Part shown: piece by piece, positions 1 to 64,000 of the stretch | Layout of the letters: each line of letters starts with the position of its first letter | How positions within the stretch are numbered: position 1 is the first letter of the stretch | Source of the DNA: Bacteroidales bacterium | Lineage (GTDB): Bacteria; Bacteroidota; Bacteroidia; Bacteroidales; UBA12077 | Direction: 5' to 3' | Length of the DNA stretch: 64,000 nt | NCBI GenBank assembly: GCA_028282585.1 | Contig: JANQHR010000034.1 | Coordinates: forward strand, 18,068 to 82,067 | Made by a program: the position numbers and the translations under genes | The notes under the pieces: model-generated | The model's database searches: none | What the model saw: the letters and a program-made list of their open reading frames with translations, nothing else | Told to the model about the DNA's origin: nothing

Positions 1-603
1 TTTCTCAGATTTAGTTGTGCTTAATACATCTTTTAAGAAATCTTTAACTTCAATTAGGTCAAGTAAATCTGTATCGGTCGTGTTTAATAGCTTTAGAAAT
101 TCCGAGATCAGGAAATTCTGATGTTTTTCAGATTTGTCATTTATGCGTAATGATTTAATGATCTTTGAAATAATCCCGGTTGTAAGTTCAGGCTTCTCTT
201 TTATTATTTTACCTGAGTTGCTGATACAATATTTAATTGTTGATATTTTTTCGTCATTAAGTTGTTTATAATAATCATCAATTATATGTTCAAAAAGATT
301 ATCCTTATCCACAACCATCAAGTTAGCTATCAGGTGCATACCATAATTTCTGTGGTATGAATTTTTATAGTGAAGCAAAGAAGAGAATTTAGCCCAATAA
401 CAATAAAATAACGAAGGTTCAACCTTTGTTGCCTCATCAAGAATCATATAAGAGTGGTAATAAACATTAATTGAATCAGTATCCAATAAATGCTTAACCA
501 AAATGTCTCTGAAATCTTTTTGACTTTTAGCTAAATCGAAATAAGGAGTAATATCAGCTTTAGTATCTGAAACAATTTGCAAATATTTATTCTCATCAAT
601 CAT
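1..603 (-). CDS. hypothetical protein, possibly alpha-helical/HEAT-like (3' end beyond window edge)
   Basis: ATG at 603 (CAT 601-603); frame read by hand is open to position 1 (MIDENKYLQIVSDTKADITPYF...); absent from the ORF track because the stop is outside the window. Confidence 0.7.
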   Translation of the reverse strand, partial: MIDENKYLQIVSDTKADITPYFDLAKSQKDFRDILVKHLLDTDSINVYYHSYMILDEATKVEPSLFYCYWAKFSSLLHYKNSYHRNYGMHLIANLMVVDKDNLFEHIIDDYYKQLNDEKISTIKYCISNSGKIIKEKPELTTGIISKIIKSLRINDKSEKHQNFLISEFLKLLNTTDTDLLDLIEVKDFLKDVLSTTKSEK

Positions 604-725
604 ATTTAGTTAATTAATATCGTACTTATATCTTGTTTTGCAGGGTGTTTAGTCAATTTTTACTTGTTTTTCTATCTAAAAATATTTTTATTAACTCTCG
701 TAAATAACTTGCAATGTTACTATAC

Positions 726-1289
726 TTAATTTCTTTTAAATGGTAACTTCCAAACATTTTTAAACGGAATAATCATGGATGTTCTTTTTTTATAATCAAG
801 ATAATCATCCCCAAAATCGTCGAATAATCTTTTTTCTTCGGTTCGTTTAAGATAGATTATAATAATCAATAAAAAAGACAAGCAAAAAATTAAAGAACCT
901 AATGAGTTAACTATTAAAGCGATTGCAAAATAGATAGAATTTATTCCAAAAACCATTGGATTTCTTGTATACTTATACGGCCCGGTGATAACTAATTTCT
1001 TTGAACGAGGACTTATTTCAATATTAAACACATCCGTTGGTCCTCCTTTACCTATTCTAAACAAATTAATATTTGACCAAATCGTAAATACCAATCCTGT
1101 TAATAACAATAATGCGGTGATCAGTATCCTTGGAGTAGTAGAATTTAAAATAGATGTACTAAAAAAGCTATGTTTGATTTTCGAGATTGAATAAATTATT
1201 ACCGGAATAACGATCACAAAAACCAAAAGTCCAATTGTATACCCACTTATATGCTTATATTTTTCTTGTTTAGATATTTCAACGCGCAT
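726..1289 (-). CDS. isoprenylcysteine carboxylmethyltransferase/PEMT family membrane protein
   Basis: TM helices plus LVITGPYKYTRNPM and EEKRLFDDFGDDYLDYKKRT..IP motifs. Confidence 0.85.
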   Translation of the reverse strand: MRVEISKQEKYKHISGYTIGLLVFVIVIPVIIYSISKIKHSFFSTSILNSTTPRILITALLLLTGLVFTIWSNINLFRIGKGGPTDVFNIEISPRSKKLVITGPYKYTRNPMVFGINSIYFAIALIVNSLGSLIFCLSFLLIIIIYLKRTEEKRLFDDFGDDYLDYKKRTSMIIPFKNVWKLPFKRN

Positions 1290-1349
1290 CGTTTTATGTA
1301 TGGTAAATCTTTAGATTAGTAAAGTCGATTAAGTTTTAGGTTGTTCAAA

Positions 1350-1486
1350 TTTAACATTTTCTGTACTATGTTTTATAACAACCCGTTAAACATTGGCTTT
1401 TTGATTAGCAATATACTTAAATAAATACAAAAGCGATTCAAGTTTGCACCTGAACCGCTTTTGCTTTTACACCTTGTTGACACTGG
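1350..1486 (-). repeat. degenerate attC-like intergenic element
   Basis: right end CAAGTTTGCACCTGAACCGCTTTTGCTTTTACACCTTGTTGACACTGG lies a few bp from the upstream gene's stop and resembles the other elements; left boundary approximate. Confidence 0.4.
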
Positions 1487-1489
1487 TTT

Positions 1490-2509
1490 TTATTTCATAT
1501 ATTTATCAAAAAACTCAATCATCTTTTCAGGATGAACACCAAAATAATTGTAACCGTCAAATCTTCTATTTGTTCCTTCAATCCAGAATAACTCTTTTTC
1601 TTCTGAGCTAATATTATCAAAGATTTCCTGAGCATCACGAGGATTATCTGTCCAAATGTCATCCAATACTTCTGCCATAAAATATGGTACTTTAACAGCA
1701 TGTGCATAGTTTTGCGGATGCATTTCACCGTTTGTAAAACCACCTAATTTTAATTGCTCAAAATCCATCAGTTCCATATAGCTCCCAACATTCATTAACT
1801 TAGCAAAAGTACTCATTAAAGCAGTCATAGAAACAGCCAATGGTCCCATAAAACACGTTAAGTCTTCAAATAATTCAGGTTTTCTGTACATTGCTTCCAT
1901 AGCTGCATTGGCACCTGTGCAACGATTGTAAAGCCCTACCATCATTTTACTTAACTTTGGATGGTTTTGCACATACTTTTGAGCACCAACCACATCACGC
2001 CATTCATACCTGCCAATTCCGCAAATACCTCCATTTGCTGCTCCACTATTTCCATGATTACGTAAATCATAAGCCAAAATATTATATCCTGATCTTGATA
2101 GATGCCCCATGTGTGCGACAAAATCTATTTCCAAAGTGTCAACATTTGAAAATGGTTCGCCAAAATGACCTGTAAATCCTGAACGACTCATTGGCATCGG
2201 GTGGTTGATGATTATTAATTTATCTGATTCTCCCTGAACTGAAGGAATATACCAGCCTTCAAGTGGAGTGCCATCATCAGAAGGAAAGTAAACGTCTTCC
2301 CAAGTGTCCATGCCATGGTCGGCCGGGGTTTTGTGCACAGGTGTTCTAAACATAGGACGAACAGCAAACTCTGCTAAATACTTGATTGTTCCATATTCTT
2401 GTTCCGTAATTGTTTTTTGCTGTTCAATTGCTTTGTTATAAGATTCTTCCCCCATTCTACCCTTAAGGGTGTTGTCAATTGCGTAATCTAATGTTTTTTC
2501 AAAAGCCAT
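1490..2509 (-). CDS. alpha/beta hydrolase fold protein
   Basis: FPSDDGTPLEGWYIP and YDLRNHGNS motifs; nucleophile elbow reads NRCTG (Cys); ATG at 2509 (MAFEK) preferred over ORF-track start 2542. Confidence 0.8.
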   Translation of the reverse strand: MAFEKTLDYAIDNTLKGRMGEESYNKAIEQQKTITEQEYGTIKYLAEFAVRPMFRTPVHKTPADHGMDTWEDVYFPSDDGTPLEGWYIPSVQGESDKLIIINHPMPMSRSGFTGHFGEPFSNVDTLEIDFVAHMGHLSRSGYNILAYDLRNHGNSGAANGGICGIGRYEWRDVVGAQKYVQNHPKLSKMMVGLYNRCTGANAAMEAMYRKPELFEDLTCFMGPLAVSMTALMSTFAKLMNVGSYMELMDFEQLKLGGFTNGEMHPQNYAHAVKVPYFMAEVLDDIWTDNPRDAQEIFDNISSEEKELFWIEGTNRRFDGYNYFGVHPEKMIEFFDKYMK

Positions 2510-2599
2510 GATTATAAATTTTATAGAATTAGTTATGTGCAAATATCCCTACTATATCTATGGCTTTATGAAAACAAATTACGGCAAAAAAGATACAAT

Positions 2600-3430
2600 T
2601 TACATATGACGGAATTTTGAAGGCGTAAAACCTGTTTGTTTGCGGAATAAACGGGAAAAATAATTTGGGTATTCAAACCCTAACTGATAAGCAATTTCAG
2701 CGATTGATTTATTTTTCTCCTGGATCATTAATTTTGCAGTATCTATAATGTACTGATGAATATGGCTTAAGGCTGGCTGCCCGGTATGAAACTTAACCAA
2801 ATCACCCAGGTAATTTGATGTTACGCTTAATTCATTGGCAAAATGGTTAACGGATGGTTGAACAACAGTCTCATTCTTTTGACTTTCATAATAAGTTTTT
2901 AAAAGTGCAAAAAAATCATCTACTAATTTTATCTGGGTTGAATTTCTTTCACCAAATTGTCTTTTATAAAACCCTGCTATGTGAGCAAACATAAGGTTAC
3001 AATAGGCGACTAAAATATTGATTGAAAAATTCTTTTTTTTATATTCATACAGCGCTTTTACAAATAATTCACTTATTAATTTTTCTTCACTTTTCATTAA
3101 AAATAAAGGCTCGTGCAAGCCATAATTAAGAAAAGAATACTCCAGGTGGTGATATTTAGTGATTAATTCTTCGTTGATATTAATAAAATAGCCAATCCAT
3201 GGGGAATCAGTTTTCCAATGTATAGCTTGATTCGGACTTGAGAAATACATAAAACCTTTTTCTTTTTCTGCTTCCAAACCATATTTTATCGAAATTCTGT
3301 AGAAGTTAGGAAATACCGGGGGAGAACTTTTTAAAAAATCAGATGGATACTCACCAATATCTATTAAATCATGCTTAGGCAATCTAACTTTAGTGTATGC
3401 ATTGAATGATTTTATATCTTTAAATTTCAT
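2600..3430 (-). CDS. AraC family transcriptional regulator
   Basis: C-terminal SIAEIAYQLGFEYPNYFSRLFRKQTGFTPSKFR; directly upstream of the hydrolase. Confidence 0.92.
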   Translation of the reverse strand: MKFKDIKSFNAYTKVRLPKHDLIDIGEYPSDFLKSSPPVFPNFYRISIKYGLEAEKEKGFMYFSSPNQAIHWKTDSPWIGYFININEELITKYHHLEYSFLNYGLHEPLFLMKSEEKLISELFVKALYEYKKKNFSINILVAYCNLMFAHIAGFYKRQFGERNSTQIKLVDDFFALLKTYYESQKNETVVQPSVNHFANELSVTSNYLGDLVKFHTGQPALSHIHQYIIDTAKLMIQEKNKSIAEIAYQLGFEYPNYFSRLFRKQTGFTPSKFRHM

Positions 3431-3443
3431 GGTCTTTTAATAA

Positions 3444-3582
3444 ATTACCGCCAATAACTCTAGCATAGTGTATTTGGCATTTTGAAATATCTGCCTGTCA
3501 GATCGATCTATGTTGTATTAATTGTTTTTATTTTCAAATTTAGCATAATCTGCCCAATGACCTATTATTTTTGCTATTCATA
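3444..3582 (-). repeat. attC-like imperfect palindromic element
   Basis: TTTGGCATTTTGAAATATCTGCCTGTCAGATCG and CAAATTTAGCATAATCTGCCCAATG align with blocks in the element at 7785-7934; arms ATTTGGCA/TGCCCAAT. Confidence 0.6.
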
Positions 3583-3592
3583 TTTGTTTTAC

Positions 3593-4267
3593 TCATTCAT
3601 TTAAATATTCTTCAATTACCGTAATGTCCAGGTTTGTTTTATTTGATATTTCTATGAGTGTCATTCCTTTTTGGTGAAGTCTTTTAGTTACACTTTGCAT
3701 TGTTTCACCAACCTCTATTAAATGATTATCAGGGTCATAAAATCGTATTGTTTTTTGTCCCCAGGATTCTTCATGGACATCGTGTAGCAACTCAATATTG
3801 CTATTTTTTAACGTAATAGCAATATTGTCTATACCGTCCATGTTAAAAACGATTAAAAAATCAGGATTTCTTGTTTTTAAGATTTTATTTTCTCCAATTT
3901 TGTTAAGTATGATATCATCATTTTCAAGTTCCCAAAGTCCAAAACCACTTTTAAAACTTAAACCTTTACCCATATCTTCTTCAATTTCCTGTTTTAAAAT
4001 ATTTGTATAAAAATCCGTAGATACTTCAATGTCCTTTACAAATAAAATGATATTACTAAATCTTATATCTCCCATTTTATGTGTTTTTTTTTGGTTTACA
4101 TTCTTAACTTCAAAACTTGATTTTATTTTAGCGCTATGTCTTTTTGAAGATGGCTTGCAGCAAGAAACCGTAAAGAGGATTGAAATAAAACATAAAATTT
4201 TAGTTAATCCTAATATATATTTCGTGAAAAAATCTTTGTAATTTATGTTTAGCACTTTTGCCCGCAT
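3593..4267 (-). CDS. VOC/glyoxalase family protein
   Basis: LFVKDIEVSTDFY and EESWGQKTIRFYDPDNHLIEVGE; start may be the ATG at 4075 (MGDIRF). Confidence 0.85.
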   Translation of the reverse strand: MRAKVLNINYKDFFTKYILGLTKILCFISILFTVSCCKPSSKRHSAKIKSSFEVKNVNQKKTHKMGDIRFSNIILFVKDIEVSTDFYTNILKQEIEEDMGKGLSFKSGFGLWELENDDIILNKIGENKILKTRNPDFLIVFNMDGIDNIAITLKNSNIELLHDVHEESWGQKTIRFYDPDNHLIEVGETMQSVTKRLHQKGMTLIEISNKTNLDITVIEEYLNE

Positions 4268-4282
4268 TATGTATAACCAATT

Positions 4283-5449
4283 TTAGGTGCTTTTATTCTT
4301 TTTTCTCGATATTAAAAATAGTATTGATGTCAATATTAGCATCAATCCCGATGAAATGTAAAAAGCATAAGTCAGGCTAAACTGACTGATAAAAATTCCT
4401 ATGATCAAGGGTGAAATAAATTGACCAAGAAACATGGTTGAAGATATTCCACCGATAATCTTTCCGCGATTTTTAATGGATACAACTTCCATTAGCCATA
4501 GGTTGCAATTTGGCATCAATAAACCAATTCCGAGCCCCGCAATAGCAAGACCAAGAAGTATTCCTGCATAAGTCACATTTTGGGCTATCAAAAAATAACC
4601 TAATGATATGAATAGAAAGGAAATAACGAAAATTTCCGGGAAACTAAAAATCTTTTTAATCGCTCCATATTTTATAGATGTTATTGCTCCTGTTAAAGTT
4701 GTTAGCGCTATTGCCACACCATTTAAGGTATTATTGATCTCTAACCTTTCATTAAGCAGAAATGGGATTTGTGTGGGAATCATATAGAAAAACACCATCC
4801 CCAAAAAACCGATTAAATAGACTAAAGCGACTATTTTTGCGTTTCTGTTTACAGTCATTTCCTGATTGCCTCTAATGTTTTCATAACCATCTTCTTTTTT
4901 AGGTTCGTAAAGAACAAATATTACCAATGGCAAAATCAAAAACGCAGCGAGATACAAAATAAAGGGAAACCTCCAATTCATATCCGCTAACAAGCCGCCT
5001 GCTGTTAAGAAAACTACGCCACCTAAAGACATAAAGGCTGCTTGACTACCAACAAAAGAATTACGTTCTTCTCCATCAAAATAATCGCTAATTAAGGTTG
5101 TTGCGATACTCATTATACCTGACACACCAATCCCAAGGATTGCACGACTTAGAAGAAGCAATTCAATTTGGCTAATAAAGTACCCGCTAAATCCACCTAT
5201 TCCATAGATTATAAGTGAATAAACCAATAAATTTTTTCTGCCCCATTTGTCTGAGAGTGTTCCCATAATAGTTCCGAAGAAGGCAATGATGAGGGCAGGC
5301 ATTGTTATGATGAGCTTAATAACTATATCGGAGGACTCAGAAAAAAAACTTGCAATTTCTGTTAATGCAGGGGCTATTATTGCACCTGCCATAACAGTCA
5401 TTGAACTGGCAAAAAGTAATACTGCTTTTATTTTTGTGTTTTGTTTCAT
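4283..5449 (-). CDS. MFS transporter
   Basis: motif A GTLSDKWGRK, about 12 hydrophobic segments, WRFPF. Confidence 0.93.
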   Translation of the reverse strand: MKQNTKIKAVLLFASSMTVMAGAIIAPALTEIASFFSESSDIVIKLIITMPALIIAFFGTIMGTLSDKWGRKNLLVYSLIIYGIGGFSGYFISQIELLLLSRAILGIGVSGIMSIATTLISDYFDGEERNSFVGSQAAFMSLGGVVFLTAGGLLADMNWRFPFILYLAAFLILPLVIFVLYEPKKEDGYENIRGNQEMTVNRNAKIVALVYLIGFLGMVFFYMIPTQIPFLLNERLEINNTLNGVAIALTTLTGAITSIKYGAIKKIFSFPEIFVISFLFISLGYFLIAQNVTYAGILLGLAIAGLGIGLLMPNCNLWLMEVVSIKNRGKIIGGISSTMFLGQFISPLIIGIFISQFSLTYAFYISSGLMLILTSILFLISRKKNKST

Positions 5450-5459
5450 TTTGTTCTAA

Positions 5460-5615
5460 TTAGACTTAACGATCTCGGATATAAGTTGACTCGTCCTAAA
5501 AAAAGTTTACAGATTCCTAATTATCAGAAAGGCTTTTGTTTACTTTCATAAATTTGATTTTTTCTGTTTTAAAAAAGAAGTTAGGAGTGAATTTTATTTT
5601 GCATATTTTAGGAAT
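5460..5615 (-). repeat. attC-like element (divergent subtype)
   Basis: minus-strand core GTTAAGT (plus-strand ACTTAAC 5464-5470) just upstream of the MFS start; arms CTCGTCCTAA/TTAGGAGTGA. Confidence 0.45.
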
Positions 5616-5623
5616 TCTAAAAA

Positions 5624-5974
5624 TTATTTTAGTTTACCTATGTGACTTTTCCAATTTTTTGTTTTCAAAAGAAATTTATCATAACCTTCATTTTTTATAA
5701 AATTCAAGGACTCTTGGCATTTTTTATTATCACGAGTTCCTATCTTAAATTTATTGTTGAAGATTTTACAATTAGAAAATTGATCACAATCAGCGCAGGT
5801 GTCTAATTTTTTGTCCCGAAAACAGCACAATTTAATTTTACATTTGGCTTTGTTAATATCTCTTTCTTTTGTGTCATATCCTATCTTACAACCTTTACAG
5901 CTTTTATCCACAAAAGCTTTGCATTTTTCACAATAAGCACCGCAACATCCTATGTAAATTTTTGATTTTTTCAT
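5624..5974 (-). CDS. Cys-rich DUF3795-like protein
   Basis: GCCGAYCEKC..CKGC..CKIKLCC..CADC..C pattern. Confidence 0.8.
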   Translation of the reverse strand: MKKSKIYIGCCGAYCEKCKAFVDKSCKGCKIGYDTKERDINKAKCKIKLCCFRDKKLDTCADCDQFSNCKIFNNKFKIGTRDNKKCQESLNFIKNEGYDKFLLKTKNWKSHIGKLK

Positions 5975-5975
5975 A

Positions 5976-6371
5976 CTATCCCTTTTTTACCAACCAATAT
6001 ATTTCCGAAGTTATTAATATTATTGCAAAATCAACCAATAAATCCCATCTGAAAAAATGACTTAGGTGGCTTTGACCAGATGGAAGGACAAACATTGGAA
6101 CTGTTATAGTGGATTCTAAAATTAAATTTATAACAAACCAGATAAAACCTAAGAGAAATCCATTTGGTTTTTCACTTGATTTATAATACCAAAATGAAAT
6201 AATTAAAGTAGCGAGAATCACACTGATGAAATGTATTGCTAGTGGTACTGGTGACCAAATGCAAGCATCTTTAATGGGGAAGATGAAGGCTTGTATTGAT
6301 ACTAGTATGTCAATGAGTATCCATAAAATAACCCCAAGTATAATTGCTTTTATTTTTGTATTTTGTTTCAT
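5976..6371 (-). CDS. hypothetical membrane protein (about 4 TM)
   Basis: hydrophobic segments; stop abuts the next gene's start. Confidence 0.75.
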   Translation of the reverse strand: MKQNTKIKAIILGVILWILIDILVSIQAFIFPIKDACIWSPVPLAIHFISVILATLIISFWYYKSSEKPNGFLLGFIWFVINLILESTITVPMFVLPSGQSHLSHFFRWDLLVDFAIILITSEIYWLVKKG

Positions 6372-6380
6372 TTCGTTCTA

Positions 6381-6518
6381 ATTGCACTTACGTTCGGTGT
6401 ATGCGTAGTGCGGGATTTAAAGTATTTTCTTGTCAAACTAAGATAAAACTTAATAAAAGAAATGACTTAAAATTCCACTCTATCATCCGCATGGCGTATG
6501 ATACATGGTTATATAAGT
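6381..6518 (-). repeat. attC-like imperfect palindromic element
   Basis: arms GTGTATGCGTAGTGCGG / CCGCATGGCGTATGATAC; minus strand begins TTATATAAC just after the upstream stop and ends CGTAAGTGCAAT. Confidence 0.65.
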
Positions 6519-6521
6519 TAC

Positions 6522-7736
6522 TTATTCTGCTGTTTCCAGTTTTGTAATTTTTTCTTTTAGTTCTTCATTTTCTTCCGAAAGCCTATTCAATTGTTCTTTC
6601 ATAGCTTTAGTTTCTTTATTTTGTTCTATCATATAAAGAGTCAATTCTTCTATTTTCTGCAAAAGTTTAGCATTCATTTTTCCAACTTCAATTCCATTCT
6701 CTAAAATTTCTTTTTCCGATGGAATATCAGGTAAATGATTATTTTCTTCAATAAAACTTTCAACTGATTCTAAGTCTTTCAATTCATAGTCTTTGTTAAA
6801 CACAAAATCAGACCAAGCACCTGTTTCAACAATAATTTCTCTTGCACCAATTGTTCCGTCTACAGCTAATCTATGTGTACCTGTTGAAGTAGTTCCGATT
6901 CCAACAACACCAGATGTTATAGCAAAATAAGCACTTCCTTTAGATTCAATTTTTCCATTTCTAGCACAAAACCGAATATTCCAGTCAGAATTATTGGTGT
7001 TTATTCCACCCGTGGTTGGATTATAAATACCAAGCTTATACCAAACAGATAATCGTACATTATCTAATCCATCTTGCGTTCCCTTCCAAAAATATGAAGT
7101 TCCAACTGAAGGTATAAATACTTTATAATCTGAATCAAATCTTGTATCGCCACCTTTAACTTGAAGCTTGCAACTTGGTGCATTCGTCCCAATTCCTACA
7201 TTTCCATCGCCTCTAACTACCATTAAGTTATTTACCGTTCCTGAACCAGTTTTTGCTCTTAAATATAACGAATAATCATTAGCAGTATTTCCCGGTGCAT
7301 CAGCAGTAATTGCAGTATTAGCTGGACCACTTACACCGTTGTCATACGTCACAACTAATTTACTACCAGGAACTGTTGTCCCAATTCCAACATTGCCATT
7401 TTTTAAAGTCATTTCAGTTTTAAAATATGTTCCATTAAAAGACGTAAAATCTAATCTCGGACTTGATCCTTGTGATGTATTATAATTAATAATACTTTCT
7501 CCGTGACTAGCTGAATAATTCCAACCCAAAGCTAAACCTTGTGAAGTTTTTGGATTATTATTTCCATTTAAATTATTTTCGAAATACACCCACGCATCTT
7601 CACCTATATCATAAACATGTAAAATACCTTTTGGGTTGGTTCTTTTCAATCCAACCTTATCTCCGGTTTCCGTAATTTGAGCAAAAGAAAATTGTGCAAT
7701 TAGTGTTAAGAATAGAATACTTACTATTTTTCTCAT
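6522..7736 (-). CDS. secreted protein with GNVGIGT repeats and a C-terminal tail-fibre chaperone-like/coiled-coil region
   Basis: signal peptide (..FSFA|Q), three GxVGIGT motifs, WSDFVF..NHLPDIPS..LLQKIEELTLY. Confidence 0.85.
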   Translation of the reverse strand: MRKIVSILFLTLIAQFSFAQITETGDKVGLKRTNPKGILHVYDIGEDAWVYFENNLNGNNNPKTSQGLALGWNYSASHGESIINYNTSQGSSPRLDFTSFNGTYFKTEMTLKNGNVGIGTTVPGSKLVVTYDNGVSGPANTAITADAPGNTANDYSLYLRAKTGSGTVNNLMVVRGDGNVGIGTNAPSCKLQVKGGDTRFDSDYKVFIPSVGTSYFWKGTQDGLDNVRLSVWYKLGIYNPTTGGINTNNSDWNIRFCARNGKIESKGSAYFAITSGVVGIGTTSTGTHRLAVDGTIGAREIIVETGAWSDFVFNKDYELKDLESVESFIEENNHLPDIPSEKEILENGIEVGKMNAKLLQKIEELTLYMIEQNKETKAMKEQLNRLSEENEELKEKITKLETAE

Positions 7737-7784
7737 TTTTTTTATATTTAAATGTATTAATTATTTGCATTTACGTTCTACAGA

Positions 7785-7934
7785 TTAGTTTATAGCGGTT
7801 CGGCTGATATGGGGAGCGTTTGGCATTTCAAAGCACTAACTTATCAAATCGCTATGCCGTTAATTAAATATTGTTTCATTCAAATATAGCACTTTCAGCG
7901 CAATGTTTTATGAGCACCGCGTGTTGTAACTAGT
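7785..7934 (-). repeat. attC-like imperfect palindromic element
   Basis: homologous to 3444-3582; minus-strand start ACTAGTTACAAC contains the TAG stop of the upstream gene. Confidence 0.65.
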
Positions 7935-9192
7935 GCTTGTTATTAGTTTTATCCACAATCCCTATAAAATATTCGTTCTTTTCTGGGTCATACTTATAAT
8001 ATGACAAATCAATGAATCCATAATTAGTATCAATTACTTCACTCAACATTGCTAATCCAATATTTGGATCAGTAGAACTAACTGCTGAGTTTCCATCTTG
8101 ATATTCTTTTAGCAACCTTCCCATGTATAACTCATCAAAAATCCCCCAACATTTAAATGCAATTAATTCACACCTTCCTTTCATAAGGGACTTTAAATTA
8201 TCCCAAGTGGTATATCCTTCTTCTCTTGGAGTACAAAAATTCTTTAAAAATTCAATTCCAGCATCTGTGATAGCTCCAAGCGATTTGCCATGCCCCTCGG
8301 GACAGTAATTTACTATAATATCAATTAATTTTTCAGTCATATCATTTGGCTCAAATTCTTCATCATGAAAAAGTCTTTCTATTGATTGAAATGGAGCAAA
8401 ATTTAATATTGTAATACTATATGGAGCGAGACTCGAAGGTGAGGTATCTCTCCATAAGAATGCAAATCCATGATTCTTTTGTGAATAACCTTTAGTTGCG
8501 ATAACAGATAATGCCGTTTTCATTTGTTCTAAATGAGGGTCAAAAAGATCTCTGTTCTCAGGTTCAGAATATAAGTTGTAATCGTACAAGCATATTTGAA
8601 ATCCACCAAGATGCTTTGGGCTAAGCTTTAAAGCAACATTTTTATCACAAAGTATCCCAATGTCTATTATTTTCAATTTTTTAACCCCATTATCAATAAT
8701 TGGTTCCAAACAGATAATATTTTTCTGTAACCAAAATATTTCATTAAATAAATAATGTTTTAGTAAAGTTGTCCACTCTGTTGAGATAATTACATTGATA
8801 ACATCTCCTTCTGAAATAAATGGGATATATGATTTTATCTCACTCGCATATGCTGATATTTCAGTTCCAGCCTGCCTTGATGGTCCTACTAAATTTTTTA
8901 ACTCAACTATTACAATGCTTTCAGTTTCTGATGCATAAAGTAAAAAATCTGGTTTTAAAGAATCTTTAGGATTTAACGATATATTTTCATTTTCAGATAA
9001 AATTTCATTTATATGAAGAGATTTGCAACAATACTCAAAGCTTTCAAACACTTTCTTATCTGCTAGAGATGATACTTTACAATTATCTAAGTAATCATTA
9101 TTCTTAATTAGGTCTGATAATCCTGTTTCTTTTTTAAGTTGCTTACTAAGCCACTCTTGCATATCAGATTCAGAATTAAAAATTTTATTCAT
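7930..9192 (-). CDS. hypothetical protein with N-terminal PD-(D/E)XK nuclease-like domain
   Basis: ESDMQEWL ... LKPDFLL ... IVIVELKN ... QAGTEISAY. Confidence 0.65.
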   Translation of the reverse strand: MNKIFNSESDMQEWLSKQLKKETGLSDLIKNNDYLDNCKVSSLADKKVFESFEYCCKSLHINEILSENENISLNPKDSLKPDFLLYASETESIVIVELKNLVGPSRQAGTEISAYASEIKSYIPFISEGDVINVIISTEWTTLLKHYLFNEIFWLQKNIICLEPIIDNGVKKLKIIDIGILCDKNVALKLSPKHLGGFQICLYDYNLYSEPENRDLFDPHLEQMKTALSVIATKGYSQKNHGFAFLWRDTSPSSLAPYSITILNFAPFQSIERLFHDEEFEPNDMTEKLIDIIVNYCPEGHGKSLGAITDAGIEFLKNFCTPREEGYTTWDNLKSLMKGRCELIAFKCWGIFDELYMGRLLKEYQDGNSAVSSTDPNIGLAMLSEVIDTNYGFIDLSYYKYDPEKNEYFIGIVDKTNNKH

Positions 9193-9212
9193 GTAAGTAT
9201 GGTTTTTCTTAC

Positions 9213-9237
9213 ATTAGCTACAACTTGTTATTATAAC
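9213..9237 (-). other. putative attI-like recombination half-site 1
   Basis: minus strand GTTATAATAACAAGTTGTAGCTAAT; matches 13642-13666 up to GTT. Confidence 0.45.
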
Positions 9238-9364
9238 CAATAAGTTTAAAAAACATTGTTCTTGTTTTAAGTTGACATAAGAACCCAAATTTTTGCATAA
9301 ACATATGCATCAAGAAAATATCCGGAAAACAGGTTAATAATTTTTTATTCATTTGAACCATTAC

Positions 9365-9534
9365 AATACTTTTTTCTTTCCCTTTCGTATTCGCAATAGC
9401 TTTGATAAGTGTTTCGAGTATTAAAATTAAAAACTATTTTTATAATAGCAAGGCTGTTCTATGAATTAAATATTTAAACGAGATAAACAGAAGTAAAAAA
9501 TCCCGACAAAATCTGCCAGGATTGCTGTCCGACT
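9365..9534. repeat. direct repeat copy 1 (tRNA-Gln 3' 10 nt + terminator + downstream flank)
   Basis: near-identical to 13668-13830, ending in CTGTCCGACT. Confidence 0.95.
9495..9523 (-). terminator. intrinsic terminator within the repeat, downstream of the metal-chaperone operon
   Basis: minus strand AATCCTGGCA-GATTT-TGTCGGGATT-TTTT. Confidence 0.65.
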
Positions 9535-9590
9535 GGTCTGCCGGCAGGTTTCTTGTTTTAAATATTGTCCATATACCATTCCGGATAAAA

Positions 9591-9797
9591 TCATAATTCA
9601 CTTAAAGCTCGTTTGAAATAGCTAATAATTTTAAGCGTATATTCTTTACCATAAGTGGCAACATATTTCTTATGCTCAGCATGCTGGGGATTTTCTAGAA
9701 CATCAAGTCTTTGCCTGATGTATTCTTCTGAGAATGGTTGTTTATCTTCTCCAAAGATACATTGTTTCCATTCCTGGTATGATTGTTTAATATCCAT
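9591..9797 (-). CDS. small hypothetical protein
   Basis: 68 aa, starts 2 bp after the COG0523 gene stop. Confidence 0.7.
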   Translation of the reverse strand: MDIKQSYQEWKQCIFGEDKQPFSEEYIRQRLDVLENPQHAEHKKYVATYGKEYTLKIISYFKRALSEL

Positions 9798-9799
9798 TG

Positions 9800-10975
9800 C
9801 TAAGAGGCTTTTTTCAGAAATCCAAACTCAATCATTTCATCTTCAGTACAAAGACAAGCATCAAGTCCTTTCCTGATTTCATCTTCAGGCATATCTTGTC
9901 CAATATGTACAATCTCGATGTGTCGGTCGCCAAAATGTTTATCCCAACTTGCCATAATTAATTCTTCGTTTGCCTGAAATGCAGGATGTTGGTTTCGATC
10001 CTTTATAGTTAGTGATGCCCACCAAACGCCGACTTTATTAATGCTCGACATACGACCTGCATGGCTCCAAACCAATGCATCGCCAGGTTGTGAAGCTAAC
10101 CAATAGAACCCTTTACTACGCAATATTGAACTGTGCCAATGATCATTTACATACTTTTCAAAGCGTTGGGGGTGAAAAGGGAAGCGGCTTCGGTAAACAA
10201 ATGAGCCAATTCCATATTCGTCAGTTTCCGGGATATGCTCAGATTCAAGTTCTTTTAACCATCCGGCACTTCTTGATGCTTCTTCAAAATCAAACATTCC
10301 TGTATTAAGAATTTCCGATAGTTTAACCTTACCATAAGATGTTGTAATAATCTTTGCGTCTGGGTTAAATTTTTTCAATACCCTTTTTATTTCTTCCAGT
10401 TTATAAGGTGATGAAAGGTCGGCTTTATTGATAACAATTACATTGGCAAACTCAATTTGATCTGTCAGTAAATCAACAATATTGCGCTCATCTTCCTGAT
10501 CGTTTAAATCACGTTCGGCAATGGTATCCATCGACATAAAGTCTTTTTCAAAATTTAATGCATCTATAACAGTTACCATCGTATCAAGGCTGCATAGTTT
10601 GGTAAGGTCCAAGCCAAGTTCTTCAAAGGAGTAGCTAAAAGTTTGAGCTACCGGAAGGGGTTCAGATATTCCTGTACTTTCTATGAGCAGGTAATCAAAT
10701 CTGCCTTCCGAAGCCAGTTTTGAAACCTCTTTCACCAAATCATCGCGCAAGGTGCAGCAAATACAACCGTTGCTCATCTCCACAAGTTTTTCTTCTGTCC
10801 GAGAAAGTGTAGAACCTTGTTCAACTAATTTGCTGTCAATATTTATATCGCTCATATCATTTACAATTACAGCTACTTTTAAATTACTACGGTTGTTAAG
10901 TACATGATTGAGCAAGGTGGTTTTTCCAGCTCCTAAAAAACCACTCAATACGGTCACAGGAATTTTTTTGTCCAT
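9800..10975 (-). CDS. COG0523/CobW family metallochaperone GTPase (YciC/ZigA-like)
   Basis: [22 protein letters not shown], Cob[10 protein letters not shown]. Confidence 0.95.
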
Positions 10976-10987
10976 GTATATAAGATT

Positions 10988-11374
10988 TTAAATTTCACAA
11001 CAATTATCAATACACTGGCAGTACTTTTTGTTGTACAAATGCAATGCAAATAATAAAAAAGCAGATACGTAAAGCCAAAACAAAGGCAATGAAGCAATTT
11101 CGGTGTGATGGTTTACAATTAAAAAGCTAAGTATGCCAAATAAAATATAAAATGCGTGCTTTACCCACTTTTTAGAACTGTTTTTTGCAGCAAAATAAAC
11201 AGCTACAAAGGATATGGTTAAAAACAGAAAATCTATAGCACGCCACCAAATAGGGCTTTCTGCGCAACAGCTTGCTGCACAGGCCTGGGCAATAAAAATA
11301 AAAGGTGTTATTATGCAATGTACAAGGCATAAGCTTGAGCTTGCCATCCCAATGTTATCAGCTGAAATTCTCAT
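10988..11374 (-). CDS. MerC domain membrane protein
   Basis: DNIGMASSSLCLVHCI, about 4 TM, Cys-rich tail. Confidence 0.85.
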   Translation of the reverse strand: MRISADNIGMASSSLCLVHCIITPFIFIAQACAASCCAESPIWWRAIDFLFLTISFVAVYFAAKNSSKKWVKHAFYILFGILSFLIVNHHTEIASLPLFWLYVSAFLLFALHLYNKKYCQCIDNCCEI

Positions 11375-11438
11375 TTCGTTTCATCTTTAATTTATTTTTC
11401 GCCTATATTAAGAACTGTTGTAGTTTTAATAATTCCAT

Positions 11439-12479
11439 CTATTCTTTTTGTATGTTGGTTTCTTCGACATGCGCTACCAATAATTGATAGAGATTATCTT
11501 CTAATAGATCATGGTTTATTTTTTTTCCAATAAAAACAAGCTTGCAAAAAGGTGTTTCGTTTTCCCAATTATCTCCCTGTTCAATCATAAAACTATCTCT
11601 AACCGCTTGGAAAATATGCTTTTCAGGCGTATCATCGAAACTGATAATTCCTTTTACCCTAAATATGTTTTCTCGGTTAAAAAACAGAAAATTCTGCATC
11701 CAAAAACTAAATTTCTCCATGTCAAAACTTCCAGGGATAATGAAACCATACGATTTAATGTCGTGTTTATGATCCTGATGTGTTTGCTTGCTCAACAGCG
11801 AAGTCTGGCTTATAACCGGGCTTTTCACAAAACTTAAATTTTGGAACGACATAGTTGTTTTTTCTATGGTTTTCCCCGAAAAAGCTTTCATGTCAAGTAA
11901 ATTAACATTTTCAACCTTTGCATATTTAGCTGTATAAAGTATGGCCATTGGATTTATGCTTTCGATTACTTTTTCGAGCTCTGTTAAGTACCCGGATTGT
12001 ATAGTATCTACTTTGTTAAGAATCACAACATCGGCTAAGGTCAATTGTTTCCTTACTTCGGGTTGTTCATCTATCATGTCTTCCATAATGGAACAGTCGG
12101 CCAGACAAATAACACAATCAAGCCTAAAATTTAGCTGTATCTCTTCTGATGAAAGAAATGCCTTAATAATTGAATCAGGGTCGGCAATTCCTGTGCTTTC
12201 TATCAACAAGTGGTTAAATGGAAATTGGCTGTTGAGTAATTTTGTAATTGTTTCATAAAAACCTTCGTTGAGTGAACAGCAAATACAACCATTCGAAAGT
12301 TCAAAAATGTTTTGGTCCGTACCCACAATTAAGCCACCATCAATACCTATTTCACCAAATTCATTCTCAATGATGGCAAACTTTTTTTCCGGATGGTCTT
12401 TAATCAATTGGTTGAGCAAGGTTGTTTTTCCTGCCCCTAAAAAACCTGTTATAATCGTTACTGGGATTCTGCTATCCAT
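11439..12479 (-). CDS. second COG0523/CobW family GTPase
   Basis: [23 protein letters not shown], His patch HQDHKHD, FRVKG. Confidence 0.95.
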   Translation of the reverse strand: MDSRIPVTIITGFLGAGKTTLLNQLIKDHPEKKFAIIENEFGEIGIDGGLIVGTDQNIFELSNGCICCSLNEGFYETITKLLNSQFPFNHLLIESTGIADPDSIIKAFLSSEEIQLNFRLDCVICLADCSIMEDMIDEQPEVRKQLTLADVVILNKVDTIQSGYLTELEKVIESINPMAILYTAKYAKVENVNLLDMKAFSGKTIEKTTMSFQNLSFVKSPVISQTSLLSKQTHQDHKHDIKSYGFIIPGSFDMEKFSFWMQNFLFFNRENIFRVKGIISFDDTPEKHIFQAVRDSFMIEQGDNWENETPFCKLVFIGKKINHDLLEDNLYQLLVAHVEETNIQKE

Positions 12480-12487
12480 ATCTTTGA

Positions 12488-12889
12488 TTAATTACATTTT
12501 GTACAATATCCTTTTATTAAGAGCTCAGCCTGTTTCGGTTTATAATAATCGGGCAAATCTTTATATTCCCAGTTTACTTCAGGAATGCAAAACACCCTGC
12601 TACATTTTTGGCAATAAAAATGAGCATGTTGTTTGGTTTGGTTTTGCTTTTCGGTAATGGCGTATTTAATAAGGGTATTGTCGATTACTATTTTATGAAT
12701 GACCTCTTTCGCAATAAGTGTTTTAAAATTTCGATAAAAGGTGGTCCGATCGAAATTGCTGGAAATAGCTGTTTTAACCTCCTCTTCTGATAATGGAGTT
12801 GGAGATTCTACAATAGCCTTTATTATTTCTTCACGGCATGAAGTCCGAATTAAGTTGTTTTGTTGTAATATTTCAGTAACCTTATTCAT
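12488..12889 (-). CDS. Fur family regulator (Zur-like)
   Basis: DRTTFYR, HAHFYCQKC, terminal CTKC. Confidence 0.9.
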   Translation of the reverse strand: MNKVTEILQQNNLIRTSCREEIIKAIVESPTPLSEEEVKTAISSNFDRTTFYRNFKTLIAKEVIHKIVIDNTLIKYAITEKQNQTKQHAHFYCQKCSRVFCIPEVNWEYKDLPDYYKPKQAELLIKGYCTKCN

Positions 12890-12909
12890 ATTTGCAACAA
12901 TGATTTAAA

Positions 12910-12930
12910 TGCAATAATATTGCAAATATA
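12910..12930 (-). promoter_or_regulatory. candidate Fur/Zur-family operator overlapping the -7 promoter element
   Basis: palindrome TGCAAT-AAT-ATTGCA (12910-12924); minus-strand TATATTTG (12923-12930) fits the Bacteroidota TAnnTTTG consensus. Confidence 0.7.
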
Positions 12931-13039
12931 ATAAACAATATATTAAATGTATTGTTTTCTAAAACAATAATTTGTCCCAACCTATCTTATGCCTGGCAGA
13001 AAGGAAACAGCTTTTTTACAAACTTAGGACGTGTTAGGG

Positions 13040-13173
13040 TTTATGCGTTTAGTTAATATGCTGTTATGGGTGGAATTACCTCAGAGAGTGGGAACAAACA
13101 AAATAACTCCTATCAAATTTAGCGGATTACAGTCCTTGTCGCCCATTTTGTATATACAGCGTTAACGGGGCAT
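13040..13173 (-). repeat. attC-like element downstream of the SH3 gene
   Basis: arms ATGGGTGG/TCGCCCAT; internal CAAATTTAGC shared with 3444-3582; end TATATACAGCGTTAACGGGGCAT. Confidence 0.55.
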
Positions 13174-13216
13174 TATTTTTTATATTTTTGTCTATTAAAT
13201 AAGAAACTTAGAAAGC

Positions 13217-13606
13217 TTATAACTGGAAAGCTTTTGGGCTAATTACTTCATCAGGAATCCAACCTTCTTTATTATTGCTTACGTTCCTAACCCAAGTCCA
13301 GCCGTTCAATGATTTTATCTTTATGACCTTTTCGCCTACATTTATATTCAATTCTTGAGCACTGTACTCTTCTTTCACAACTCCTTCCAAATTATCATTC
13401 GTTTTATCTATAAGCTGTACAGGTACCCAACCTCCTTGTCCTTTTACATTTTCAGTCCAAACCCAATTTTTCCACTTTTCTTCTGGAGCAAGTTCACCAA
13501 GTTTAACTATCTCACCCTTCGATAATTTTATTGGATTAGGGTATTGAGTTCTGTGATCTGAAACACATTCCCAAACTGTGTTGTCATTGTATTCAATTTG
13601 ATTCAT
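13217..13606 (-). CDS. tandem SH3-domain protein
   Basis: two copies of W(V/T)W..GW(V/I)P; YSAQELNINVGE. Confidence 0.85.
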   Translation of the reverse strand: MNQIEYNDNTVWECVSDHRTQYPNPIKLSKGEIVKLGELAPEEKWKNWVWTENVKGQGGWVPVQLIDKTNDNLEGVVKEEYSAQELNINVGEKVIKIKSLNGWTWVRNVSNNKEGWIPDEVISPKAFQL

Positions 13607-13641
13607 AATTCGCTTTTCTTTTGAGGTATCTATCTTTTTTA

Positions 13642-13666
13642 ATGTCTGCTAACTTCTTGCTATAAC
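13642..13666 (-). other. putative attI-like recombination half-site 2
   Basis: minus strand GTTATAGCAAGAAGTTAGCAGACAT, abutting direct repeat copy 2. Confidence 0.45.
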
Positions 13667-13667
13667 A

Positions 13668-13830
13668 AATACTTTTTCTCGCCTTTTCGCATTCGCAATA
13701 GCTTTGGTAAGTGTTTCGAATATTAAAAACTATTTTTATAATAGCAAGGCTGTTCTATGAATTAAATATTTAAATGAGATAAACAGACGTAAAAAATCCC
13801 GACAAAATCTGCCGGGATTGCTGTCCGACT
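13668..13830. repeat. direct repeat copy 2 (overlaps the tRNA-Gln 3' end)
   Basis: near-identical to 9365-9534. Confidence 0.95.
13791..13819 (-). terminator. tRNA-Gln terminator
   Basis: minus strand AATCCCGGCA-GATTT-TGTCGGGATT-TTTT. Confidence 0.75.
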
Positions 13831-13893
13831 AGGGCTCGAACCTAGACTCTTCTGAACCAAAATCAGACGTGTTGCCAATTACACCATCGGACA
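13821..13893 (-). tRNA. tRNA-Gln (TTG)
   Basis: acceptor TGTCCGA/TCGGACA, anticodon arm TCTGA-TTTTGGT-TCAGA, T-loop GGTTCGAGCCC; CCA not encoded. Confidence 0.97.
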
Positions 13894-13907
13894 ATTGAAT
13901 GAGTGTG

Positions 13908-13937
13908 CAAATTTAACAAAAAATTATTTTTAGCAAA
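13908..13937 (-). promoter_or_regulatory. Bacteroidota sigma70 promoter for tRNA-Gln
   Basis: minus strand TTTG-N18-TAAATTTG. Confidence 0.7.
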
Positions 13938-13967
13938 TATTTTTAGAAGTTTTTTTGAAAAATCCTT

Positions 13968-15476
13968 TTAAGGTACTTGGTTATACAACACTTTTTTCAT
14001 TCTTACCGGTACGAAAATCATAGCCAGCATACTAACGACACAACACCATCCCAGAAAATCGCCCATTAATGGGTACAAAGTTTTAATTCCGCCTATTGGT
14101 ATTTCAGCATACATAATTCCAGAGCTTGTCTTATCCGAATCCATTTGTGTCAGAATATTTCCATTATAATCTTCTGCGAATGAAACTCCATTATAGGTTG
14201 CACGGACAAATGAAAAACCATTTTCTATTGCTCTTAAAGTATAACTCGGGCCGGTACTTTTGGGCCAATCGTATGAGGGGGCAAGCATAATATCAACATC
14301 TTTGCGTCCGGCTTGCTTTACATAACCTTGAAAAGTCATATCTCTGCAAATTGAAATGCCGATTTTGCCATATGGTGAATCATAGGTTTGAATAACTTCC
14401 GGGCCTTTTCGAAAAGCAACGGTTTCACCATGATTTTTAAATCCCAGTAAGTATCGTTTGGCATAATCTAATTGAATTTCACCTTTATCATCGATTAATA
14501 AATGCTTATTTTCACCCTTACCATTTTGTATGAAATAAGCGTATGTAATACTTAGAAAAATCTGGTTTTCTCTTGCTATATCTTTATATCGTTCTCTTAA
14601 CTTTGTTTCATCTTCCTGGTTAACCGTAATTGCAAATTCCTGGAAAGTTATAATCTTTGCTCCATTTAAAGCTGCTTTACGAGTAAGCTCTTCAATTCTA
14701 GAAACAGTTTTTTCGTAAGGAAAAGTTATTTTATTATGATAAACCTTTTCCATTTCAATTATGTCTTCGTTTTCTTCAGGTATTAAAACTGCAGCGGCAA
14801 TTTTTACGGTATCCTGGTCAGGGCCTTTTAGTAAAGCCGTTTTAAGAATTCCATAAATAAGAATTAAGCCAAATACCAAAACCAGACTGATTACATGATT
14901 TTTTATTTTTCTCCAACGAAAACTATTTTCCCATGCGTAATTAATAATTGATGCAAGCCAGGAATAAACAAATACAAAAATCCAGATGCCAAATATTGAA
15001 ATAACTTGTATAAATGTTAATGGTCCATAAACAAATTTACCACTCATTCCGGCGCCATCAAATGGCCCTTCAAGTGAAGAAAGGAAAAAAACTGCTGTGG
15101 CAATAACGGGGTAGGTTAAAATAGAAAAAAATTTATTCTCTTTGTATTTTGCCCAGATTAACCTGTCCACTGCAAATGGAATAATATACAAAATTGCTAA
15201 TAAAGAGCTTCTTAAAGAATTAAAAAGTATCATAGTTGAAGAGTTATCTATCTTAAACAACCCCCATAGTGAAATATTCAGGCTTAAAAGGAATCCTAAA
15301 AAGCTAAATAATATTGCTCTTCCTGCAGGCTGGGTCCTGATAAACCTAAGAATAAAAATTGGGGCGATAACGTTTGCAATATGAATACTTGGCAGCAGTT
15401 CACTTCTCCGGGTAAACATAAAGATCCCAAACCCAAGTAAAAACAGAATGTACGGTTCAAATTTCTTCATAATCAA
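13968..15476 (-). CDS. membrane nitrilase-family protein (apolipoprotein N-acyltransferase-like)
   Basis: N-terminal TMs; C-N hydrolase triad candidates TFQE, YAK, ICRD; RAIENG. Confidence 0.85.
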   Translation of the reverse strand: MIMKKFEPYILFLLGFGIFMFTRRSELLPSIHIANVIAPIFILRFIRTQPAGRAILFSFLGFLLSLNISLWGLFKIDNSSTMILFNSLRSSLLAILYIIPFAVDRLIWAKYKENKFFSILTYPVIATAVFFLSSLEGPFDGAGMSGKFVYGPLTFIQVISIFGIWIFVFVYSWLASIINYAWENSFRWRKIKNHVISLVLVFGLILIYGILKTALLKGPDQDTVKIAAAVLIPEENEDIIEMEKVYHNKITFPYEKTVSRIEELTRKAALNGAKIITFQEFAITVNQEDETKLRERYKDIARENQIFLSITYAYFIQNGKGENKHLLIDDKGEIQLDYAKRYLLGFKNHGETVAFRKGPEVIQTYDSPYGKIGISICRDMTFQGYVKQAGRKDVDIMLAPSYDWPKSTGPSYTLRAIENGFSFVRATYNGVSFAEDYNGNILTQMDSDKTSSGIMYAEIPIGGIKTLYPLMGDFLGWCCVVSMLAMIFVPVRMKKVLYNQVP

Positions 15477-15557
15477 TATTTCATAATTAAAGGTAAGATT
15501 TTGATCACGGTAAGTTTAAAGTGATAGCTATAAAATTCTTACTTATGGAGTTTAAAG

Positions 15558-15594
15558 GATTGGATTATCAAAATACTGATTTAATAATCCAATC
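15558..15594 (-). terminator. inverted repeat after the long pspC-domain gene
   Basis: GATTGGATTAT-N15-ATAATCCAATC. Confidence 0.5.
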
Positions 15595-15615
15595 AATTAG
15601 AAATTCAATAATTAT

Positions 15616-17235
15616 TTATTCATCGTCGTATGTTACTTTGTAATATTTTTCAAGTCCTTCATCGGTCATGATCCATTTTCTTCCAACCATTTCTTCGGTC
15701 CTGTAATACTTTTCTTTTTCTACGTAATCCAATTGTTTTTCAATGCTTTTATCAAGATAAAGTATATAATTTTCAGGCACTTTTATTTTCACATCAACTT
15801 CCGGAAACTTCCAGCGATTTTTTTCTAACAAGGAGTAGACGGCATCAAACAAGATTACCGAATCCTTTTGGATAATTCTGTAATCCAAATCCTCAGCATT
15901 TTCTCTTGCTTCTCTTCTGTTGGAACCACGGCCTTTTTTAATTACTTCGATAATAAAGTCCGAACTATACGTATGTACTATATCAATTTCGGGGTAAGCA
16001 TATAAGTGTTTTTCATCTTCTTCATCATATATAATTTCGAATTCAGAATCGAAAATATAAAATCTGGATGTAGAGATCGATCTGTTTTCGGTAGCTTTTA
16101 AATATAGTGTCTTATTTGCTGGTTCGTTAATTTCAATAAAGTTATCATCATGAACAGAAACGGAATATTTCCTGAACTGGGTACCAACCATTACAACTAA
16201 AACAATAAGACTTAAAATCCAGGCAACAAAGCCAATACCTGCTATTGAACGATCGTTTGGCCTTATGCCGAGTAGAAGCTTGAAACCACCGTAAATAATA
16301 GCTAATAATGGTAAAAAAACTACCAGTATTGCACAAATGGCTACAATCCAGATTGTGTTAGGATCAACAAATGAATGAATCATATCGGTAAAAATTATAT
16401 GATCATCAATAAAAATATTATTCCAGGGCATAAAAGGTTCTCCGATTATTAAAGTACCTGTAAGGCCAATCAGAAAACCAACTCCTGCAACTATCAAGAC
16501 CAAACCAAAAACGGCTACAATAAATTTGAGAATGAACTTAAAGAAAGCACCGATGGCGTAAAACAGGCTTTCGAAAAATCCTTTTGTACGTTCGTAATCC
16601 TTTGAATTTTTAAAATCCTTAAGGTTGTCCTTTACGTTATCGTACTCTTTACGCACGTTTTTTTCAATATCAGAGATGTTAAACCGTTCACCTCGCATAT
16701 GTAGCTTTTCAGCTGTGGTATTTGCTGCGGGGAGCAATGCCCATAGAATAATATATGTTACAACAGCTATAAAAGGAAATCCAGGGCCAGAAAATGGCCA
16801 TGAAAAAATTATTAGAACCAAAACAATAATTCTTAAAATAATAGGATCGGTATTTAAGTAAGCACCTAAACCAGATAAAACCCCTCCTAAAATTCTATTA
16901 TCCGTATCGCGATATAGTCTTTTGGAAGTTCTTTCGTATTTTTTATATTCTTGTTTTTCCGTAGTATCGTCTTCATCGTCAAAATCTTCCGGACGACCCA
17001 TTATTTCAATAACTTCCTCGATATCTTCTTTGGAAATAACTTCTTTATCTTCGTTAAGTTTGCTTTGCAGTATTTCAGCAATTCTATATTCTATATCGGA
17101 AATGATTTCTTTTCCTTCACCATTGGACGCAAATCGCTGATTTATGGCAGTTAGATAGTTTTGTAGAATTTCATAAGCATCTTCATCCAAATGAAATATA
17201 ACTCCACCTATATTGATTTTAACTGTTTTTTTCAT
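15616..17235 (-). CDS. PspC domain membrane protein (long form)
   Basis: MKKTVKINIGG..DEDAY; KRLYRDTDNRILGGVLSGLGAY. Confidence 0.92.
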   Translation of the reverse strand: MKKTVKINIGGVIFHLDEDAYEILQNYLTAINQRFASNGEGKEIISDIEYRIAEILQSKLNEDKEVISKEDIEEVIEIMGRPEDFDDEDDTTEKQEYKKYERTSKRLYRDTDNRILGGVLSGLGAYLNTDPIILRIIVLVLIIFSWPFSGPGFPFIAVVTYIILWALLPAANTTAEKLHMRGERFNISDIEKNVRKEYDNVKDNLKDFKNSKDYERTKGFFESLFYAIGAFFKFILKFIVAVFGLVLIVAGVGFLIGLTGTLIIGEPFMPWNNIFIDDHIIFTDMIHSFVDPNTIWIVAICAILVVFLPLLAIIYGGFKLLLGIRPNDRSIAGIGFVAWILSLIVLVVMVGTQFRKYSVSVHDDNFIEINEPANKTLYLKATENRSISTSRFYIFDSEFEIIYDEEDEKHLYAYPEIDIVHTYSSDFIIEVIKKGRGSNRREARENAEDLDYRIIQKDSVILFDAVYSLLEKNRWKFPEVDVKIKVPENYILYLDKSIEKQLDYVEKEKYYRTEEMVGRKWIMTDEGLEKYYKVTYDDE

Positions 17236-17250
17236 TTTAGTTCGATTTTA

Positions 17251-17574
17251 TTAATTATTTATCGAGTTAACGGCTCCAACTAAATCTTCCCAGGATTTTT
17301 TAAGTTCCTCTAAATATTCTTTTCCTTTATCTGTTAAGGTATAATATTTTCGTGGAGGCCCCTGAGTTGATTCTTCCCAACGGTAACTTAACAGGCCGGC
17401 ATTTTTTTGCCTTGTTAAAAGAGGATAAAGGGTTCCTTCTACTACTATCATTTTTGCTTCTTTTAATGCTTTTATGATATCGGATGCGTAAAAATCCTGC
17501 TTGGATAGGATGGAAAGAATGCAGAATTCCAATACGCCTTTTTTCATCTGAGCTTTTGTATTTTCGAGATTCAT
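17251..17574 (-). CDS. PadR family transcriptional regulator
   Basis: QMKKGVLE, EGTLYPLL, GPPRKYYTLT. Confidence 0.95.
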   Translation of the reverse strand: MNLENTKAQMKKGVLEFCILSILSKQDFYASDIIKALKEAKMIVVEGTLYPLLTRQKNAGLLSYRWEESTQGPPRKYYTLTDKGKEYLEELKKSWEDLVGAVNSINN

Positions 17575-17591
17575 ATCTATTTATTTTAATT

Positions 17592-19163
17592 TTATTTTTT
17601 TGCAGATAAATCGGACCTGTTAATAATATTCCCATGCAGGATTACTTTATCAATATTATTATAAGCTCCAATATCCTTTAATGGATTGTTGTTAAGTATC
17701 AACAAGTTGGCTATTTTATCATTTTCAATTGTTCCAATTACGTTATTTAAGTTAAAAGCTTCGGCACAATTAAATGTGGCGGCTTTAAATATTTTATCTA
17801 ACGTTACTCCTGCTTCGTACCAATGTAGCATTTCCAAATAACCATTATATCCTGGAGGAGTGGTATACATATTCATGGCACCACCATCAGTAGAGAATAA
17901 AAGATTTGCATTGTTAGTTGCAAGAAAACTAGTTACGGTACTAATTTTAATCTTTAATCTTTCATATATTGTTTTCATCATTTCTTCATCCGTTTCAAAA
18001 TATTTTCTAACTGAAAAGTAAAAATCGGGATTAGTATTTTTAATAAAGTTCGGCCGACTTAAAATTCTTGCTTTAGCCCATTGTCCTTCATCACTTTTAA
18101 TCCAGTTTAAATAATTGTCGGAATAAATATGTTCTATAATTGTATCTGATAACAAGGTTTCTTTCAGAATATCTATTTCGCCTAGTATTGCTCTAAAAGT
18201 AGGCTGATAACCGGTTTTTCTTTTGCAAAACTCATTTAATAAATCCTTGTGAGCTTTGGTAAGAGTTGTATCTAACAAGCTTAAAGGATCACTTGACCAG
18301 TTCCACATCGCATGAGCAATAATATCTATATTTGTTTCAAGCGCGAATTTTTGCCCTTCGAAAGAGGGCGCATGAATTATTACCGGAACATCATACTTTT
18401 TTGATTCTTGAACTAACTCGTTCATTATTTCTGTACTCGGTTTTTCCCAGGTAACTTTCATACCGCTTGACTCATCTTCATATAAAACTTTAACGCAAAT
18501 ACCTGATTGTTCTTCAACGATATTTCTTATAATTGATTTATTTGTATGAGTTTCTAATTTAATTGAGTCTGGAAGAGAGACGTTGTGGTTATGGTGATCA
18601 TATAGAAACGGCATCTGATAGCGTTGTTCCATTGAATATTCTTCCATTTCCATCATGAAATCATTCATAATCTGAACTTGTTCTCCGCAAGTGTATATAT
18701 CGGGTCTTACCTCTTTTTGTAATATATTATTGATTAGTCTGGGGGCATAATTATTTACATCAATTAAAGTTGTGTAACCAAAGTATAAAAAACTTTTTGG
18801 TAACTGATCAAAGTATTCATATGCAAGATCCGGATGTTTCATTTTATGCCGGACATTCATTCCCGCAATATTAGCCAAATGTACATGACTATCTATTAGT
18901 CCGGGAATTACATATTTTCCTTCAGCTTTGAGAACTTTGAAATTACCTTTTACAAGAGGTTTGTTTTTGCCTACATAAATAATCTTACTTGAGTCAATTG
19001 CAATATAACCTTTAAAAGAGTTAAAGTTTTCTTCTGAATTGTAAGTTAAAATAGTTGCATTCTCTATTAATAACCCATTTTTAATATATAGAGATTCATA
19101 GTTTGCCGAGCAAGTTAAGATCGTTACAACTATAGTTATTACAGTATATATAATCATATTCAT
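17592..19163 (-). CDS. amidohydrolase family protein (probably exported)
   Basis: PGLIDSHVH, IIHA, AHA, STDGG, GTIENDKIANLLIL..NPL; hydrophobic N-terminus with Cys. Confidence 0.88.
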   Translation of the reverse strand: MNMIIYTVITIVVTILTCSANYESLYIKNGLLIENATILTYNSEENFNSFKGYIAIDSSKIIYVGKNKPLVKGNFKVLKAEGKYVIPGLIDSHVHLANIAGMNVRHKMKHPDLAYEYFDQLPKSFLYFGYTTLIDVNNYAPRLINNILQKEVRPDIYTCGEQVQIMNDFMMEMEEYSMEQRYQMPFLYDHHNHNVSLPDSIKLETHTNKSIIRNIVEEQSGICVKVLYEDESSGMKVTWEKPSTEIMNELVQESKKYDVPVIIHAPSFEGQKFALETNIDIIAHAMWNWSSDPLSLLDTTLTKAHKDLLNEFCKRKTGYQPTFRAILGEIDILKETLLSDTIIEHIYSDNYLNWIKSDEGQWAKARILSRPNFIKNTNPDFYFSVRKYFETDEEMMKTIYERLKIKISTVTSFLATNNANLLFSTDGGAMNMYTTPPGYNGYLEMLHWYEAGVTLDKIFKAATFNCAEAFNLNNVIGTIENDKIANLLILNNNPLKDIGAYNNIDKVILHGNIINRSDLSAKK

Positions 19164-19208
19164 AATTCAAATACTTTATGATTTATAATTCTATAAAACA
19201 CTTTACAA

Positions 19209-19808
19209 TTAGAATTTCATGTTTCTTTTAACCTTTTCAAATTCGTCACGCACTGATTTCTTAATATTTTCGAGCGTTATAGGTTCACCGCGCATTTCCA
19301 GTTTTTGTGCGGTAGTTTTAGCTTCAGGTATTGCGATCCATAATATTATATATATCCAAAATCCAACAGAACCAATGAAAAATAAAATGATAAACAGAAT
19401 ACGAAATAACAGGGGATCGTTGTTAAAATAAGCTCCCAAACCACCGCAAATTCCACCTAACAATCTATTATCAGGGTCGCGATATAATCTTTTGTTTGTT
19501 TTATAATTCATATTACTTTGTTTTTTTCCTTCCTGACTCGTTTCCTCATCAATAAAATCTTCAGGTTCTCCCATGATTTCAATTACTTTAGAAACATCAT
19601 CTTTCATAATTACGTCTCTTTTTTCACCTAATGATTCTTTAAATAATTCAGAAAGACGCGCTTCAATATCAGACATTACTTCTTTTCTTTCTTCCTCATT
19701 TACAAAATGCTTTTCTATAGCAAGTAAATAAGTATGAAGCATTTCATAAGCATCATCATCGATATGAAATACTATTCCTCCTAAATTTATGGTAATGGTT
19801 GTCTTCAT
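19209..19808 (-). CDS. PspC domain protein (short form)
   Basis: KRLYRDPDNRLLGGICGGLGAY; paralogous to the N-terminus of 15616-17235. Confidence 0.92.
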   Translation of the reverse strand: MKTTITINLGGIVFHIDDDAYEMLHTYLLAIEKHFVNEEERKEVMSDIEARLSELFKESLGEKRDVIMKDDVSKVIEIMGEPEDFIDEETSQEGKKQSNMNYKTNKRLYRDPDNRLLGGICGGLGAYFNNDPLLFRILFIILFFIGSVGFWIYIILWIAIPEAKTTAQKLEMRGEPITLENIKKSVRDEFEKVKRNMKF

Positions 19809-19828
19809 ATTATATTTTTATTTTATAG

Positions 19829-19898
19829 TACTATACATTGCATGCAAAATTACTATACAAAGATATGTAAATAAATTAGTACTATGCAACACATAGTA
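19829..19898 (-). promoter_or_regulatory. promoter with candidate PadR operator(s)
   Basis: perfect TACTATG-N5-CATAGTA (19880-19898); extra TACTATAC half-sites at 19829 and 19851; minus-strand -7 TATCTTTG (19858-19865). Confidence 0.7.
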
Positions 19899-20086
19899 GT
19901 AAAAAATTCACAAAACAATAACTAAATACCTGTAAATCAAGATTAAAAAAATTTATTATTTTTGATGAAAAATCAGCAGTTTCTGAGATATGATTAAATA
20001 TTAGGGCTAAAGCTCATTTTAAAAACAACATATTGAAGGACTTTAATACATATACTTTAATATTACTAACGGAAAATACAAAAGAG

Positions 20087-20884
20087 ATGAAAATTCAAGG
20101 AGCATTACTAAAAATGTCTACAGAATTAAACAATCCAGTAGACTATAATTTATTATTAGGTGATGAAAAAGTTTATTTGAATGATTTGGTAGGTAAAGAT
20201 ATTTCCATAAAATACCTGGATGAGATTCATTGTATTAGATGCGGTAGAGAAACTAAAAAGTCTTTTCATCAGGGTTATTGTTATCCTTGCTTTAGAACTG
20301 CTCCGGAAACAGATGATTGTATATTAAGACCTGAAATGTGTAGAGCTCATGAAGGCGTTTCAAGAGATATGGAATGGTCAAAAGATCATTGTTTAAAGGA
20401 TCATATTGTGTATTTAGCAATTTCAAGTGGATTAAAAGTAGGAATTACAAGAATAGCTCAAGTGCCCACTCGGTGGATTGACCAGGGAGCAAGTTATGCT
20501 GTTAAAATTGCTCAGGTTCCGGATAGGTATACGGCTGGTATTTTAGAAGTAAACCTAAAAAAACATTTTGCGGATAAAACCAATTGGCGCGCTATGCTTA
20601 CCAATAAGGTAGATAATGAAACCAAGCTATTGGAGCAAAAAGAAAAGGCAAAGGAAGTTGCCAGAAAAGATCTGATAAAGTATTTTATTGATGATAATGA
20701 AATACTGGAAATCAATTATCCGGTGATTAATTATCCCGAAAAAGTTAACTCATTTTCTTTTGACAAAGAGGATAATATTGAAGGAAAATTAATGGGAATT
20801 AAAGGGCAATATTTAATTTTTGAAGGAGGAAAAGTCTTAAATGTTCGTAAGCATAATGGGTATGAGGTTGAACTCAGTTACTAA
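20087..20884 (+). CDS. DUF2797 domain protein
   Basis: CIRCG..QGYCYPC, HIVYLA..KVGITR..PTRWIDQGA, GIKGQYL; ATG at 20087 preferred. Confidence 0.88.
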   Translation: MKIQGALLKMSTELNNPVDYNLLLGDEKVYLNDLVGKDISIKYLDEIHCIRCGRETKKSFHQGYCYPCFRTAPETDDCILRPEMCRAHEGVSRDMEWSKDHCLKDHIVYLAISSGLKVGITRIAQVPTRWIDQGASYAVKIAQVPDRYTAGILEVNLKKHFADKTNWRAMLTNKVDNETKLLEQKEKAKEVARKDLIKYFIDDNEILEINYPVINYPEKVNSFSFDKEDNIEGKLMGIKGQYLIFEGGKVLNVRKHNGYEVELSY

Positions 20885-20889
20885 TTTGT

Positions 20890-21055
20890 TAGTTTCTAGT
20901 TATGAGTTATGAGTTTCGAGTTGCTGGTTATCCTGCATTATCGTTAACATTTCATGGTCTGCCCTTAGCTATCCGATTTTAAAAATTCATCATTGATATT
21001 TATATCTTGATCAGTAACAAGGAACCAAGAACTAAGAACCGGCAACCGAGAACTA
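20890..21055. repeat. inverted pair of degenerate heptamer arrays
   Basis: left TAGTTTC TAGTTAT GAGTTAT GAGTTTC GAGTTGC TGGTTAT; right array is six reverse-complement AAC(C/T/A) heptamers. Confidence 0.8.
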
Positions 21056-21058
21056 AAA

Positions 21059-24000
21059 TCATTCATCATCCATTTCCATCTCCTTTTTTATTTCATTCTG
21101 GATATTTTCCAACTGTTTCTTTTTATTTACTTCGCGAAGTTTTTGTGCGGTTTTAGTAAAATATTGATGGTTCTTTATAAAGTTATATTGCATCTGGTTC
21201 CAATCAAGAATTGAATCAATCTTTTTACGTTCATGATATTCCTTATACAAATTAATTGATACCGGCACAAAGTCAGTTCTTCCCAAGTAATCCAGGTCAG
21301 CATCACACATAATTTGTTCGAGCAGTGATTTAGGTTGCGGAGGCATTTGAGTTGCCTGTATAATATTGCAAATGGTTTCAATTTGAGGTTCGGTATAATG
21401 ATATTCGGGCAAAATCTTCTTGGCAAGTTTTATACTTTCTTCTTCATGCGTGTCATAATTAATTAAATGCCCCATATCATGAAAAAGAGCAGCAGTTTTT
21501 AACATTAACATTTCTTCATCATTAATTCCTTCCGATCTTCCAATTAATTCTACCTGTGTTACAACATCGATGGTATGTTTCACATTATGATAGTATAAAT
21601 TATCAGGTAAACCCTCTTCTAATTTACTCAACACAAATTCTTCCACATCATTAATTCGTAAAATTTGCAAATGAGTAAAGAATTCATCATTTGGTAGTTG
21701 TCCTTTTAAATCAGACGATAAATTAGGCATGAAACCTTCAACAAAATACATGTCGATTTCGCCTTTGTATTTAACAGGCATTTTTCCTCTGTATTGACAT
21801 ATAAAGAAATCCTTAATTAGCATGTATGTGTTTTCGGTGATGTTAATCTTACCGGGTTCGCCTGAAGCTTCCATTCTACTTGCAGTATTTACAGTACCTC
21901 CCCAAATGTCATACGAAATTTTACTTCTACCAAGAACACCGGCTACTACTGGTCCTGTGTCTATACCGATTCTTAAGTCCCAAATATGAACCTGACTTTT
22001 ATCTGAAGTTCTTTTTAATTCTTTCATGAAATTTTGCATCTCAATTGCAGCGAGAACAACCTCTACCGGATTGGTACGGTTCTTTGCGGGGATACCTCCG
22101 GCACACATATAAGCATCGCCAATGGTTTTAATTTTTTCGATGTTGTATTTTTCTACAACGGTATCAAATTGAAGGAAAAAGCGATCCAATTCATCAATCA
22201 GAAGTTCCGAATCCATTTGCTCGGATATTTTTGTAAAGCCCTGAATATCTGAAAAAAGAACGGTCACCATATTGTAGTGATAAGGCCCCGCTTTTCTTCC
22301 CGACTTTAACTCTCTGGCGGTATTTTTAGGAAGAACTCTTTCCAATAAGTTATCAGCTTTTTCTTTTTGTATAACTACTTCTTCTGTTCTTTCATGTATA
22401 ATATTTTCAAGTTTAAACCTTTCTCTGGCAAAATAGTATTCTCTCCATTTTCCAATCAATACAAAAAGTAATATTGCTGATATTATATATATAACAAAGG
22501 CAAGCTTAGTTCTAAAAAAAGGTGGTAAAATTGTAAAACTATAATTTATTTCATCAGAATGTGTTTCAAAAATATTTTTAGCTCTTAATTTGAAATTATA
22601 TGTGCCCTCAAACAAATTGGTATATTCTTTAAAATTTGTTGAGGTCCAATCAGACCAATCGTTATCGAATCCTTCCAATTTAAATTGAAAAGCAATTTGA
22701 TCTTCACTTTCGTAATTAGGTGCAGAAAACTCAAACTTAATAGAGTTATTGTTATAAGAAATGTGCGCTTTTTGATCTTCATCTATTTGTTTCAGACCAA
22801 ATGGTAGCTGATATAATAAAGAATCTTTACCAATTGTTATTTTATGAAAAATGGGTGAAAACGGTTTGTTAAATTTAATATCTTGTTTCAAGTCAAGTCG
22901 AATTAACCCTTCAAAACCTCCAAACCAAACAATATTATTTTTATCGGGATGAATTGAGGTTATCAGAAAATCTTCCAGCCTATTTAAAGGTAATGGCCTT
23001 AAAATCTTTAAAGAATCCTTTTGGAAATTCTTGACCATTGTTTTATTCTGTGAGTTTTCCCTGCCTATAATATTTAACCATAAATTCTTCTGATAATCTT
23101 CTGCTATTGGAAATACCCAGTGTGTTTGATTTATAAAGTCAATACCAATTAATGTATCTTTATAAAATACTTGATTTGATTTATTAAATCGATATATTCC
23201 CGAGGAAGTGCTATACAAAATACCTTCGGAGGTTGCGAAAAGATTTATCCAATCAGGCTTTTTTTCAAAGATTTTCTCATTAGCAAAGTAATTTACTTTT
23301 GAGCTTGTTGAGTAGTTATCCAGAGCATCAATTTGATATAAGCCGTTTTCTTCACTTGATAACCAAATTGTACCATTATTTTCTTCCGCTATACTGACAA
23401 TTTTTCCTTTGATCTCCGGATGTTTTTTGTCTATAATTAATATTCCATTAATAATTCGTACCGCAGAAAATCCGTTGTTATAACCCAGATAAATAAATGA
23501 GGGATTTTTTTTGGAACGTTGCACACTTACTATCTCATCAGCTTCGCGGTTATAAAATAATTCAGCTACTTTATCTTTTATTTCATAAATTCCCTTTTCA
23601 CTCGAAACAAATAATTGATCTTTAAATTGATGGAACTCATAACACAATGACTTAATTTCTTCTATTTTCACAAAATTTGAACAATGTAAACAATCTTGAC
23701 TAACGAGATTATCCTCAAAGCGATATACTCCTAAAGTTGTAGCTACATACAGCGTATTGTTAAATCGGATCACAGATTTTACATTTCCTCTAAGCCCATG
23801 ATTTTTATTAAAATAACTATAAGGAGAAGGAATTTCGATTCTGCTAATTCCCTGATCGTGCAATGCCCATAAGTTTCCTTGCTTATCTGAGAAAAGTTCA
23901 TTTACTGATGAATTAAATAAACCACTGTTTTCATTTATTATGGAGATAACTTTTCCCTGTTTGTTAATTATAACAATTCCATCTAAAGCAGTTCCAATTG

Positions 24001-24802
24001 CATAGTTACCATTGCTAAGTTCTTTGGCTGAAGTATATATCGATCGGTCTAAAAAATCATCCGCCTCTGTTGAAAAATAATTAGAAGAAGAATTATCAAA
24101 AAGATAAAAGCCTTTTCCTTTTGCTGTTTTAATTAATAATTCACCATTATAAGGAAGAATATCTACAATGTCATTTCCATTAAAATTCTTTCCGCCAGGG
24201 AGTAGTTGAAACTCACCTCCAACCAGTTGGAAAAGACCTACACCATACTTTTCTAAATAGATATGTTCATGTACCTTAAATAATTGAAGCTTATCTCCGG
24301 ATTCAATTTCTTCAATTTTATTTTCTTTACACCTGAATACTGCCTTACCGTTACAGAAATATATTTCATCTAAAATAGCATATACCTGTTTGATTTGATT
24401 AAAAGTTAAACTTTCAGATTTAGTTGAGTCCTTTAAAGAAATAAAGCCGGGTGCTTTTGAAGGCTGATTTGATATATACCCAAAATCATTATTCCCTCCA
24501 ACATATATAATTCCTTTGCTGTTAATGTCCATACGAGGAACTCCCGGAACTTTTACGATTTCCCAGTTACTTCCGTTGTATTGAATTACACCATTAGTAT
24601 TACCGATGTATATTATATCATTAAAATCCTGAATTATAGAAAAATTATTATTGCTAAAACCGTAGTTGTTTAAAACAATTCTTTGAATATAAGGGCTACC
24701 TACATTGTTTTCAAAACTTTTTAAAGGAGAAAAGACTATTAAAAGTGTAATAAATAGGGAAAAAAAAATGGTATTTTTATCGAAATTTATTTTAAAATAC
24801 AT
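21059..24802 (-). CDS. membrane sensor adenylate cyclase: beta-propeller + Y_Y_Y + TM + class III cyclase + HD domain
   Basis: LEGFDNDWSDW..YTNLFEGTYNF; VLFSDIQGFT, EKIKTIGDAYM, YDIWGGTVNTASRME; YHNVKH..FHDMG..DADL. Confidence 0.9.
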   Translation of the reverse strand: MYFKINFDKNTIFFSLFITLLIVFSPLKSFENNVGSPYIQRIVLNNYGFSNNNFSIIQDFNDIIYIGNTNGVIQYNGSNWEIVKVPGVPRMDINSKGIIYVGGNNDFGYISNQPSKAPGFISLKDSTKSESLTFNQIKQVYAILDEIYFCNGKAVFRCKENKIEEIESGDKLQLFKVHEHIYLEKYGVGLFQLVGGEFQLLPGGKNFNGNDIVDILPYNGELLIKTAKGKGFYLFDNSSSNYFSTEADDFLDRSIYTSAKELSNGNYAIGTALDGIVIINKQGKVISIINENSGLFNSSVNELFSDKQGNLWALHDQGISRIEIPSPYSYFNKNHGLRGNVKSVIRFNNTLYVATTLGVYRFEDNLVSQDCLHCSNFVKIEEIKSLCYEFHQFKDQLFVSSEKGIYEIKDKVAELFYNREADEIVSVQRSKKNPSFIYLGYNNGFSAVRIINGILIIDKKHPEIKGKIVSIAEENNGTIWLSSEENGLYQIDALDNYSTSSKVNYFANEKIFEKKPDWINLFATSEGILYSTSSGIYRFNKSNQVFYKDTLIGIDFINQTHWVFPIAEDYQKNLWLNIIGRENSQNKTMVKNFQKDSLKILRPLPLNRLEDFLITSIHPDKNNIVWFGGFEGLIRLDLKQDIKFNKPFSPIFHKITIGKDSLLYQLPFGLKQIDEDQKAHISYNNNSIKFEFSAPNYESEDQIAFQFKLEGFDNDWSDWTSTNFKEYTNLFEGTYNFKLRAKNIFETHSDEINYSFTILPPFFRTKLAFVIYIISAILLFVLIGKWREYYFARERFKLENIIHERTEEVVIQKEKADNLLERVLPKNTARELKSGRKAGPYHYNMVTVLFSDIQGFTKISEQMDSELLIDELDRFFLQFDTVVEKYNIEKIKTIGDAYMCAGGIPAKNRTNPVEVVLAAIEMQNFMKELKRTSDKSQVHIWDLRIGIDTGPVVAGVLGRSKISYDIWGGTVNTASRMEASGEPGKINITENTYMLIKDFFICQYRGKMPVKYKGEIDMYFVEGFMPNLSSDLKGQLPNDEFFTHLQILRINDVEEFVLSKLEEGLPDNLYYHNVKHTIDVVTQVELIGRSEGINDEEMLMLKTAALFHDMGHLINYDTHEEESIKLAKKILPEYHYTEPQIETICNIIQATQMPPQPKSLLEQIMCDADLDYLGRTDFVPVSINLYKEYHERKKIDSILDWNQMQYNFIKNHQYFTKTAQKLREVNKKKQLENIQNEIKKEMEMDDE

Positions 24803-24900
24803 AACTTGGTTTTTGAAAGCAATGCGCCCCTTTTTATACGTTGTAATTTAGCAAATTTTTTGTATTTAAGAACGTTGATTTATAATAAATCGAACTGTTT

Positions 24901-25731
24901 ATGAAAAACGAGAACCATATAATCTTAATTCCTTGGGACTTCACCCCAGTTGCAGAATATGCATTACAACATGGATTTAAATTTGCAGAAAAAGCAAAAA
25001 GTAAAAAAATATCGCTAATTCATATTATCAAACAAGATAAAGAGTATGATGAGGCTTTTGAAAAATTAAACCAGGTAGCCAGAGATAATCAAGGAAAAAA
25101 TGGTATCGAGGTTGAACCTCTTGTTAGAAAGGGAAGTATTTTTACTACTATTGGAGAAGTTGCTTCTGAAATTGAATCAGAGTTGGTTATAATGGGAACT
25201 CATGGTTTAAGAGGAATGCAAAAGCTAACAGGAAGTTGGGCCCTAAAAGTAATTGTAAGTTCAAAAGTACCTTTTGTAGTGGTTCAGGAACCACCTAATG
25301 AAACCGACATGAAAGACATTGTTTTACCTATTGATTTCAAAAAAGAAAACAAGGAAACAATGAGCTATGTTGGTTATTTACATAAGAACTTTACTCCAAA
25401 ATTTCATATTATAAAACCAAATACCACCGATGTTGGTTTTATTAAAAGGATTAAAGCCAACATTGCTTTTTCAAGAAAATTTATGGACGGAAAAGGAGTT
25501 GATTATGAAATTCATACTGCAGAAGGTAAAAAGAATTTTCCTTTGGAAATTATGGAATTTGGCAAAAACATAAATGCAGATTTAATTCTGATACTTTCAA
25601 CAAAAAATATCGGGTTAGCAGATTATGTTTTGGGAGCACAAGAACAATATATTATTGCAAATAGCTCTAAAATTCCTGTTATGGTCGTTAATCCAAGAGA
25701 TGATCTTACCGTATGGGAAGGATTTAATTAG
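24901..25731 (+). CDS. universal stress protein (tandem Usp domains)
   Basis: ILIPWDF, VIMGTHG..GS..PFVVV; second domain IVLPIDF..IPVMVV. Confidence 0.92.
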   Translation: MKNENHIILIPWDFTPVAEYALQHGFKFAEKAKSKKISLIHIIKQDKEYDEAFEKLNQVARDNQGKNGIEVEPLVRKGSIFTTIGEVASEIESELVIMGTHGLRGMQKLTGSWALKVIVSSKVPFVVVQEPPNETDMKDIVLPIDFKKENKETMSYVGYLHKNFTPKFHIIKPNTTDVGFIKRIKANIAFSRKFMDGKGVDYEIHTAEGKKNFPLEIMEFGKNINADLILILSTKNIGLADYVLGAQEQYIIANSSKIPVMVVNPRDDLTVWEGFN

Positions 25732-25758
25732 TAAGTATATATGATTTAATGATATAAC

Positions 25759-25788
25759 GGATGACATTATTTGTCATCCTATTTTTTT
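25759..25788 (+). terminator. intrinsic terminator
   Basis: GGATGACA-TTATT-TGTCATCC followed by T-run. Confidence 0.7.
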
Positions 25789-25796
25789 AAGAATTT

Positions 25797-26372
25797 ATGG
25801 AATTAGTATTTGCAACAAACAATAAGCATAAGTTAGAAGAAGTTCAGAAACTGCTTGACGATAATTTCAAATTACTAAGTTTAAGCGATATTTCTTTTAA
25901 AGGTGAAATACCAGAAGATTACGAAACACTTAAGGAAAATGCGCTGCAGAAAGCCCGATTTATTTATGACAGGTTTAAAACTGATTGTTTTGCTGATGAT
26001 ACCGGATTGGAGATTGATTTTCTTAATGGAGCACCTGGGGTATACTCTGCACGTTATGCAGGACCGGGATGCACATTCGATGATAATATAAATAAAGTAT
26101 TGAATGCAATGGGTGATACAGAAAATCGAAAAGCTCGTTTCAGAACTATTATTGCCTTAATACTAAATGAAAGAGAGTATTTTTTTGAAGGAAAAGTGGA
26201 TGGTGAGATCCTGAAAGAAAAACAAGGAAATGAAGGTTTTGGTTACGATCCGGTTTTCAGGCCTTTAGGATATGATCAATCATTTGCAGAAATGAATCTG
26301 GAAGAAAAAAATAAAATCAGTCATCGTGGAAGAGCAACACAAAAGCTTGTAGAGTTTTTATTAAAAAAATAA
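25797..26372 (+). CDS. rdgB: non-canonical purine NTP pyrophosphatase (RdgB/HAM1)
   Basis: [37 protein letters not shown]. Confidence 0.96.
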
Positions 26373-26422
26373 TTATGACAATATTTTCTTTCGGATAAGG
26401 TTCTATATTAAAATTTTAATAA

Positions 26423-28720
26423 ATGAAAAAACTGATCTTAATCTTATCATTAATAACTTCAGCGATACTTTCAAAATCTCAAATCGGTGTTGGAGAATGG
26501 AGAGATCATCTACCATTTACTTTTTCTGAGTTAATAACTGAATCATCAACTAAAATTTATGTAGCTTCTGAAAATGGAATCTTTTCTTACAATAAACAAG
26601 ATAAAAATGTTGAAAAGCTTACCAAAGTAAACTTACTTTCAGATGTTGGAATTTCTTCAATCAGGTATTCAGAAGAAAATCAGGTTTTGGCAGTTGGATA
26701 CTCCAATGGGAATCTGGATTTAATATATGGTAATGAAACATTCAATTTATCCGATATTAAGCGGGAGATGATAAGCGGGAGCAAAGTAATAAACGATATT
26801 TTGTTTATAAATGAATATGCTTATTTATCATGTGGATTTGGAATTGTTGTGGTTAATGTTGATAAGCGGGAAATAAAGGACACATATTACATTGGAAATT
26901 TAGGAAGTTTAATTCAGGTTAACCAAACGGTAATTGATGAAACTTATTTATATGCAGCAACCAATGAAGGGATTTATGTTGCAGATTATACAAATCCAAA
27001 CCTGAGTGATTATTCCAATTGGCAAAGAATAACTGCTATACCAAATTATACTTCATCTTTTAATTCAATTTATGTTAGTGGAGGTGATATTTTAGTAAAC
27101 CAGGCAGATGGTTCTTTTAATGATGTAATATATTCAAATTTAGATGGAAGTTGGGATATTTTTAATAATGAGTTTGAATCAATAAGAAAGATTAAGGAAT
27201 CAGGTTCTTCAATTGTGATTGTAACCGATAAAAGTTTACTTAAATATAATAGTAGTTTCATTTTTCAGGATTCAATCGGGAAAAGCACTATTAATTTTTT
27301 TGACCCATATGATATGATTGAAAGTACAAATGGAACGTATTATATTGCTGATCATGGACAAGGATTAATTATTCACAGTTCAAATAATACTGAAATTGTT
27401 TTACCAAATGCTCCTTATTTCCCTAATGCTTATTCTGTAGAATCAGATAATAACAGAGTTTTAGTAACTGCAGGAGCATTAACTCCTAACTGGAATAACT
27501 TTTTTTTGAATGGTGCGGTTTTTTCATTTGAAAATGAACGATGGAAATCTATTGTAGATTTTTCAGCAGCAGATTATGTTTCTGTAAAAATCGATCCATA
27601 TAATAGTAATCATTTCTACATTGGTGCGTGGGGCAAGGGTGTTTTTGAATATAGAGATGATGTTTTGGAAGAAAATTATCAAAGCGATAATAGTACTTTA
27701 CGGTCAATAATCGAAGGAGAGAACCTATATCGAATCAAGGGATTGGATTTTGATGACAATAATAATCTATGGGTAACCAATTCGGAAGTTGAAAACCCGG
27801 TTTCGGTTAAGCAAAGTGGTTGTAGTGGTATTGATTGCTGGTATAGCTTTAATTTTGACGAAAAGATAAGTAATATAATAGTCGGTGATATTATAGTTAC
27901 TCAATCTGACCACAAATGGGTAATGTTGCCTTTAGGTGGAGGATTATTTGTATTTGATGATAATGGAACCCTTGAGAATGAAAATGATGATTTAACAAAG
28001 AAATTTAGCATAGTTGATGAAAATGGAAAAGTAATTTCAAATAATGTTTATTCTTTTGCGGAAGATCTTGATGGAAATATTTGGGTTGGCACTGATCAGG
28101 GAATAGTGGTTTATTATGTACCGGAAAATGTATTTGAATCTTCATTGTTTTATGCGCAAAGAATTGTACTAACTATTGGAGAGGTAACGCAATATTTACT
28201 TAATTCGGAAACCATAACATCGATAGCTGTTGATGGCGCAAATAGGAAATGGTTAGGAACGCAAAGCTCCGGTGTTTATTTGGTTTCAGAAGATGGCACA
28301 GAAGAAATCAATCACTTTACGGAGGATAACAGCCCATTACTTTCAGATAAGATCAATGATGTAGGAATAAATCATGAAACCGGAGAGGTATTTTTTGCTA
28401 CAGACAAAGGGTTAATTTCGTATAGAGGCTCTGCAACTATGGGAAGTGATGAATTTCGAGATGTGTATGTTTATCCGAACCCTGTTCGTGAAAACTACGA
28501 TGGTGACGTTACAATACGCGGTTTAGTATCAGACGTAAATGTAAAAATTACTGATATTAGCGGAAACATTGTTTATGAAACAACAGCAGAGGGTGGTCAG
28601 GCAACCTGGGATGGTAAGAACTTTTCGGGTCAGCGTGTAAGTACAGGCGTTTACCTTGTATTTTGTTCCAATGATGATGGATCAAAAACTTATGTAACAA
28701 AATTGCTTTTTATTAAATAA
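26423..28720 (+). CDS. porZ: T9SS component PorZ
   Basis: GEWRDHLP N-terminus, propeller repeats, VDGANRKWLGT, CTD VYPNPVR..GVYLV..KLLFIK; rdgB-porZ-recO gene order. Confidence 0.88.
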   Translation: MKKLILILSLITSAILSKSQIGVGEWRDHLPFTFSELITESSTKIYVASENGIFSYNKQDKNVEKLTKVNLLSDVGISSIRYSEENQVLAVGYSNGNLDLIYGNETFNLSDIKREMISGSKVINDILFINEYAYLSCGFGIVVVNVDKREIKDTYYIGNLGSLIQVNQTVIDETYLYAATNEGIYVADYTNPNLSDYSNWQRITAIPNYTSSFNSIYVSGGDILVNQADGSFNDVIYSNLDGSWDIFNNEFESIRKIKESGSSIVIVTDKSLLKYNSSFIFQDSIGKSTINFFDPYDMIESTNGTYYIADHGQGLIIHSSNNTEIVLPNAPYFPNAYSVESDNNRVLVTAGALTPNWNNFFLNGAVFSFENERWKSIVDFSAADYVSVKIDPYNSNHFYIGAWGKGVFEYRDDVLEENYQSDNSTLRSIIEGENLYRIKGLDFDDNNNLWVTNSEVENPVSVKQSGCSGIDCWYSFNFDEKISNIIVGDIIVTQSDHKWVMLPLGGGLFVFDDNGTLENENDDLTKKFSIVDENGKVISNNVYSFAEDLDGNIWVGTDQGIVVYYVPENVFESSLFYAQRIVLTIGEVTQYLLNSETITSIAVDGANRKWLGTQSSGVYLVSEDGTEEINHFTEDNSPLLSDKINDVGINHETGEVFFATDKGLISYRGSATMGSDEFRDVYVYPNPVRENYDGDVTIRGLVSDVNVKITDISGNIVYETTAEGGQATWDGKNFSGQRVSTGVYLVFCSNDDGSKTYVTKLLFIK

Positions 28721-28736
28721 AATTACCTTTAATTCA

Positions 28737-29462
28737 ATGCTTCATAAAACAAGAGGTATAGTTTTAAATTATATAAAGTATTCCGAATCAAGTTTAATTG
28801 TTACCATTTACACCGAACTTTATGGCAGGCAATCTTTTATTGTGCAAGGGGTTCGAGGCAAAAAGTCAAAGATTAAGGCAAACCTTTTTCAGCCTTTGTT
28901 TTTACTCGATATGGAAGTTTATCATAAACCAAAAAGAGACTTACAACGAGCAAAAGAAATCCAAAATGCATATATCTTTACCAGTTTACCTTATGATTTA
29001 AAAAAAAGTACTTTAGCAATATTTATTGCTGAAATATTATATAAAACCATCCAGGAGCAAGAGCCCAATAGTGAATTGTTTAATTATTTATTTAATTCAA
29101 TCCAATTGCTTGATCTAAAGGAAAAAGGAACTTCAAATTTTCATATTTACTTTCTAATTCATTTAACAAAATATCTTGGATTCTTTCCAAACAACAACTA
29201 TTCAGCGATTAACTGTTATTTTGATCTAAAAGCAGGTAATTTTGTGCAAATAAAACCAATGCATTTTTCAGTGCTTGAAAGAGAAGCTAGTAAGATTTTA
29301 AGTCGATTGTTGATATTCTCTGACAATCAGCATGAAGAATTAATCATAGATTATAAAATAAGGATTCAACTGTTAGAAAAAATAATAGAGTATTTTACAT
29401 TACATAATGAGGGGATTTCAGGTATTAAATCGTTAGAAGTTTTAAAAGAAGTATTTCATTAA
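28737..29462 (+). CDS. recO: DNA repair protein RecO
   Basis: KTRGIVL..KYSESSLIVTIYTELYGR, LTKYLGFFP, KSLEVLKEVF. Confidence 0.95.
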   Translation: MLHKTRGIVLNYIKYSESSLIVTIYTELYGRQSFIVQGVRGKKSKIKANLFQPLFLLDMEVYHKPKRDLQRAKEIQNAYIFTSLPYDLKKSTLAIFIAEILYKTIQEQEPNSELFNYLFNSIQLLDLKEKGTSNFHIYFLIHLTKYLGFFPNNNYSAINCYFDLKAGNFVQIKPMHFSVLEREASKILSRLLIFSDNQHEELIIDYKIRIQLLEKIIEYFTLHNEGISGIKSLEVLKEVFH

Positions 29463-29688
29463 TCAAGATAATATTAAGTTTAATACGTTGGTTTTGTATG
29501 TTAACCAAACTTAAAGTTTAAATTAATCTCCGACCAACTAAAACAATATAAATTTACTTAGTTAAAGTATTCAATTACAATTTAGCATAATCATACTAAA
29601 TGATTGAAAAAATCGTTAGTGCTGATTGAACACACTTTTAAAATAAAGATATTTTTATACATTTGCGTTTCATTTTGAGAAATGAATT

Positions 29689-30828
29689 ATGATAAAAGAG
29701 AAGCTGTCTATTATAGGGAAAGATATTTACACTGTTATTTCAGAGTTGGTACAGGATACTGAAATTATTAATTTAGCAAAAATTTCGCCTCATATACCAT
29801 GTTCCACAAAGCTAACGGATTTGGCTTCAAAATATATCAAGAAAAAATCTACAGAATATTCTCATCCTGACGGATTATTGGAATTGCGAGAAGCCGTTGC
29901 TAATGACCTGGAAAAAAGATACGGTGTACAAATTAGTAGTCAAAATGAGATCACAATTACAGCCGGAGCAACCCAGGCAATGTACACTGCTATTAGTAGT
30001 TTTGTTAAAGAAGGTGATGAGGTAGTTTTATTTGAACCAGCTTTTAATAGTTATGTACCTGCAATTCAAAGCAATGGCGGTCGACCTGTTTTTGTTCATC
30101 GAAAAAGTCCCGATTATTCAATTGATTGGGAAGCTGTTCAAAAATTAATTAATACGCGAACTAAACTAATCATTGTAAATACACCTCATAATCCTACTGG
30201 TGCTATATTTACTAATGAAGATATTGCTCAACTAAGGAAAATAACAAATGGAACTAAAATAAATGTTATTAGTGACGAGATATTTGAGCATATGGTTTAT
30301 GATGGAAGTAAGCATGTAAGTGTACTTTCAAATGAACAATTGGCAGAACGAAGTATAGTTATTTCTTCATTCGGAATTTCATTTAATGTTCCGGGATGGA
30401 AGATTGGATATTGCGTTGCTTCCGAAGATTTAATGGTGAAAATTCGAAAAAATCAACGATTTCAGGTAAATACTGTAAATACTCCTTTACAATATGCGCT
30501 TACCGATTATCTTAACGAGTCAGTAGATTATGAAACCATAAGTAAGCAGTTCGAAGAAAAAAGAAATTTTGTTAATAATATATTAAAAGATTCCAGGTTC
30601 GAAATTATTCCTTCAAAGGGAACATTCTATCAGCTATTAGGTTATAGCCAAATAAGTGAGGAAAAAGACACCGAGTTTGCTCGCAAAATTATGGATGAAT
30701 ATGGAGTAGCATTATTTCCGTTATCAGTATTTTATCATGATTCAATTGACCATAAAATTCTGGGATTTAGCTTTGCACGAGATGAGAAGATTTTATCTAA
30801 AGCAGCAAAGCAATTGCTTAAAATTTAA
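29689..30828 (+). CDS. class I/II aminotransferase homolog (YbdL-like) lacking the PLP-binding Lys
   Basis: ITAGATQA, NTPHNPTG, SDEIF present; SFGISF where SFGKTF is expected. Confidence 0.85.
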   Translation: MIKEKLSIIGKDIYTVISELVQDTEIINLAKISPHIPCSTKLTDLASKYIKKKSTEYSHPDGLLELREAVANDLEKRYGVQISSQNEITITAGATQAMYTAISSFVKEGDEVVLFEPAFNSYVPAIQSNGGRPVFVHRKSPDYSIDWEAVQKLINTRTKLIIVNTPHNPTGAIFTNEDIAQLRKITNGTKINVISDEIFEHMVYDGSKHVSVLSNEQLAERSIVISSFGISFNVPGWKIGYCVASEDLMVKIRKNQRFQVNTVNTPLQYALTDYLNESVDYETISKQFEEKRNFVNNILKDSRFEIIPSKGTFYQLLGYSQISEEKDTEFARKIMDEYGVALFPLSVFYHDSIDHKILGFSFARDEKILSKAAKQLLKI

Positions 30829-30871
30829 AAGAATTAAAGATTTAATTGGGTTTTTTCCCAGATTTATAATA

Positions 30872-30900
30872 AAAACCAAATATTGATTATATTTGGTTTT
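30872..30900. promoter_or_regulatory. 12-bp inverted repeat overlapping a candidate -7 element upstream of the GH3 gene
   Basis: AAAACCAAATAT-TGATT-ATATTTGGTTTT containing TATATTTG. Confidence 0.5.
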
Positions 30901-30936
30901 GTGTTTTTATATGTCGGATCCTGAAGAATAAATCTA

Positions 30937-32454
30937 ATGCAAATTATAAATTCCATAGTTACCTGGCTTAATTTTAAACGATTATATCAAATCGATTTAT
31001 TTAAGAAATTTCCTTTTGATGCACAACGAGAAGTAATTTTTGGATTGGTAGATAAAGCAAAAAAAACGGAATTTGGTGAAAAATACGATTTTAAATCTAT
31101 TGATAGCATCCAGAAATTTCAAGAAAGAATACCTGTTCATACTTACGAAGAGATCAAACCATATATAGATCGGTTGTTAAAGGGAAAACAAAATGTTTTA
31201 TGGCCATCAGAAATTAAATGGTTTGCAAAATCATCCGGTACAACAAATGACAAAAGTAAATTTATCCCCGTTTCGAGAGAAACATTGGAAGATGCTCATT
31301 TTCGCGGAGGAAAAGATATTTTAGCAATTTATACAAACAACTATCCTGAAACCAACTTGTTTAAAGGTAAAGGTTTAACTCTGGGTGGAAGCCATCAAAT
31401 AAATAAAATAAACAATGAATCATTTTATGGTGATTTATCTGCAATTTTAATTGAAAATTTACCTTTTTGGACTTATTTCATTAAAACTCCAAGTCAGGAA
31501 ATTGCGTTGTTAAGTGAATGGGAAGAAAAAATGGAAAAAATTGCCAACGCCACATTAAAGGAAAATGTTACTAGTTTGGCAGGTGTTCCTTCATGGATGT
31601 TGGTTCTGATTCGTTATATTCTTGAAAAAACTGGTAAGAATAATTTATTGGAAATTTGGCCTAATCTGGAGCTTTTTACGCATGGTGGAGTTAGCTTTGA
31701 GCCATATCGGGAACAATATCAAAAATTGATTCCAACCGAAAAAATGAATTACCTTGAAACGTATAATGCTTCTGAAGGATTTTTCGCAATACAAGACAGA
31801 CCGGAAAGTAATGATATGCTTTTAATGTTGGATTATGGTATTTTTTACGAATTTATTCCGTCCGCAGATATTGATAAAGCAAATCCAAAAATATTGCATA
31901 TTGATGAGGTAGAATTAAACAAAAACTATGCTATATTAATTACTACCAATTCCGGATTATGGCGCTACATGATAGGTGATACGGTAACTTTCACATCATT
32001 ATATCCACACAAAATAAAAATAAGCGGTAGGACAAAACATTTTATCAATGCTTTTGGTGAGGAGGTAATTATTGATAACGCGCAAAAGGCACTTGCTGAG
32101 GCATGTAGTCAAACAGGAGCTTTAATAAAAGATTACACTGCTGCACCAATTTTTATGGAGGAAGGTAAAAAGGGAGGACACCAGTGGTTAATTGAATTTG
32201 ACAATTTACCTAATGACCTGGAGAAATTTACTTATATCTTAGATGTAACTTTACAAAAAGTAAACTCAGATTACGAAGCAAAGCGATACAAAAATATAAC
32301 ATTAGATAAACCTGAACTAACAGTTGCTAAAACAAACCTATTTTACAACTGGCTTAAATCAAAAGGTAAAATTGGCGGGCAAAATAAAGTTCCTCGTCTT
32401 GCAAATAACAGGAAATATATAGATGAGTTGCTAGTCCTTAATAAAAATCTCTAA
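30937..32454 (+). CDS. GH3 auxin-responsive promoter family protein (acyl-adenylate-forming)
   Basis: FAKSSGTT, ETYNASEGF, GLWRYMIGD, GGQNKVPRL. Confidence 0.93.
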   Translation: MQIINSIVTWLNFKRLYQIDLFKKFPFDAQREVIFGLVDKAKKTEFGEKYDFKSIDSIQKFQERIPVHTYEEIKPYIDRLLKGKQNVLWPSEIKWFAKSSGTTNDKSKFIPVSRETLEDAHFRGGKDILAIYTNNYPETNLFKGKGLTLGGSHQINKINNESFYGDLSAILIENLPFWTYFIKTPSQEIALLSEWEEKMEKIANATLKENVTSLAGVPSWMLVLIRYILEKTGKNNLLEIWPNLELFTHGGVSFEPYREQYQKLIPTEKMNYLETYNASEGFFAIQDRPESNDMLLMLDYGIFYEFIPSADIDKANPKILHIDEVELNKNYAILITTNSGLWRYMIGDTVTFTSLYPHKIKISGRTKHFINAFGEEVIIDNAQKALAEACSQTGALIKDYTAAPIFMEEGKKGGHQWLIEFDNLPNDLEKFTYILDVTLQKVNSDYEAKRYKNITLDKPELTVAKTNLFYNWLKSKGKIGGQNKVPRLANNRKYIDELLVLNKNL

Positions 32455-32462
32455 TCTCACTT

Positions 32463-33266
32463 ATGCTTTTATCTTTAATTCTGTCCATACTGATAAATGC
32501 TGTTTCTTTGGTTCAACAAGCAGAGATAAAATTACAACTAGAAATAAATATTAATGCCGAGAGTTTTACAGTTGATCCTTTAGGATACCTTTATGTCATA
32601 AATGGTACACAAATAAAAAAAATCGATCTAAAAACAAATAAAGAAAAGAATTTTAGTACCGCCCTTTCAGGAAAAATACATTCAATTGATGTTTCCGACC
32701 CTTTCAGAACATTACTTTTTTATAAAGATTTTAACCGGATTGAGTGGTTAGATAAGAATCTGTCTTCAATTGTAAGTTCTGTTTCATTAGATGATTTAGG
32801 ATATTTTCAGGTTGCAGCGGTTTGTCATTCTGTTAACGGAGGATTTTGGTTATTTGATCAAAGTTTACATCAGATAGTTTATGTCGATAAAAACCTGAAA
32901 ATAGTTAATAAAAGTACACAACTATCGGAGATGATCGATCAAAATTCGGATATGGATCAGATATATATGCTGGAAAAAAATGACTATATTTATCTGGGTA
33001 TAAATAGTAAAGAGATATTGTTGTTCGATAGTTATGGTACGTATATCAAAACTTTCCCAATAAATTATAAAGAAAAATTTCAGGTAAATAATGGTACCAT
33101 AATCTACTATCATGGTGAAAGTTTACGTTTTTATAATACAAATAGCTATACGGAAGAAAAGATAACATTACAGCAACAAAATATTGAGCAGATTATATTA
33201 GAGAATAAAAGAGTTTTTATACAGACCGAAGAGAAAATTTCTATTTATCAACCAATTAATTTCTAA
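32463..33266 (+). CDS. hypothetical exported protein
   Basis: hydrophobic N-terminus; beta-rich; IDVSDPFRTLLFYKDF; operonic spacing. Confidence 0.7.
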   Translation: MLLSLILSILINAVSLVQQAEIKLQLEININAESFTVDPLGYLYVINGTQIKKIDLKTNKEKNFSTALSGKIHSIDVSDPFRTLLFYKDFNRIEWLDKNLSSIVSSVSLDDLGYFQVAAVCHSVNGGFWLFDQSLHQIVYVDKNLKIVNKSTQLSEMIDQNSDMDQIYMLEKNDYIYLGINSKEILLFDSYGTYIKTFPINYKEKFQVNNGTIIYYHGESLRFYNTNSYTEEKITLQQQNIEQIILENKRVFIQTEEKISIYQPINF

Positions 33267-33277
33267 AGAATAAGGTA

Positions 33278-33523
33278 GTGAAAAAGAGAGTAATTGAAAA
33301 AGATAAAAACCTTAAAAGGGTACATCGCAAATCTATTTTGTTTAATAAAAGGGAAATTCAGGCTATAGATCACTATTGTAAAAGATATAAAATCAGGAAT
33401 AAATCGAAATTTATGCGTGAGATGATCATTACCTCTGTTTTAAAAAAGTTTGACGAGGATTATCCTTCACTATTTGAGAAAAAACCTACTTTATTTAACC
33501 AGAATTTGAAAAGAAAAATTTAG
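33278..33523 (+). CDS. small basic hypothetical protein
   Basis: GTG start, basic, YCKRYKIRNKSKFMRE..DEDYPSLF; tight spacing on both sides. Confidence 0.75.
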   Translation: MKKRVIEKDKNLKRVHRKSILFNKREIQAIDHYCKRYKIRNKSKFMREMIITSVLKKFDEDYPSLFEKKPTLFNQNLKRKI

Positions 33524-33526
33524 CAT

Positions 33527-34168
33527 ATGACAAAAGATAACTCAAATGGAGCAATGCATATTGCAATTGCAGGAAATATAGGCTCAGGAAAAACTACCCT
33601 GGCAGGGTTGTTATCAAAGCACTACAACTGGCAGGCACATTTTGAAGATGTTGATGATAATCCATATCTGAATGATTTTTATGAAGATATGCAACGTTGG
33701 TCATTTAACCTGCAGGTTTATTTTTTAAATAGTCGATTAAATCAAATATTAAAGATCCGGAAATCAGGTAAAACGGTAGTTCAGGATAGAACTATATATG
33801 AAGATGCTTACATATTTGCACCCAACCTGCATTCTATGGGGTTAATGTCAACTCGTGATTTCGAAAATTATTTTACTCTTTTTAATTTAATGACATCGCT
33901 TATTCAACCACCGGATCTGTTGATTTATTTAAGAGCTACAGTGCCGACTTTAGTAAATCAAATTCAGAAAAGAGGACGTGAATATGAGAATTCTATCCGG
34001 TTAGATTATCTCAAAAGATTAAATGAAAGATACGAAGCCTGGATAGGAACTTACAACCTCGGAAAATTATTAATAATAGATGTGGATAATTTGAACTTTA
34101 CAGAAGTGAAAGAAGATTTAAGCAGTATTATTAGTAAAATCGATGCAGAAATTCATGGTTTATTTTAA
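33527..34168 (+). CDS. deoxynucleoside kinase
   Basis: IAGNIGSGKTT, QDRTIYED, IQKRGREYE. Confidence 0.94.
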   Translation: MTKDNSNGAMHIAIAGNIGSGKTTLAGLLSKHYNWQAHFEDVDDNPYLNDFYEDMQRWSFNLQVYFLNSRLNQILKIRKSGKTVVQDRTIYEDAYIFAPNLHSMGLMSTRDFENYFTLFNLMTSLIQPPDLLIYLRATVPTLVNQIQKRGREYENSIRLDYLKRLNERYEAWIGTYNLGKLLIIDVDNLNFTEVKEDLSSIISKIDAEIHGLF

Positions 34169-34188
34169 ATACCCGTTTATAAATGAAA

Positions 34189-34211
34189 ATGGCCAGAAAA
34201 TTTCTGACCAT
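34189..34211. terminator. hairpin between convergent genes
   Basis: ATGGCCAGAAA/TTTCTGACCAT. Confidence 0.45.
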
Positions 34212-34235
34212 GTATATTTTATAATTGGTTGAAAA

Positions 34236-35426
34236 TTATTTTAATACGCCTAATTCTTTACCTACCTTGGTAAATGCAGTAACTGCTTTATCCAGATGTT
34301 CTTTTTCGTGTCCTGCAGAAATCTGAACTCGTATTCTTGCTTGCTCTTTCGGAACAACCGGATAATAGAATCCAATTACATAAATACCTTCCTCAAGTAG
34401 TTTTGCTGCAAAATCTTGAGATAACTTAGCATCGTATAACATAACGGCTAAAATTGCAGATTCACTAGGTTTAATATCAAAACCGGCTGCAATCATTTTT
34501 TCCTTAAAATATTTAGTATTATTCACTAATTTATCATGCAGATCATTCGATTCTTCAAGCATTTTGAAAACTTCTATACCTGCAGCCGCAACTGAAGGAG
34601 GAATTGAATTAGAAAATAAATATGGACGAGAACGTTGGCGTAACATATCAATTATCTCTTTACGTCCTGTTGTGAACCCTCCTATTGCACCACCAAATGC
34701 TTTACCTAAAGTACCGGTAATGATATCAATTTTTCCTTTTAAATTATATAACTCCGAAACACCTTTTCCTGTTTCTCCAACTACTCCGGCAGAGTGACAT
34801 TCGTCAACCATAACTAAAGCATCGTATTGTTCTGCCAGCTCACAGATTTTATCCATTGGAGCAACATGCCCGTCCATTGAGAAAACACCATCGGTTACGA
34901 TAATTCTATATCGATGAGTTTGAGCAACTTTTAGTTGATCTTCAAGATCTTCCATGTCAGCTGATTCGTAACGAAAACGATGAGCTTTACATAATCTTAC
35001 TCCATCAATTATTGAAGCATGATTAAGTGTATCAGAAATAATTGCATCCTCACTGGTTAAAAGAGGTTCGAAAACACCACCATTTGCATCAAAACAAGCT
35101 GCATATAAAATAGTATCTTCTGTTCCAAAATAATCAGCAATTCTTCGTTCAAGTTCTTTATGCAAGTCTTGTGTTCCGCAAATAAATCGAACTGATGACA
35201 TACCATAACCATGAGTGTCTAACGCATTTTTTGCAGCTTCAATTAATCTGGGATGGTTTGATAATCCAAGATAATTATTTGCGCAAAAGTTTAATACATC
35301 TTGTCCAGTATTCACTTTAATATCAGCTTTTTGAGGACTTACAATGATACGTTCTTTCTTATAGAGTCCGGCATTTTCAATTGCCTCCAATTCAGCTTTT
35401 AAGTGATCTTTAATTTTTCCGTACAT
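34236..35426 (-). CDS. kbl: glycine C-acetyltransferase (2-amino-3-ketobutyrate CoA ligase)
   Basis: NFCANNYLGL, SSVRFICGTQ, NHASIIDG, GTLGKA, RQRSRPYLFSN, ARIRVQISA; start moved to ATG 35426 (MYGKIK). Confidence 0.95.
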   Translation of the reverse strand: MYGKIKDHLKAELEAIENAGLYKKERIIVSPQKADIKVNTGQDVLNFCANNYLGLSNHPRLIEAAKNALDTHGYGMSSVRFICGTQDLHKELERRIADYFGTEDTILYAACFDANGGVFEPLLTSEDAIISDTLNHASIIDGVRLCKAHRFRYESADMEDLEDQLKVAQTHRYRIIVTDGVFSMDGHVAPMDKICELAEQYDALVMVDECHSAGVVGETGKGVSELYNLKGKIDIITGTLGKAFGGAIGGFTTGRKEIIDMLRQRSRPYLFSNSIPPSVAAAGIEVFKMLEESNDLHDKLVNNTKYFKEKMIAAGFDIKPSESAILAVMLYDAKLSQDFAAKLLEEGIYVIGFYYPVVPKEQARIRVQISAGHEKEHLDKAVTAFTKVGKELGVLK

Positions 35427-35692
35427 GATACCCTTGTGTTTTAAGTTTTTTAAACAGATTATATATTGATTGTCTGTATGATCAAATCGGCGCAAATGTA
35501 ATGTAAAAATCAAGAATTCTTTAGGACATTTCTCATGTTTTAGATCATTATTACCATTGCATTTAAAGCTATGTTTTAGTTGCTTATAATACAATTGCTT
35601 ATAGTATTTGTTTATTAATTTTTTAAGCTCACGAAATTAAATATTTAAATAGTTAGATTTTTTTTATCTTAGTACAGCTAAAATATCTACCT

Positions 35693-37168
35693 ATGAAAAC
35701 CCAAAACGATGTTATAATTATTGGTGCCGGTATAATGGGTGCCACTATGGGTATTATGATGAAGAAATTGATGCCCGAATCGAAAATCACCATTTATGAA
35801 AAATTAAACCAAGTTGCTGCTGAAAGTTCCGATTCATGGAATAATGCGGGAACAGGTCATTCGGCTTTCTGTGAGTTGAATTATACTCCTCAACAAAAAG
35901 ATGGTTCAATTAACATTGACAAGGCTCTAACAATTGCTTCTTCTTTTGAAATTTCCCGACAGTTCTGGGCCTATCTGAAAGAAGAGAATGTATTAATCGA
36001 ACCTTTTATCAAAACAGTTCCTCATATGAGTTTTGTGTGGGGTGAGGATAATATTAAATTTCTTCGAAAGCGCCATGAAGCCATGACTAAATATGCTCTT
36101 TTTGAAGACATGAAATATTCTGAAGATTTCGATGAAGTTGCAGGTTGGGTTCCGATGATGATGAAAGGGAGAGATAGAAATGAACGTATGGGAGTAACCC
36201 GAATGCAAGCGGGAACAGATGTTAATTTTGATGTAATTACAAAAGGTATGATCGCCTTTCTTGAAAAAACTGATGGAGTTGAAGTTTGCTTAAACCATCA
36301 GGTTAAAAAGCTAAAAAAGCAAAATGACGGAAGTTGGAACATCAAGGTAAAAGATAGAAATACTGGTAAAATAAAAATTACTAATACAAAGTTTGTATTT
36401 ATTGGGGCCGGTGGCGGTTCATTACCATTATTACAAAAATCAGGAATTAAAGAGGGAAAAGGATATGGAGGATTTCCGGTAAGTGGTAAGTTTATGAAAT
36501 GTATGAATCCTGAAGTAATTAAAGATCACAAAGCTAAGGTTTACGGTAAGGCTGCAGAAGGTTCTCCACCAATGTCTATGCCTCATTTGGATGAGCGAAG
36601 AATAAATGGAGAAGGTTCATTATTGTTTGGTCCGTATGCAGGAATGTCGATGAAATTCTTGAAAACTGGATCAGGATTAGATTTAACTAAATCATTGAGA
36701 TTTAATAATATTCGCCCAATGTTGGCTGTTGCAAAAAATGAATTTGGTTTGATCAAATATTTAGTAGGTCAGGTGATGCAATCAAAAACAGATCGATTTA
36801 AGTTCCTTAAATTGTATTTCCCTGAAGCAAAAGAAAAAGATTGGGAATTGTATACAGCCGGACAAAGAGTACAAATTATGAAGAAGGATAAAGAAAAGGG
36901 TGGAGTATTAAAATTAGGTACTGAAATAATCAACAGCGCAGATGGCACTTTAGCTGCTTTACTAGGGGCTTCGCCAGGAGCATCGACTGCTGTAACCACT
37001 ATGTTTGAGGTATTAGAAAAGTGTTTTGCTGATGAAATGGCATCAGGAAATTGGAAAGAAAAGTTAGCAGAGATGATTCCAAGTTACGGAAAGTCTTTAA
37101 TCGACGATGCGGAACTTTGCAGATCAACCAGAAAGGCAACTGCAAAGGTTTTGGATCTTGATGAATAA
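35693..37168 (+). CDS. mqo: malate:quinone oxidoreductase
   Basis: GAGIMGAT, WNNAGTGHSAFCELNYT, PPMSMPHLD, AGQRVQ, LLGASPGAS. Confidence 0.97.
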   Translation: MKTQNDVIIIGAGIMGATMGIMMKKLMPESKITIYEKLNQVAAESSDSWNNAGTGHSAFCELNYTPQQKDGSINIDKALTIASSFEISRQFWAYLKEENVLIEPFIKTVPHMSFVWGEDNIKFLRKRHEAMTKYALFEDMKYSEDFDEVAGWVPMMMKGRDRNERMGVTRMQAGTDVNFDVITKGMIAFLEKTDGVEVCLNHQVKKLKKQNDGSWNIKVKDRNTGKIKITNTKFVFIGAGGGSLPLLQKSGIKEGKGYGGFPVSGKFMKCMNPEVIKDHKAKVYGKAAEGSPPMSMPHLDERRINGEGSLLFGPYAGMSMKFLKTGSGLDLTKSLRFNNIRPMLAVAKNEFGLIKYLVGQVMQSKTDRFKFLKLYFPEAKEKDWELYTAGQRVQIMKKDKEKGGVLKLGTEIINSADGTLAALLGASPGASTAVTTMFEVLEKCFADEMASGNWKEKLAEMIPSYGKSLIDDAELCRSTRKATAKVLDLDE

Positions 37169-37197
37169 ATAACTCAACTCGAAATTATATTAAGCAA

Positions 37198-37224
37198 AAA
37201 GCGCAACATTAGGAGTTGCGCTTT
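37198..37224. terminator. bidirectional terminator
   Basis: AAAGCGCAAC-ATTAGGA-GTTGCGCTTT between convergent genes. Confidence 0.8.
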
Positions 37225-37225
37225 C

Positions 37226-38041
37226 TTATTTGCGTTCAAAGAAGTATTTTAAACCATCATAAATGCTGTGAAAAGGTACATGACCTTCATTTTCGTATAT
37301 TAAATATTGGTGCCTTACTTTATTTCCTAATTTATTTTTAATAGTTTCGGAGAAATCAGCAATTTCTTGTTGAAAAGTTCCATCAGGATCTAAAGGATCA
37401 TGAAGTCCGTTTGTTATAAAAATTTCCTGGCCATTAAACTTATCTAACTGACTAAATGATTTATTATACATTTCGGTAAAAAAATCATTACAACCAGGGA
37501 AGGCACCACTTGAAACAAGGTAAGAATTAAATAGTTCTGGTTTTTTTAAAAAAGCATATAATGTAAAAATACCACTTAGAGATTGCCCACAAAGTATTCT
37601 TTCCGTTGAATGGTATTTATCTTCAATATGCGGGATAAGTTCTTTTTCAATAAATTCTAGAAAAAACTTAGCTCCAGCTTGATAGGCTTCAGGGTAATAG
37701 ATCGTATTTGTTGGCCACATGTCTCTTGCTCTGTTTGTATTTTCAATGGCCACAATGATCATTTCAGGAGCAATTTCATCTGCATAAGTCAGTCGATTTG
37801 CTGCAACTATGGTTTCATTTAATAATTCAATATCACCGTCTAACCGATACAAGATAGGATAAGATTTTCCAGGACTGTAACCTTCAGGTAGATGAATTAA
37901 TACGGTTCTGTTCTCATTCAATAGTTCAGATTTAATACTATCTTTAAATCCGATATTAATGTTAATTTCTTGTCCGTGAACTAGGATGGTTGAAAAGAGC
38001 GCAATTAGAAAGAATAGAAAAGTTATGTAATTTTTCTTCAT
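37226..38041 (-). CDS. exported alpha/beta esterase (IroE/Fes-like)
   Basis: signal peptide, IHLPEGY, YPILYRLDG, GQSLSG, EGH. Confidence 0.85.
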   Translation of the reverse strand: MKKNYITFLFFLIALFSTILVHGQEININIGFKDSIKSELLNENRTVLIHLPEGYSPGKSYPILYRLDGDIELLNETIVAANRLTYADEIAPEMIIVAIENTNRARDMWPTNTIYYPEAYQAGAKFFLEFIEKELIPHIEDKYHSTERILCGQSLSGIFTLYAFLKKPELFNSYLVSSGAFPGCNDFFTEMYNKSFSQLDKFNGQEIFITNGLHDPLDPDGTFQQEIADFSETIKNKLGNKVRHQYLIYENEGHVPFHSIYDGLKYFFERK

Positions 38042-38124
38042 AGTCTTAAATAAAAGTTATTGTTAATAATATAGTTAACGTTGTTTTAAATTAGATTATT
38101 ATAAACGCTTAAGAATAAGAAATT

Positions 38125-39195
38125 TTAATTTAAATACATAACTTTTCTTATTTCAGTTGAAATTGAGAAAAGATTAGGATTTTCATTATTATCTAACAAA
38201 ATAATTGAGTTATTATCTTCTTTAACAAAATGAATTAATGATCTGTATCCAAAAAATAAACCTTCATGCCCAAAAAGTGTTATTTTTTGACCATTACCTA
38301 AGGTTTTTTCTAATACCCCAAATCCATATCCATACCTTGAAAAATTAACTGTTAGCATTTTATCCATGCTTTCTTTGCTAAGTATTGTGTTAAAAAAGAG
38401 TGCATTTTGCCATTTTAATAAATCTTCTACAGTTGAATAAATTGCTCCTGCAGAAAAAGCACCGGATGGATGATAATATGGCGCAACTTTTAATGTATCA
38501 TTCGATTTGATGTAACCATACGATTTATTTTTAAGAATCTCATTACCCTTTAAAACACCCGAACCTTTCATTGATAAAGGGTTGAAGATATATTTATCCA
38601 AACATTCATCATAGCTTAATCCGGTAACTTCTTCAATGATTACGCCGAGTAAGAAAAAGCCTGAATTAGAATATTTTAGTTCAGAACCTGGCTCAAAATC
38701 GAGATCAAGATCCCAAAAGTTCTTGATGAATTCCGTTGGTTCATTCTTCTTAAAAACCAATTCTTTATTAAGTAAAATAAAGTAATATTCCGGAATTCCC
38801 GAAGTATGGCTCAAGAGGTGATGAATATTGATTTTATTTCCTTTTTCCGCAGGATAGTCAGGAATATATTTAGTTATTTTTTCACCTAGAGAAATTTTCC
38901 CTTGTTCAATAAGAATCATAACGAGCGCAGCTGTAAATTGCTTGCTACAGGATCCAATTAAAAATTTAGATTGAGGGTTATTAAAAGTTTCCAACTCAAA
39001 GTTTGAATGGCCATAACCCTTAACTAATATAGGATTTCCTTTTTCTGAAACTAATGCTGTACCGTTAAAATTTCCCAGTTTATAATTACTATTTAAAATT
39101 GAATCAATTTTTTCATATTTATTTTGTGCGCTTAAATAATTGATAAAAAGAAACAGGCATATAATTATTAAAACTACTTTTTTCATAATTAACAA
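38125..39195 (-). CDS. serine hydrolase, beta-lactamase/class C PBP family
   Basis: SCSK, LLSHTSGI, YSN, GHEG; signal peptide. Confidence 0.92.
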   Translation of the reverse strand: MLIMKKVVLIIICLFLFINYLSAQNKYEKIDSILNSNYKLGNFNGTALVSEKGNPILVKGYGHSNFELETFNNPQSKFLIGSCSKQFTAALVMILIEQGKISLGEKITKYIPDYPAEKGNKINIHHLLSHTSGIPEYYFILLNKELVFKKNEPTEFIKNFWDLDLDFEPGSELKYSNSGFFLLGVIIEEVTGLSYDECLDKYIFNPLSMKGSGVLKGNEILKNKSYGYIKSNDTLKVAPYYHPSGAFSAGAIYSTVEDLLKWQNALFFNTILSKESMDKMLTVNFSRYGYGFGVLEKTLGNGQKITLFGHEGLFFGYRSLIHFVKEDNNSIILLDNNENPNLFSISTEIRKVMYLN

Positions 39196-39259
39196 GGTTA
39201 ATATTGATTTAAAAGAGCTTTTAAAAGACTCTTAAATATTAATTTTTATAAAAATCAGG

Positions 39260-39628
39260 TTACTGTGTTTCTTCTTTAGAAATCCATGTAAGTATTATAA
39301 TTCCGGCGCGCGCAACGATAAATACCATAATACCGAAAAGCGGATTAAGTATGGCCATTTTAAGTCCATCGGCAAGTAAACTTGGTGTTAACTCCCCATG
39401 AGCAGATACTCTGTCAAAAGCCATTATTAAGCCAAACGTTCTACCCAGAAAGCCCCACGCAACTGCAAACCAGGCAAAATGCGACATTAGTGAAATTATT
39501 TTCTTGTGATTACCTTTTGTAAGGAAAGCACTTATAAATAATGCAATTACCACTATAAGAATAATAAAAATAGTGTAAGAGAAAAGTGGTCCGCCATCGT
39601 TAAATTTGTCTAGAACTTGTCTAATCAT
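39260..39628 (-). CDS. small MotA/TolQ/ExbB-like membrane protein
   Basis: GGP, GFLGRTFGLIMAFD, LADGLKMAI. Confidence 0.75.
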   Translation of the reverse strand: MIRQVLDKFNDGGPLFSYTIFIILIVVIALFISAFLTKGNHKKIISLMSHFAWFAVAWGFLGRTFGLIMAFDRVSAHGELTPSLLADGLKMAILNPLFGIMVFIVARAGIIILTWISKEETQ

Positions 39629-39840
39629 AATTTTAAGTTTTAAATTAATACTAAACCAAATCTAATAAAGGTTTTTACCACTTTTTTTAATTTGCGACGG
39701 ATGAGATATTTGCTTTCCTTTTCAACAAATATAAAGATACAAATGAATATTAAATAAATTAAATTGTTAAATCAATATCTAATCCCGTTATTGATCTATA
39801 ATACCTTGACAATTCAGATGTTTTACGTATTATTGTTTTA

Positions 39841-40911
39841 ATGAATATTTTCAAAAAAGATAAAATTAAAGTCGTTCCAATTCATCTTTTATTATGGGTG
39901 GGAGTATGGTTTTTCTTTCGTTATTTTTTTGGATATAACTCCAACGATGCAATTTATGTTACTTGGTTTTCAAGTATTTTGCTACCCTTAACAATGGTGA
40001 TTACTTATTTTGTAAGTTATTATCTAATACCAAAATATTTATTAAACAAGCAGTATTGGAAATTTGCATTATACAGTTTTTACACCTTGGTATTTTCTTC
40101 TTATCTAATAGTACTGGTTATTTATGGGTGCTTAATATTTTTATTAAAATTTAACATAAGTATTATGCCTCCTATGAGTAAGAATTTTGTTTTTGTTTTG
40201 ATCCTGGTTTTTATAGTAGTCGGGACAGTGAGTTTTTTTAATATTTTAAACCAAAACTTTAAGGCCGCAGCAAAGAATAAGGAACTCCAAAATAAAATTT
40301 TAAATACACAACTGCAATTAAAAGAACAGGAACTGCATTATTTAAAAATGCAGATCCACCCGCATTTTTTATTTAATACTTTGAATACGATATACGGATT
40401 CGCTTTAAAACAATCAAAACAAACACCGGATATTATACTAAAACTTTCTAACTTACTTGATTATATTTTATACCAGGTTAATAAACCAAAGGTTAGTTTA
40501 AAAGAAGAGATTTTGCATATCAATGAATATGTTGAACTTGAAAAAATTCGATTTAAGGATAATCTCAAAGTATCGTTTAATTCCGGCTCAATTGATGAAA
40601 AACAAGAAATTGAACCCATGTTATTAATTCCATTTGTTGAGAATGCATTTAAACATGGAAACCTGATTAATGGAATTTTAGAGATTAAAATTAATATACT
40701 AAACGAAAATAATAAACTGGATTTTGTTGTAGAAAACACAACCTTAAATCACCAAGACGGATTTAATAACGGTGGAATTGGTTTAGAAAATATTAGGAAA
40801 AGGCTTAAACTTTATTATAATGATCAGTTTGAACTGAAAACCGAACAAAGAAACAATATTTTCTCAGCAAGGCTTATTATATCCAATTTAAAACAAGCAA
40901 AAAATGGCTAA
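39841..40911 (+). CDS. LytS/YehU-type sensor histidine kinase
   Basis: LKMQIHPHFLFNTLN, PFVENAFKHG, GGIGLENIRKRL; N-terminal TMs. Confidence 0.95.
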   Translation: MNIFKKDKIKVVPIHLLLWVGVWFFFRYFFGYNSNDAIYVTWFSSILLPLTMVITYFVSYYLIPKYLLNKQYWKFALYSFYTLVFSSYLIVLVIYGCLIFLLKFNISIMPPMSKNFVFVLILVFIVVGTVSFFNILNQNFKAAAKNKELQNKILNTQLQLKEQELHYLKMQIHPHFLFNTLNTIYGFALKQSKQTPDIILKLSNLLDYILYQVNKPKVSLKEEILHINEYVELEKIRFKDNLKVSFNSGSIDEKQEIEPMLLIPFVENAFKHGNLINGILEIKINILNENNKLDFVVENTTLNHQDGFNNGGIGLENIRKRLKLYYNDQFELKTEQRNNIFSARLIISNLKQAKNG

Positions 40912-41623
40912 AATTATTAAATGCATTATAGTTGATGATGAGCATGTTGCCAGAGATGTTTTAGAGAATCATATTTCCCGAATTGATAATATAATAATTA
41001 CTGCAACATGTAAAAGTGCCTTAGAGGCATTTAATATAATTAGCAGGGAAAGTATTGATCTGATTTTTTTAGATATAAATATGCCGGAGATATCCGGTTT
41101 ATCCTTTGCAAAGTCAATCAACAAAAACATAAAGATAATTTTCACAACAGCTTACCGTGAGTATGCTGTAGATGGTTTTAATCTGCAAGCTGTTGATTAT
41201 TTATTAAAACCGATTTCTTTTGAAAGGCTGTTACAAGCAATTAATAAATATTTAAATGAGAATATTTCTGTTGCATCCGGAGTTAAGGAATTAATAGCTG
41301 AAGAGCAAAATGATTACATTTTTGTACGATCTAACCGTAAAATGATTAAAATTAAATTTAATGAAATCAAATATATCGAAAGCCTTAGTGATTACGTTAA
41401 GATACATTTAAAAGAAAAAACGGTTATAACACGCGAAACGATTTCAAATATTGAAGCAAAACTACCTCAGAAAAACTTTATAAGAATACACCGGTCTTAT
41501 ATAGTTTCTATTTTTAGTATTGATTCTTATACCAACGAAGATGTTGAAGTTTGCGGTATAGAATTACCCATTAGCAGAACCTATAAAGACAGTGTATTAA
41601 ATAAATTGATAAAAAACTATTAA
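40904..41623 (+). CDS. LytTR family response regulator
   Basis: IVDDE, FLDINMP, TTAY, DYLLKP, FIRIHRSYIV. Confidence 0.96.
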   Translation: MAKIIKCIIVDDEHVARDVLENHISRIDNIIITATCKSALEAFNIISRESIDLIFLDINMPEISGLSFAKSINKNIKIIFTTAYREYAVDGFNLQAVDYLLKPISFERLLQAINKYLNENISVASGVKELIAEEQNDYIFVRSNRKMIKIKFNEIKYIESLSDYVKIHLKEKTVITRETISNIEAKLPQKNFIRIHRSYIVSIFSIDSYTNEDVEVCGIELPISRTYKDSVLNKLIKNY

Positions 41624-41629
41624 ACTTGA

Positions 41630-42157
41630 TTATTCGATAAGTTTATTATCTCTTCTGAAAATTTCCAGTATTCTGTTATCATTTCGTTTGTCGGGGATTG
41701 AACTTGCTTCAGTTGGATATCCAATGTTAATAGTTAAATCGATTTCATTATTGTGAGAAAAAAAGATTGATTCAGTTAGAAGCCAGTCACAACTCATAGA
41801 TGATAGCGGAGTCCAAAAATACGCAGTATATATAAGCTCATTATTAGCTTTTACTGCAAATGCCAAACCATCTAAAGGAACCTCTAAATTTCTTAGGGCT
41901 TGCTGAGCATTTTCTGATATTATATACGTATAAGATTTTTTATTATATGAAATTATATCAGCGTAACCGATAAGTGGAGTTGATTCCGTAATAACATCAC
42001 TTTCGTTTATTTCAAATGAGTTTCCAACTTTTTTATAAGAATCAATTAAGTATATATTTACGCCACCAATAATCTCATCAGGTTCATCATCATTCTCACA
42101 AGAGGTAAAGGAAAGAACAATTAAAGTTACTAGTAAGGTTGAAAATAAGTTTCTCAT
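41630..42157 (-). CDS. hypothetical lipoprotein
   Basis: lipobox FTSC followed by acidic ENDDE. Confidence 0.75.
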   Translation of the reverse strand: MRNLFSTLLVTLIVLSFTSCENDDEPDEIIGGVNIYLIDSYKKVGNSFEINESDVITESTPLIGYADIISYNKKSYTYIISENAQQALRNLEVPLDGLAFAVKANNELIYTAYFWTPLSSMSCDWLLTESIFFSHNNEIDLTINIGYPTEASSIPDKRNDNRILEIFRRDNKLIE

Positions 42158-42240
42158 ATGTCCAATTTTTAGGGTTATTATTAGGAAAGATGAGAATAAT
42201 CCTTGTAAGGTTGCTAGTGCTTTATTTAAAATGATAAATA

Positions 42241-42798
42241 TCAGTAAGATATTAAATATAACATATTATCTTCTACCAAATACATCATGGGAGCAATCAT
42301 TATTTTGGGATATAGCTTTTGAAGGCGCTTAGTTTCTTTCAGAATAAAAGCTACCTCATTCCCAATTTCAGATTCTGGCGACTCATTATTAAACTGCTTT
42401 TCAGCTTGTTGTATGCTCCAGCCTGCATTTTTAACCAAACCTTGAATAAATTGATCTTTTCTTTGAATTAGGTTTGACATTCCACATTGATTATGACCAA
42501 TTAAAGCCATATGTTGAATGTTCCCCAACGCAATAGCATATGAAATTTTAAATTCGTTATATTTCATATTTGCACCACCCGCACGAACTACAAAAGCAAA
42601 TTTCCCTGGAATGCGCAATTGTATTCGATTATCAATGCATGTCCCAATAAGTAATTCTGGCTTATTAATTTCATCCAACGGTTTTTCGAAATTATGGTAC
42701 TCCAATAGCTTGGCAATTGGAGTTTGCCGGTATTGAGAAGGAATGTCCTTAGATGATATAATTGATGTTGTATTTGGCATAGTAAAAAAACAAATCAC
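42241..42798 (-). CDS. beta-class carbonic anhydrase-like protein
   Basis: CIDNR, RAGGAN, HNQCG zinc ligands. Confidence 0.8.
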   Translation of the reverse strand: MICFFTMPNTTSIISSKDIPSQYRQTPIAKLLEYHNFEKPLDEINKPELLIGTCIDNRIQLRIPGKFAFVVRAGGANMKYNEFKISYAIALGNIQHMALIGHNQCGMSNLIQRKDQFIQGLVKNAGWSIQQAEKQFNNESPESEIGNEVAFILKETKRLQKLYPKIMIAPMMYLVEDNMLYLISY

Positions 42799-42865
42799 AT
42801 AATAAGTTGTTCGTAAAATTAATTGAAAAAAGGGTGTTTTTATTGTTTGGTTATATCCGAACCAT

Positions 42866-43864
42866 TTAATTATTATTAAGATTTAATTCAAAATGAAATA
42901 AAAGTGTTTTTTGATTCTTACTCCGATCACCATTATCATCAGTAATTAATAGTAAATATTCTTTTCCATTAATAGAATATGAAGCTATGCCTTCAAAATT
43001 ATCTAATAATCTTGATTTAGGTGTAGTAATTATTTCATCGGGTATAATAGTTCGAGAATTTAAATCCTTCTTTTTAATTAAGCTTAATCTAAATGTAGTT
43101 TCACCATCATATGTTTTTTCCAGAATTATAATATCTCCAGATTGCAAAGTAGTGGCACCTTTGATATCTTCTAAACTGGCAATGTAATTCATTTTTTTAA
43201 TTGAGTCTGTTTCAGGATTCAGCAGCCAGGCTTCTCTGGACTCTTGACCTATGTTTTTTTCATAAATTGCTAATAAATGATTCTCTTGGGTAAGAGTTAA
43301 AGCTTCTATACCAGCATTATGTCTTTTGGGGAAATTATCTAATTCAAAGGTTTTTAAAGGATTACATCGTTTTTCACCGCTTTTTATGCAATTTATATCA
43401 TATGAGAATAGTTTATTATCTTCATCAAATGAAATATATAAAATGTTATGATTCCATGCTAATGATTCAATTTCACCTGAAATTACCTCTCTTTCAAAAT
43501 CTAAGAATTGTCCTTTTTTATCTATATTGGCATTTATTAAATTTTGATTTTCATCATAGCAAAGATCAAACCGAAACCAGCAAGATCGATTTTCTTTATT
43601 AAAATTTTGTTTGGAACTATAATCCGAAATGGCAACTATTTTTTTTCCATCATTTGATACCCAAAGAGCAGATAAGCCTCCAAATTTAACTTTATCGTTA
43701 GCTTCAAGAACTAAACCTCCTTTATAAGTAATCTGCGTATTGGATAGTCCTTTATAAATGCTATGAGAGTTGTTTTCCACATTCCATTTTGATGATTGAA
43801 TGTTTTGACCGGATAGAGTAACTGTAAAAAAAAGAAAAAAAATTATCAAATCTACTTTTCTCAT
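42866..43864 (-). CDS. esterase-like activity of phytase family exported protein
   Basis: FGGLSAL, ESLA, NAGIEAL, DNFEGI, ITDDN..QKTLL. Confidence 0.8.
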   Translation of the reverse strand: MRKVDLIIFFLFFTVTLSGQNIQSSKWNVENNSHSIYKGLSNTQITYKGGLVLEANDKVKFGGLSALWVSNDGKKIVAISDYSSKQNFNKENRSCWFRFDLCYDENQNLINANIDKKGQFLDFEREVISGEIESLAWNHNILYISFDEDNKLFSYDINCIKSGEKRCNPLKTFELDNFPKRHNAGIEALTLTQENHLLAIYEKNIGQESREAWLLNPETDSIKKMNYIASLEDIKGATTLQSGDIIILEKTYDGETTFRLSLIKKKDLNSRTIIPDEIITTPKSRLLDNFEGIASYSINGKEYLLLITDDNGDRSKNQKTLLFHFELNLNNN

Positions 43865-43921
43865 AATTCGAATTTTAGATTAATATAGGTTTATAAATCC
43901 CCTTTTCAAAAGGAGAAAATT

Positions 43922-44821
43922 TTAAGGTACGTTTTTTCCGGTTGAGGCAATATAAATCCTAAACCATTGTTCTAAAGTCATTTTAATATTTAAGGTATCA
44001 ACTGCATTTTTAATGCGTTCAATATGTCTGGAGCCAACAATAGGTAAAATTCCAACGGGATGATTTAATAACCAGGCATAAATTACTTTATCAACGGACT
44101 CAATGTTTAGTTCTTCTGCAATATCCGATAAAACCTTATGAATTCGTTGTGATTTTTCATCTGAAAGTTCTAGTATTTTTCCTCCCGCCAAGGGTGACCA
44201 GGCCATTGGTTTAATATTTTCTTTAAAGAAAAAATCCAAATTACCATTTTCAAAATTATCTAAGCAGTACGGCGATATTTCTACTTGATTAGTTACTAAA
44301 TCTTCATCTGTAAAAGAGTTCAGCATTTCAAACTGTAAAGGACTAAAATTTGACACGCCACAATGCAGTACTTTTCCACTTATTTTTAAATATGAAAATG
44401 CTCTTGCTACTTCTTCTGGATTAAAAAATGGAGATGGACGATGCAATAGCAATAAATCGATATAATCCGTTCGCAGGTTTTTTAATGAATTATCAACAGA
44501 TTGAATTATATGATCGTAACTATAATCATAATATTTTATTTTTCTTTCAGGGAGCTTATTGGAAACCAACTTAATTCCACATTTTGTAATGATCTGAATT
44601 TTCTTTCTTAATTCTTTCTTTAGATTCAAAGCATCACCAAATAATACTTCGCAAGTGTAATCGCCATAAATATCTGCATGGTCAAAGCTGGTTATTCCAA
44701 GCTCAATGGTTTGTTCTGTTAACTTCAATAATTTTTGTGAAGATAATTTCCATTCATGTAAACGCCAATGCCCATGGATTATTCTGGATAATTCCAATCC
44801 TCCTTTAAGTTTGGTTTTCAT
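43922..44821 (-). CDS. aldo/keto reductase (YdhF-like)
   Basis: FDHADIYGDY, ITKCGI, LLLHRP, GVSNF, AWSPLAGG. Confidence 0.93.
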   Translation of the reverse strand: MKTKLKGGLELSRIIHGHWRLHEWKLSSQKLLKLTEQTIELGITSFDHADIYGDYTCEVLFGDALNLKKELRKKIQIITKCGIKLVSNKLPERKIKYYDYSYDHIIQSVDNSLKNLRTDYIDLLLLHRPSPFFNPEEVARAFSYLKISGKVLHCGVSNFSPLQFEMLNSFTDEDLVTNQVEISPYCLDNFENGNLDFFFKENIKPMAWSPLAGGKILELSDEKSQRIHKVLSDIAEELNIESVDKVIYAWLLNHPVGILPIVGSRHIERIKNAVDTLNIKMTLEQWFRIYIASTGKNVP

Positions 44822-44867
44822 TGTAATTAGCTTTAAGAAACTAAATATACAAATGGTTTACCGAAAA

Positions 44868-44896
44868 TAAAAAAGCTGCCTTTACGGGCAGCCTTT
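44868..44896 (-). terminator. intrinsic terminator after the second Kbl-like gene
   Basis: minus strand GGCTGCCC-GTAA-AGGCAGCT-TTTT. Confidence 0.8.
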
Positions 44897-44914
44897 CAAT
44901 TATTGTTTTGGGTA

Positions 44915-46162
44915 TTAACAACCATATCGGTCGATTATTTCTTGTTTGGTTTTTCCTAGAATTTCGTACTTTTTGCCAACCTGAATAAAGGCATCCAATG
45001 CTTTTTCAAGGTGATGCATTTCATGTCCTGCAGATATTTGAGTTCTGATTCTGGCAGCACCTTGTGGTACCACAGGGAAGAAGAATCCAATTGCATATAT
45101 GCCCAGATCAAATAAATCACGAGAAAAATCTTGCGATAATTTTGCATTAAATAGCATTACCGATACAATAGGAGTGTCTCCATCCTTTAATATAAATCCT
45201 GCATCAGTTAAACCATCGCGCCAGAATTTGGTATTTGCTTCAAGTTTATCTCTGCGTTCCGTGCTTTTTGATAAAATGTCCAATACTCTTAAAACTCCAC
45301 TAACAACAACAGGGGCAATGGTATTCGAAAATAAATACGGACGTGCTTTTTGACGACACATCTCGACAATTTCTTTTCGACCGGAAACACAACCACCAGA
45401 TGCTCCACCCAATGCTTTACCGAATGTTGTGGTTATAATATCAATTTTTCCCATTACTCCACATTTCTCATGTGTGCCGCGGCCTGTTTTTCCGATAAAT
45501 CCAGTAGAATGAGAATCGTCAACAAATAACAATGCATCATATTTTTCGCAAAGAGCAGCCATTTCGTCTAATTTAGCTGTATCTCCATCCATAGAGTAAA
45601 CTCCGTCATTAATTACAACTTTTAACCGTTTATTTGCATGTAGTTGCAATTTCTTTTCCAGATGTTCCATATTGGAATGTTTAAAAGTATCATGCTGTGC
45701 AGGGCATAAACGCATGCCATCAATTATTGAAGCATGAACCAATCGATCAGAAATCATAACATCCTCGCTGGTTAAAATAGCTTCAAATACACCCGCATTT
45801 GCATCCATACATGACGGAAATAGAATAGTGTCTTCAGTTCCCAAGAATTCACTTACTTTATTTTCAAGTTCACGGTGAATATCCTGAGTTCCACAAATAA
45901 AACGTACTGAAGACATTCCATAACCCCTTGAATCTAGGCCATCATGAGCAGCTTTTAAAATTTCCGGATGACTTGATAATCCCAGATAATTATTTGCACA
46001 GACATTAATTACCTTTTTTATAGATGATCCGGTCGGAAATTCTACTTCAATATCTGCAGCTTGAGAGGAGTGTATAAATCTTTCCTGTTTAAACAAACCA
46101 GCATCTTGAATAGATTTAAGCTGATCTTGATATATTGCTTTTACTTTATCTGAATATGCCAT
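44915..46162 (-). CDS. Kbl-like alpha-oxoamine synthase (second paralog)
   Basis: NVCANNYLGL, SSVRFICGTQ, HASIIDG, TFGKALGG, RPYLFSN, ARIRTQISA. Confidence 0.9.
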   Translation of the reverse strand: MAYSDKVKAIYQDQLKSIQDAGLFKQERFIHSSQAADIEVEFPTGSSIKKVINVCANNYLGLSSHPEILKAAHDGLDSRGYGMSSVRFICGTQDIHRELENKVSEFLGTEDTILFPSCMDANAGVFEAILTSEDVMISDRLVHASIIDGMRLCPAQHDTFKHSNMEHLEKKLQLHANKRLKVVINDGVYSMDGDTAKLDEMAALCEKYDALLFVDDSHSTGFIGKTGRGTHEKCGVMGKIDIITTTFGKALGGASGGCVSGRKEIVEMCRQKARPYLFSNTIAPVVVSGVLRVLDILSKSTERRDKLEANTKFWRDGLTDAGFILKDGDTPIVSVMLFNAKLSQDFSRDLFDLGIYAIGFFFPVVPQGAARIRTQISAGHEMHHLEKALDAFIQVGKKYEILGKTKQEIIDRYGC

Positions 46163-46185
46163 AATAATTTTAGGTTTAAATTAAA

Positions 46186-46210
46186 CAAAAGCCATCATTA
46201 CAGATGGCTT
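46186..46210 (-). terminator. intra-cluster hairpin/terminator between carrier protein and Kbl-like genes
   Basis: minus strand AAGCCATC-TGTAAT-GATGGCTT-TTG. Confidence 0.6.
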
Positions 46211-46215
46211 AATAT

Positions 46216-46461
46216 TTATAGAAATCTTTTAACAAGAGCTTCAATGCTATTCACGGTGTCGAATGCTTCAGGAGAAGCATCTGCATCAGGAATAGAGATC
46301 TTATATTTGTTTTCAAGAAATCGTTTTAACGAAACCATTGAAAATGAATCAACAAGCCCACCCGAAATTAATGGTGTATCATATGTTACTTCATCATCTT
46401 CTTCGTCACAGTATTCTTCTATGACATATTCCAGAATAATGTCTTTCATGTTTTCTTCCAT
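46216..46461 (-). CDS. acyl/aminoacyl carrier protein (DltC-like)
   Basis: 81 aa, acidic, LISGGLVDSFSMVSL phosphopantetheine motif, FDTVNSI. Confidence 0.9.
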   Translation of the reverse strand: MEENMKDIILEYVIEEYCDEEDDEVTYDTPLISGGLVDSFSMVSLKRFLENKYKISIPDADASPEAFDTVNSIEALVKRFL

Positions 46462-46586
46462 AATAGTAGTTTTTTAACCTGCCAGCCGCCTGCTGTCCTC
46501 CTTTGTCGGATTGATCGGCAGAAAGGGCAGTTGGTTTGTAATTTATTTGATTTTGCCTGTTTATCGACAGGCTGGTTTGTAATTTC
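46462..46586 (-). repeat. leader motif + hairpin, two units
   Basis: minus strand AAATTACAAACCAGCCTG..CAGGC and AAATTACAAACCAACTGCC..GGCAGG-TTAAAAAACTACT. Confidence 0.7.
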
Positions 46587-46605
46587 TGTTTACGTAAGAT
46601 ACGAA

Positions 46606-48309
46606 TTAATCATCTTCTAAAGTTGAAATGTCACCTATTTCTTCTCCCCATTCTTCGGCATGTAATACGCGTCTCATAATTTTTCCACTTCTTGTTTTTG
46701 GCAAAGAATCGCGATACTCAATTTCCTGCGGCATTGCTAATGGAGATAATTTCTTACGGATAAAGTTCATTATCTTTAGCTCCATATCATCATCAGCAAT
46801 AAATCCTGGTTTTAAAGTCACAAATGCTTTAACAACTTCCATATTTACATCGTCTGGTTTTGCAACAACCGCAGATTCGGCAACAGCTTCATGTTCTAAT
46901 AATGCAGATTCAACTTCAAAAGGACTCACCAAATGCCCTCCTGTGTTGATTACATCGTCGTCACGACCTATAAACCAATAATAACCATCATTATCAATAT
47001 ATGCACGATCTCCAGGTAAGTACCAGTTGTTTTCAAATTTTTTTTGATAAGTTTCTTCGTTTCTCCAATAAGTGCGCATCATAGCCGGCCACCCTGGTTT
47101 GAATCCTATTAACCCGGGTTTTCCCGTTTCATTTATAGGTTCGTATGTTTTAGTATCCAATACGGTTGCAGTAATACCGGGAAATGGTTTACCCATTGAT
47201 CCGGGCTTGATTTTCATTCCGGGATAATTGGTAAGCATCATAGAACCGGTTTCTGTTTGCCAGTAAGTGTCTAAGAAAGGTTTTTTAAATACTTTTTCCG
47301 ACCAAATCACTGCTTCGGCATTTAGTGGCTCTCCTACACTTGCCAGATGGCGCAATGATGAAAGGTCAAACTGTTTTATCAAATCTTCACCTGCTTTCAT
47401 TAATGATCGTATTGCAGTTGGAGCAGAATACCACATGGTAACTTTTCTTTTTTCTATGAATTTATACCAACTTTCTGCGGAAAAACCAGTATCTAAAACA
47501 CACTGAGTTATACCTAAGCTCCATGGTCCTATAATTCCATAAGATGTTCCCGTAACCCAGCCAGGGTCCGCAGTACACCAGTAAATATCATCATCCCGTA
47601 AATCTAAAACCCATTTAGTAGTTAAATATTGCGATATCAATGAATAATGCACATGTTTTACTCCCTTTGGTTGACCGGTTGTTCCAGAGGTATAATGTAA
47701 TACAGAATGCGATTCAGCCTTGGTTGGAGCAACCACAAAGTTTTCAACCTGTTCTGCTTCATCCATATTAAATGCAATTTCTCTTTCACGAAGAGGTTTG
47801 CTACCATCATAATCAACCAAGATAATATGTTTTAAATACGGCATTTTCTCTAATATTTTACGCACTTTCGAAACATGTTTACGTTGAGTAATAATGGCAG
47901 TGGTTTCAGCATTATCTAAACGCACATGTAACGATTCATCGCCAAATGCAGAAAACAAGGGTTGGGCTACAGCTCCTAATTTTAAAATTCCAAGAAAACC
48001 AATGTAAAGTTCAGGGATTTTATCCATGAATAAACATACGCGTTCACCGGTTTGAATTCCTAAATCTTTTAAAAACGAAGCAATTGTATTACTTCTTAAA
48101 CGAACATCATTAAAAGTGTACTGTTTTTCTTTTCCTCCCAGCCCCTCCCAAATTAAGGCCAGCTTATCAGCTTTTCCAAATTGACAAATCCTATCAGAAC
48201 AGTACCAACCAATGTTGATGTTGTCTCCATCTTTGTAGCCTAACTCCTTTTCGGCAATGGACCAATCGAAGTTTTTTAGGCGTTCTTCGTAAGAACCAAT
48301 GTTTGACAT
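46606..48309 (-). CDS. acsA: acetate--CoA ligase-like adenylating enzyme (AcsA type)
   Basis: HYTSGTTGQPKG, WCTADPGWVTG, SVGEPL, DTYWQTETG, PKTRSGKIMRR, GDISTLED. Confidence 0.88.
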   Translation of the reverse strand: MSNIGSYEERLKNFDWSIAEKELGYKDGDNINIGWYCSDRICQFGKADKLALIWEGLGGKEKQYTFNDVRLRSNTIASFLKDLGIQTGERVCLFMDKIPELYIGFLGILKLGAVAQPLFSAFGDESLHVRLDNAETTAIITQRKHVSKVRKILEKMPYLKHIILVDYDGSKPLREREIAFNMDEAEQVENFVVAPTKAESHSVLHYTSGTTGQPKGVKHVHYSLISQYLTTKWVLDLRDDDIYWCTADPGWVTGTSYGIIGPWSLGITQCVLDTGFSAESWYKFIEKRKVTMWYSAPTAIRSLMKAGEDLIKQFDLSSLRHLASVGEPLNAEAVIWSEKVFKKPFLDTYWQTETGSMMLTNYPGMKIKPGSMGKPFPGITATVLDTKTYEPINETGKPGLIGFKPGWPAMMRTYWRNEETYQKKFENNWYLPGDRAYIDNDGYYWFIGRDDDVINTGGHLVSPFEVESALLEHEAVAESAVVAKPDDVNMEVVKAFVTLKPGFIADDDMELKIMNFIRKKLSPLAMPQEIEYRDSLPKTRSGKIMRRVLHAEEWGEEIGDISTLEDD

Positions 48310-48391
48310 AGTAGTTTTAGTTTTTAGTCTGCCGCCTGCTTGTTCTTCTTTTTCTGATAGATCAGCAGACAGGGCAGGTAGTTTGTAATTT
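48310..48391 (-). repeat. leader motif + hairpin
   Basis: minus strand AATTACAAACTACCTGCC..GCAGGCGGCAGAC-TAAAAACTAAAACTACT-ATG. Confidence 0.7.
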
Positions 48392-48773
48392 ATGTTTGAT
48401 TGTCATTTATAATTATAAAAGCAATTGCTAAATTTTTTGTATGGCTTAAAGAAATATGAATTGAACCTCCTTTTAGGGTTTTAAGAGTTTCCTCCGCTTT
48501 TCCGGTTAGTTTTATTTCCGGTTTACCTAGTTCATTATTTATTATTTCAATTTCATTGAATCTTATGCCATTCCTCCAACCCGTACCAATAGCTTTTAAA
48601 AAAGCTTCTTTCGCCGCATATCTTGCAGCAAAATGTTCTTCTTTATTTTTAAATTGATTACAATATTTGATTTCTGCAATAGTGTAGATACCATCAATAA
48701 ATGATGGCTGTTGTTCAAGACGATTTTTCATTCGTTGAACTTCGAAGATATCAGTTCCAATACCTAATACCAA
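48390..48773 (-). CDS. acpS: holo-ACP synthase (phosphopantetheinyl transferase)
   Basis: GIGTDI, AARYAAKEAFLKAIGTG, GKP, ISLSHT; TTG start. Confidence 0.93.
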   Translation of the reverse strand: MVLGIGTDIFEVQRMKNRLEQQPSFIDGIYTIAEIKYCNQFKNKEEHFAARYAAKEAFLKAIGTGWRNGIRFNEIEIINNELGKPEIKLTGKAEETLKTLKGGSIHISLSHTKNLAIAFIIINDNQT

Positions 48774-48776
48774 TAT

Positions 48777-48834
48777 TGTAGTTTTTATCCTGTTTGTACC
48801 ACTTGTGGATAAACTAACAGGTAGTTTGTAATTT
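48777..48834 (-). repeat. leader motif + hairpin
   Basis: minus strand AAATTACAAACTACCTG..CAGG-ATAAAAACTAC. Confidence 0.65.
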
Positions 48835-49101
48835 CTATCAAAACCCTTTATTTGATAGAGTTAGTAAAATAAAATGTATTTTTCACATAATACATGTTTT
48901 AAAACATCCTCAGGCTTAATTTATTGAAGAGTACAAACTATAAGCTTTTCAAGATTCTGTTAATTGATTAACAGTTTATTTAAAATGATTTTATAAAAGC
49001 ACTTTATTCAAATGAGTCGGAATTTTATTTTTATTTATATTCAGTAATTCAGCATGATAAGGATTAAGGTTAAAAAAAAGTACATTTTTTTCTGAGAAGT
49101 G

Positions 49102-49132
49102 TTTGTTTATTAATAAAAAGCTTTTATTTTTG
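49102..49132 (+). promoter_or_regulatory. Bacteroidota sigma70 promoter for tRNA-Asn
   Basis: TTTG-N19-TATTTTTG. Confidence 0.7.
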
Positions 49133-49163
49133 CCACGCAAAACACAAATAGTGTTAAAAAAAT

Positions 49164-49237
49164 TCCTCAGTAGCTCAGTTGGTTAGAGCACCTGACTGTT
49201 AATCAGGGAGTCGTAGGTTCAAGTCCTACCTGGGGAG
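49164..49237 (+). tRNA. tRNA-Asn (GTT)
   Basis: acceptor TCCTCAG/CTGGGGA, anticodon arm CCTGA-CTGTTAA-TCAGG, GGTTCAAGTCC. Confidence 0.97.
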
Positions 49238-49244
49238 CAAAAGA

Positions 49245-49284
49245 AAAGGCTACCTAATTTTCATTGAGTAGCCTTATTTTTTTA
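49245..49284 (+). terminator. terminator after tRNA-Asn
   Basis: AAGGCTAC..GTAGCCTT followed by T-run. Confidence 0.65.
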
Positions 49285-49314
49285 TGAAAAGCCTTAATTT
49301 AAAATTAGTTATAA

Positions 49315-49758
49315 TTAAAAATCATATGGGTAATGATCATACGTTGTGAGATAACCAGTTAAATCTTTAACAGAATGTAAAGAGTAATAATTACCATCTC
49401 CCATTGGATCTTCGCTTTCTCCTTCAACCATAATTATTAGGTTATCACCACTAAATGTAAAACCATGTGAACGGCTTATTGGTTCCGACATTAAATTTTG
49501 TATCGTATAGCCAGTTATACTATAGGAATAATGATCAAGCATACTAAACCTAACAACTTTATAGATTTTCAATCTTATTGTAACTGCAAAATACTGATTA
49601 CTAGCTTCGACAATTACATTATCATAGAAAGAATAATTACTTGAACCACCTGGGAATTCTTTTGGTGGATAAGGTTCAACCGGGTTTGCAAATACATTTT
49701 GACATGTCAAAACGAATAAAATACTTAATAATACCAAAACTTTTTTTTTCATAATCAA
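49315..49758 (-). CDS. hypothetical exported protein
   Basis: MKKKVLVLLSILFVLTCQNVFA signal peptide; no recognisable domain. Confidence 0.65.
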   Translation of the reverse strand: MIMKKKVLVLLSILFVLTCQNVFANPVEPYPPKEFPGGSSNYSFYDNVIVEASNQYFAVTIRLKIYKVVRFSMLDHYSYSITGYTIQNLMSEPISRSHGFTFSGDNLIIMVEGESEDPMGDGNYYSLHSVKDLTGYLTTYDHYPYDF

Positions 49759-49990
49759 TGATTTAAATTAATAATTTTCTGATCAGCAAGAAGCAATTTA
49801 CCAACCAGATAATAGTACAATAAAATAAAGAATTATAATAACAAGGCTTCTATAAAACAACATGAATATAGCATTTTTTATCTTTTTTTCCAAGCACATA
49901 TAAAATAAATCTGTCAGCCTTTTTTATTTCCGTCATTGTAATTCATTCCTAATTTCATTAAATTTCAGCTTCATCAAAATATGAAGCAAA

Positions 49991-51640
49991 ATGAAAAGAT
50001 TCATACTGCTCCTTTGTATCGTAAGTATTCTTTTAACAAGTTGTAATAAGCCAAAGGAAATAAATAAAAAAGATCTTAGATCTGCGGAAAAAATAGTTGG
50101 ATTAGAATATTCTAAAACGGAAAGAGACTCATTGTTAGATGGACTGAATGTCGCTTTGGAAGATTATGAAAACAACAGAAAAGTTAAACTTGAAAACAGT
50201 ACTTCACCAAAAATACTCTTTGATCCAAGACCTATTAACTACATAAATAACGAAAAGCAAATCGAAATTAAATGGAATTTTCCTACTGATGTTGAATTAC
50301 CAGAAAATAAAGATGAATTGGCATTTTATCCTATTTCGGAACTTGCTACTTTAATAAAACAAAAAAAGATAACATCTCTGGAACTTACAGAATTGTTCAT
50401 TAATAGATTAAAAAAGTATGGAGATACGTTAGAATGTGTGGTAACAATTACAGAAGAGTTAGCTTTGAAGCAAGCACAAAAAGCTGATGAAGAAATAGCT
50501 AAAGGAATTTATAGAGGGCCTTTACATGGAATTCCATATGGAGTTAAAGATTTATTTGCCGTAGCCGGATATAAAACCACCTGGGGTGCTGCTCCATTTA
50601 AGGATCAAACGGTTGAATATACAGCTGAAGTTGTAAAAAGGCTTGAAAGAGCTGGTGGCATTTTAGTCGCAAAACTAACTCTTGGTGCATTAGCAATGGG
50701 TGATGTTTGGTATGATGGAGTAACTAAAAGCCCATGGGATTTAAATCAGGGATCAAGTGGCTCGAGTGCTGGTTCAGCATCGGCAACAGCAGCTGGTCTT
50801 GTTCCATTTGCCATTGGGACTGAAACCTGGGGATCAATCATTTCCCCTTCCACCAGGTGTGGTGTAACAGGTTTGCGTCCAACATTTGGTCGGGTTAGCA
50901 GAGATGGAGCTATGGCGTTAAGCTGGACCATGGATAAGATAGGACCAATTTGTAGAAGTGCTAATGATTGCGCACTAGTTTTTGATGTTATAAGAGGAAA
51001 AGATACAAAAGATCCGACAACAACCGATTATCCCTTTAATTATAATCAAAGTATAGAGTTGAGTGATCTGAAAGTAGGCTATTTAAAGGGTTTATTTAAT
51101 AGGAAAGATTATAGGGGGAAACAGAATGATTCTATTTCAATAAAGGTTTTAAAATCATTGGGAATAGAGTTGCAGGAAGTAAGTTTACCTGATAATATTG
51201 ATGTATACCCCTTAGCAATTATTTTAGAGGCGGAAGCTGGTGCCGCTTTTGACGAGTTAACAAGAAGCAATAAAGATGATAAATTGGTTGCTCAGCATAA
51301 GTATGCCTGGCCAAATATCTTCAGAGAATCAAGATTTATTCCAGCAGTTGAGTATATTCAAGCAAATAGAATAAGAAATATTTTAATTGAAGATTTTCAT
51401 AAATTAATTAAAGATTTTGACGTTATTATTTGTCCCACTTATGGAGGAGGACAATTGCTTATGACTAATCTAACTGGTCATCCTTGTGTAGTTGTTCCAA
51501 ATGGTTTTGATGAAAAGAATCACCCAACCAGTATAAGTTTTATTGGTAATTTATACGATGAGGCAACAATATTAGCATTTGCTAAAAAGTATCAGGAGAA
51601 TACCGATTTTGAGGAATTACATCCGGATTTGTTTAAATAA
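49991..51640 (+). CDS. amidase signature family lipoprotein
   Basis: LLTSC lipobox; GVKDL, GSSGSSAGSA, GTETWGSIISPS. Confidence 0.92.
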   Translation: MKRFILLLCIVSILLTSCNKPKEINKKDLRSAEKIVGLEYSKTERDSLLDGLNVALEDYENNRKVKLENSTSPKILFDPRPINYINNEKQIEIKWNFPTDVELPENKDELAFYPISELATLIKQKKITSLELTELFINRLKKYGDTLECVVTITEELALKQAQKADEEIAKGIYRGPLHGIPYGVKDLFAVAGYKTTWGAAPFKDQTVEYTAEVVKRLERAGGILVAKLTLGALAMGDVWYDGVTKSPWDLNQGSSGSSAGSASATAAGLVPFAIGTETWGSIISPSTRCGVTGLRPTFGRVSRDGAMALSWTMDKIGPICRSANDCALVFDVIRGKDTKDPTTTDYPFNYNQSIELSDLKVGYLKGLFNRKDYRGKQNDSISIKVLKSLGIELQEVSLPDNIDVYPLAIILEAEAGAAFDELTRSNKDDKLVAQHKYAWPNIFRESRFIPAVEYIQANRIRNILIEDFHKLIKDFDVIICPTYGGGQLLMTNLTGHPCVVVPNGFDEKNHPTSISFIGNLYDEATILAFAKKYQENTDFEELHPDLFK

Positions 51641-51673
51641 AAAAACTCCCGATATTAGGAGGTTTATAATTTT

Positions 51674-52060
51674 TTAATAATCTTCAATTATTCTAAATTC
51701 AAAAGGAATTTTGATCATTTCTGAATATTCCATTCCGGTTTCTCTCATATCATCATCTTCTTCAAGATAGTTCCAAATAACCGTAACTTTTTTTTCACTA
51801 TTTTCCACAATTTTTTCGAGTAAATAGAAAATTTCCAATAACATAGTTGCCGTTGCAGAATTGTAATATTCTAATCGAAATTCAAATCTGGTTTCGTTAT
51901 TTGGATTTTTAATGTATTCTTCTACCCATATTAGAACCGGATCAAAAAAACGTCGGACTTCTTCAGGAAATGATTTACCAAAAACTAAAAATTTACCTAA
52001 ATTTTTATCAAGATTTATTCCAGGAGATTCGTCAGTTGCAGCTATCGTTAACGGTTCCAT
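51674..52060 (-). CDS. SiaC family (DUF1987) regulatory phosphoprotein
   Basis: GKSFPE..FFDPVLIW..LEYYNSAT..WNY..DDDMRETG. Confidence 0.88.
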   Translation of the reverse strand: MEPLTIAATDESPGINLDKNLGKFLVFGKSFPEEVRRFFDPVLIWVEEYIKNPNNETRFEFRLEYYNSATATMLLEIFYLLEKIVENSEKKVTVIWNYLEEDDDMRETGMEYSEMIKIPFEFRIIEDY

Positions 52061-52076
52061 ATTTTTAAACTTTACA

Positions 52077-52466
52077 TTAAAAATCTGCTTCTTCTAAAGC
52101 ATGATATTCGAAAGGTAAGCTTACTAATTCGGCATATTCTTCTCCTGCATCTAACATATCTTCATCAATTTCCAAATAATTCCAAGAAATGATAACTTGT
52201 TTACCCGTTTTATGAATATTATCAAGAAGGTTTAACATCTCTAAAATTATTAGTGATGATGAAGAATTAAAATATTCCATTTTGAATTCAAAAAGAGTTT
52301 CTTCTTTAGGATCTTGAGCATAATTTTCGAGCCATTCCAAAACAGGGGCATAAAATGACCTGCTTTCTTCCGGGAATGATTTTCCCTTCATTTCAAATTT
52401 ACCGGAATTTTTATCCAGGTAAATTTGGGGAGTCGAATCCGTTTTATCGATTTTTAATTCTGTCAT
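52077..52466 (-). CDS. SiaC family (DUF1987) regulatory phosphoprotein
   Basis: TP..GKSFPE..FYAPVLEW..EYFNSSSS..WNY..DEDMLDAGEEY. Confidence 0.9.
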   Translation of the reverse strand: MTELKIDKTDSTPQIYLDKNSGKFEMKGKSFPEESRSFYAPVLEWLENYAQDPKEETLFEFKMEYFNSSSSLIILEMLNLLDNIHKTGKQVIISWNYLEIDEDMLDAGEEYAELVSLPFEYHALEEADF

Positions 52467-52469
52467 AAC

Positions 52470-54677
52470 TTATGCTTTTAAATAAGAATCTAATTTAGAC
52501 AAAAAAAGTTTAAGCTTAATAGGTTTTAGTATAAAATCGTCGCAGCCAACCTCTGCGGAACGTTCTTTAGCATCTTGCAGGCTTAATGCTGTTTGTGCTA
52601 TAATCGGTACATCTTGGTTAAATTCTTTTATTCTCTTTGTTGTTTCAAATCCATCTAATTTAGGCATATTAACATCCATCAAAATTAAATCAATTTGAGG
52701 GTTTTTATTAAAAACTTCAATTGCTTCCTCACCATCCTTAGCTCTAATTACATTTACTCTTGTTTGCTTTAGTGCTTCCACCAAAAAAAGATAATTCATT
52801 TCGGTATCTTCTGCTATAAGAATAGTTTTACTACTCCAGTCATAAGCATCCTTCTTTTCTAGTGATTTAGATACCTCTAATTTAATACCAATTACAAGTA
52901 TATCATCTAATTGTATATTACTACCTTTCCAGTCTTCAAACGTTCTATCAAGAATTTCTTTTTGATTTTTCATAGGTTTTTCATGTATATCAAGTAGCAA
53001 TTCTTGAAAGTTTTTCGACATGAACTTACGGTTTTTACTTCCTCCAATTTGGTCATAAAATCCATCGGAAAACATATAAATGATATCATTTTCTATATAA
53101 TCAAACTCGTGATTAGTAAAAGATTTATACACATTTCGGTGAATGCTAACCGGCATTCGATCAGCTTTAATAACTTCTAATTTTTTATTTTTAATAATAT
53201 ATAATGGATTATGAGCTCCGGAAAACTGAACTTTCTGTTTTTCCGAATCAATAATACATAATGCCATATCAATTCCATCTTTAGACTCTGTATCTTCTCC
53301 GGTTTGATGTAACGAGTCGATTATATAATTTCTAAGTTGATTTAATATTTCATTTGCCTGCAAAGAATAAATGTGCTTGTTTTCAATAATTTTAGTAACA
53401 ATTTCGTTCAAGAATGCTGTCCCCAGCATACTCATAAAAGCACCTGGTACTCCGTGCCCGGTACAATCTGCCGCTGCAATGATGATTTTGCCATCTTTAT
53501 TCATCATCCAGTAAAAATCACCACTAACAATATCTCTTGGTTTAAATAAAATGAAGTGTTCAGGGAGATTTCTTTTTATAAAATTAAGAGGAGGCAAAAG
53601 GGCATTTTGAATTCGTTTAGCATATTCAATACTGTCGGTAATGTCCTTTTTTTGTTGATGAGCCAAATCCCTTTGTTTTTCAATTTCTTCTTTTTGCTTC
53701 TTTATTTGAATATTTTGAGATTCTAGTAACAAATTAGCTTTCTTTTTTGCCCTGTATTGTCTTAAAACCAAAATTGAGAAAATTAGAATCAATAAAAAGA
53801 TAGAAGATGCACTTAATATTATTATCTTTTTATTTCTCTTTTCCGCCTGAATGGTTATTTCTTTTAACTCAAGTTCCAATTGCTGTTTTTGTTTAATGGC
53901 TTCGGTTTGTTCCAGGGTTTTTTGAGTTTCTTCAAGCTGATTCGTCGTTTCAGACAAAGTTTGTTCTGTTCTTATTTTTTCGTTCTGTGCTTGCTGAACT
54001 TTTTCTTTTGATTTTTCCTCAATTTCCTTAATTTCTTCAGATTTGATATGCTTATCTAAGGAAGCAAATTGTTCAAAATACTTCATAGTATTTTCAGAAT
54101 CACCTAATAATTCATAATTCTCTGCAAGCATTCCATAACATGTTCGTACTAATTTTAAATTATTGAATTCCTGAGCGAAGGTAAGAGCTTCGTTTATATG
54201 ATTTATAGCTTCCTGATATCGAGATAGGTTTTTTAATGCCGTGGCCTTATTCATTAAACCGGTATAAATACCATCCTTCTGATTTAAATCCCTGGCAATT
54301 TGAAGGCCTTTATCAAAATTGATTAATGCATTTTGGTAATCTTCTTTATCAGAGTGAATTAAGCCAATATTATAATGTAAAGATTTTACTCCATTTTGAT
54401 TATTACTGGTGGTATTTATCTCTAATGACTGGTTAAAGTAATCAACAGCATCATCGTAAAACTCATTTTCCCAATATAGATACGCAATCTCGTTAAGAGT
54501 TTTGGCATGAAGAATAGAATTATTTTCGTTTTTATACTTTTCTGCATTATCCTTTAAATCACTTATCTTATTTGTTGTTTGTAAATCAAGACTTTGCCCA
54601 AATACAGATAAATGAACAAATAAAACAGAAATAGTAAATATTGTAAATATCCTTTTACACATGTAAAGGTTTTCCAT
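52470..54677 (-). CDS. TPR - TM - SpoIIE/PP2C phosphatase - receiver domain protein
   Basis: TPR-like helices, one TM, DSIEYAKRIQ, VSGDFY, ADCTGHGVPGA, FSDGF, DDILVIG; REC ILIAED..ILMDVNMPKLDG..KP. Confidence 0.92.
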   Translation of the reverse strand: MENLYMCKRIFTIFTISVLFVHLSVFGQSLDLQTTNKISDLKDNAEKYKNENNSILHAKTLNEIAYLYWENEFYDDAVDYFNQSLEINTTSNNQNGVKSLHYNIGLIHSDKEDYQNALINFDKGLQIARDLNQKDGIYTGLMNKATALKNLSRYQEAINHINEALTFAQEFNNLKLVRTCYGMLAENYELLGDSENTMKYFEQFASLDKHIKSEEIKEIEEKSKEKVQQAQNEKIRTEQTLSETTNQLEETQKTLEQTEAIKQKQQLELELKEITIQAEKRNKKIIILSASSIFLLILIFSILVLRQYRAKKKANLLLESQNIQIKKQKEEIEKQRDLAHQQKKDITDSIEYAKRIQNALLPPLNFIKRNLPEHFILFKPRDIVSGDFYWMMNKDGKIIIAAADCTGHGVPGAFMSMLGTAFLNEIVTKIIENKHIYSLQANEILNQLRNYIIDSLHQTGEDTESKDGIDMALCIIDSEKQKVQFSGAHNPLYIIKNKKLEVIKADRMPVSIHRNVYKSFTNHEFDYIENDIIYMFSDGFYDQIGGSKNRKFMSKNFQELLLDIHEKPMKNQKEILDRTFEDWKGSNIQLDDILVIGIKLEVSKSLEKKDAYDWSSKTILIAEDTEMNYLFLVEALKQTRVNVIRAKDGEEAIEVFNKNPQIDLILMDVNMPKLDGFETTKRIKEFNQDVPIIAQTALSLQDAKERSAEVGCDDFILKPIKLKLFLSKLDSYLKA

Positions 54678-54679
54678 GA

Positions 54680-56416
54680 TTACTCAATAAAAAAATCTAT
54701 GGTTTTCTGACCTTTATTACCAAGTTTATCTATTGCGGTAACATTTATAGTATATATTTTTTCTTTCTGAAACCCCTTAATCAAACTATTATATGGTCTG
54801 CTTGCTGAACCATTAATAGAATACAGCATATTATCAAACCCCACTGAAGTGTCGGTTGAGGATAAAAATAAGACTACATGATTTGGATATACGTCATAAT
54901 TTTTTCCTTTAATATTTCGTTTCTTATCAGAAATAATGCTAAATCGAAAAAAGATTTCAGGACCGGTATCATCTTCAACACAAATAAAAGTATTAGTACT
55001 TGAGTTATCAACATTATCATAACCAGTGTAAGTTACCGAATGCGTGCCTTCCTGGTCAATGCTGAACGGTTCTGAGTAGTCTTTGATTTCATTGTTATCA
55101 ATACTATATTCCATTCTTTTATAGCCCGAGGCATCATCTTTGGCTGCTAAAATAATTTTAGTTTCAGAAGTTATGAAAGCAGTATCTTTTGAAATAAAAT
55201 TTGCACCCTGGAAGCGATGACCTAATGTTGGACCCGACAAATCAACGTAAGAAATATTTGACTTGTTAGTCATTATAGTATTTATTGTTTGATTGTTTAC
55301 ATTATCTGTAACAAATGTTTTTATTTTAAGTTTACCTGATTTTGAAAGATAAAATGGTTTGGAATATTCGATAAAATCACCATTATTTATTGAGTACATT
55401 ATTTGCTGTACACCTGCTTTATTGTCCATGGCAGTTAGTTTTACCCTACTGCGGCCCGAAGAATATTCGCGTCCATTTGCAATGAACGTGTTACCGATTA
55501 ATTCATCCACAATCATCGGAGCTGTTTTATCTAAATAAAACTTATATTCCTTTTTTATTTCCTCATTTCCTGCATTGTCAATAGAATAATATGTAATTGT
55601 ATGTTCTCCCTCTTTCAGTCCTGAAATTATTATCGGATTGCGATAGTTATAAAACGTTCCCCCGTTTATAGAAAATACCGTTTTTTTAACTTTTGAATTT
55701 TCATCGGATGGATCAAGTTTGATTTTTGATCGAGGAGAGACAATATTATTATAAAGATCAGGCTCAACCGTTAAATTTGTCGTTGGTTTAGTTAAATCAA
55801 GTTTTATATAAATTAACTTAGGGATTTCTGCATTTCCAACATTATCTACAGAATAGAATTTTATTTTATATATTTTCTCCTGATTTAATTCAATTCCTTC
55901 AGTAAGCTTTTTATAGGGTTGCCCGTCAATTGAAACATAGGTACTCTCTAAGCCGGAAGTTGCATCATAGGTAGAAAATGAAACAGCTATTTTTTCTCCG
56001 AAATAATAAACGGAATCATTTTTATAATATTTTTTATTTTGAAAGTCAAATTTACTGGCAGGTGCTTTACTATCGGCATATATCTCAAAAATTACATCTG
56101 AAATAGGGTAAATTACTTTTTTTGTTGTTGTGTCCACTTTCGAAGGAGATCTAAAAGTATTGTATCCTTCTGTATCCAAAAACATCGGATTGGCATATTT
56201 TTTTGAGTCTTCACTAGGTACTAATAAGTGAGATTCAGAATCTACCTGATCAGAAGTTCCTACTCTAAAAAACAATGGTAAGTCTTTATTAGTATAGAGT
56301 TTACCATCTTCAGATCTATACATCTTTTTTTTGTGCGTTAAGGGTTCTTGAGAATGAACAATTGAAACAATAAGAAATAAGATTAATGTAGATAAAATAA
56401 TTTTTGATGATCTCAT
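54680..56416 (-). CDS. exported protein with repeated OmpL47-type Ig-like domains
   Basis: signal peptide; repeated (F/Y)YS(V/I)DN(V/A)GN(A/E)E, D..SG, DKTAP. Confidence 0.8.
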   Translation of the reverse strand: MRSSKIILSTLILFLIVSIVHSQEPLTHKKKMYRSEDGKLYTNKDLPLFFRVGTSDQVDSESHLLVPSEDSKKYANPMFLDTEGYNTFRSPSKVDTTTKKVIYPISDVIFEIYADSKAPASKFDFQNKKYYKNDSVYYFGEKIAVSFSTYDATSGLESTYVSIDGQPYKKLTEGIELNQEKIYKIKFYSVDNVGNAEIPKLIYIKLDLTKPTTNLTVEPDLYNNIVSPRSKIKLDPSDENSKVKKTVFSINGGTFYNYRNPIIISGLKEGEHTITYYSIDNAGNEEIKKEYKFYLDKTAPMIVDELIGNTFIANGREYSSGRSRVKLTAMDNKAGVQQIMYSINNGDFIEYSKPFYLSKSGKLKIKTFVTDNVNNQTINTIMTNKSNISYVDLSGPTLGHRFQGANFISKDTAFITSETKIILAAKDDASGYKRMEYSIDNNEIKDYSEPFSIDQEGTHSVTYTGYDNVDNSSTNTFICVEDDTGPEIFFRFSIISDKKRNIKGKNYDVYPNHVVLFLSSTDTSVGFDNMLYSINGSASRPYNSLIKGFQKEKIYTINVTAIDKLGNKGQKTIDFFIE

Positions 56417-56545
56417 GATATTTTTAGGTTTACTAGAGCAATAATATTCTTTTTATACGATATTGTTTAAAAAGGTTCTATAAATTTAGAAATAAAACCT
56501 TCTTAAAGCAATCAAATTCTTAAAAACAGCATTTTATTCAATTGT

Positions 56546-59500
56546 TTATCTCATTATTGTTACTGTTCCTGATATTCGTTCGGCACCATTTTTCAGATGA
56601 ATAATATAATAATAAGCATCCATTGGTAATTTTCTACCATTGTACGTACCATCCCAATACTGATCTTCTTCATACCCTTTTGAATAGAAAACTATTTTAC
56701 CCCAACGATCAAATACTTCAATTTCTGCATTTGGATATAATCCTTGCATATCAATAACCCATGTATCATTTACACCATCATCATTTGGTGTAAATGCGGA
56801 AGGAATATCAATGCAATCATCAAAGGCACTTTTTACAATAAAAGTTGAGTCTGTTTCGCATGAACTAGAATCAGTTACAAGAACTTCATAAATGCCTGAT
56901 CTTATTTCATACAAGTTTTCTTCGTTAAATCCATCATCCCAATATATTATATATGGAGTTCTACCTCCTGAAATATTTAATTCGATTGATCCATCACGAA
57001 TATCCGGACATGTAGGCCTAACTACTGCTGGTGTTAGAGTTAGTTTATTAGGCTCATCTATTAAAATGTTAGTATCTACTTGACAATCATGAATATCTGA
57101 TATGTTAATTTGATATGTACCTGGCGGTAATTGATCACCTGAATTGGTCGTAAGTCCATTTGACCAGTTATAAGTATATTCTGGAGTTCCGCCAAACATA
57201 CTTAATGAGATATATCCATCATCTAAACCATAACATGTAATGTCTTCTTTTGTTGCGGTAAGCGTTAATGGGTCAGGTTGAGTAATTTCTACGAAAGATA
57301 CCTCAAGGCAGTTATTATCATCAACAACAGAAATACTATAATCACCCGGGGCAAGACTGGTAGCTAAGCTATCTATAAATAAAGCAGAATGACTCCACTG
57401 ATATGTATATGGAGTTATCCCTCCTTGCGGAGTTATTATGATTTGTCCGTTAGAGTAACCAAAACAGGTAATGTTTTCCGAGTAAATGTTATTTATTATC
57501 TCGTCGGGTTCCGAAATACTTATTTCATCGCTTGCAGCGCAGCCTTTAGAGTCTATTACGTTAGCCACGTATGTTCCGGATGATAATCCAGATATTGAAC
57601 TTGTTGTTTGTCCGCCCGGATTCCAGTTAATAGAATATCCTCCGTTTCCTCCTGTAATCTCAACACTTGCCATTCCATCTTCATAACCGTAACAAGACGA
57701 ATTTTCACCGGTAATTACTGCTTCTAATAGTTCAGGCTCAAATATTATTGCAGTATCATAAATTTCACAATCTTTTGCGTCAGTAATAGTAACATAATAT
57801 TGTCCCCCGGATAAATCATTTTGATCTTCTGCGGCAGAATCTAAGTTATTGCTTACCGTACCTTCCCACTTGTACTTATATGGACTTTCAGTATTACCGC
57901 CGGTAACAGTCAAATTAATACTACCATCACTATCCTCAAAACAGGTTACATCCGTAAAAGCAATTTCAGAGAAGTAATCAGGAGGTTCATTAACCATTGT
58001 AAAAGTATCTGTTTCACATCCCTTCCAATCATTTACAGTTAAATAATATGTACCACCAGATAAACCTGATTGATCGGCAGAATTAACTTCCAGTCCACTG
58101 CCATCTAAAGTAAACCAAGTATAGGTATAATCAATTTCTGTATTACCTCCAATAACATCAATTTTAATGGTTCCATCCGCATCTCCTTCACATGAAATAG
58201 ATGTTGTTTTAATGGAGTCGACTAACAATAGATTTATATTATCGATTGTAACTGAACCAGCATCTTCGCATCCAGTTGATGTTGTAGCAGTTACATAATA
58301 TTTATCGGGAGATAAATTAGATATACATCTTGTTGTTTCTCCGGTTGACCATTTATAATCAACATAACCTATGCTTGGTGCGCAAGCCCAGCCATCTGTA
58401 TCTCCAAAACATGAGACGTCGTCGTGATCAACAAATAAGTTTAATTGAGCAGGTTCTTCTACTTTCATAGTAGTATCTGATGCACAACCCTTCCAGTCTG
58501 TTATCGTAACAAAATACCAACCACCACTAAGTTGTCCAACCGAATCAGTATATTGAGGAAGAGCCCCCCAATCATAACTATACGTTCCGTTACCACCGGT
58601 AGGTGCCATTATAATATAACCATCACCAGCACTGTTACAAGATACGTCTTTAACAGTATCGATAATTGGCAAGAGTGTATCGGGCTCTTCAATAAATACC
58701 GTATCAACTTTAATACAGGATTGATTATCAGTAACTGTAACAATATATTCTCCTCGAGATAAGCCGCTGGCAGTAGAGTCGGTTTGGCCTAAAAGATCAT
58801 TCCATAAATAAGTAAATTCATTGATTCCATTTCGGGCTATAATATTTGCACTACCGTTTGATTCACCAAAACACCTTACACTATCTACAGGATTGAAATC
58901 GGTATATGCAGTCGGATGGACGGTAATAGAATCAATAACAGCAGGACCATCCGCACAACCTGTTGCAAGAGATTTGGGGGTGATAGTATATCTAACAACT
59001 TGTGGGCTAATGGCAGGATAAACTGTGGAGTTGTTTAATAAATCCTCAATTACGTGCGAGTCAGGTAAATTTGATATAGCCGTTGTATTACCTGATAATC
59101 CGGCATCAGCCAAGGATGTGTAATCAAAAGTTACATTACCGGCTGTCATTACATTTGGTGTAGTTAAGGTAATGTTGGTTCGTGTATTGTTGCAAATTGT
59201 ATCTTTTAATATAGATGTAAATACTTGTGGTGTTGGGTTAACCCAAATCTCAATATTTATAGGAACTCCCTGGCATTTTAAATTTCCAGTAGCATCTAAT
59301 GTCCAGGGCGTAATTGTGTAATGAACAATAGCAGAGTCAGTTCCGGAATTGTCGAGAATCTCTACCAGATTAGCAGAAATATCTTGACCTGCTGAATTAT
59401 CAGTGTAACCTGTAACATCAGGATCCGTTGCTGTTGCTGTCCAGGTATAAAATATTCCATTTGTTGTAGTATAGCTTGAATTTATGACTATGTTTGTTGC

Positions 59501-61489
59501 ATCACCATTACAAAGAGTATCGTTTACAGAGTTTATATTTACCGTAGGTTCTACCCAAACATCAATATTTATAGGTATTCCAGAACATTTTAGGTTGCCT
59601 GATGCATCTAATGTCCAAGGAGTAATTGTATAACGAACAATAGCAGAATCCACACCTACATTAACCAGCTGATCGTTTAGATTAATTAAAGTATCCTGAC
59701 CTACAATATTATCAGTATATCCGGAAACATCAGGATCTGTTGCACTTGATGTCCACGTATAATGTATTCCATTAGTAGTTACATTTTCTGAAGTTATGTC
59801 TAAATCAGTAAAATCACCATTGCAGATAGTATCGCTGGTTGCATCAATAATAACAGTTGGTTCAACCCAAATTACAACAGTATCGGCAGTACCTCCACAA
59901 TCAGTTGGTGATGGTCCGGTTGGGAAAATTCGATACACAACAGAATCAGCGGATAGAGTAGGATTGATGAGGGTCTGTTGTATAGTTGTATCATCAACTA
60001 AAGTCGTAGAGGTTCCTCCAATACTCCCAAAATAAAGAACTTCTAATGTATATATTGTACCATTTACGGTACTGTTTAAATCTATAAATGTGGTTTCTCC
60101 GTTACAAATAGTATCTTGTTGAGGTGTCGCTGTAACAACCGGCCTTGGGTTAACTGTTAATGTTGCCTGAGAGTTACTTTGTTTAAAGTTACCTAAGCTA
60201 TCAGTTATTATAACCCGGTATTTATAGCCACTCATTGTGGTATCCGCACTTAAAATTAATAGTGTGTCAGTATCAGAATTTGCGTATGTTGCATCATCTA
60301 CAATAGGTCTCCAAGGTCCGGAACGTTCATGTACTTCCCATTTATAACTTAATCCACCTCGCCCTGTTGATACAACATGGAACGTAGCACTTTCGCCGTC
60401 GCAAATAGCTGTGTCTTCCGGCTGTTTTTGAATCCTTGGTCTTATTTTACCCCAGCCAAATTCATGGCCAGGTGTTCCGAAAATACCACCATCCAGAGTA
60501 TTTCTATAAGTAACTGGGCCAACGGCATCTTTATGTTTTCCTTCCAGTATCCAATTTCCTCCTGCCGGCCTTTTTATTATCCTCGTTGCATTTTGAAATG
60601 GAGTTTCAAAACCGGTTCCATCTAAGCTTACATCATAATCATTCGTAAGAAATAAACCTTTGGAGAAAACACTCCAATATCCTGTGCTATCGGCATCATA
60701 AACTTCAACCGAATCAGATGGATTTACATAACCTGGGTCAGCCAATGGTAATCCTGCACTTCCCGGATCACTAAGCACAAATTCGGATAAAATAGAACCA
60801 GGTGAAGTTAGATTGTTAAATGTCAGGTTCATTGGGTTATAATTTGTTGCAGAACCTAAAGGGAAAAGGTAATTGTTAGTAGAATTTACACCTCTTTCAA
60901 ACTTACCTACAATGCGGCTACCTGTACCGGAAGTATAATTTAAAGATGTTACATCCTGGTTAATCAAATATAATGTAAAGAGACCTGTTTCAACGTTACC
61001 TCTTAAAAATCCTAAATTATTAACAACATCAACATTGCTTAATAATATAATACGGTTAGTTGCATAAGTGCTTCCAGTATTGTTAATGTTTAAGTTGTAA
61101 AACCTTTCATTTACCGGTCCTGTTATGCTTTGTAATCCACTACCAATAAAATTAACAGTACTTAACCCTTCATTAAATGTTCCACTGTTAGCCCAGTTTC
61201 CTCTTAAGTTATAAATACCATCACCCTGCGTTGTGTCAATGTTAATGTAATGTCCATTTAATTGTATAGTACCATAGTTGTTAATTGTACCAGCAGTATT
61301 TTCTAAAGTATCACCCTGGACTGCTGCGTTTGTAATGGAAATTACAGCGCCTTGGTTATTAATTACCTGTGCTTTCAGCGAATTATTTTGAATAAACATA
61401 AACATAAGCCCAAAAACCATAAGTGTTTTCAGCAGAATACCGGGCATTTTGCTTTGGATTGTGTTTGTATGTTTATTGTTCCAATTCAC
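56546..61489 (-). CDS. large T9SS type-B CTD surface protein with SprB-like and PKD-like repeats
   Basis: repeated (V/I)(S/T)C(F/Y)G..DG....GG..PY.Y.W; C-terminal IPSAFTPNDDGVNDTW..FDRWG..WDG..YYYII. Confidence 0.9.
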   Translation of the reverse strand: MNWNNKHTNTIQSKMPGILLKTLMVFGLMFMFIQNNSLKAQVINNQGAVISITNAAVQGDTLENTAGTINNYGTIQLNGHYINIDTTQGDGIYNLRGNWANSGTFNEGLSTVNFIGSGLQSITGPVNERFYNLNINNTGSTYATNRIILLSNVDVVNNLGFLRGNVETGLFTLYLINQDVTSLNYTSGTGSRIVGKFERGVNSTNNYLFPLGSATNYNPMNLTFNNLTSPGSILSEFVLSDPGSAGLPLADPGYVNPSDSVEVYDADSTGYWSVFSKGLFLTNDYDVSLDGTGFETPFQNATRIIKRPAGGNWILEGKHKDAVGPVTYRNTLDGGIFGTPGHEFGWGKIRPRIQKQPEDTAICDGESATFHVVSTGRGGLSYKWEVHERSGPWRPIVDDATYANSDTDTLLILSADTTMSGYKYRVIITDSLGNFKQSNSQATLTVNPRPVVTATPQQDTICNGETTFIDLNSTVNGTIYTLEVLYFGSIGGTSTTLVDDTTIQQTLINPTLSADSVVYRIFPTGPSPTDCGGTADTVVIWVEPTVIIDATSDTICNGDFTDLDITSENVTTNGIHYTWTSSATDPDVSGYTDNIVGQDTLINLNDQLVNVGVDSAIVRYTITPWTLDASGNLKCSGIPINIDVWVEPTVNINSVNDTLCNGDATNIVINSSYTTTNGIFYTWTATATDPDVTGYTDNSAGQDISANLVEILDNSGTDSAIVHYTITPWTLDATGNLKCQGVPINIEIWVNPTPQVFTSILKDTICNNTRTNITLTTPNVMTAGNVTFDYTSLADAGLSGNTTAISNLPDSHVIEDLLNNSTVYPAISPQVVRYTITPKSLATGCADGPAVIDSITVHPTAYTDFNPVDSVRCFGESNGSANIIARNGINEFTYLWNDLLGQTDSTASGLSRGEYIVTVTDNQSCIKVDTVFIEEPDTLLPIIDTVKDVSCNSAGDGYIIMAPTGGNGTYSYDWGALPQYTDSVGQLSGGWYFVTITDWKGCASDTTMKVEEPAQLNLFVDHDDVSCFGDTDGWACAPSIGYVDYKWSTGETTRCISNLSPDKYYVTATTSTGCEDAGSVTIDNINLLLVDSIKTTSISCEGDADGTIKIDVIGGNTEIDYTYTWFTLDGSGLEVNSADQSGLSGGTYYLTVNDWKGCETDTFTMVNEPPDYFSEIAFTDVTCFEDSDGSINLTVTGGNTESPYKYKWEGTVSNNLDSAAEDQNDLSGGQYYVTITDAKDCEIYDTAIIFEPELLEAVITGENSSCYGYEDGMASVEITGGNGGYSINWNPGGQTTSSISGLSSGTYVANVIDSKGCAASDEISISEPDEIINNIYSENITCFGYSNGQIIITPQGGITPYTYQWSHSALFIDSLATSLAPGDYSISVVDDNNCLEVSFVEITQPDPLTLTATKEDITCYGLDDGYISLSMFGGTPEYTYNWSNGLTTNSGDQLPPGTYQINISDIHDCQVDTNILIDEPNKLTLTPAVVRPTCPDIRDGSIELNISGGRTPYIIYWDDGFNEENLYEIRSGIYEVLVTDSSSCETDSTFIVKSAFDDCIDIPSAFTPNDDGVNDTWVIDMQGLYPNAEIEVFDRWGKIVFYSKGYEEDQYWDGTYNGRKLPMDAYYYIIHLKNGAERISGTVTIMR

Positions 61490-61509
61490 TAAAAGTGATA
61501 TCTATTTAT

Positions 61510-62184
61510 TTATTCTTTTATTTCAATTAATTGAATATCAAAAACTAAGGCCGTAAAAGGAGGTACCTGCCCGGGAATTCCGACAGAACCATAGGCTAAT
61601 GCTGACGGAATAAAAATTCTCCAAGTAGAACCAACTGGCATTAATTGAATAGCTTCATTTAACCCAGGAATTAAATTTGATAGCACATTTGAAATGGGCT
61701 GCTCTTGTTGATACGTATCTTCGAACACAGTTCCATCGGGAAAAACTCCTTTTGCATGGAAAACTATGGTATTTGAACTATTCGGCCGGTTTCCTTGTCC
61801 ATTCTCAATGATTAGGTAATGCACTCCGCTGGGTAAAACCCCGAAGCCGGCTTTTCCCCTGAGTGAGGCAAATAATTGCTCTTCTAACAACTTACTCCGG
61901 TCAATTTGTGCTGACAATTGATAAGCTGCAACAATAGGTGCAATGCTTGTATCGGCAACAGCTAATGGTTTATTATTAAGCGCAGCATCCATGCCTGATA
62001 GGAAGATATTGGCATTAGTTACCTTTAAATTATTATTAACCATCCATTGGCCTATGAATGCGCCTATAGCGTATTGCAATGTATCTTGCTTAGAATTTAA
62101 ATTAAATTCTTGTGGCGTTTGCTCCTGGGCAAAAGCTCCATAAGAGATTAAGATTGCTAAAAATGCAAAAGCTTTAAATTTCAT
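61510..62184 (-). CDS. FKBP-type peptidyl-prolyl isomerase (Mip/FkpA-like)
   Basis: LPSGVHY, DGTVFE, LIPGLNEAIQLMPVGS, IPSALAYG, PPFTALVFDI. Confidence 0.92.
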   Translation of the reverse strand: MKFKAFAFLAILISYGAFAQEQTPQEFNLNSKQDTLQYAIGAFIGQWMVNNNLKVTNANIFLSGMDAALNNKPLAVADTSIAPIVAAYQLSAQIDRSKLLEEQLFASLRGKAGFGVLPSGVHYLIIENGQGNRPNSSNTIVFHAKGVFPDGTVFEDTYQQEQPISNVLSNLIPGLNEAIQLMPVGSTWRIFIPSALAYGSVGIPGQVPPFTALVFDIQLIEIKE

Positions 62185-62206
62185 AAAGATTATATTTTTA
62201 ATTTTA

Positions 62207-64000
62207 TTATAAATTAATAGTCATCCATTCTGCACCTGTGTAAACAAGGAACACATAACCTCCAGCCTGTAAATCACCATCACCAGGATCAGCTCCATTT
62301 TGATTAACAATATTTGCTGCACCAGTTCCATTAAGATTCAATGTACAAGCACTAACATTAGTATTTAATGGAGAAAACAGTATAACTAGGCCTTCCACAA
62401 GAGTTGTAATACTTGCTTCTGTGGCTGTATATGTATCATTACCTCCTACGCTGTTATCTTTAACCAAATTAAAAGCGCCATTAATTAAAGTTGTTCCGCT
62501 TATTTGTACATTACTAGATTGAACTCCAGTACCATCTCCTATATTAATATCTCCAGCTGTATTTCCTGTGGCTATGTTTACAGTAGCTGCAGCTGTTCCA
62601 GTGCCAATATTTATTATTTGAGAAGCTGTTGAAGAGCCAACAGTAATAGCTCCGGTTTGAGCTGTACCTCCTATATCTATTGTTCCTGTCGTTGTAGAAG
62701 CACCAACAGAATATGTTGAAGCACCAATACCATCTAAACTGAAATTTCCAGTACCAACTCTTTGGGTTAAGGATGCAGATCCTGTAGTACTACCAATAGT
62801 TACTGCTCCACTAGATGTTCCTGTATTAATATTTGTTGCAAAATTTGAATTTGCATTTAAGTTAATTGCTGCACCAGATGCTGTTAGGCTTGTGAATGTA
62901 CCTGCTGCCGCCGTAGTACCGCCAATGATTGAGTTATCAATTGTACCACCGCTAATGGTAAGGTTATTGTCTACTTCAGCATCGCTTACCACAGAACCAA
63001 CAGCCACAAGGTCAGCAGCAGTTCCCACAGATATTGCCGTTTTTAGTTCCCATTGAGGGTCACCACTACCATCAGTAGTTAATATTTTATTAGCATCTCC
63101 CGCACCAGCCGTACCAATTTCAACAACGGTAACTGCATTATCAGCAAGTTCTGCATTTCCAATAGCATTATCCGCCATTTCAGTATTACCGATTGCATCA
63201 GTTCCTAAGTCAACCGTTCCAGTAGCCGTAAGGTCAGTGAATGTAGCAGCTGCCGCGGTAGTACCGCCAATGATTGAGTTATCAATTGTACCACCGCTAA
63301 TGGTGAGGTTGTTATCTACTTCGGCATCACTTACCACAGAACCAACAGCCACAAGGTTACTAGCCGTACCAACCGTGATGGATGATTTATCTTCATACTG
63401 AGGGTTTCCAGTTCCATCGGTAGTTAATATTTGGTCAGCAGCCCCATCTTCAATTTTAGCAAGCGTAACATTGTTATTTTGAATTTCAGTAGTTTGGATT
63501 GCGTCATTTCCAAGAGATACTGTACCAGTAGCTGTAAGGTCAGTGAATGTAGCAGCTGCCGCCGTAGTTCCGCCAATGATTGAGTTGTCGATTGTACCAC
63601 CGCTAATGGTGAGGTTGTTATCTACTTCAGCATCGCTTACAACAGATCCAGCAGCCACTAAGTTACTAGCAGTACCAACCGTAATGGATGATTTATCTTC
63701 ATATTGAGGGTTTCCTGTTCCATCGGTGGTTAGTATTTGGTCAGCAGCCCCATCTTCAATTTTAGCAAGCGTAACATTATTATTTTGAATTTCAGTAGTT
63801 TGGATTGCGTCATTTCCAAGAGATACTGTACCAGTAGCCGTAAGGTCAGTGAATGTGCCAGTCGCAGCAGAATTGGCTCCAATATTAGTACCATCAATTT
63901 CACCTGCGGCAATATCTACGGTATTTGCAATTAGCCCGTTAGTAGCAGTAATTTCGAGGGCTTCAGTTCCTTGGATTATTACATTTCCTTCTGCCAGGCT
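62207..64000 (-). CDS. large Gly/Thr/Ala-rich tandem-repeat fibre-like protein (start beyond window edge)
   Basis: frame is open from 64000 (SLAEGNVIIQGTEALE...) to the stop at 62207; ORF-track start 63658 is internal. Confidence 0.85.
   Translation of the reverse strand, partial: SLAEGNVIIQGTEALEITATNGLIANTVDIAAGEIDGTNIGANSAATGTFTDLTATGTVSLGNDAIQTTEIQNNNVTLAKIEDGAADQILTTDGTGNPQYEDKSSITVGTASNLVAAGSVVSDAEVDNNLTISGGTIDNSIIGGTTAAAATFTDLTATGTVSLGNDAIQTTEIQNNNVTLAKIEDGAADQILTTDGTGNPQYEDKSSITVGTASNLVAVGSVVSDAEVDNNLTISGGTIDNSIIGGTTAAAATFTDLTATGTVDLGTDAIGNTEMADNAIGNAELADNAVTVVEIGTAGAGDANKILTTDGSGDPQWELKTAISVGTAADLVAVGSVVSDAEVDNNLTISGGTIDNSIIGGTTAAAGTFTSLTASGAAINLNANSNFATNINTGTSSGAVTIGSTTGSASLTQRVGTGNFSLDGIGASTYSVGASTTTGTIDIGGTAQTGAITVGSSTASQIINIGTGTAAATVNIATGNTAGDINIGDGTGVQSSNVQISGTTLINGAFNLVKDNSVGGNDTYTATEASITTLVEGLVILFSPLNTNVSACTLNLNGTGAANIVNQNGADPGDGDLQAGGYVFLVYTGAEWMTINL
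62890..63856 (-). repeat. intragenic tandem repeat with periods 306, 306 and 345 bp
   Basis: CAGTGAATGT anchor at 63847, 63541 and 63235, with a variant at 62890. Confidence 0.9.

Follow-up and report, generated by a model that had tools for sequence, protein, structure and literature searches.

A probable integron-type gene cassette cluster in a Bacteroidales genome and a candidate recombinase family without the IntI-specific insertion

The cassette cluster of the window

The window (the whole 64,000-nucleotide stretch analysed) begins with a long run of co-oriented genes. Every ORF of at least 110 aa within 1-19808 lies on the minus strand, extending the initial annotation's observation that all genes in 1-9192 do so. 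Within 1-9224, a cassette unit comprises one or two genes in the same orientation and, after them, an attC-like site of about 137 nt (Table 1). The genes had been described as functionally unrelated, and the Pfam families of the cluster proteins (PEMT, alpha/beta hydrolase, AraC, VOC/glyoxalase, MFS and DUF3795) bear this out; four cluster proteins had no Pfam match. Cassette gene A matched nothing in Pfam, NCBIfam or PADLOC, and cassette E gave a weak lactonase-like match in NCBIfam. The C-terminal part of gene B recurs in further cassette genes of the same genome (G000), and the DNA at its end (6400-6912) had 73-82% matches on G000 contigs C170, C138, C169, C36, C166 and C159.

Table 1. Features of the cassette cluster and its flank (window coordinates)
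Position	Strand	Feature	Basis
9335-9540		Direct repeat, middle copy, derived from tRNA-Gln flank	BLAST, direct-repeat search
9216-9224	-	Putative first-cassette start GTTGTAGCT	24 nt upstream of ATG at 9192
7930-9192	-	Cassette gene A, 420 aa	ORF list
7789-7930	-	attC-like site E5, full length, R' mutated to GCT	Covariance model 85.5 bits, E 2e-15
6522-7736	-	Cassette gene B, 404 aa, fibre-like	ORF list
6384-6518	-	attC-like site E4, full length, R' mutated to GTA	Covariance model 76.8 bits, E 1e-13
5624-6371	-	Cassette C: 131-aa membrane protein (5976-6371) and DUF3795 protein (5624-5974)	ORFs, Pfam
5450-5623	-	Spacer E3, outside site family	Fold z +1.25
3593-5449	-	Cassette D: MFS transporter (4283-5449) and VOC/glyoxalase-fold protein (3593-4267)	Pfam
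3448-3584	-	attC-like site E2, full length, R'' mutated to AGC	Covariance model 80.0 bits, E 3e-14
1490-3430	-	Cassette E: AraC-type regulator (2600-3430) and alpha/beta hydrolase (1490-2542)	Pfam
~1405-1487	-	Terminator-like perfect hairpin after hydrolase gene	ssDNA fold -20.6 kcal/mol, z -3.27
1283-1386	-	Degenerate attC-like site E1	Covariance model 24.5 bits, E 0.004; nhmmer 58-59 bits
726-1289	-	Cassette F: phospholipid methyltransferase-like gene	Pfam PEMT
1-603	-	Last gene of cluster, 215 aa on full contig, without family match	

Six imperfect palindromes had been named as cassette separators. Three of them (3444-3582, 6381-6518 and 7785-7934) were mutually homologous members of one site family, with covariance-model scores of 76.8-85.5 bits and E-values of 1e-13 to 2e-15 (E2, E4 and E5). 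The element at 1350-1486 was resolved into a terminator-like hairpin and a degenerate copy, E1, which retains its 5' and central parts but neither the R boxes nor the greater part of the 3' arm. The hairpin was rejected as a family member, with only 9.6 bits under the covariance model. The elements at 5460-5615 (E3) and 13040-13173 were dropped from the family, since the model gave nothing at E<=10 for either with filters off. Homology between E3 and E4 is confined to their 3' ends, on the E3 side GTTAAGTC... together with the beginning of the next gene; a 55-nt direct repeat (5414-5468 and 6336-6390, 87%) matches the E3 3' end to the E4 3' end plus cassette start. The nearest copies of E4 lie on contigs C166 and C85. 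The 5' spacer of E5 is about 3 nt longer than that of the family, and the upstream gene's stop codon overruns the model start by 1 nt.

A CALIN comprises at least two attC sites no more than 4 kb apart, without an integron integrase nearby. Sites E5, E4 and E2 and the absence of a nearby integrase agree with this definition. The three or four attC-like sites of the window are spaced at 1.4-2.9 kb, and no tyrosine recombinase was found on the 82-kb contig, all 10 matches in G000 being on other contigs. At the upstream end, GTTGTAGCT matched the reverse-complemented head of the next attC, AGTTACAAC, better (8/9) than any other stretch of 7930-9600; with a by-chance expectation estimated at about 0.1 matches, its position as the first-cassette start is suggestive. 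We read window 1-9224 as a CALIN-like, partly decayed array of integron-type gene cassettes that has no integrase close by, and put this reading, together with the recombination mechanism outlined below, at a probability of roughly 0.7.

The site family, its fold and its junctions

The family, of about 137 nt, consists of AAC/GTT boxes, an unpaired spacer (6 vs 7 nt, non-complementary) and a covarying stem of 16 positions. The boxes were 84% and 100% paired in the alignments tested. In 50 distinct copies, 78.5% of the cells were paired compared to 62.9% in shuffled alignments (0/500), covariation was 0.264 compared to 0.090, slid controls reached 30-39%, and 12 of the 14 L-stem pairs showed compensatory changes. 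A further 59 copies, drawn independently from other classes and aligned by fitting to the covariance model, gave 95.4% paired versus 65.0% and compensatory changes in 13 of 14 pairs. All elements of an attC hairpin, namely the R''/R' boxes, central spacer, L''/L' stem and variable loop, were present in the family. The AAC and GTT boxes that had been described were found in 100% of the 59 independent copies, whereas those of the window are mutated (GCT, GTA and AGC).

The stem is long-range and closes a loop that measures roughly 85 nt by count on the model alignment. The earlier suggestion that folding the elements as ssDNA would reveal paired R and L boxes with extrahelical bases held for the pairing across the family; bulged bases were absent, with 16 occupied columns in both arms. 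Two appositions are fixed among the 59 copies: A (58/59) opposite C (59/59), and A (44/59) opposite C (49/59). These A·C appositions of the coding strand are T·G on the opposite strand. When the coding strands of the six named elements were folded one by one, the z-scores were -3.27, -1.19, +1.25, -3.83, +0.14 and +1.30, and RNAalifold did not find the long-range stem with 7 copies. The consensus stem was recovered on the non-coding strand only, which had the more stable fold in 42 of 59 copies (Wilcoxon p 1.6e-5). The palindromes are thus not visible in coding-strand folds of single sequences; the family hairpin appears only through many-copy covariation and opposite-strand folds.

The proposed scan of the genome and its relatives detected 8 copies in G000 by nhmmer and 13 by the covariance model at E<=1e-5; across the phylum, 58 of the 151 genomes sampled carry sites. 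A co-oriented ORF of at least 60 codons ended within -60 to +30 nt of the 5' end in 60 of 79 sites, compared to 13% of 1640 random positions.

Over 69 adjacent site pairs from many genomes, the bases after GTT complement those before the AAC of the next site, not of their own. In 27 pairs, the 4 nt after GTT matched the next site's head at a mean of 2.96/4 and perfectly in 13 (own head, 1.22/4; random, 1.35/4). Among 42 independent pairs examined over 6 nt, 23 were complementary at 6/6 and 28 at five or more positions; the own head reached five or more in 7 and random positions in 4.4%. Circular cassettes cut at G|TT leave just this complementarity as their footprint, which places the cassette boundary there, with the bases beyond GTT belonging to the next cassette. 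Two adjacent-site pairs inside the window did not carry this footprint (1/4 and 2/4 complementary). Because the R boxes of the window's own copies are eroded, the cluster is probably a fossil array in which recombination has ended; the decay of several sites had been recognised initially.

Contig C70 of G000 carries an intact array. One 265-nt contig of depth 4 from run X2, another sample in the same study as the probable source sample, joins C70:1543 to 2576 and omits 1032 nt, exactly one cassette; the joint sits in a shared AACCGTT, and this shared stretch ends at the GTT. Three contigs from X1 and X3 part from C70 0-2 nt after GTT, at 1552, 2583 and 3950. In the related genome G025, window genes recur in other attC contexts at 63-88% aa identity, whereas flanking core genes are 93-97% identical: the VOC homologue (71% aa) lies in a different attC context on contig C17, the cassette F homologue (63% aa) inside the attC array of C9, and the homologue of the last cluster gene (72% aa) next to an attC on C57. 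A gene pair in common with the G025 array (C44:13166-16521) does not end at attC sites. The one-cassette deletion and the three diverging contigs are population evidence that cassettes are excised and inserted as units. The integron-like cassette system first proposed is supported by the compensatory changes, the junction footprint and the cassette-exact deletion.

A candidate recombinase and its distribution

The candidate enzyme in G000 is an IntI-related tyrosine recombinase of 376 aa (C169:2007-3134). It scored 221 bits with NF040815 (cut-off 220) and 214 bits with TIGR02249 (cut-off 265), and its best solved relatives are XerA and IntI4. The IntI-specific insertion is missing: 22 aa stand where IntI4 has 65, and the profile of 12 family members has 17 positions opposite 60 IntI4 residues. 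Most members of the family have an extra N-terminal domain of about 70 aa without a Pfam match; a subgroup without this extension shows the classical divergent layout. Arrays lie downstream of the recombinase and co-oriented with it in 9 loci of the order, and among 10 array-rich genomes of other classes, 8 have an array next to their best family member. Besides the co-oriented and divergent architectures, one opposite-oriented case was found (G035). The first cassette boundary lies 130, 134 and 786 nt beyond the recombinase stop codon in three loci. In the tree, 20 array-linked enzymes cluster with three canonical IntI, apart from host Xer-like proteins (SH-aLRT 99). In the complete genome G008, which holds the closest relative of the C169 enzyme, no site was found within 10 kb of that enzyme.

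In the 151-genome sample, sites and enzyme occurred together in 34 genomes, enzyme only in 17, sites only in 24 and neither in 76 (odds ratio 6.3). A site lay within 20 kb of the enzyme in 20 of the 34 genomes carrying both (count from tables). Co-occurrence was weak at the order level (23/28 vs 21/33, p 0.15), and G016 (15 sites) and G028 (11 sites) had no recombinase-family match at E<=1e-30. We infer from neighbourhood and co-occurrence in these sequences that the insertion-less recombinase is a candidate for the enzyme acting on the sites. The recombinase acting in trans from elsewhere, as postulated earlier, would then be the C169 protein, whose relatives flank arrays; none is encoded on the window contig.

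Interpretation and comparison with known systems

The sites might be transcription terminators, promoters or REP/MITE-like repeats with no role in recombination, which is very improbable. They do stand after stop codons, a true terminator-like hairpin lies beside E1, and three window copies carry TAnnTTTG, which we take to be the Bacteroidota -7-like promoter box; that box is at a fixed position in only 12 of 82 copies. An intrinsic terminator or REP-like repeat would form a short local hairpin, rich in G+C and bearing a T run, and would lack site-specific junctions, a description that only the hairpin at 1405-1487 fits. The family stem is long-range and disrupted by A·C on the transcribed strand, no Rfam family matched the sites, and the junction footprint and cassette-exact deletion are unexpected for terminators or repeats. 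It is unlikely, too, that these are ordinary attC sites served by canonical IntI, in trans or from unassembled DNA, with the insertion-less recombinase a bystander or employed in another job. The G000 assembly has 173 contigs, and canonical IntI occurs in three site-carrying genomes (TIGR02249: G060, 326 bits; G104, 425 bits; G124, 394 bits), so that an IntI acting in trans is conceivable. Moreover, the IntI-specific domain is held necessary for integron recombination in passages of PMC8138268 and PMC4889954. On the other side, of 61 relatives, 44 of which carry sites, one had a canonical IntI exceeding the TIGR02249 cut-off, and G000 had none. No 137-nt site was found near the IntI genes of G060, G104 and G124, only a weak 86-nt match (E 0.028) adjoining that of G104. 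The sites also lack the bulged attC bases which, according to IntI4 structure work, the IntI-specific domain reportedly contacts.

How the cluster reached its position is a matter separate from the nature of the sites. It may have been delivered whole to the tRNA-Gln flank by a genomic island carrying an old cassette array, a view we hold only tentatively. A 66-nt direct repeat (92-100% identity), with one copy left of the window (C44 17671-17735) and the other in 9335-9540, brackets the whole cluster (C44:17735-27402), so that block arrival may have happened, and a 175-nt repeat copy brackets the neighbouring zinc island beside tRNA-Gln. In G025, the homologue of C44:4869-6758 directly follows the tRNA, leaving about 25 kb extra in G000; G008 has one repeat copy about 260 nt from the tRNA. 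However, no integrase was found in either island, the 66-nt repeat is present also on C32, C45 and C83 and may be a common repeat, and the cassette start matching the first attC sits just inside the boundary, which fits in-place insertion equally well.

On the integron reading, one strand of the site would fold with the AAC/GTT R box, an unpaired spacer and then the 16-position L stem. A tyrosine recombinase would cut beside the triplet and excise or insert cassettes as IntI does; the acting enzyme would be the IntI-related family flanking arrays in many genomes, represented in G000 by the C169 protein. Strand choice or recognition may come from the two fixed A·C appositions, which read T·G on the complementary strand. 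Whether Bacteroidota harbour an unrecognised, phylum-wide integron lineage, whose integrase either lost the IntI-specific domain or was always without it and whose attC sites lack bulged bases and use these appositions instead, seems to us evenly balanced. If the insertion-less enzyme is the recombinase, the integron-defining domain would not be required to recombine folded attC sites, and the lineage may show a step between Xer-type recombinases and IntI. The initial interpretation was supported overall, except that two of the six elements are not members and the recombinase is not a canonical IntI.

Treponema-type inverted integrases carry the IntI-specific domain; the recombinase family here is without it. 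"Inverted integrase" integrons such as Treponema's are mentioned in a passage of PMC4889954. XerA and an "integron-like" subgroup of simple tyrosine recombinases have been described (Smyshlyaev 2021, PMC8138268), and the C169 protein resembles that subgroup, falling just above the cut-off of NF040815 and below that of TIGR02249. The relevant passages of PMC8138268 link no insertion-less member to cassette arrays, whereas insertion-less members here flank such arrays and most have the N-terminal domain. Compared to a CALIN, the window has at least three attC-like sites and no tyrosine recombinase on its contig, with several R boxes mutated. Superintegrons of the Vibrio type consist of co-oriented small genes, each followed by a conserved recombination hairpin that exceeds 100 nt and has AAC/GTT boxes. 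The arrays described here resemble these sedentary chromosomal integrons in their co-oriented small genes, AAC/GTT hairpins of that length, junctions at G|TT and cassette proteins mostly without a known family. They differ in that the linked recombinase lacks the IntI-specific insertion, the sites are equal-armed without bulged bases, and one site family covers a phylum rather than one genus.

The cassette cluster of the window and its genomic setting

The window comprises the last 64 kb of the 82-kb contig C44, in an assembly of 4.9 Mb, 173 contigs, and 32% G+C. For one of its proteins, the nearest homologues bear names indicating Bacteroidales or Bacteroidota. The initial annotation had assigned every gene from 1 to 9192 to the minus strand; this was confirmed and found to extend further, to every ORF of at least 110 aa from 1 to 19808. 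Its description of the genes as functionally unrelated agreed with the Pfam matches in 1-9192 (PEMT, alpha/beta hydrolase, AraC, VOC, MFS, and DUF3795), where four genes had no Pfam match. NCBIfam and PADLOC searches with six cassette proteins yielded nothing usable: a single weak lactonase-like match and zero defence matches.

A profile made from the window spacers detected eight copies of an attC-like repeat in the genome, four in the window and the rest on contigs C166, C85, C70, and C116, and all eight began where a co-oriented gene has its stop codon. The window was scanned with R2, a covariance model of the family, with filters off. Six spacer elements had been named initially: three were full family members, one was a degenerate member beside a separate terminator-like hairpin, and two, in the spacers 5450-5623 and 13040-13173, gave zero R2 matches. 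The R boxes of the window copies were mutated (GCT, GTA, AGC). No Rfam family matched these elements. In the phylum sample, sites were present in 58 of 151 genomes and 37 of 89 genera. A promoter role of the elements was rejected, the motif TAnnTTTG being at the fixed position in only 12 of 82 copies.

Features of the window and associated contigs
Feature	Position	Strand	Details
attC-like site	window 7789-7930		R2 85.5 bits
attC-like site	window 6384-6518		R2 76.8 bits
attC-like site	window 3448-3584		R2 80.0 bits
Degenerate attC-like site	window 1283-1386		R2 24.5 bits, E 0.004
tRNA-Gln flank, direct copy	window 9335-9540
tRNA-Gln flank, direct copy	window 13662-13830
tRNA-Gln flank, direct copy	C44 17671-17735 (locus L014)
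Zinc-limitation-type island	window 9591-12889		two CobW-family GTPases, MerC-like membrane protein, Fur-family regulator
tRNA-Gln	window 13820-13893	minus
Carbon-nitrogen hydrolase gene	window 13968-15476
IntI-related recombinase	C169:2007-3134		376 aa

Two sequence repeats were observed within the cluster. A 55-nt direct repeat (87%) at 5414-5468 and 6336-6390 takes in an attC or spacer end, the ribosome-binding region, and the initial 12 codons of two unrelated genes, encoding the MFS transporter and a 131-aa protein, so that the two proteins have a common N-terminus. The segment 6400-6912, which comprises the 3' third of a 404-aa fibre-like gene and the following attC, was repeated at 73-82% in at least six further places of the same genome (C170, C138, C169, C36, C166, and C159) and likewise in the relatives G015, G019, G025, and G028. 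These copies make up a cassette-borne gene family with a common C-terminal module.

The locus was compared with that of the close relative G025, in which the surrounding core genes were 93-97% identical at the protein level. The tRNA-Gln of G025 lies directly before the homologue of C44:4869-6758, indicating about 25 kb of additional DNA in the genome under study. On other G025 contigs, either adjoining attC arrays or lying in them, were homologues of window genes at 63-88% identity: C57 has that of the 215-aa gene, C9 that of PEMT, and C17 that of VOC. The ends of one gene pair common to both genomes were not at attC sites. The zinc island was 86-96% identical (protein) to a block on G025 contig C42.

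Three direct copies of the tRNA-Gln flank, with 84-100% identity, enclose first the zinc island and then the cassette cluster, and the complete genome G008 carries its tRNA-Gln with one repeat copy about 260 nt off. This arrangement looks like serial insertion at one site; no integrase was found inside the repeat-flanked islands. A 66-nt direct repeat flanks the entire cassette cluster and is part of a 175-nt tRNA-Gln-flank repeat that also flanks the neighbouring zinc island; since it stands on both sides, the cluster may have arrived as one block. In most genus members the tRNA-Gln match lay about 15 nt from that of the next conserved gene, and in the genome under study the carbon-nitrogen hydrolase gene lies between the two.

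Folded structure, cassette junctions, and mobility

The elements had been described as palindromes, and folding of each as ssDNA had been proposed as a check. Single-sequence folds of the coding strand were unconvincing, four of the six named elements folding no better than shuffles. RNAalifold found no long stem in seven copies and, with DNA parameters, no coding-strand stem in 32. The stem was clear in an alignment of 50 distinct copies from 61 related genomes, in which the YAAC of the 5' end paired with the GTTR of the 3' end to form the R box, followed by an unpaired spacer of 6 versus 7 nt and by L boxes forming a 16-position stem that encloses a loop of about 80 nt. Pairing occurred in 78.5% of cells, compared to 62.9% after shuffling (0 of 500 shuffles as high) and 30-39% when the partners were slid by 1-3 columns; the covariation score was 0.264 versus 0.090, and compensatory changes were present in 12 of 14 stem pairs. 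Another 59 copies, taken from other classes and outside model building yet aligned to the model, demonstrated 95.4% pairing versus 65.0%, compensatory changes in 13 of 14 pairs, and an invariant AAC/GTT.

Both arms are equal in length, and the stem therefore has no bulged bases. At two stem positions the coding strand instead has fixed appositions of A and C (A in 58/59 and C in 59/59 copies at one, 44/59 and 49/59 at the other), which become T opposite G on the other strand, so the consensus stem is predicted for the non-coding strand alone. Of 32 copies, 20 folded more stably as this strand; in the set of 59 the figure was 42 (p 1.6e-5).

Integron crossover takes place at G|TT, and the bases 3' of GTT are part of the next cassette. 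They should thus be complementary to the next attC at its inverse core, and not to the inverse core of their own site. The 82 non-redundant hits provided 27 pairs of neighbours on the same strand with less than 4 kb between them. The 4 nt after GTT complemented the next head at a mean of 2.96/4, with 13 perfect pairs, compared to 1.22 for the own head, 1.30 for the reverse control, and 1.35 for random pairs, and complementarity extended to the full 9 nt in many of the 27. Over 6 nt, 23 of 42 pairs from other classes were perfect and 28 reached at least 5/6, a level reached with the own head in 7 and in 4.4% of random pairs. A co-oriented ORF of at least 60 codons ended -60 to +30 nt from the site start at 60 of 79 sites versus 13% of 1640 random positions. 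The footprint was absent from the window sites (scores of 1/4 and 2/4); in the first window cassette, GTTGTAGCT at 9216-9224 matched the complement of the next site's head in 8/9 positions, a weak match alone.

In one comparison array (L125, G104:C33:370001-389000), the same nine letters, GTTGAAGAA, followed four of six attC sites and were not complementary to the next site's head. A cassette start occurring repeatedly or a shared insert could account for them.

On contig C70 of the genome under study, five sites form an intact array over 5 kb, and contigs of four public sequencing runs were aligned onto this contig. A 265-nt contig of run X2 (depth 4, zero mismatches) joined C70 position 1543 to 2576, omitting 1032 nt, exactly one cassette, and at its joint the two sites have seven letters in common, AACCGTT, the last three being the GTT of each. 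Contigs of runs X1 and X3 parted from C70 0-2 nt past the GTT at 1552, 2583, and 3950. Coverage of C70 by runs X2-X4 contained gaps, which play no part in this evidence. The mobility evidence comprises one small contig; X2 is another sample from the same study as X1, the probable source run, and the runs are not independent of the source study. The initial observation was confirmed in part, and the attC structure, the junction footprints, and the cassette-exact skip on C70 support the original interpretation as integron-type cassettes. The window holds an eroded cluster of genuine cassettes without an integrase. Its own message is modest, and it is useful mainly as a thread leading to a wider system.

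The recombinase and its association with arrays

A recombinase encoded elsewhere had been postulated, consistent with the lack of any tyrosine-recombinase match on C44, the presence of a candidate on contig C169, and the position of its relatives beside arrays. The C169 protein was the best match in the genome to the integron-integrase model, with 214 bits (cut-off 265), and scored 221 bits with NF040815 (XerA/integron integrase). It aligned with IntI4 of Vibrio (2a3v) in two pieces, with 22 residues opposite 65 in IntI4, and a profile of 12 family members had 17 positions opposite 60 IntI4 residues, indicating that the enzyme is without the IntI-specific insertion. Residues 1-68 form a predicted small beta/alpha domain with no Pfam match. 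The structure model had a mean pLDDT of 76 and a pTM of 0.49, and a fold search with it ranked XerA and IntI4 first, adding nothing past this likeness. A search for loci related to the protein returned eight, all from other phyla and of no help on context. A quick maximum-likelihood tree of 27 proteins, rooted with four Xer-like proteins of the same genome, placed the 20 array-linked enzymes and three canonical IntI in one clade (SH-aLRT 99), with no resolution of the branching inside it.

In the order-level sample, sites lay downstream of and co-oriented with the enzyme in nine loci (two in G023, and one each in G037, G003, G031, G043 with seven sites, G025, G033, and G041), were divergent in three, and had the opposite orientation in one. 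For most other enzyme copies, the contig ended 100-500 nt away on the 3' side. In G008 and G015, R2 placed no site less than about 10 kb from the recombinase. Past the enzyme's stop codon, the head of the first site has its exact complement (GTT plus 6 nt) at 130 nt in one genome, 134 nt in another, and 786 nt in a third. An array adjoined the best family member in eight of 10 array-rich genomes from other classes; five of these enzymes were co-oriented with it and three divergent, all three of the latter lacking the N-terminal extension.

Co-occurrence was not significant in the order-level sample (23/28 vs. 21/33). The enzyme family was present in 51 of the 151 genomes of the phylum sample: both enzyme and sites were found in 34, enzyme only in 17, sites only in 24, and neither in 76, giving an odds ratio of 6.3 (p 5e-7) among genomes that are related and not independent. 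By our own count from the tables, 20 of the 34 genomes with both have a site no more than 20 kb from the enzyme. Canonical IntI was found in one of 61 relatives and two of five further genomes, and R2 detected no 137-nt site beside any of these IntI genes, that of G060 included. By position, an attC family spread over the phylum is linked with an IntI-related recombinase that lacks the defining insertion, and we infer that enzymes of the C169 type act on these sites.

Three further observations concern recombinase loci. Locus L122 (G104:C10) has a weak 86-nt match (E 0.028) at positions 144-229, a short way upstream of a canonical IntI gene and in divergent orientation to it; the match may represent a classical attC type of smaller length, present alongside the 137-nt family in the same genome. 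Locus L013 on C169 contains, at 1243-1857 and at 1-118, a noncoding repeat about 615 nt long, with at least eight copies in the genome (C55, C36, C170, C85, C138, C155, C77, and C169), several at contig ends, and no Rfam match. One copy is close downstream of the recombinase gene and another starts inside an attC-like site (C169:99-161); the repeat may be an element whose targets are attC loops, or itself an attC whose loop is giant. At locus L087 (G043:C7, 10022-12641), two paralogues of the insertion-less recombinase, one of 371 aa and one of 440 aa, stand in tandem upstream of an array of seven sites spaced 530-980 nt apart.

Comparison with known integrons

Integrons are the main known bacterial device for storing and shuffling single genes, and they are recognised by the IntI-specific domain on the one hand and by a general model of attC on the other. 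In the portions of the literature covered, Bacteroidota are treated as almost integron-free: the IntegronFinder 2.0 paper lists Bacteroidetes with In0 only, plus one complete integron in Salinibacter (PMC9024848), and a 2024 preprint places Bacteroidota among the clades earlier found without integrons (10.1101/2024.07.02.601686). The sections covered of Cury 2016 judge recombinases near attC without intI_Cterm, of which there are 21, not to be IntI (PMC4889954), and those of the archaeal integron paper stress the additional domain as defining (PMC9668308). The openly accessible literature covered held no description of these sites in Bacteroidota, nor of arrays there that go with an insertion-less integrase. 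The array-linked recombinase would fail the standard filter for integrases.

If confirmed, the system would extend the known range of integrons and give access to a large reservoir of cassette genes from marine and environmental Bacteroidota. It would also provide a natural test of whether single-strand hairpin recombination needs the IntI insertion and bulged bases.
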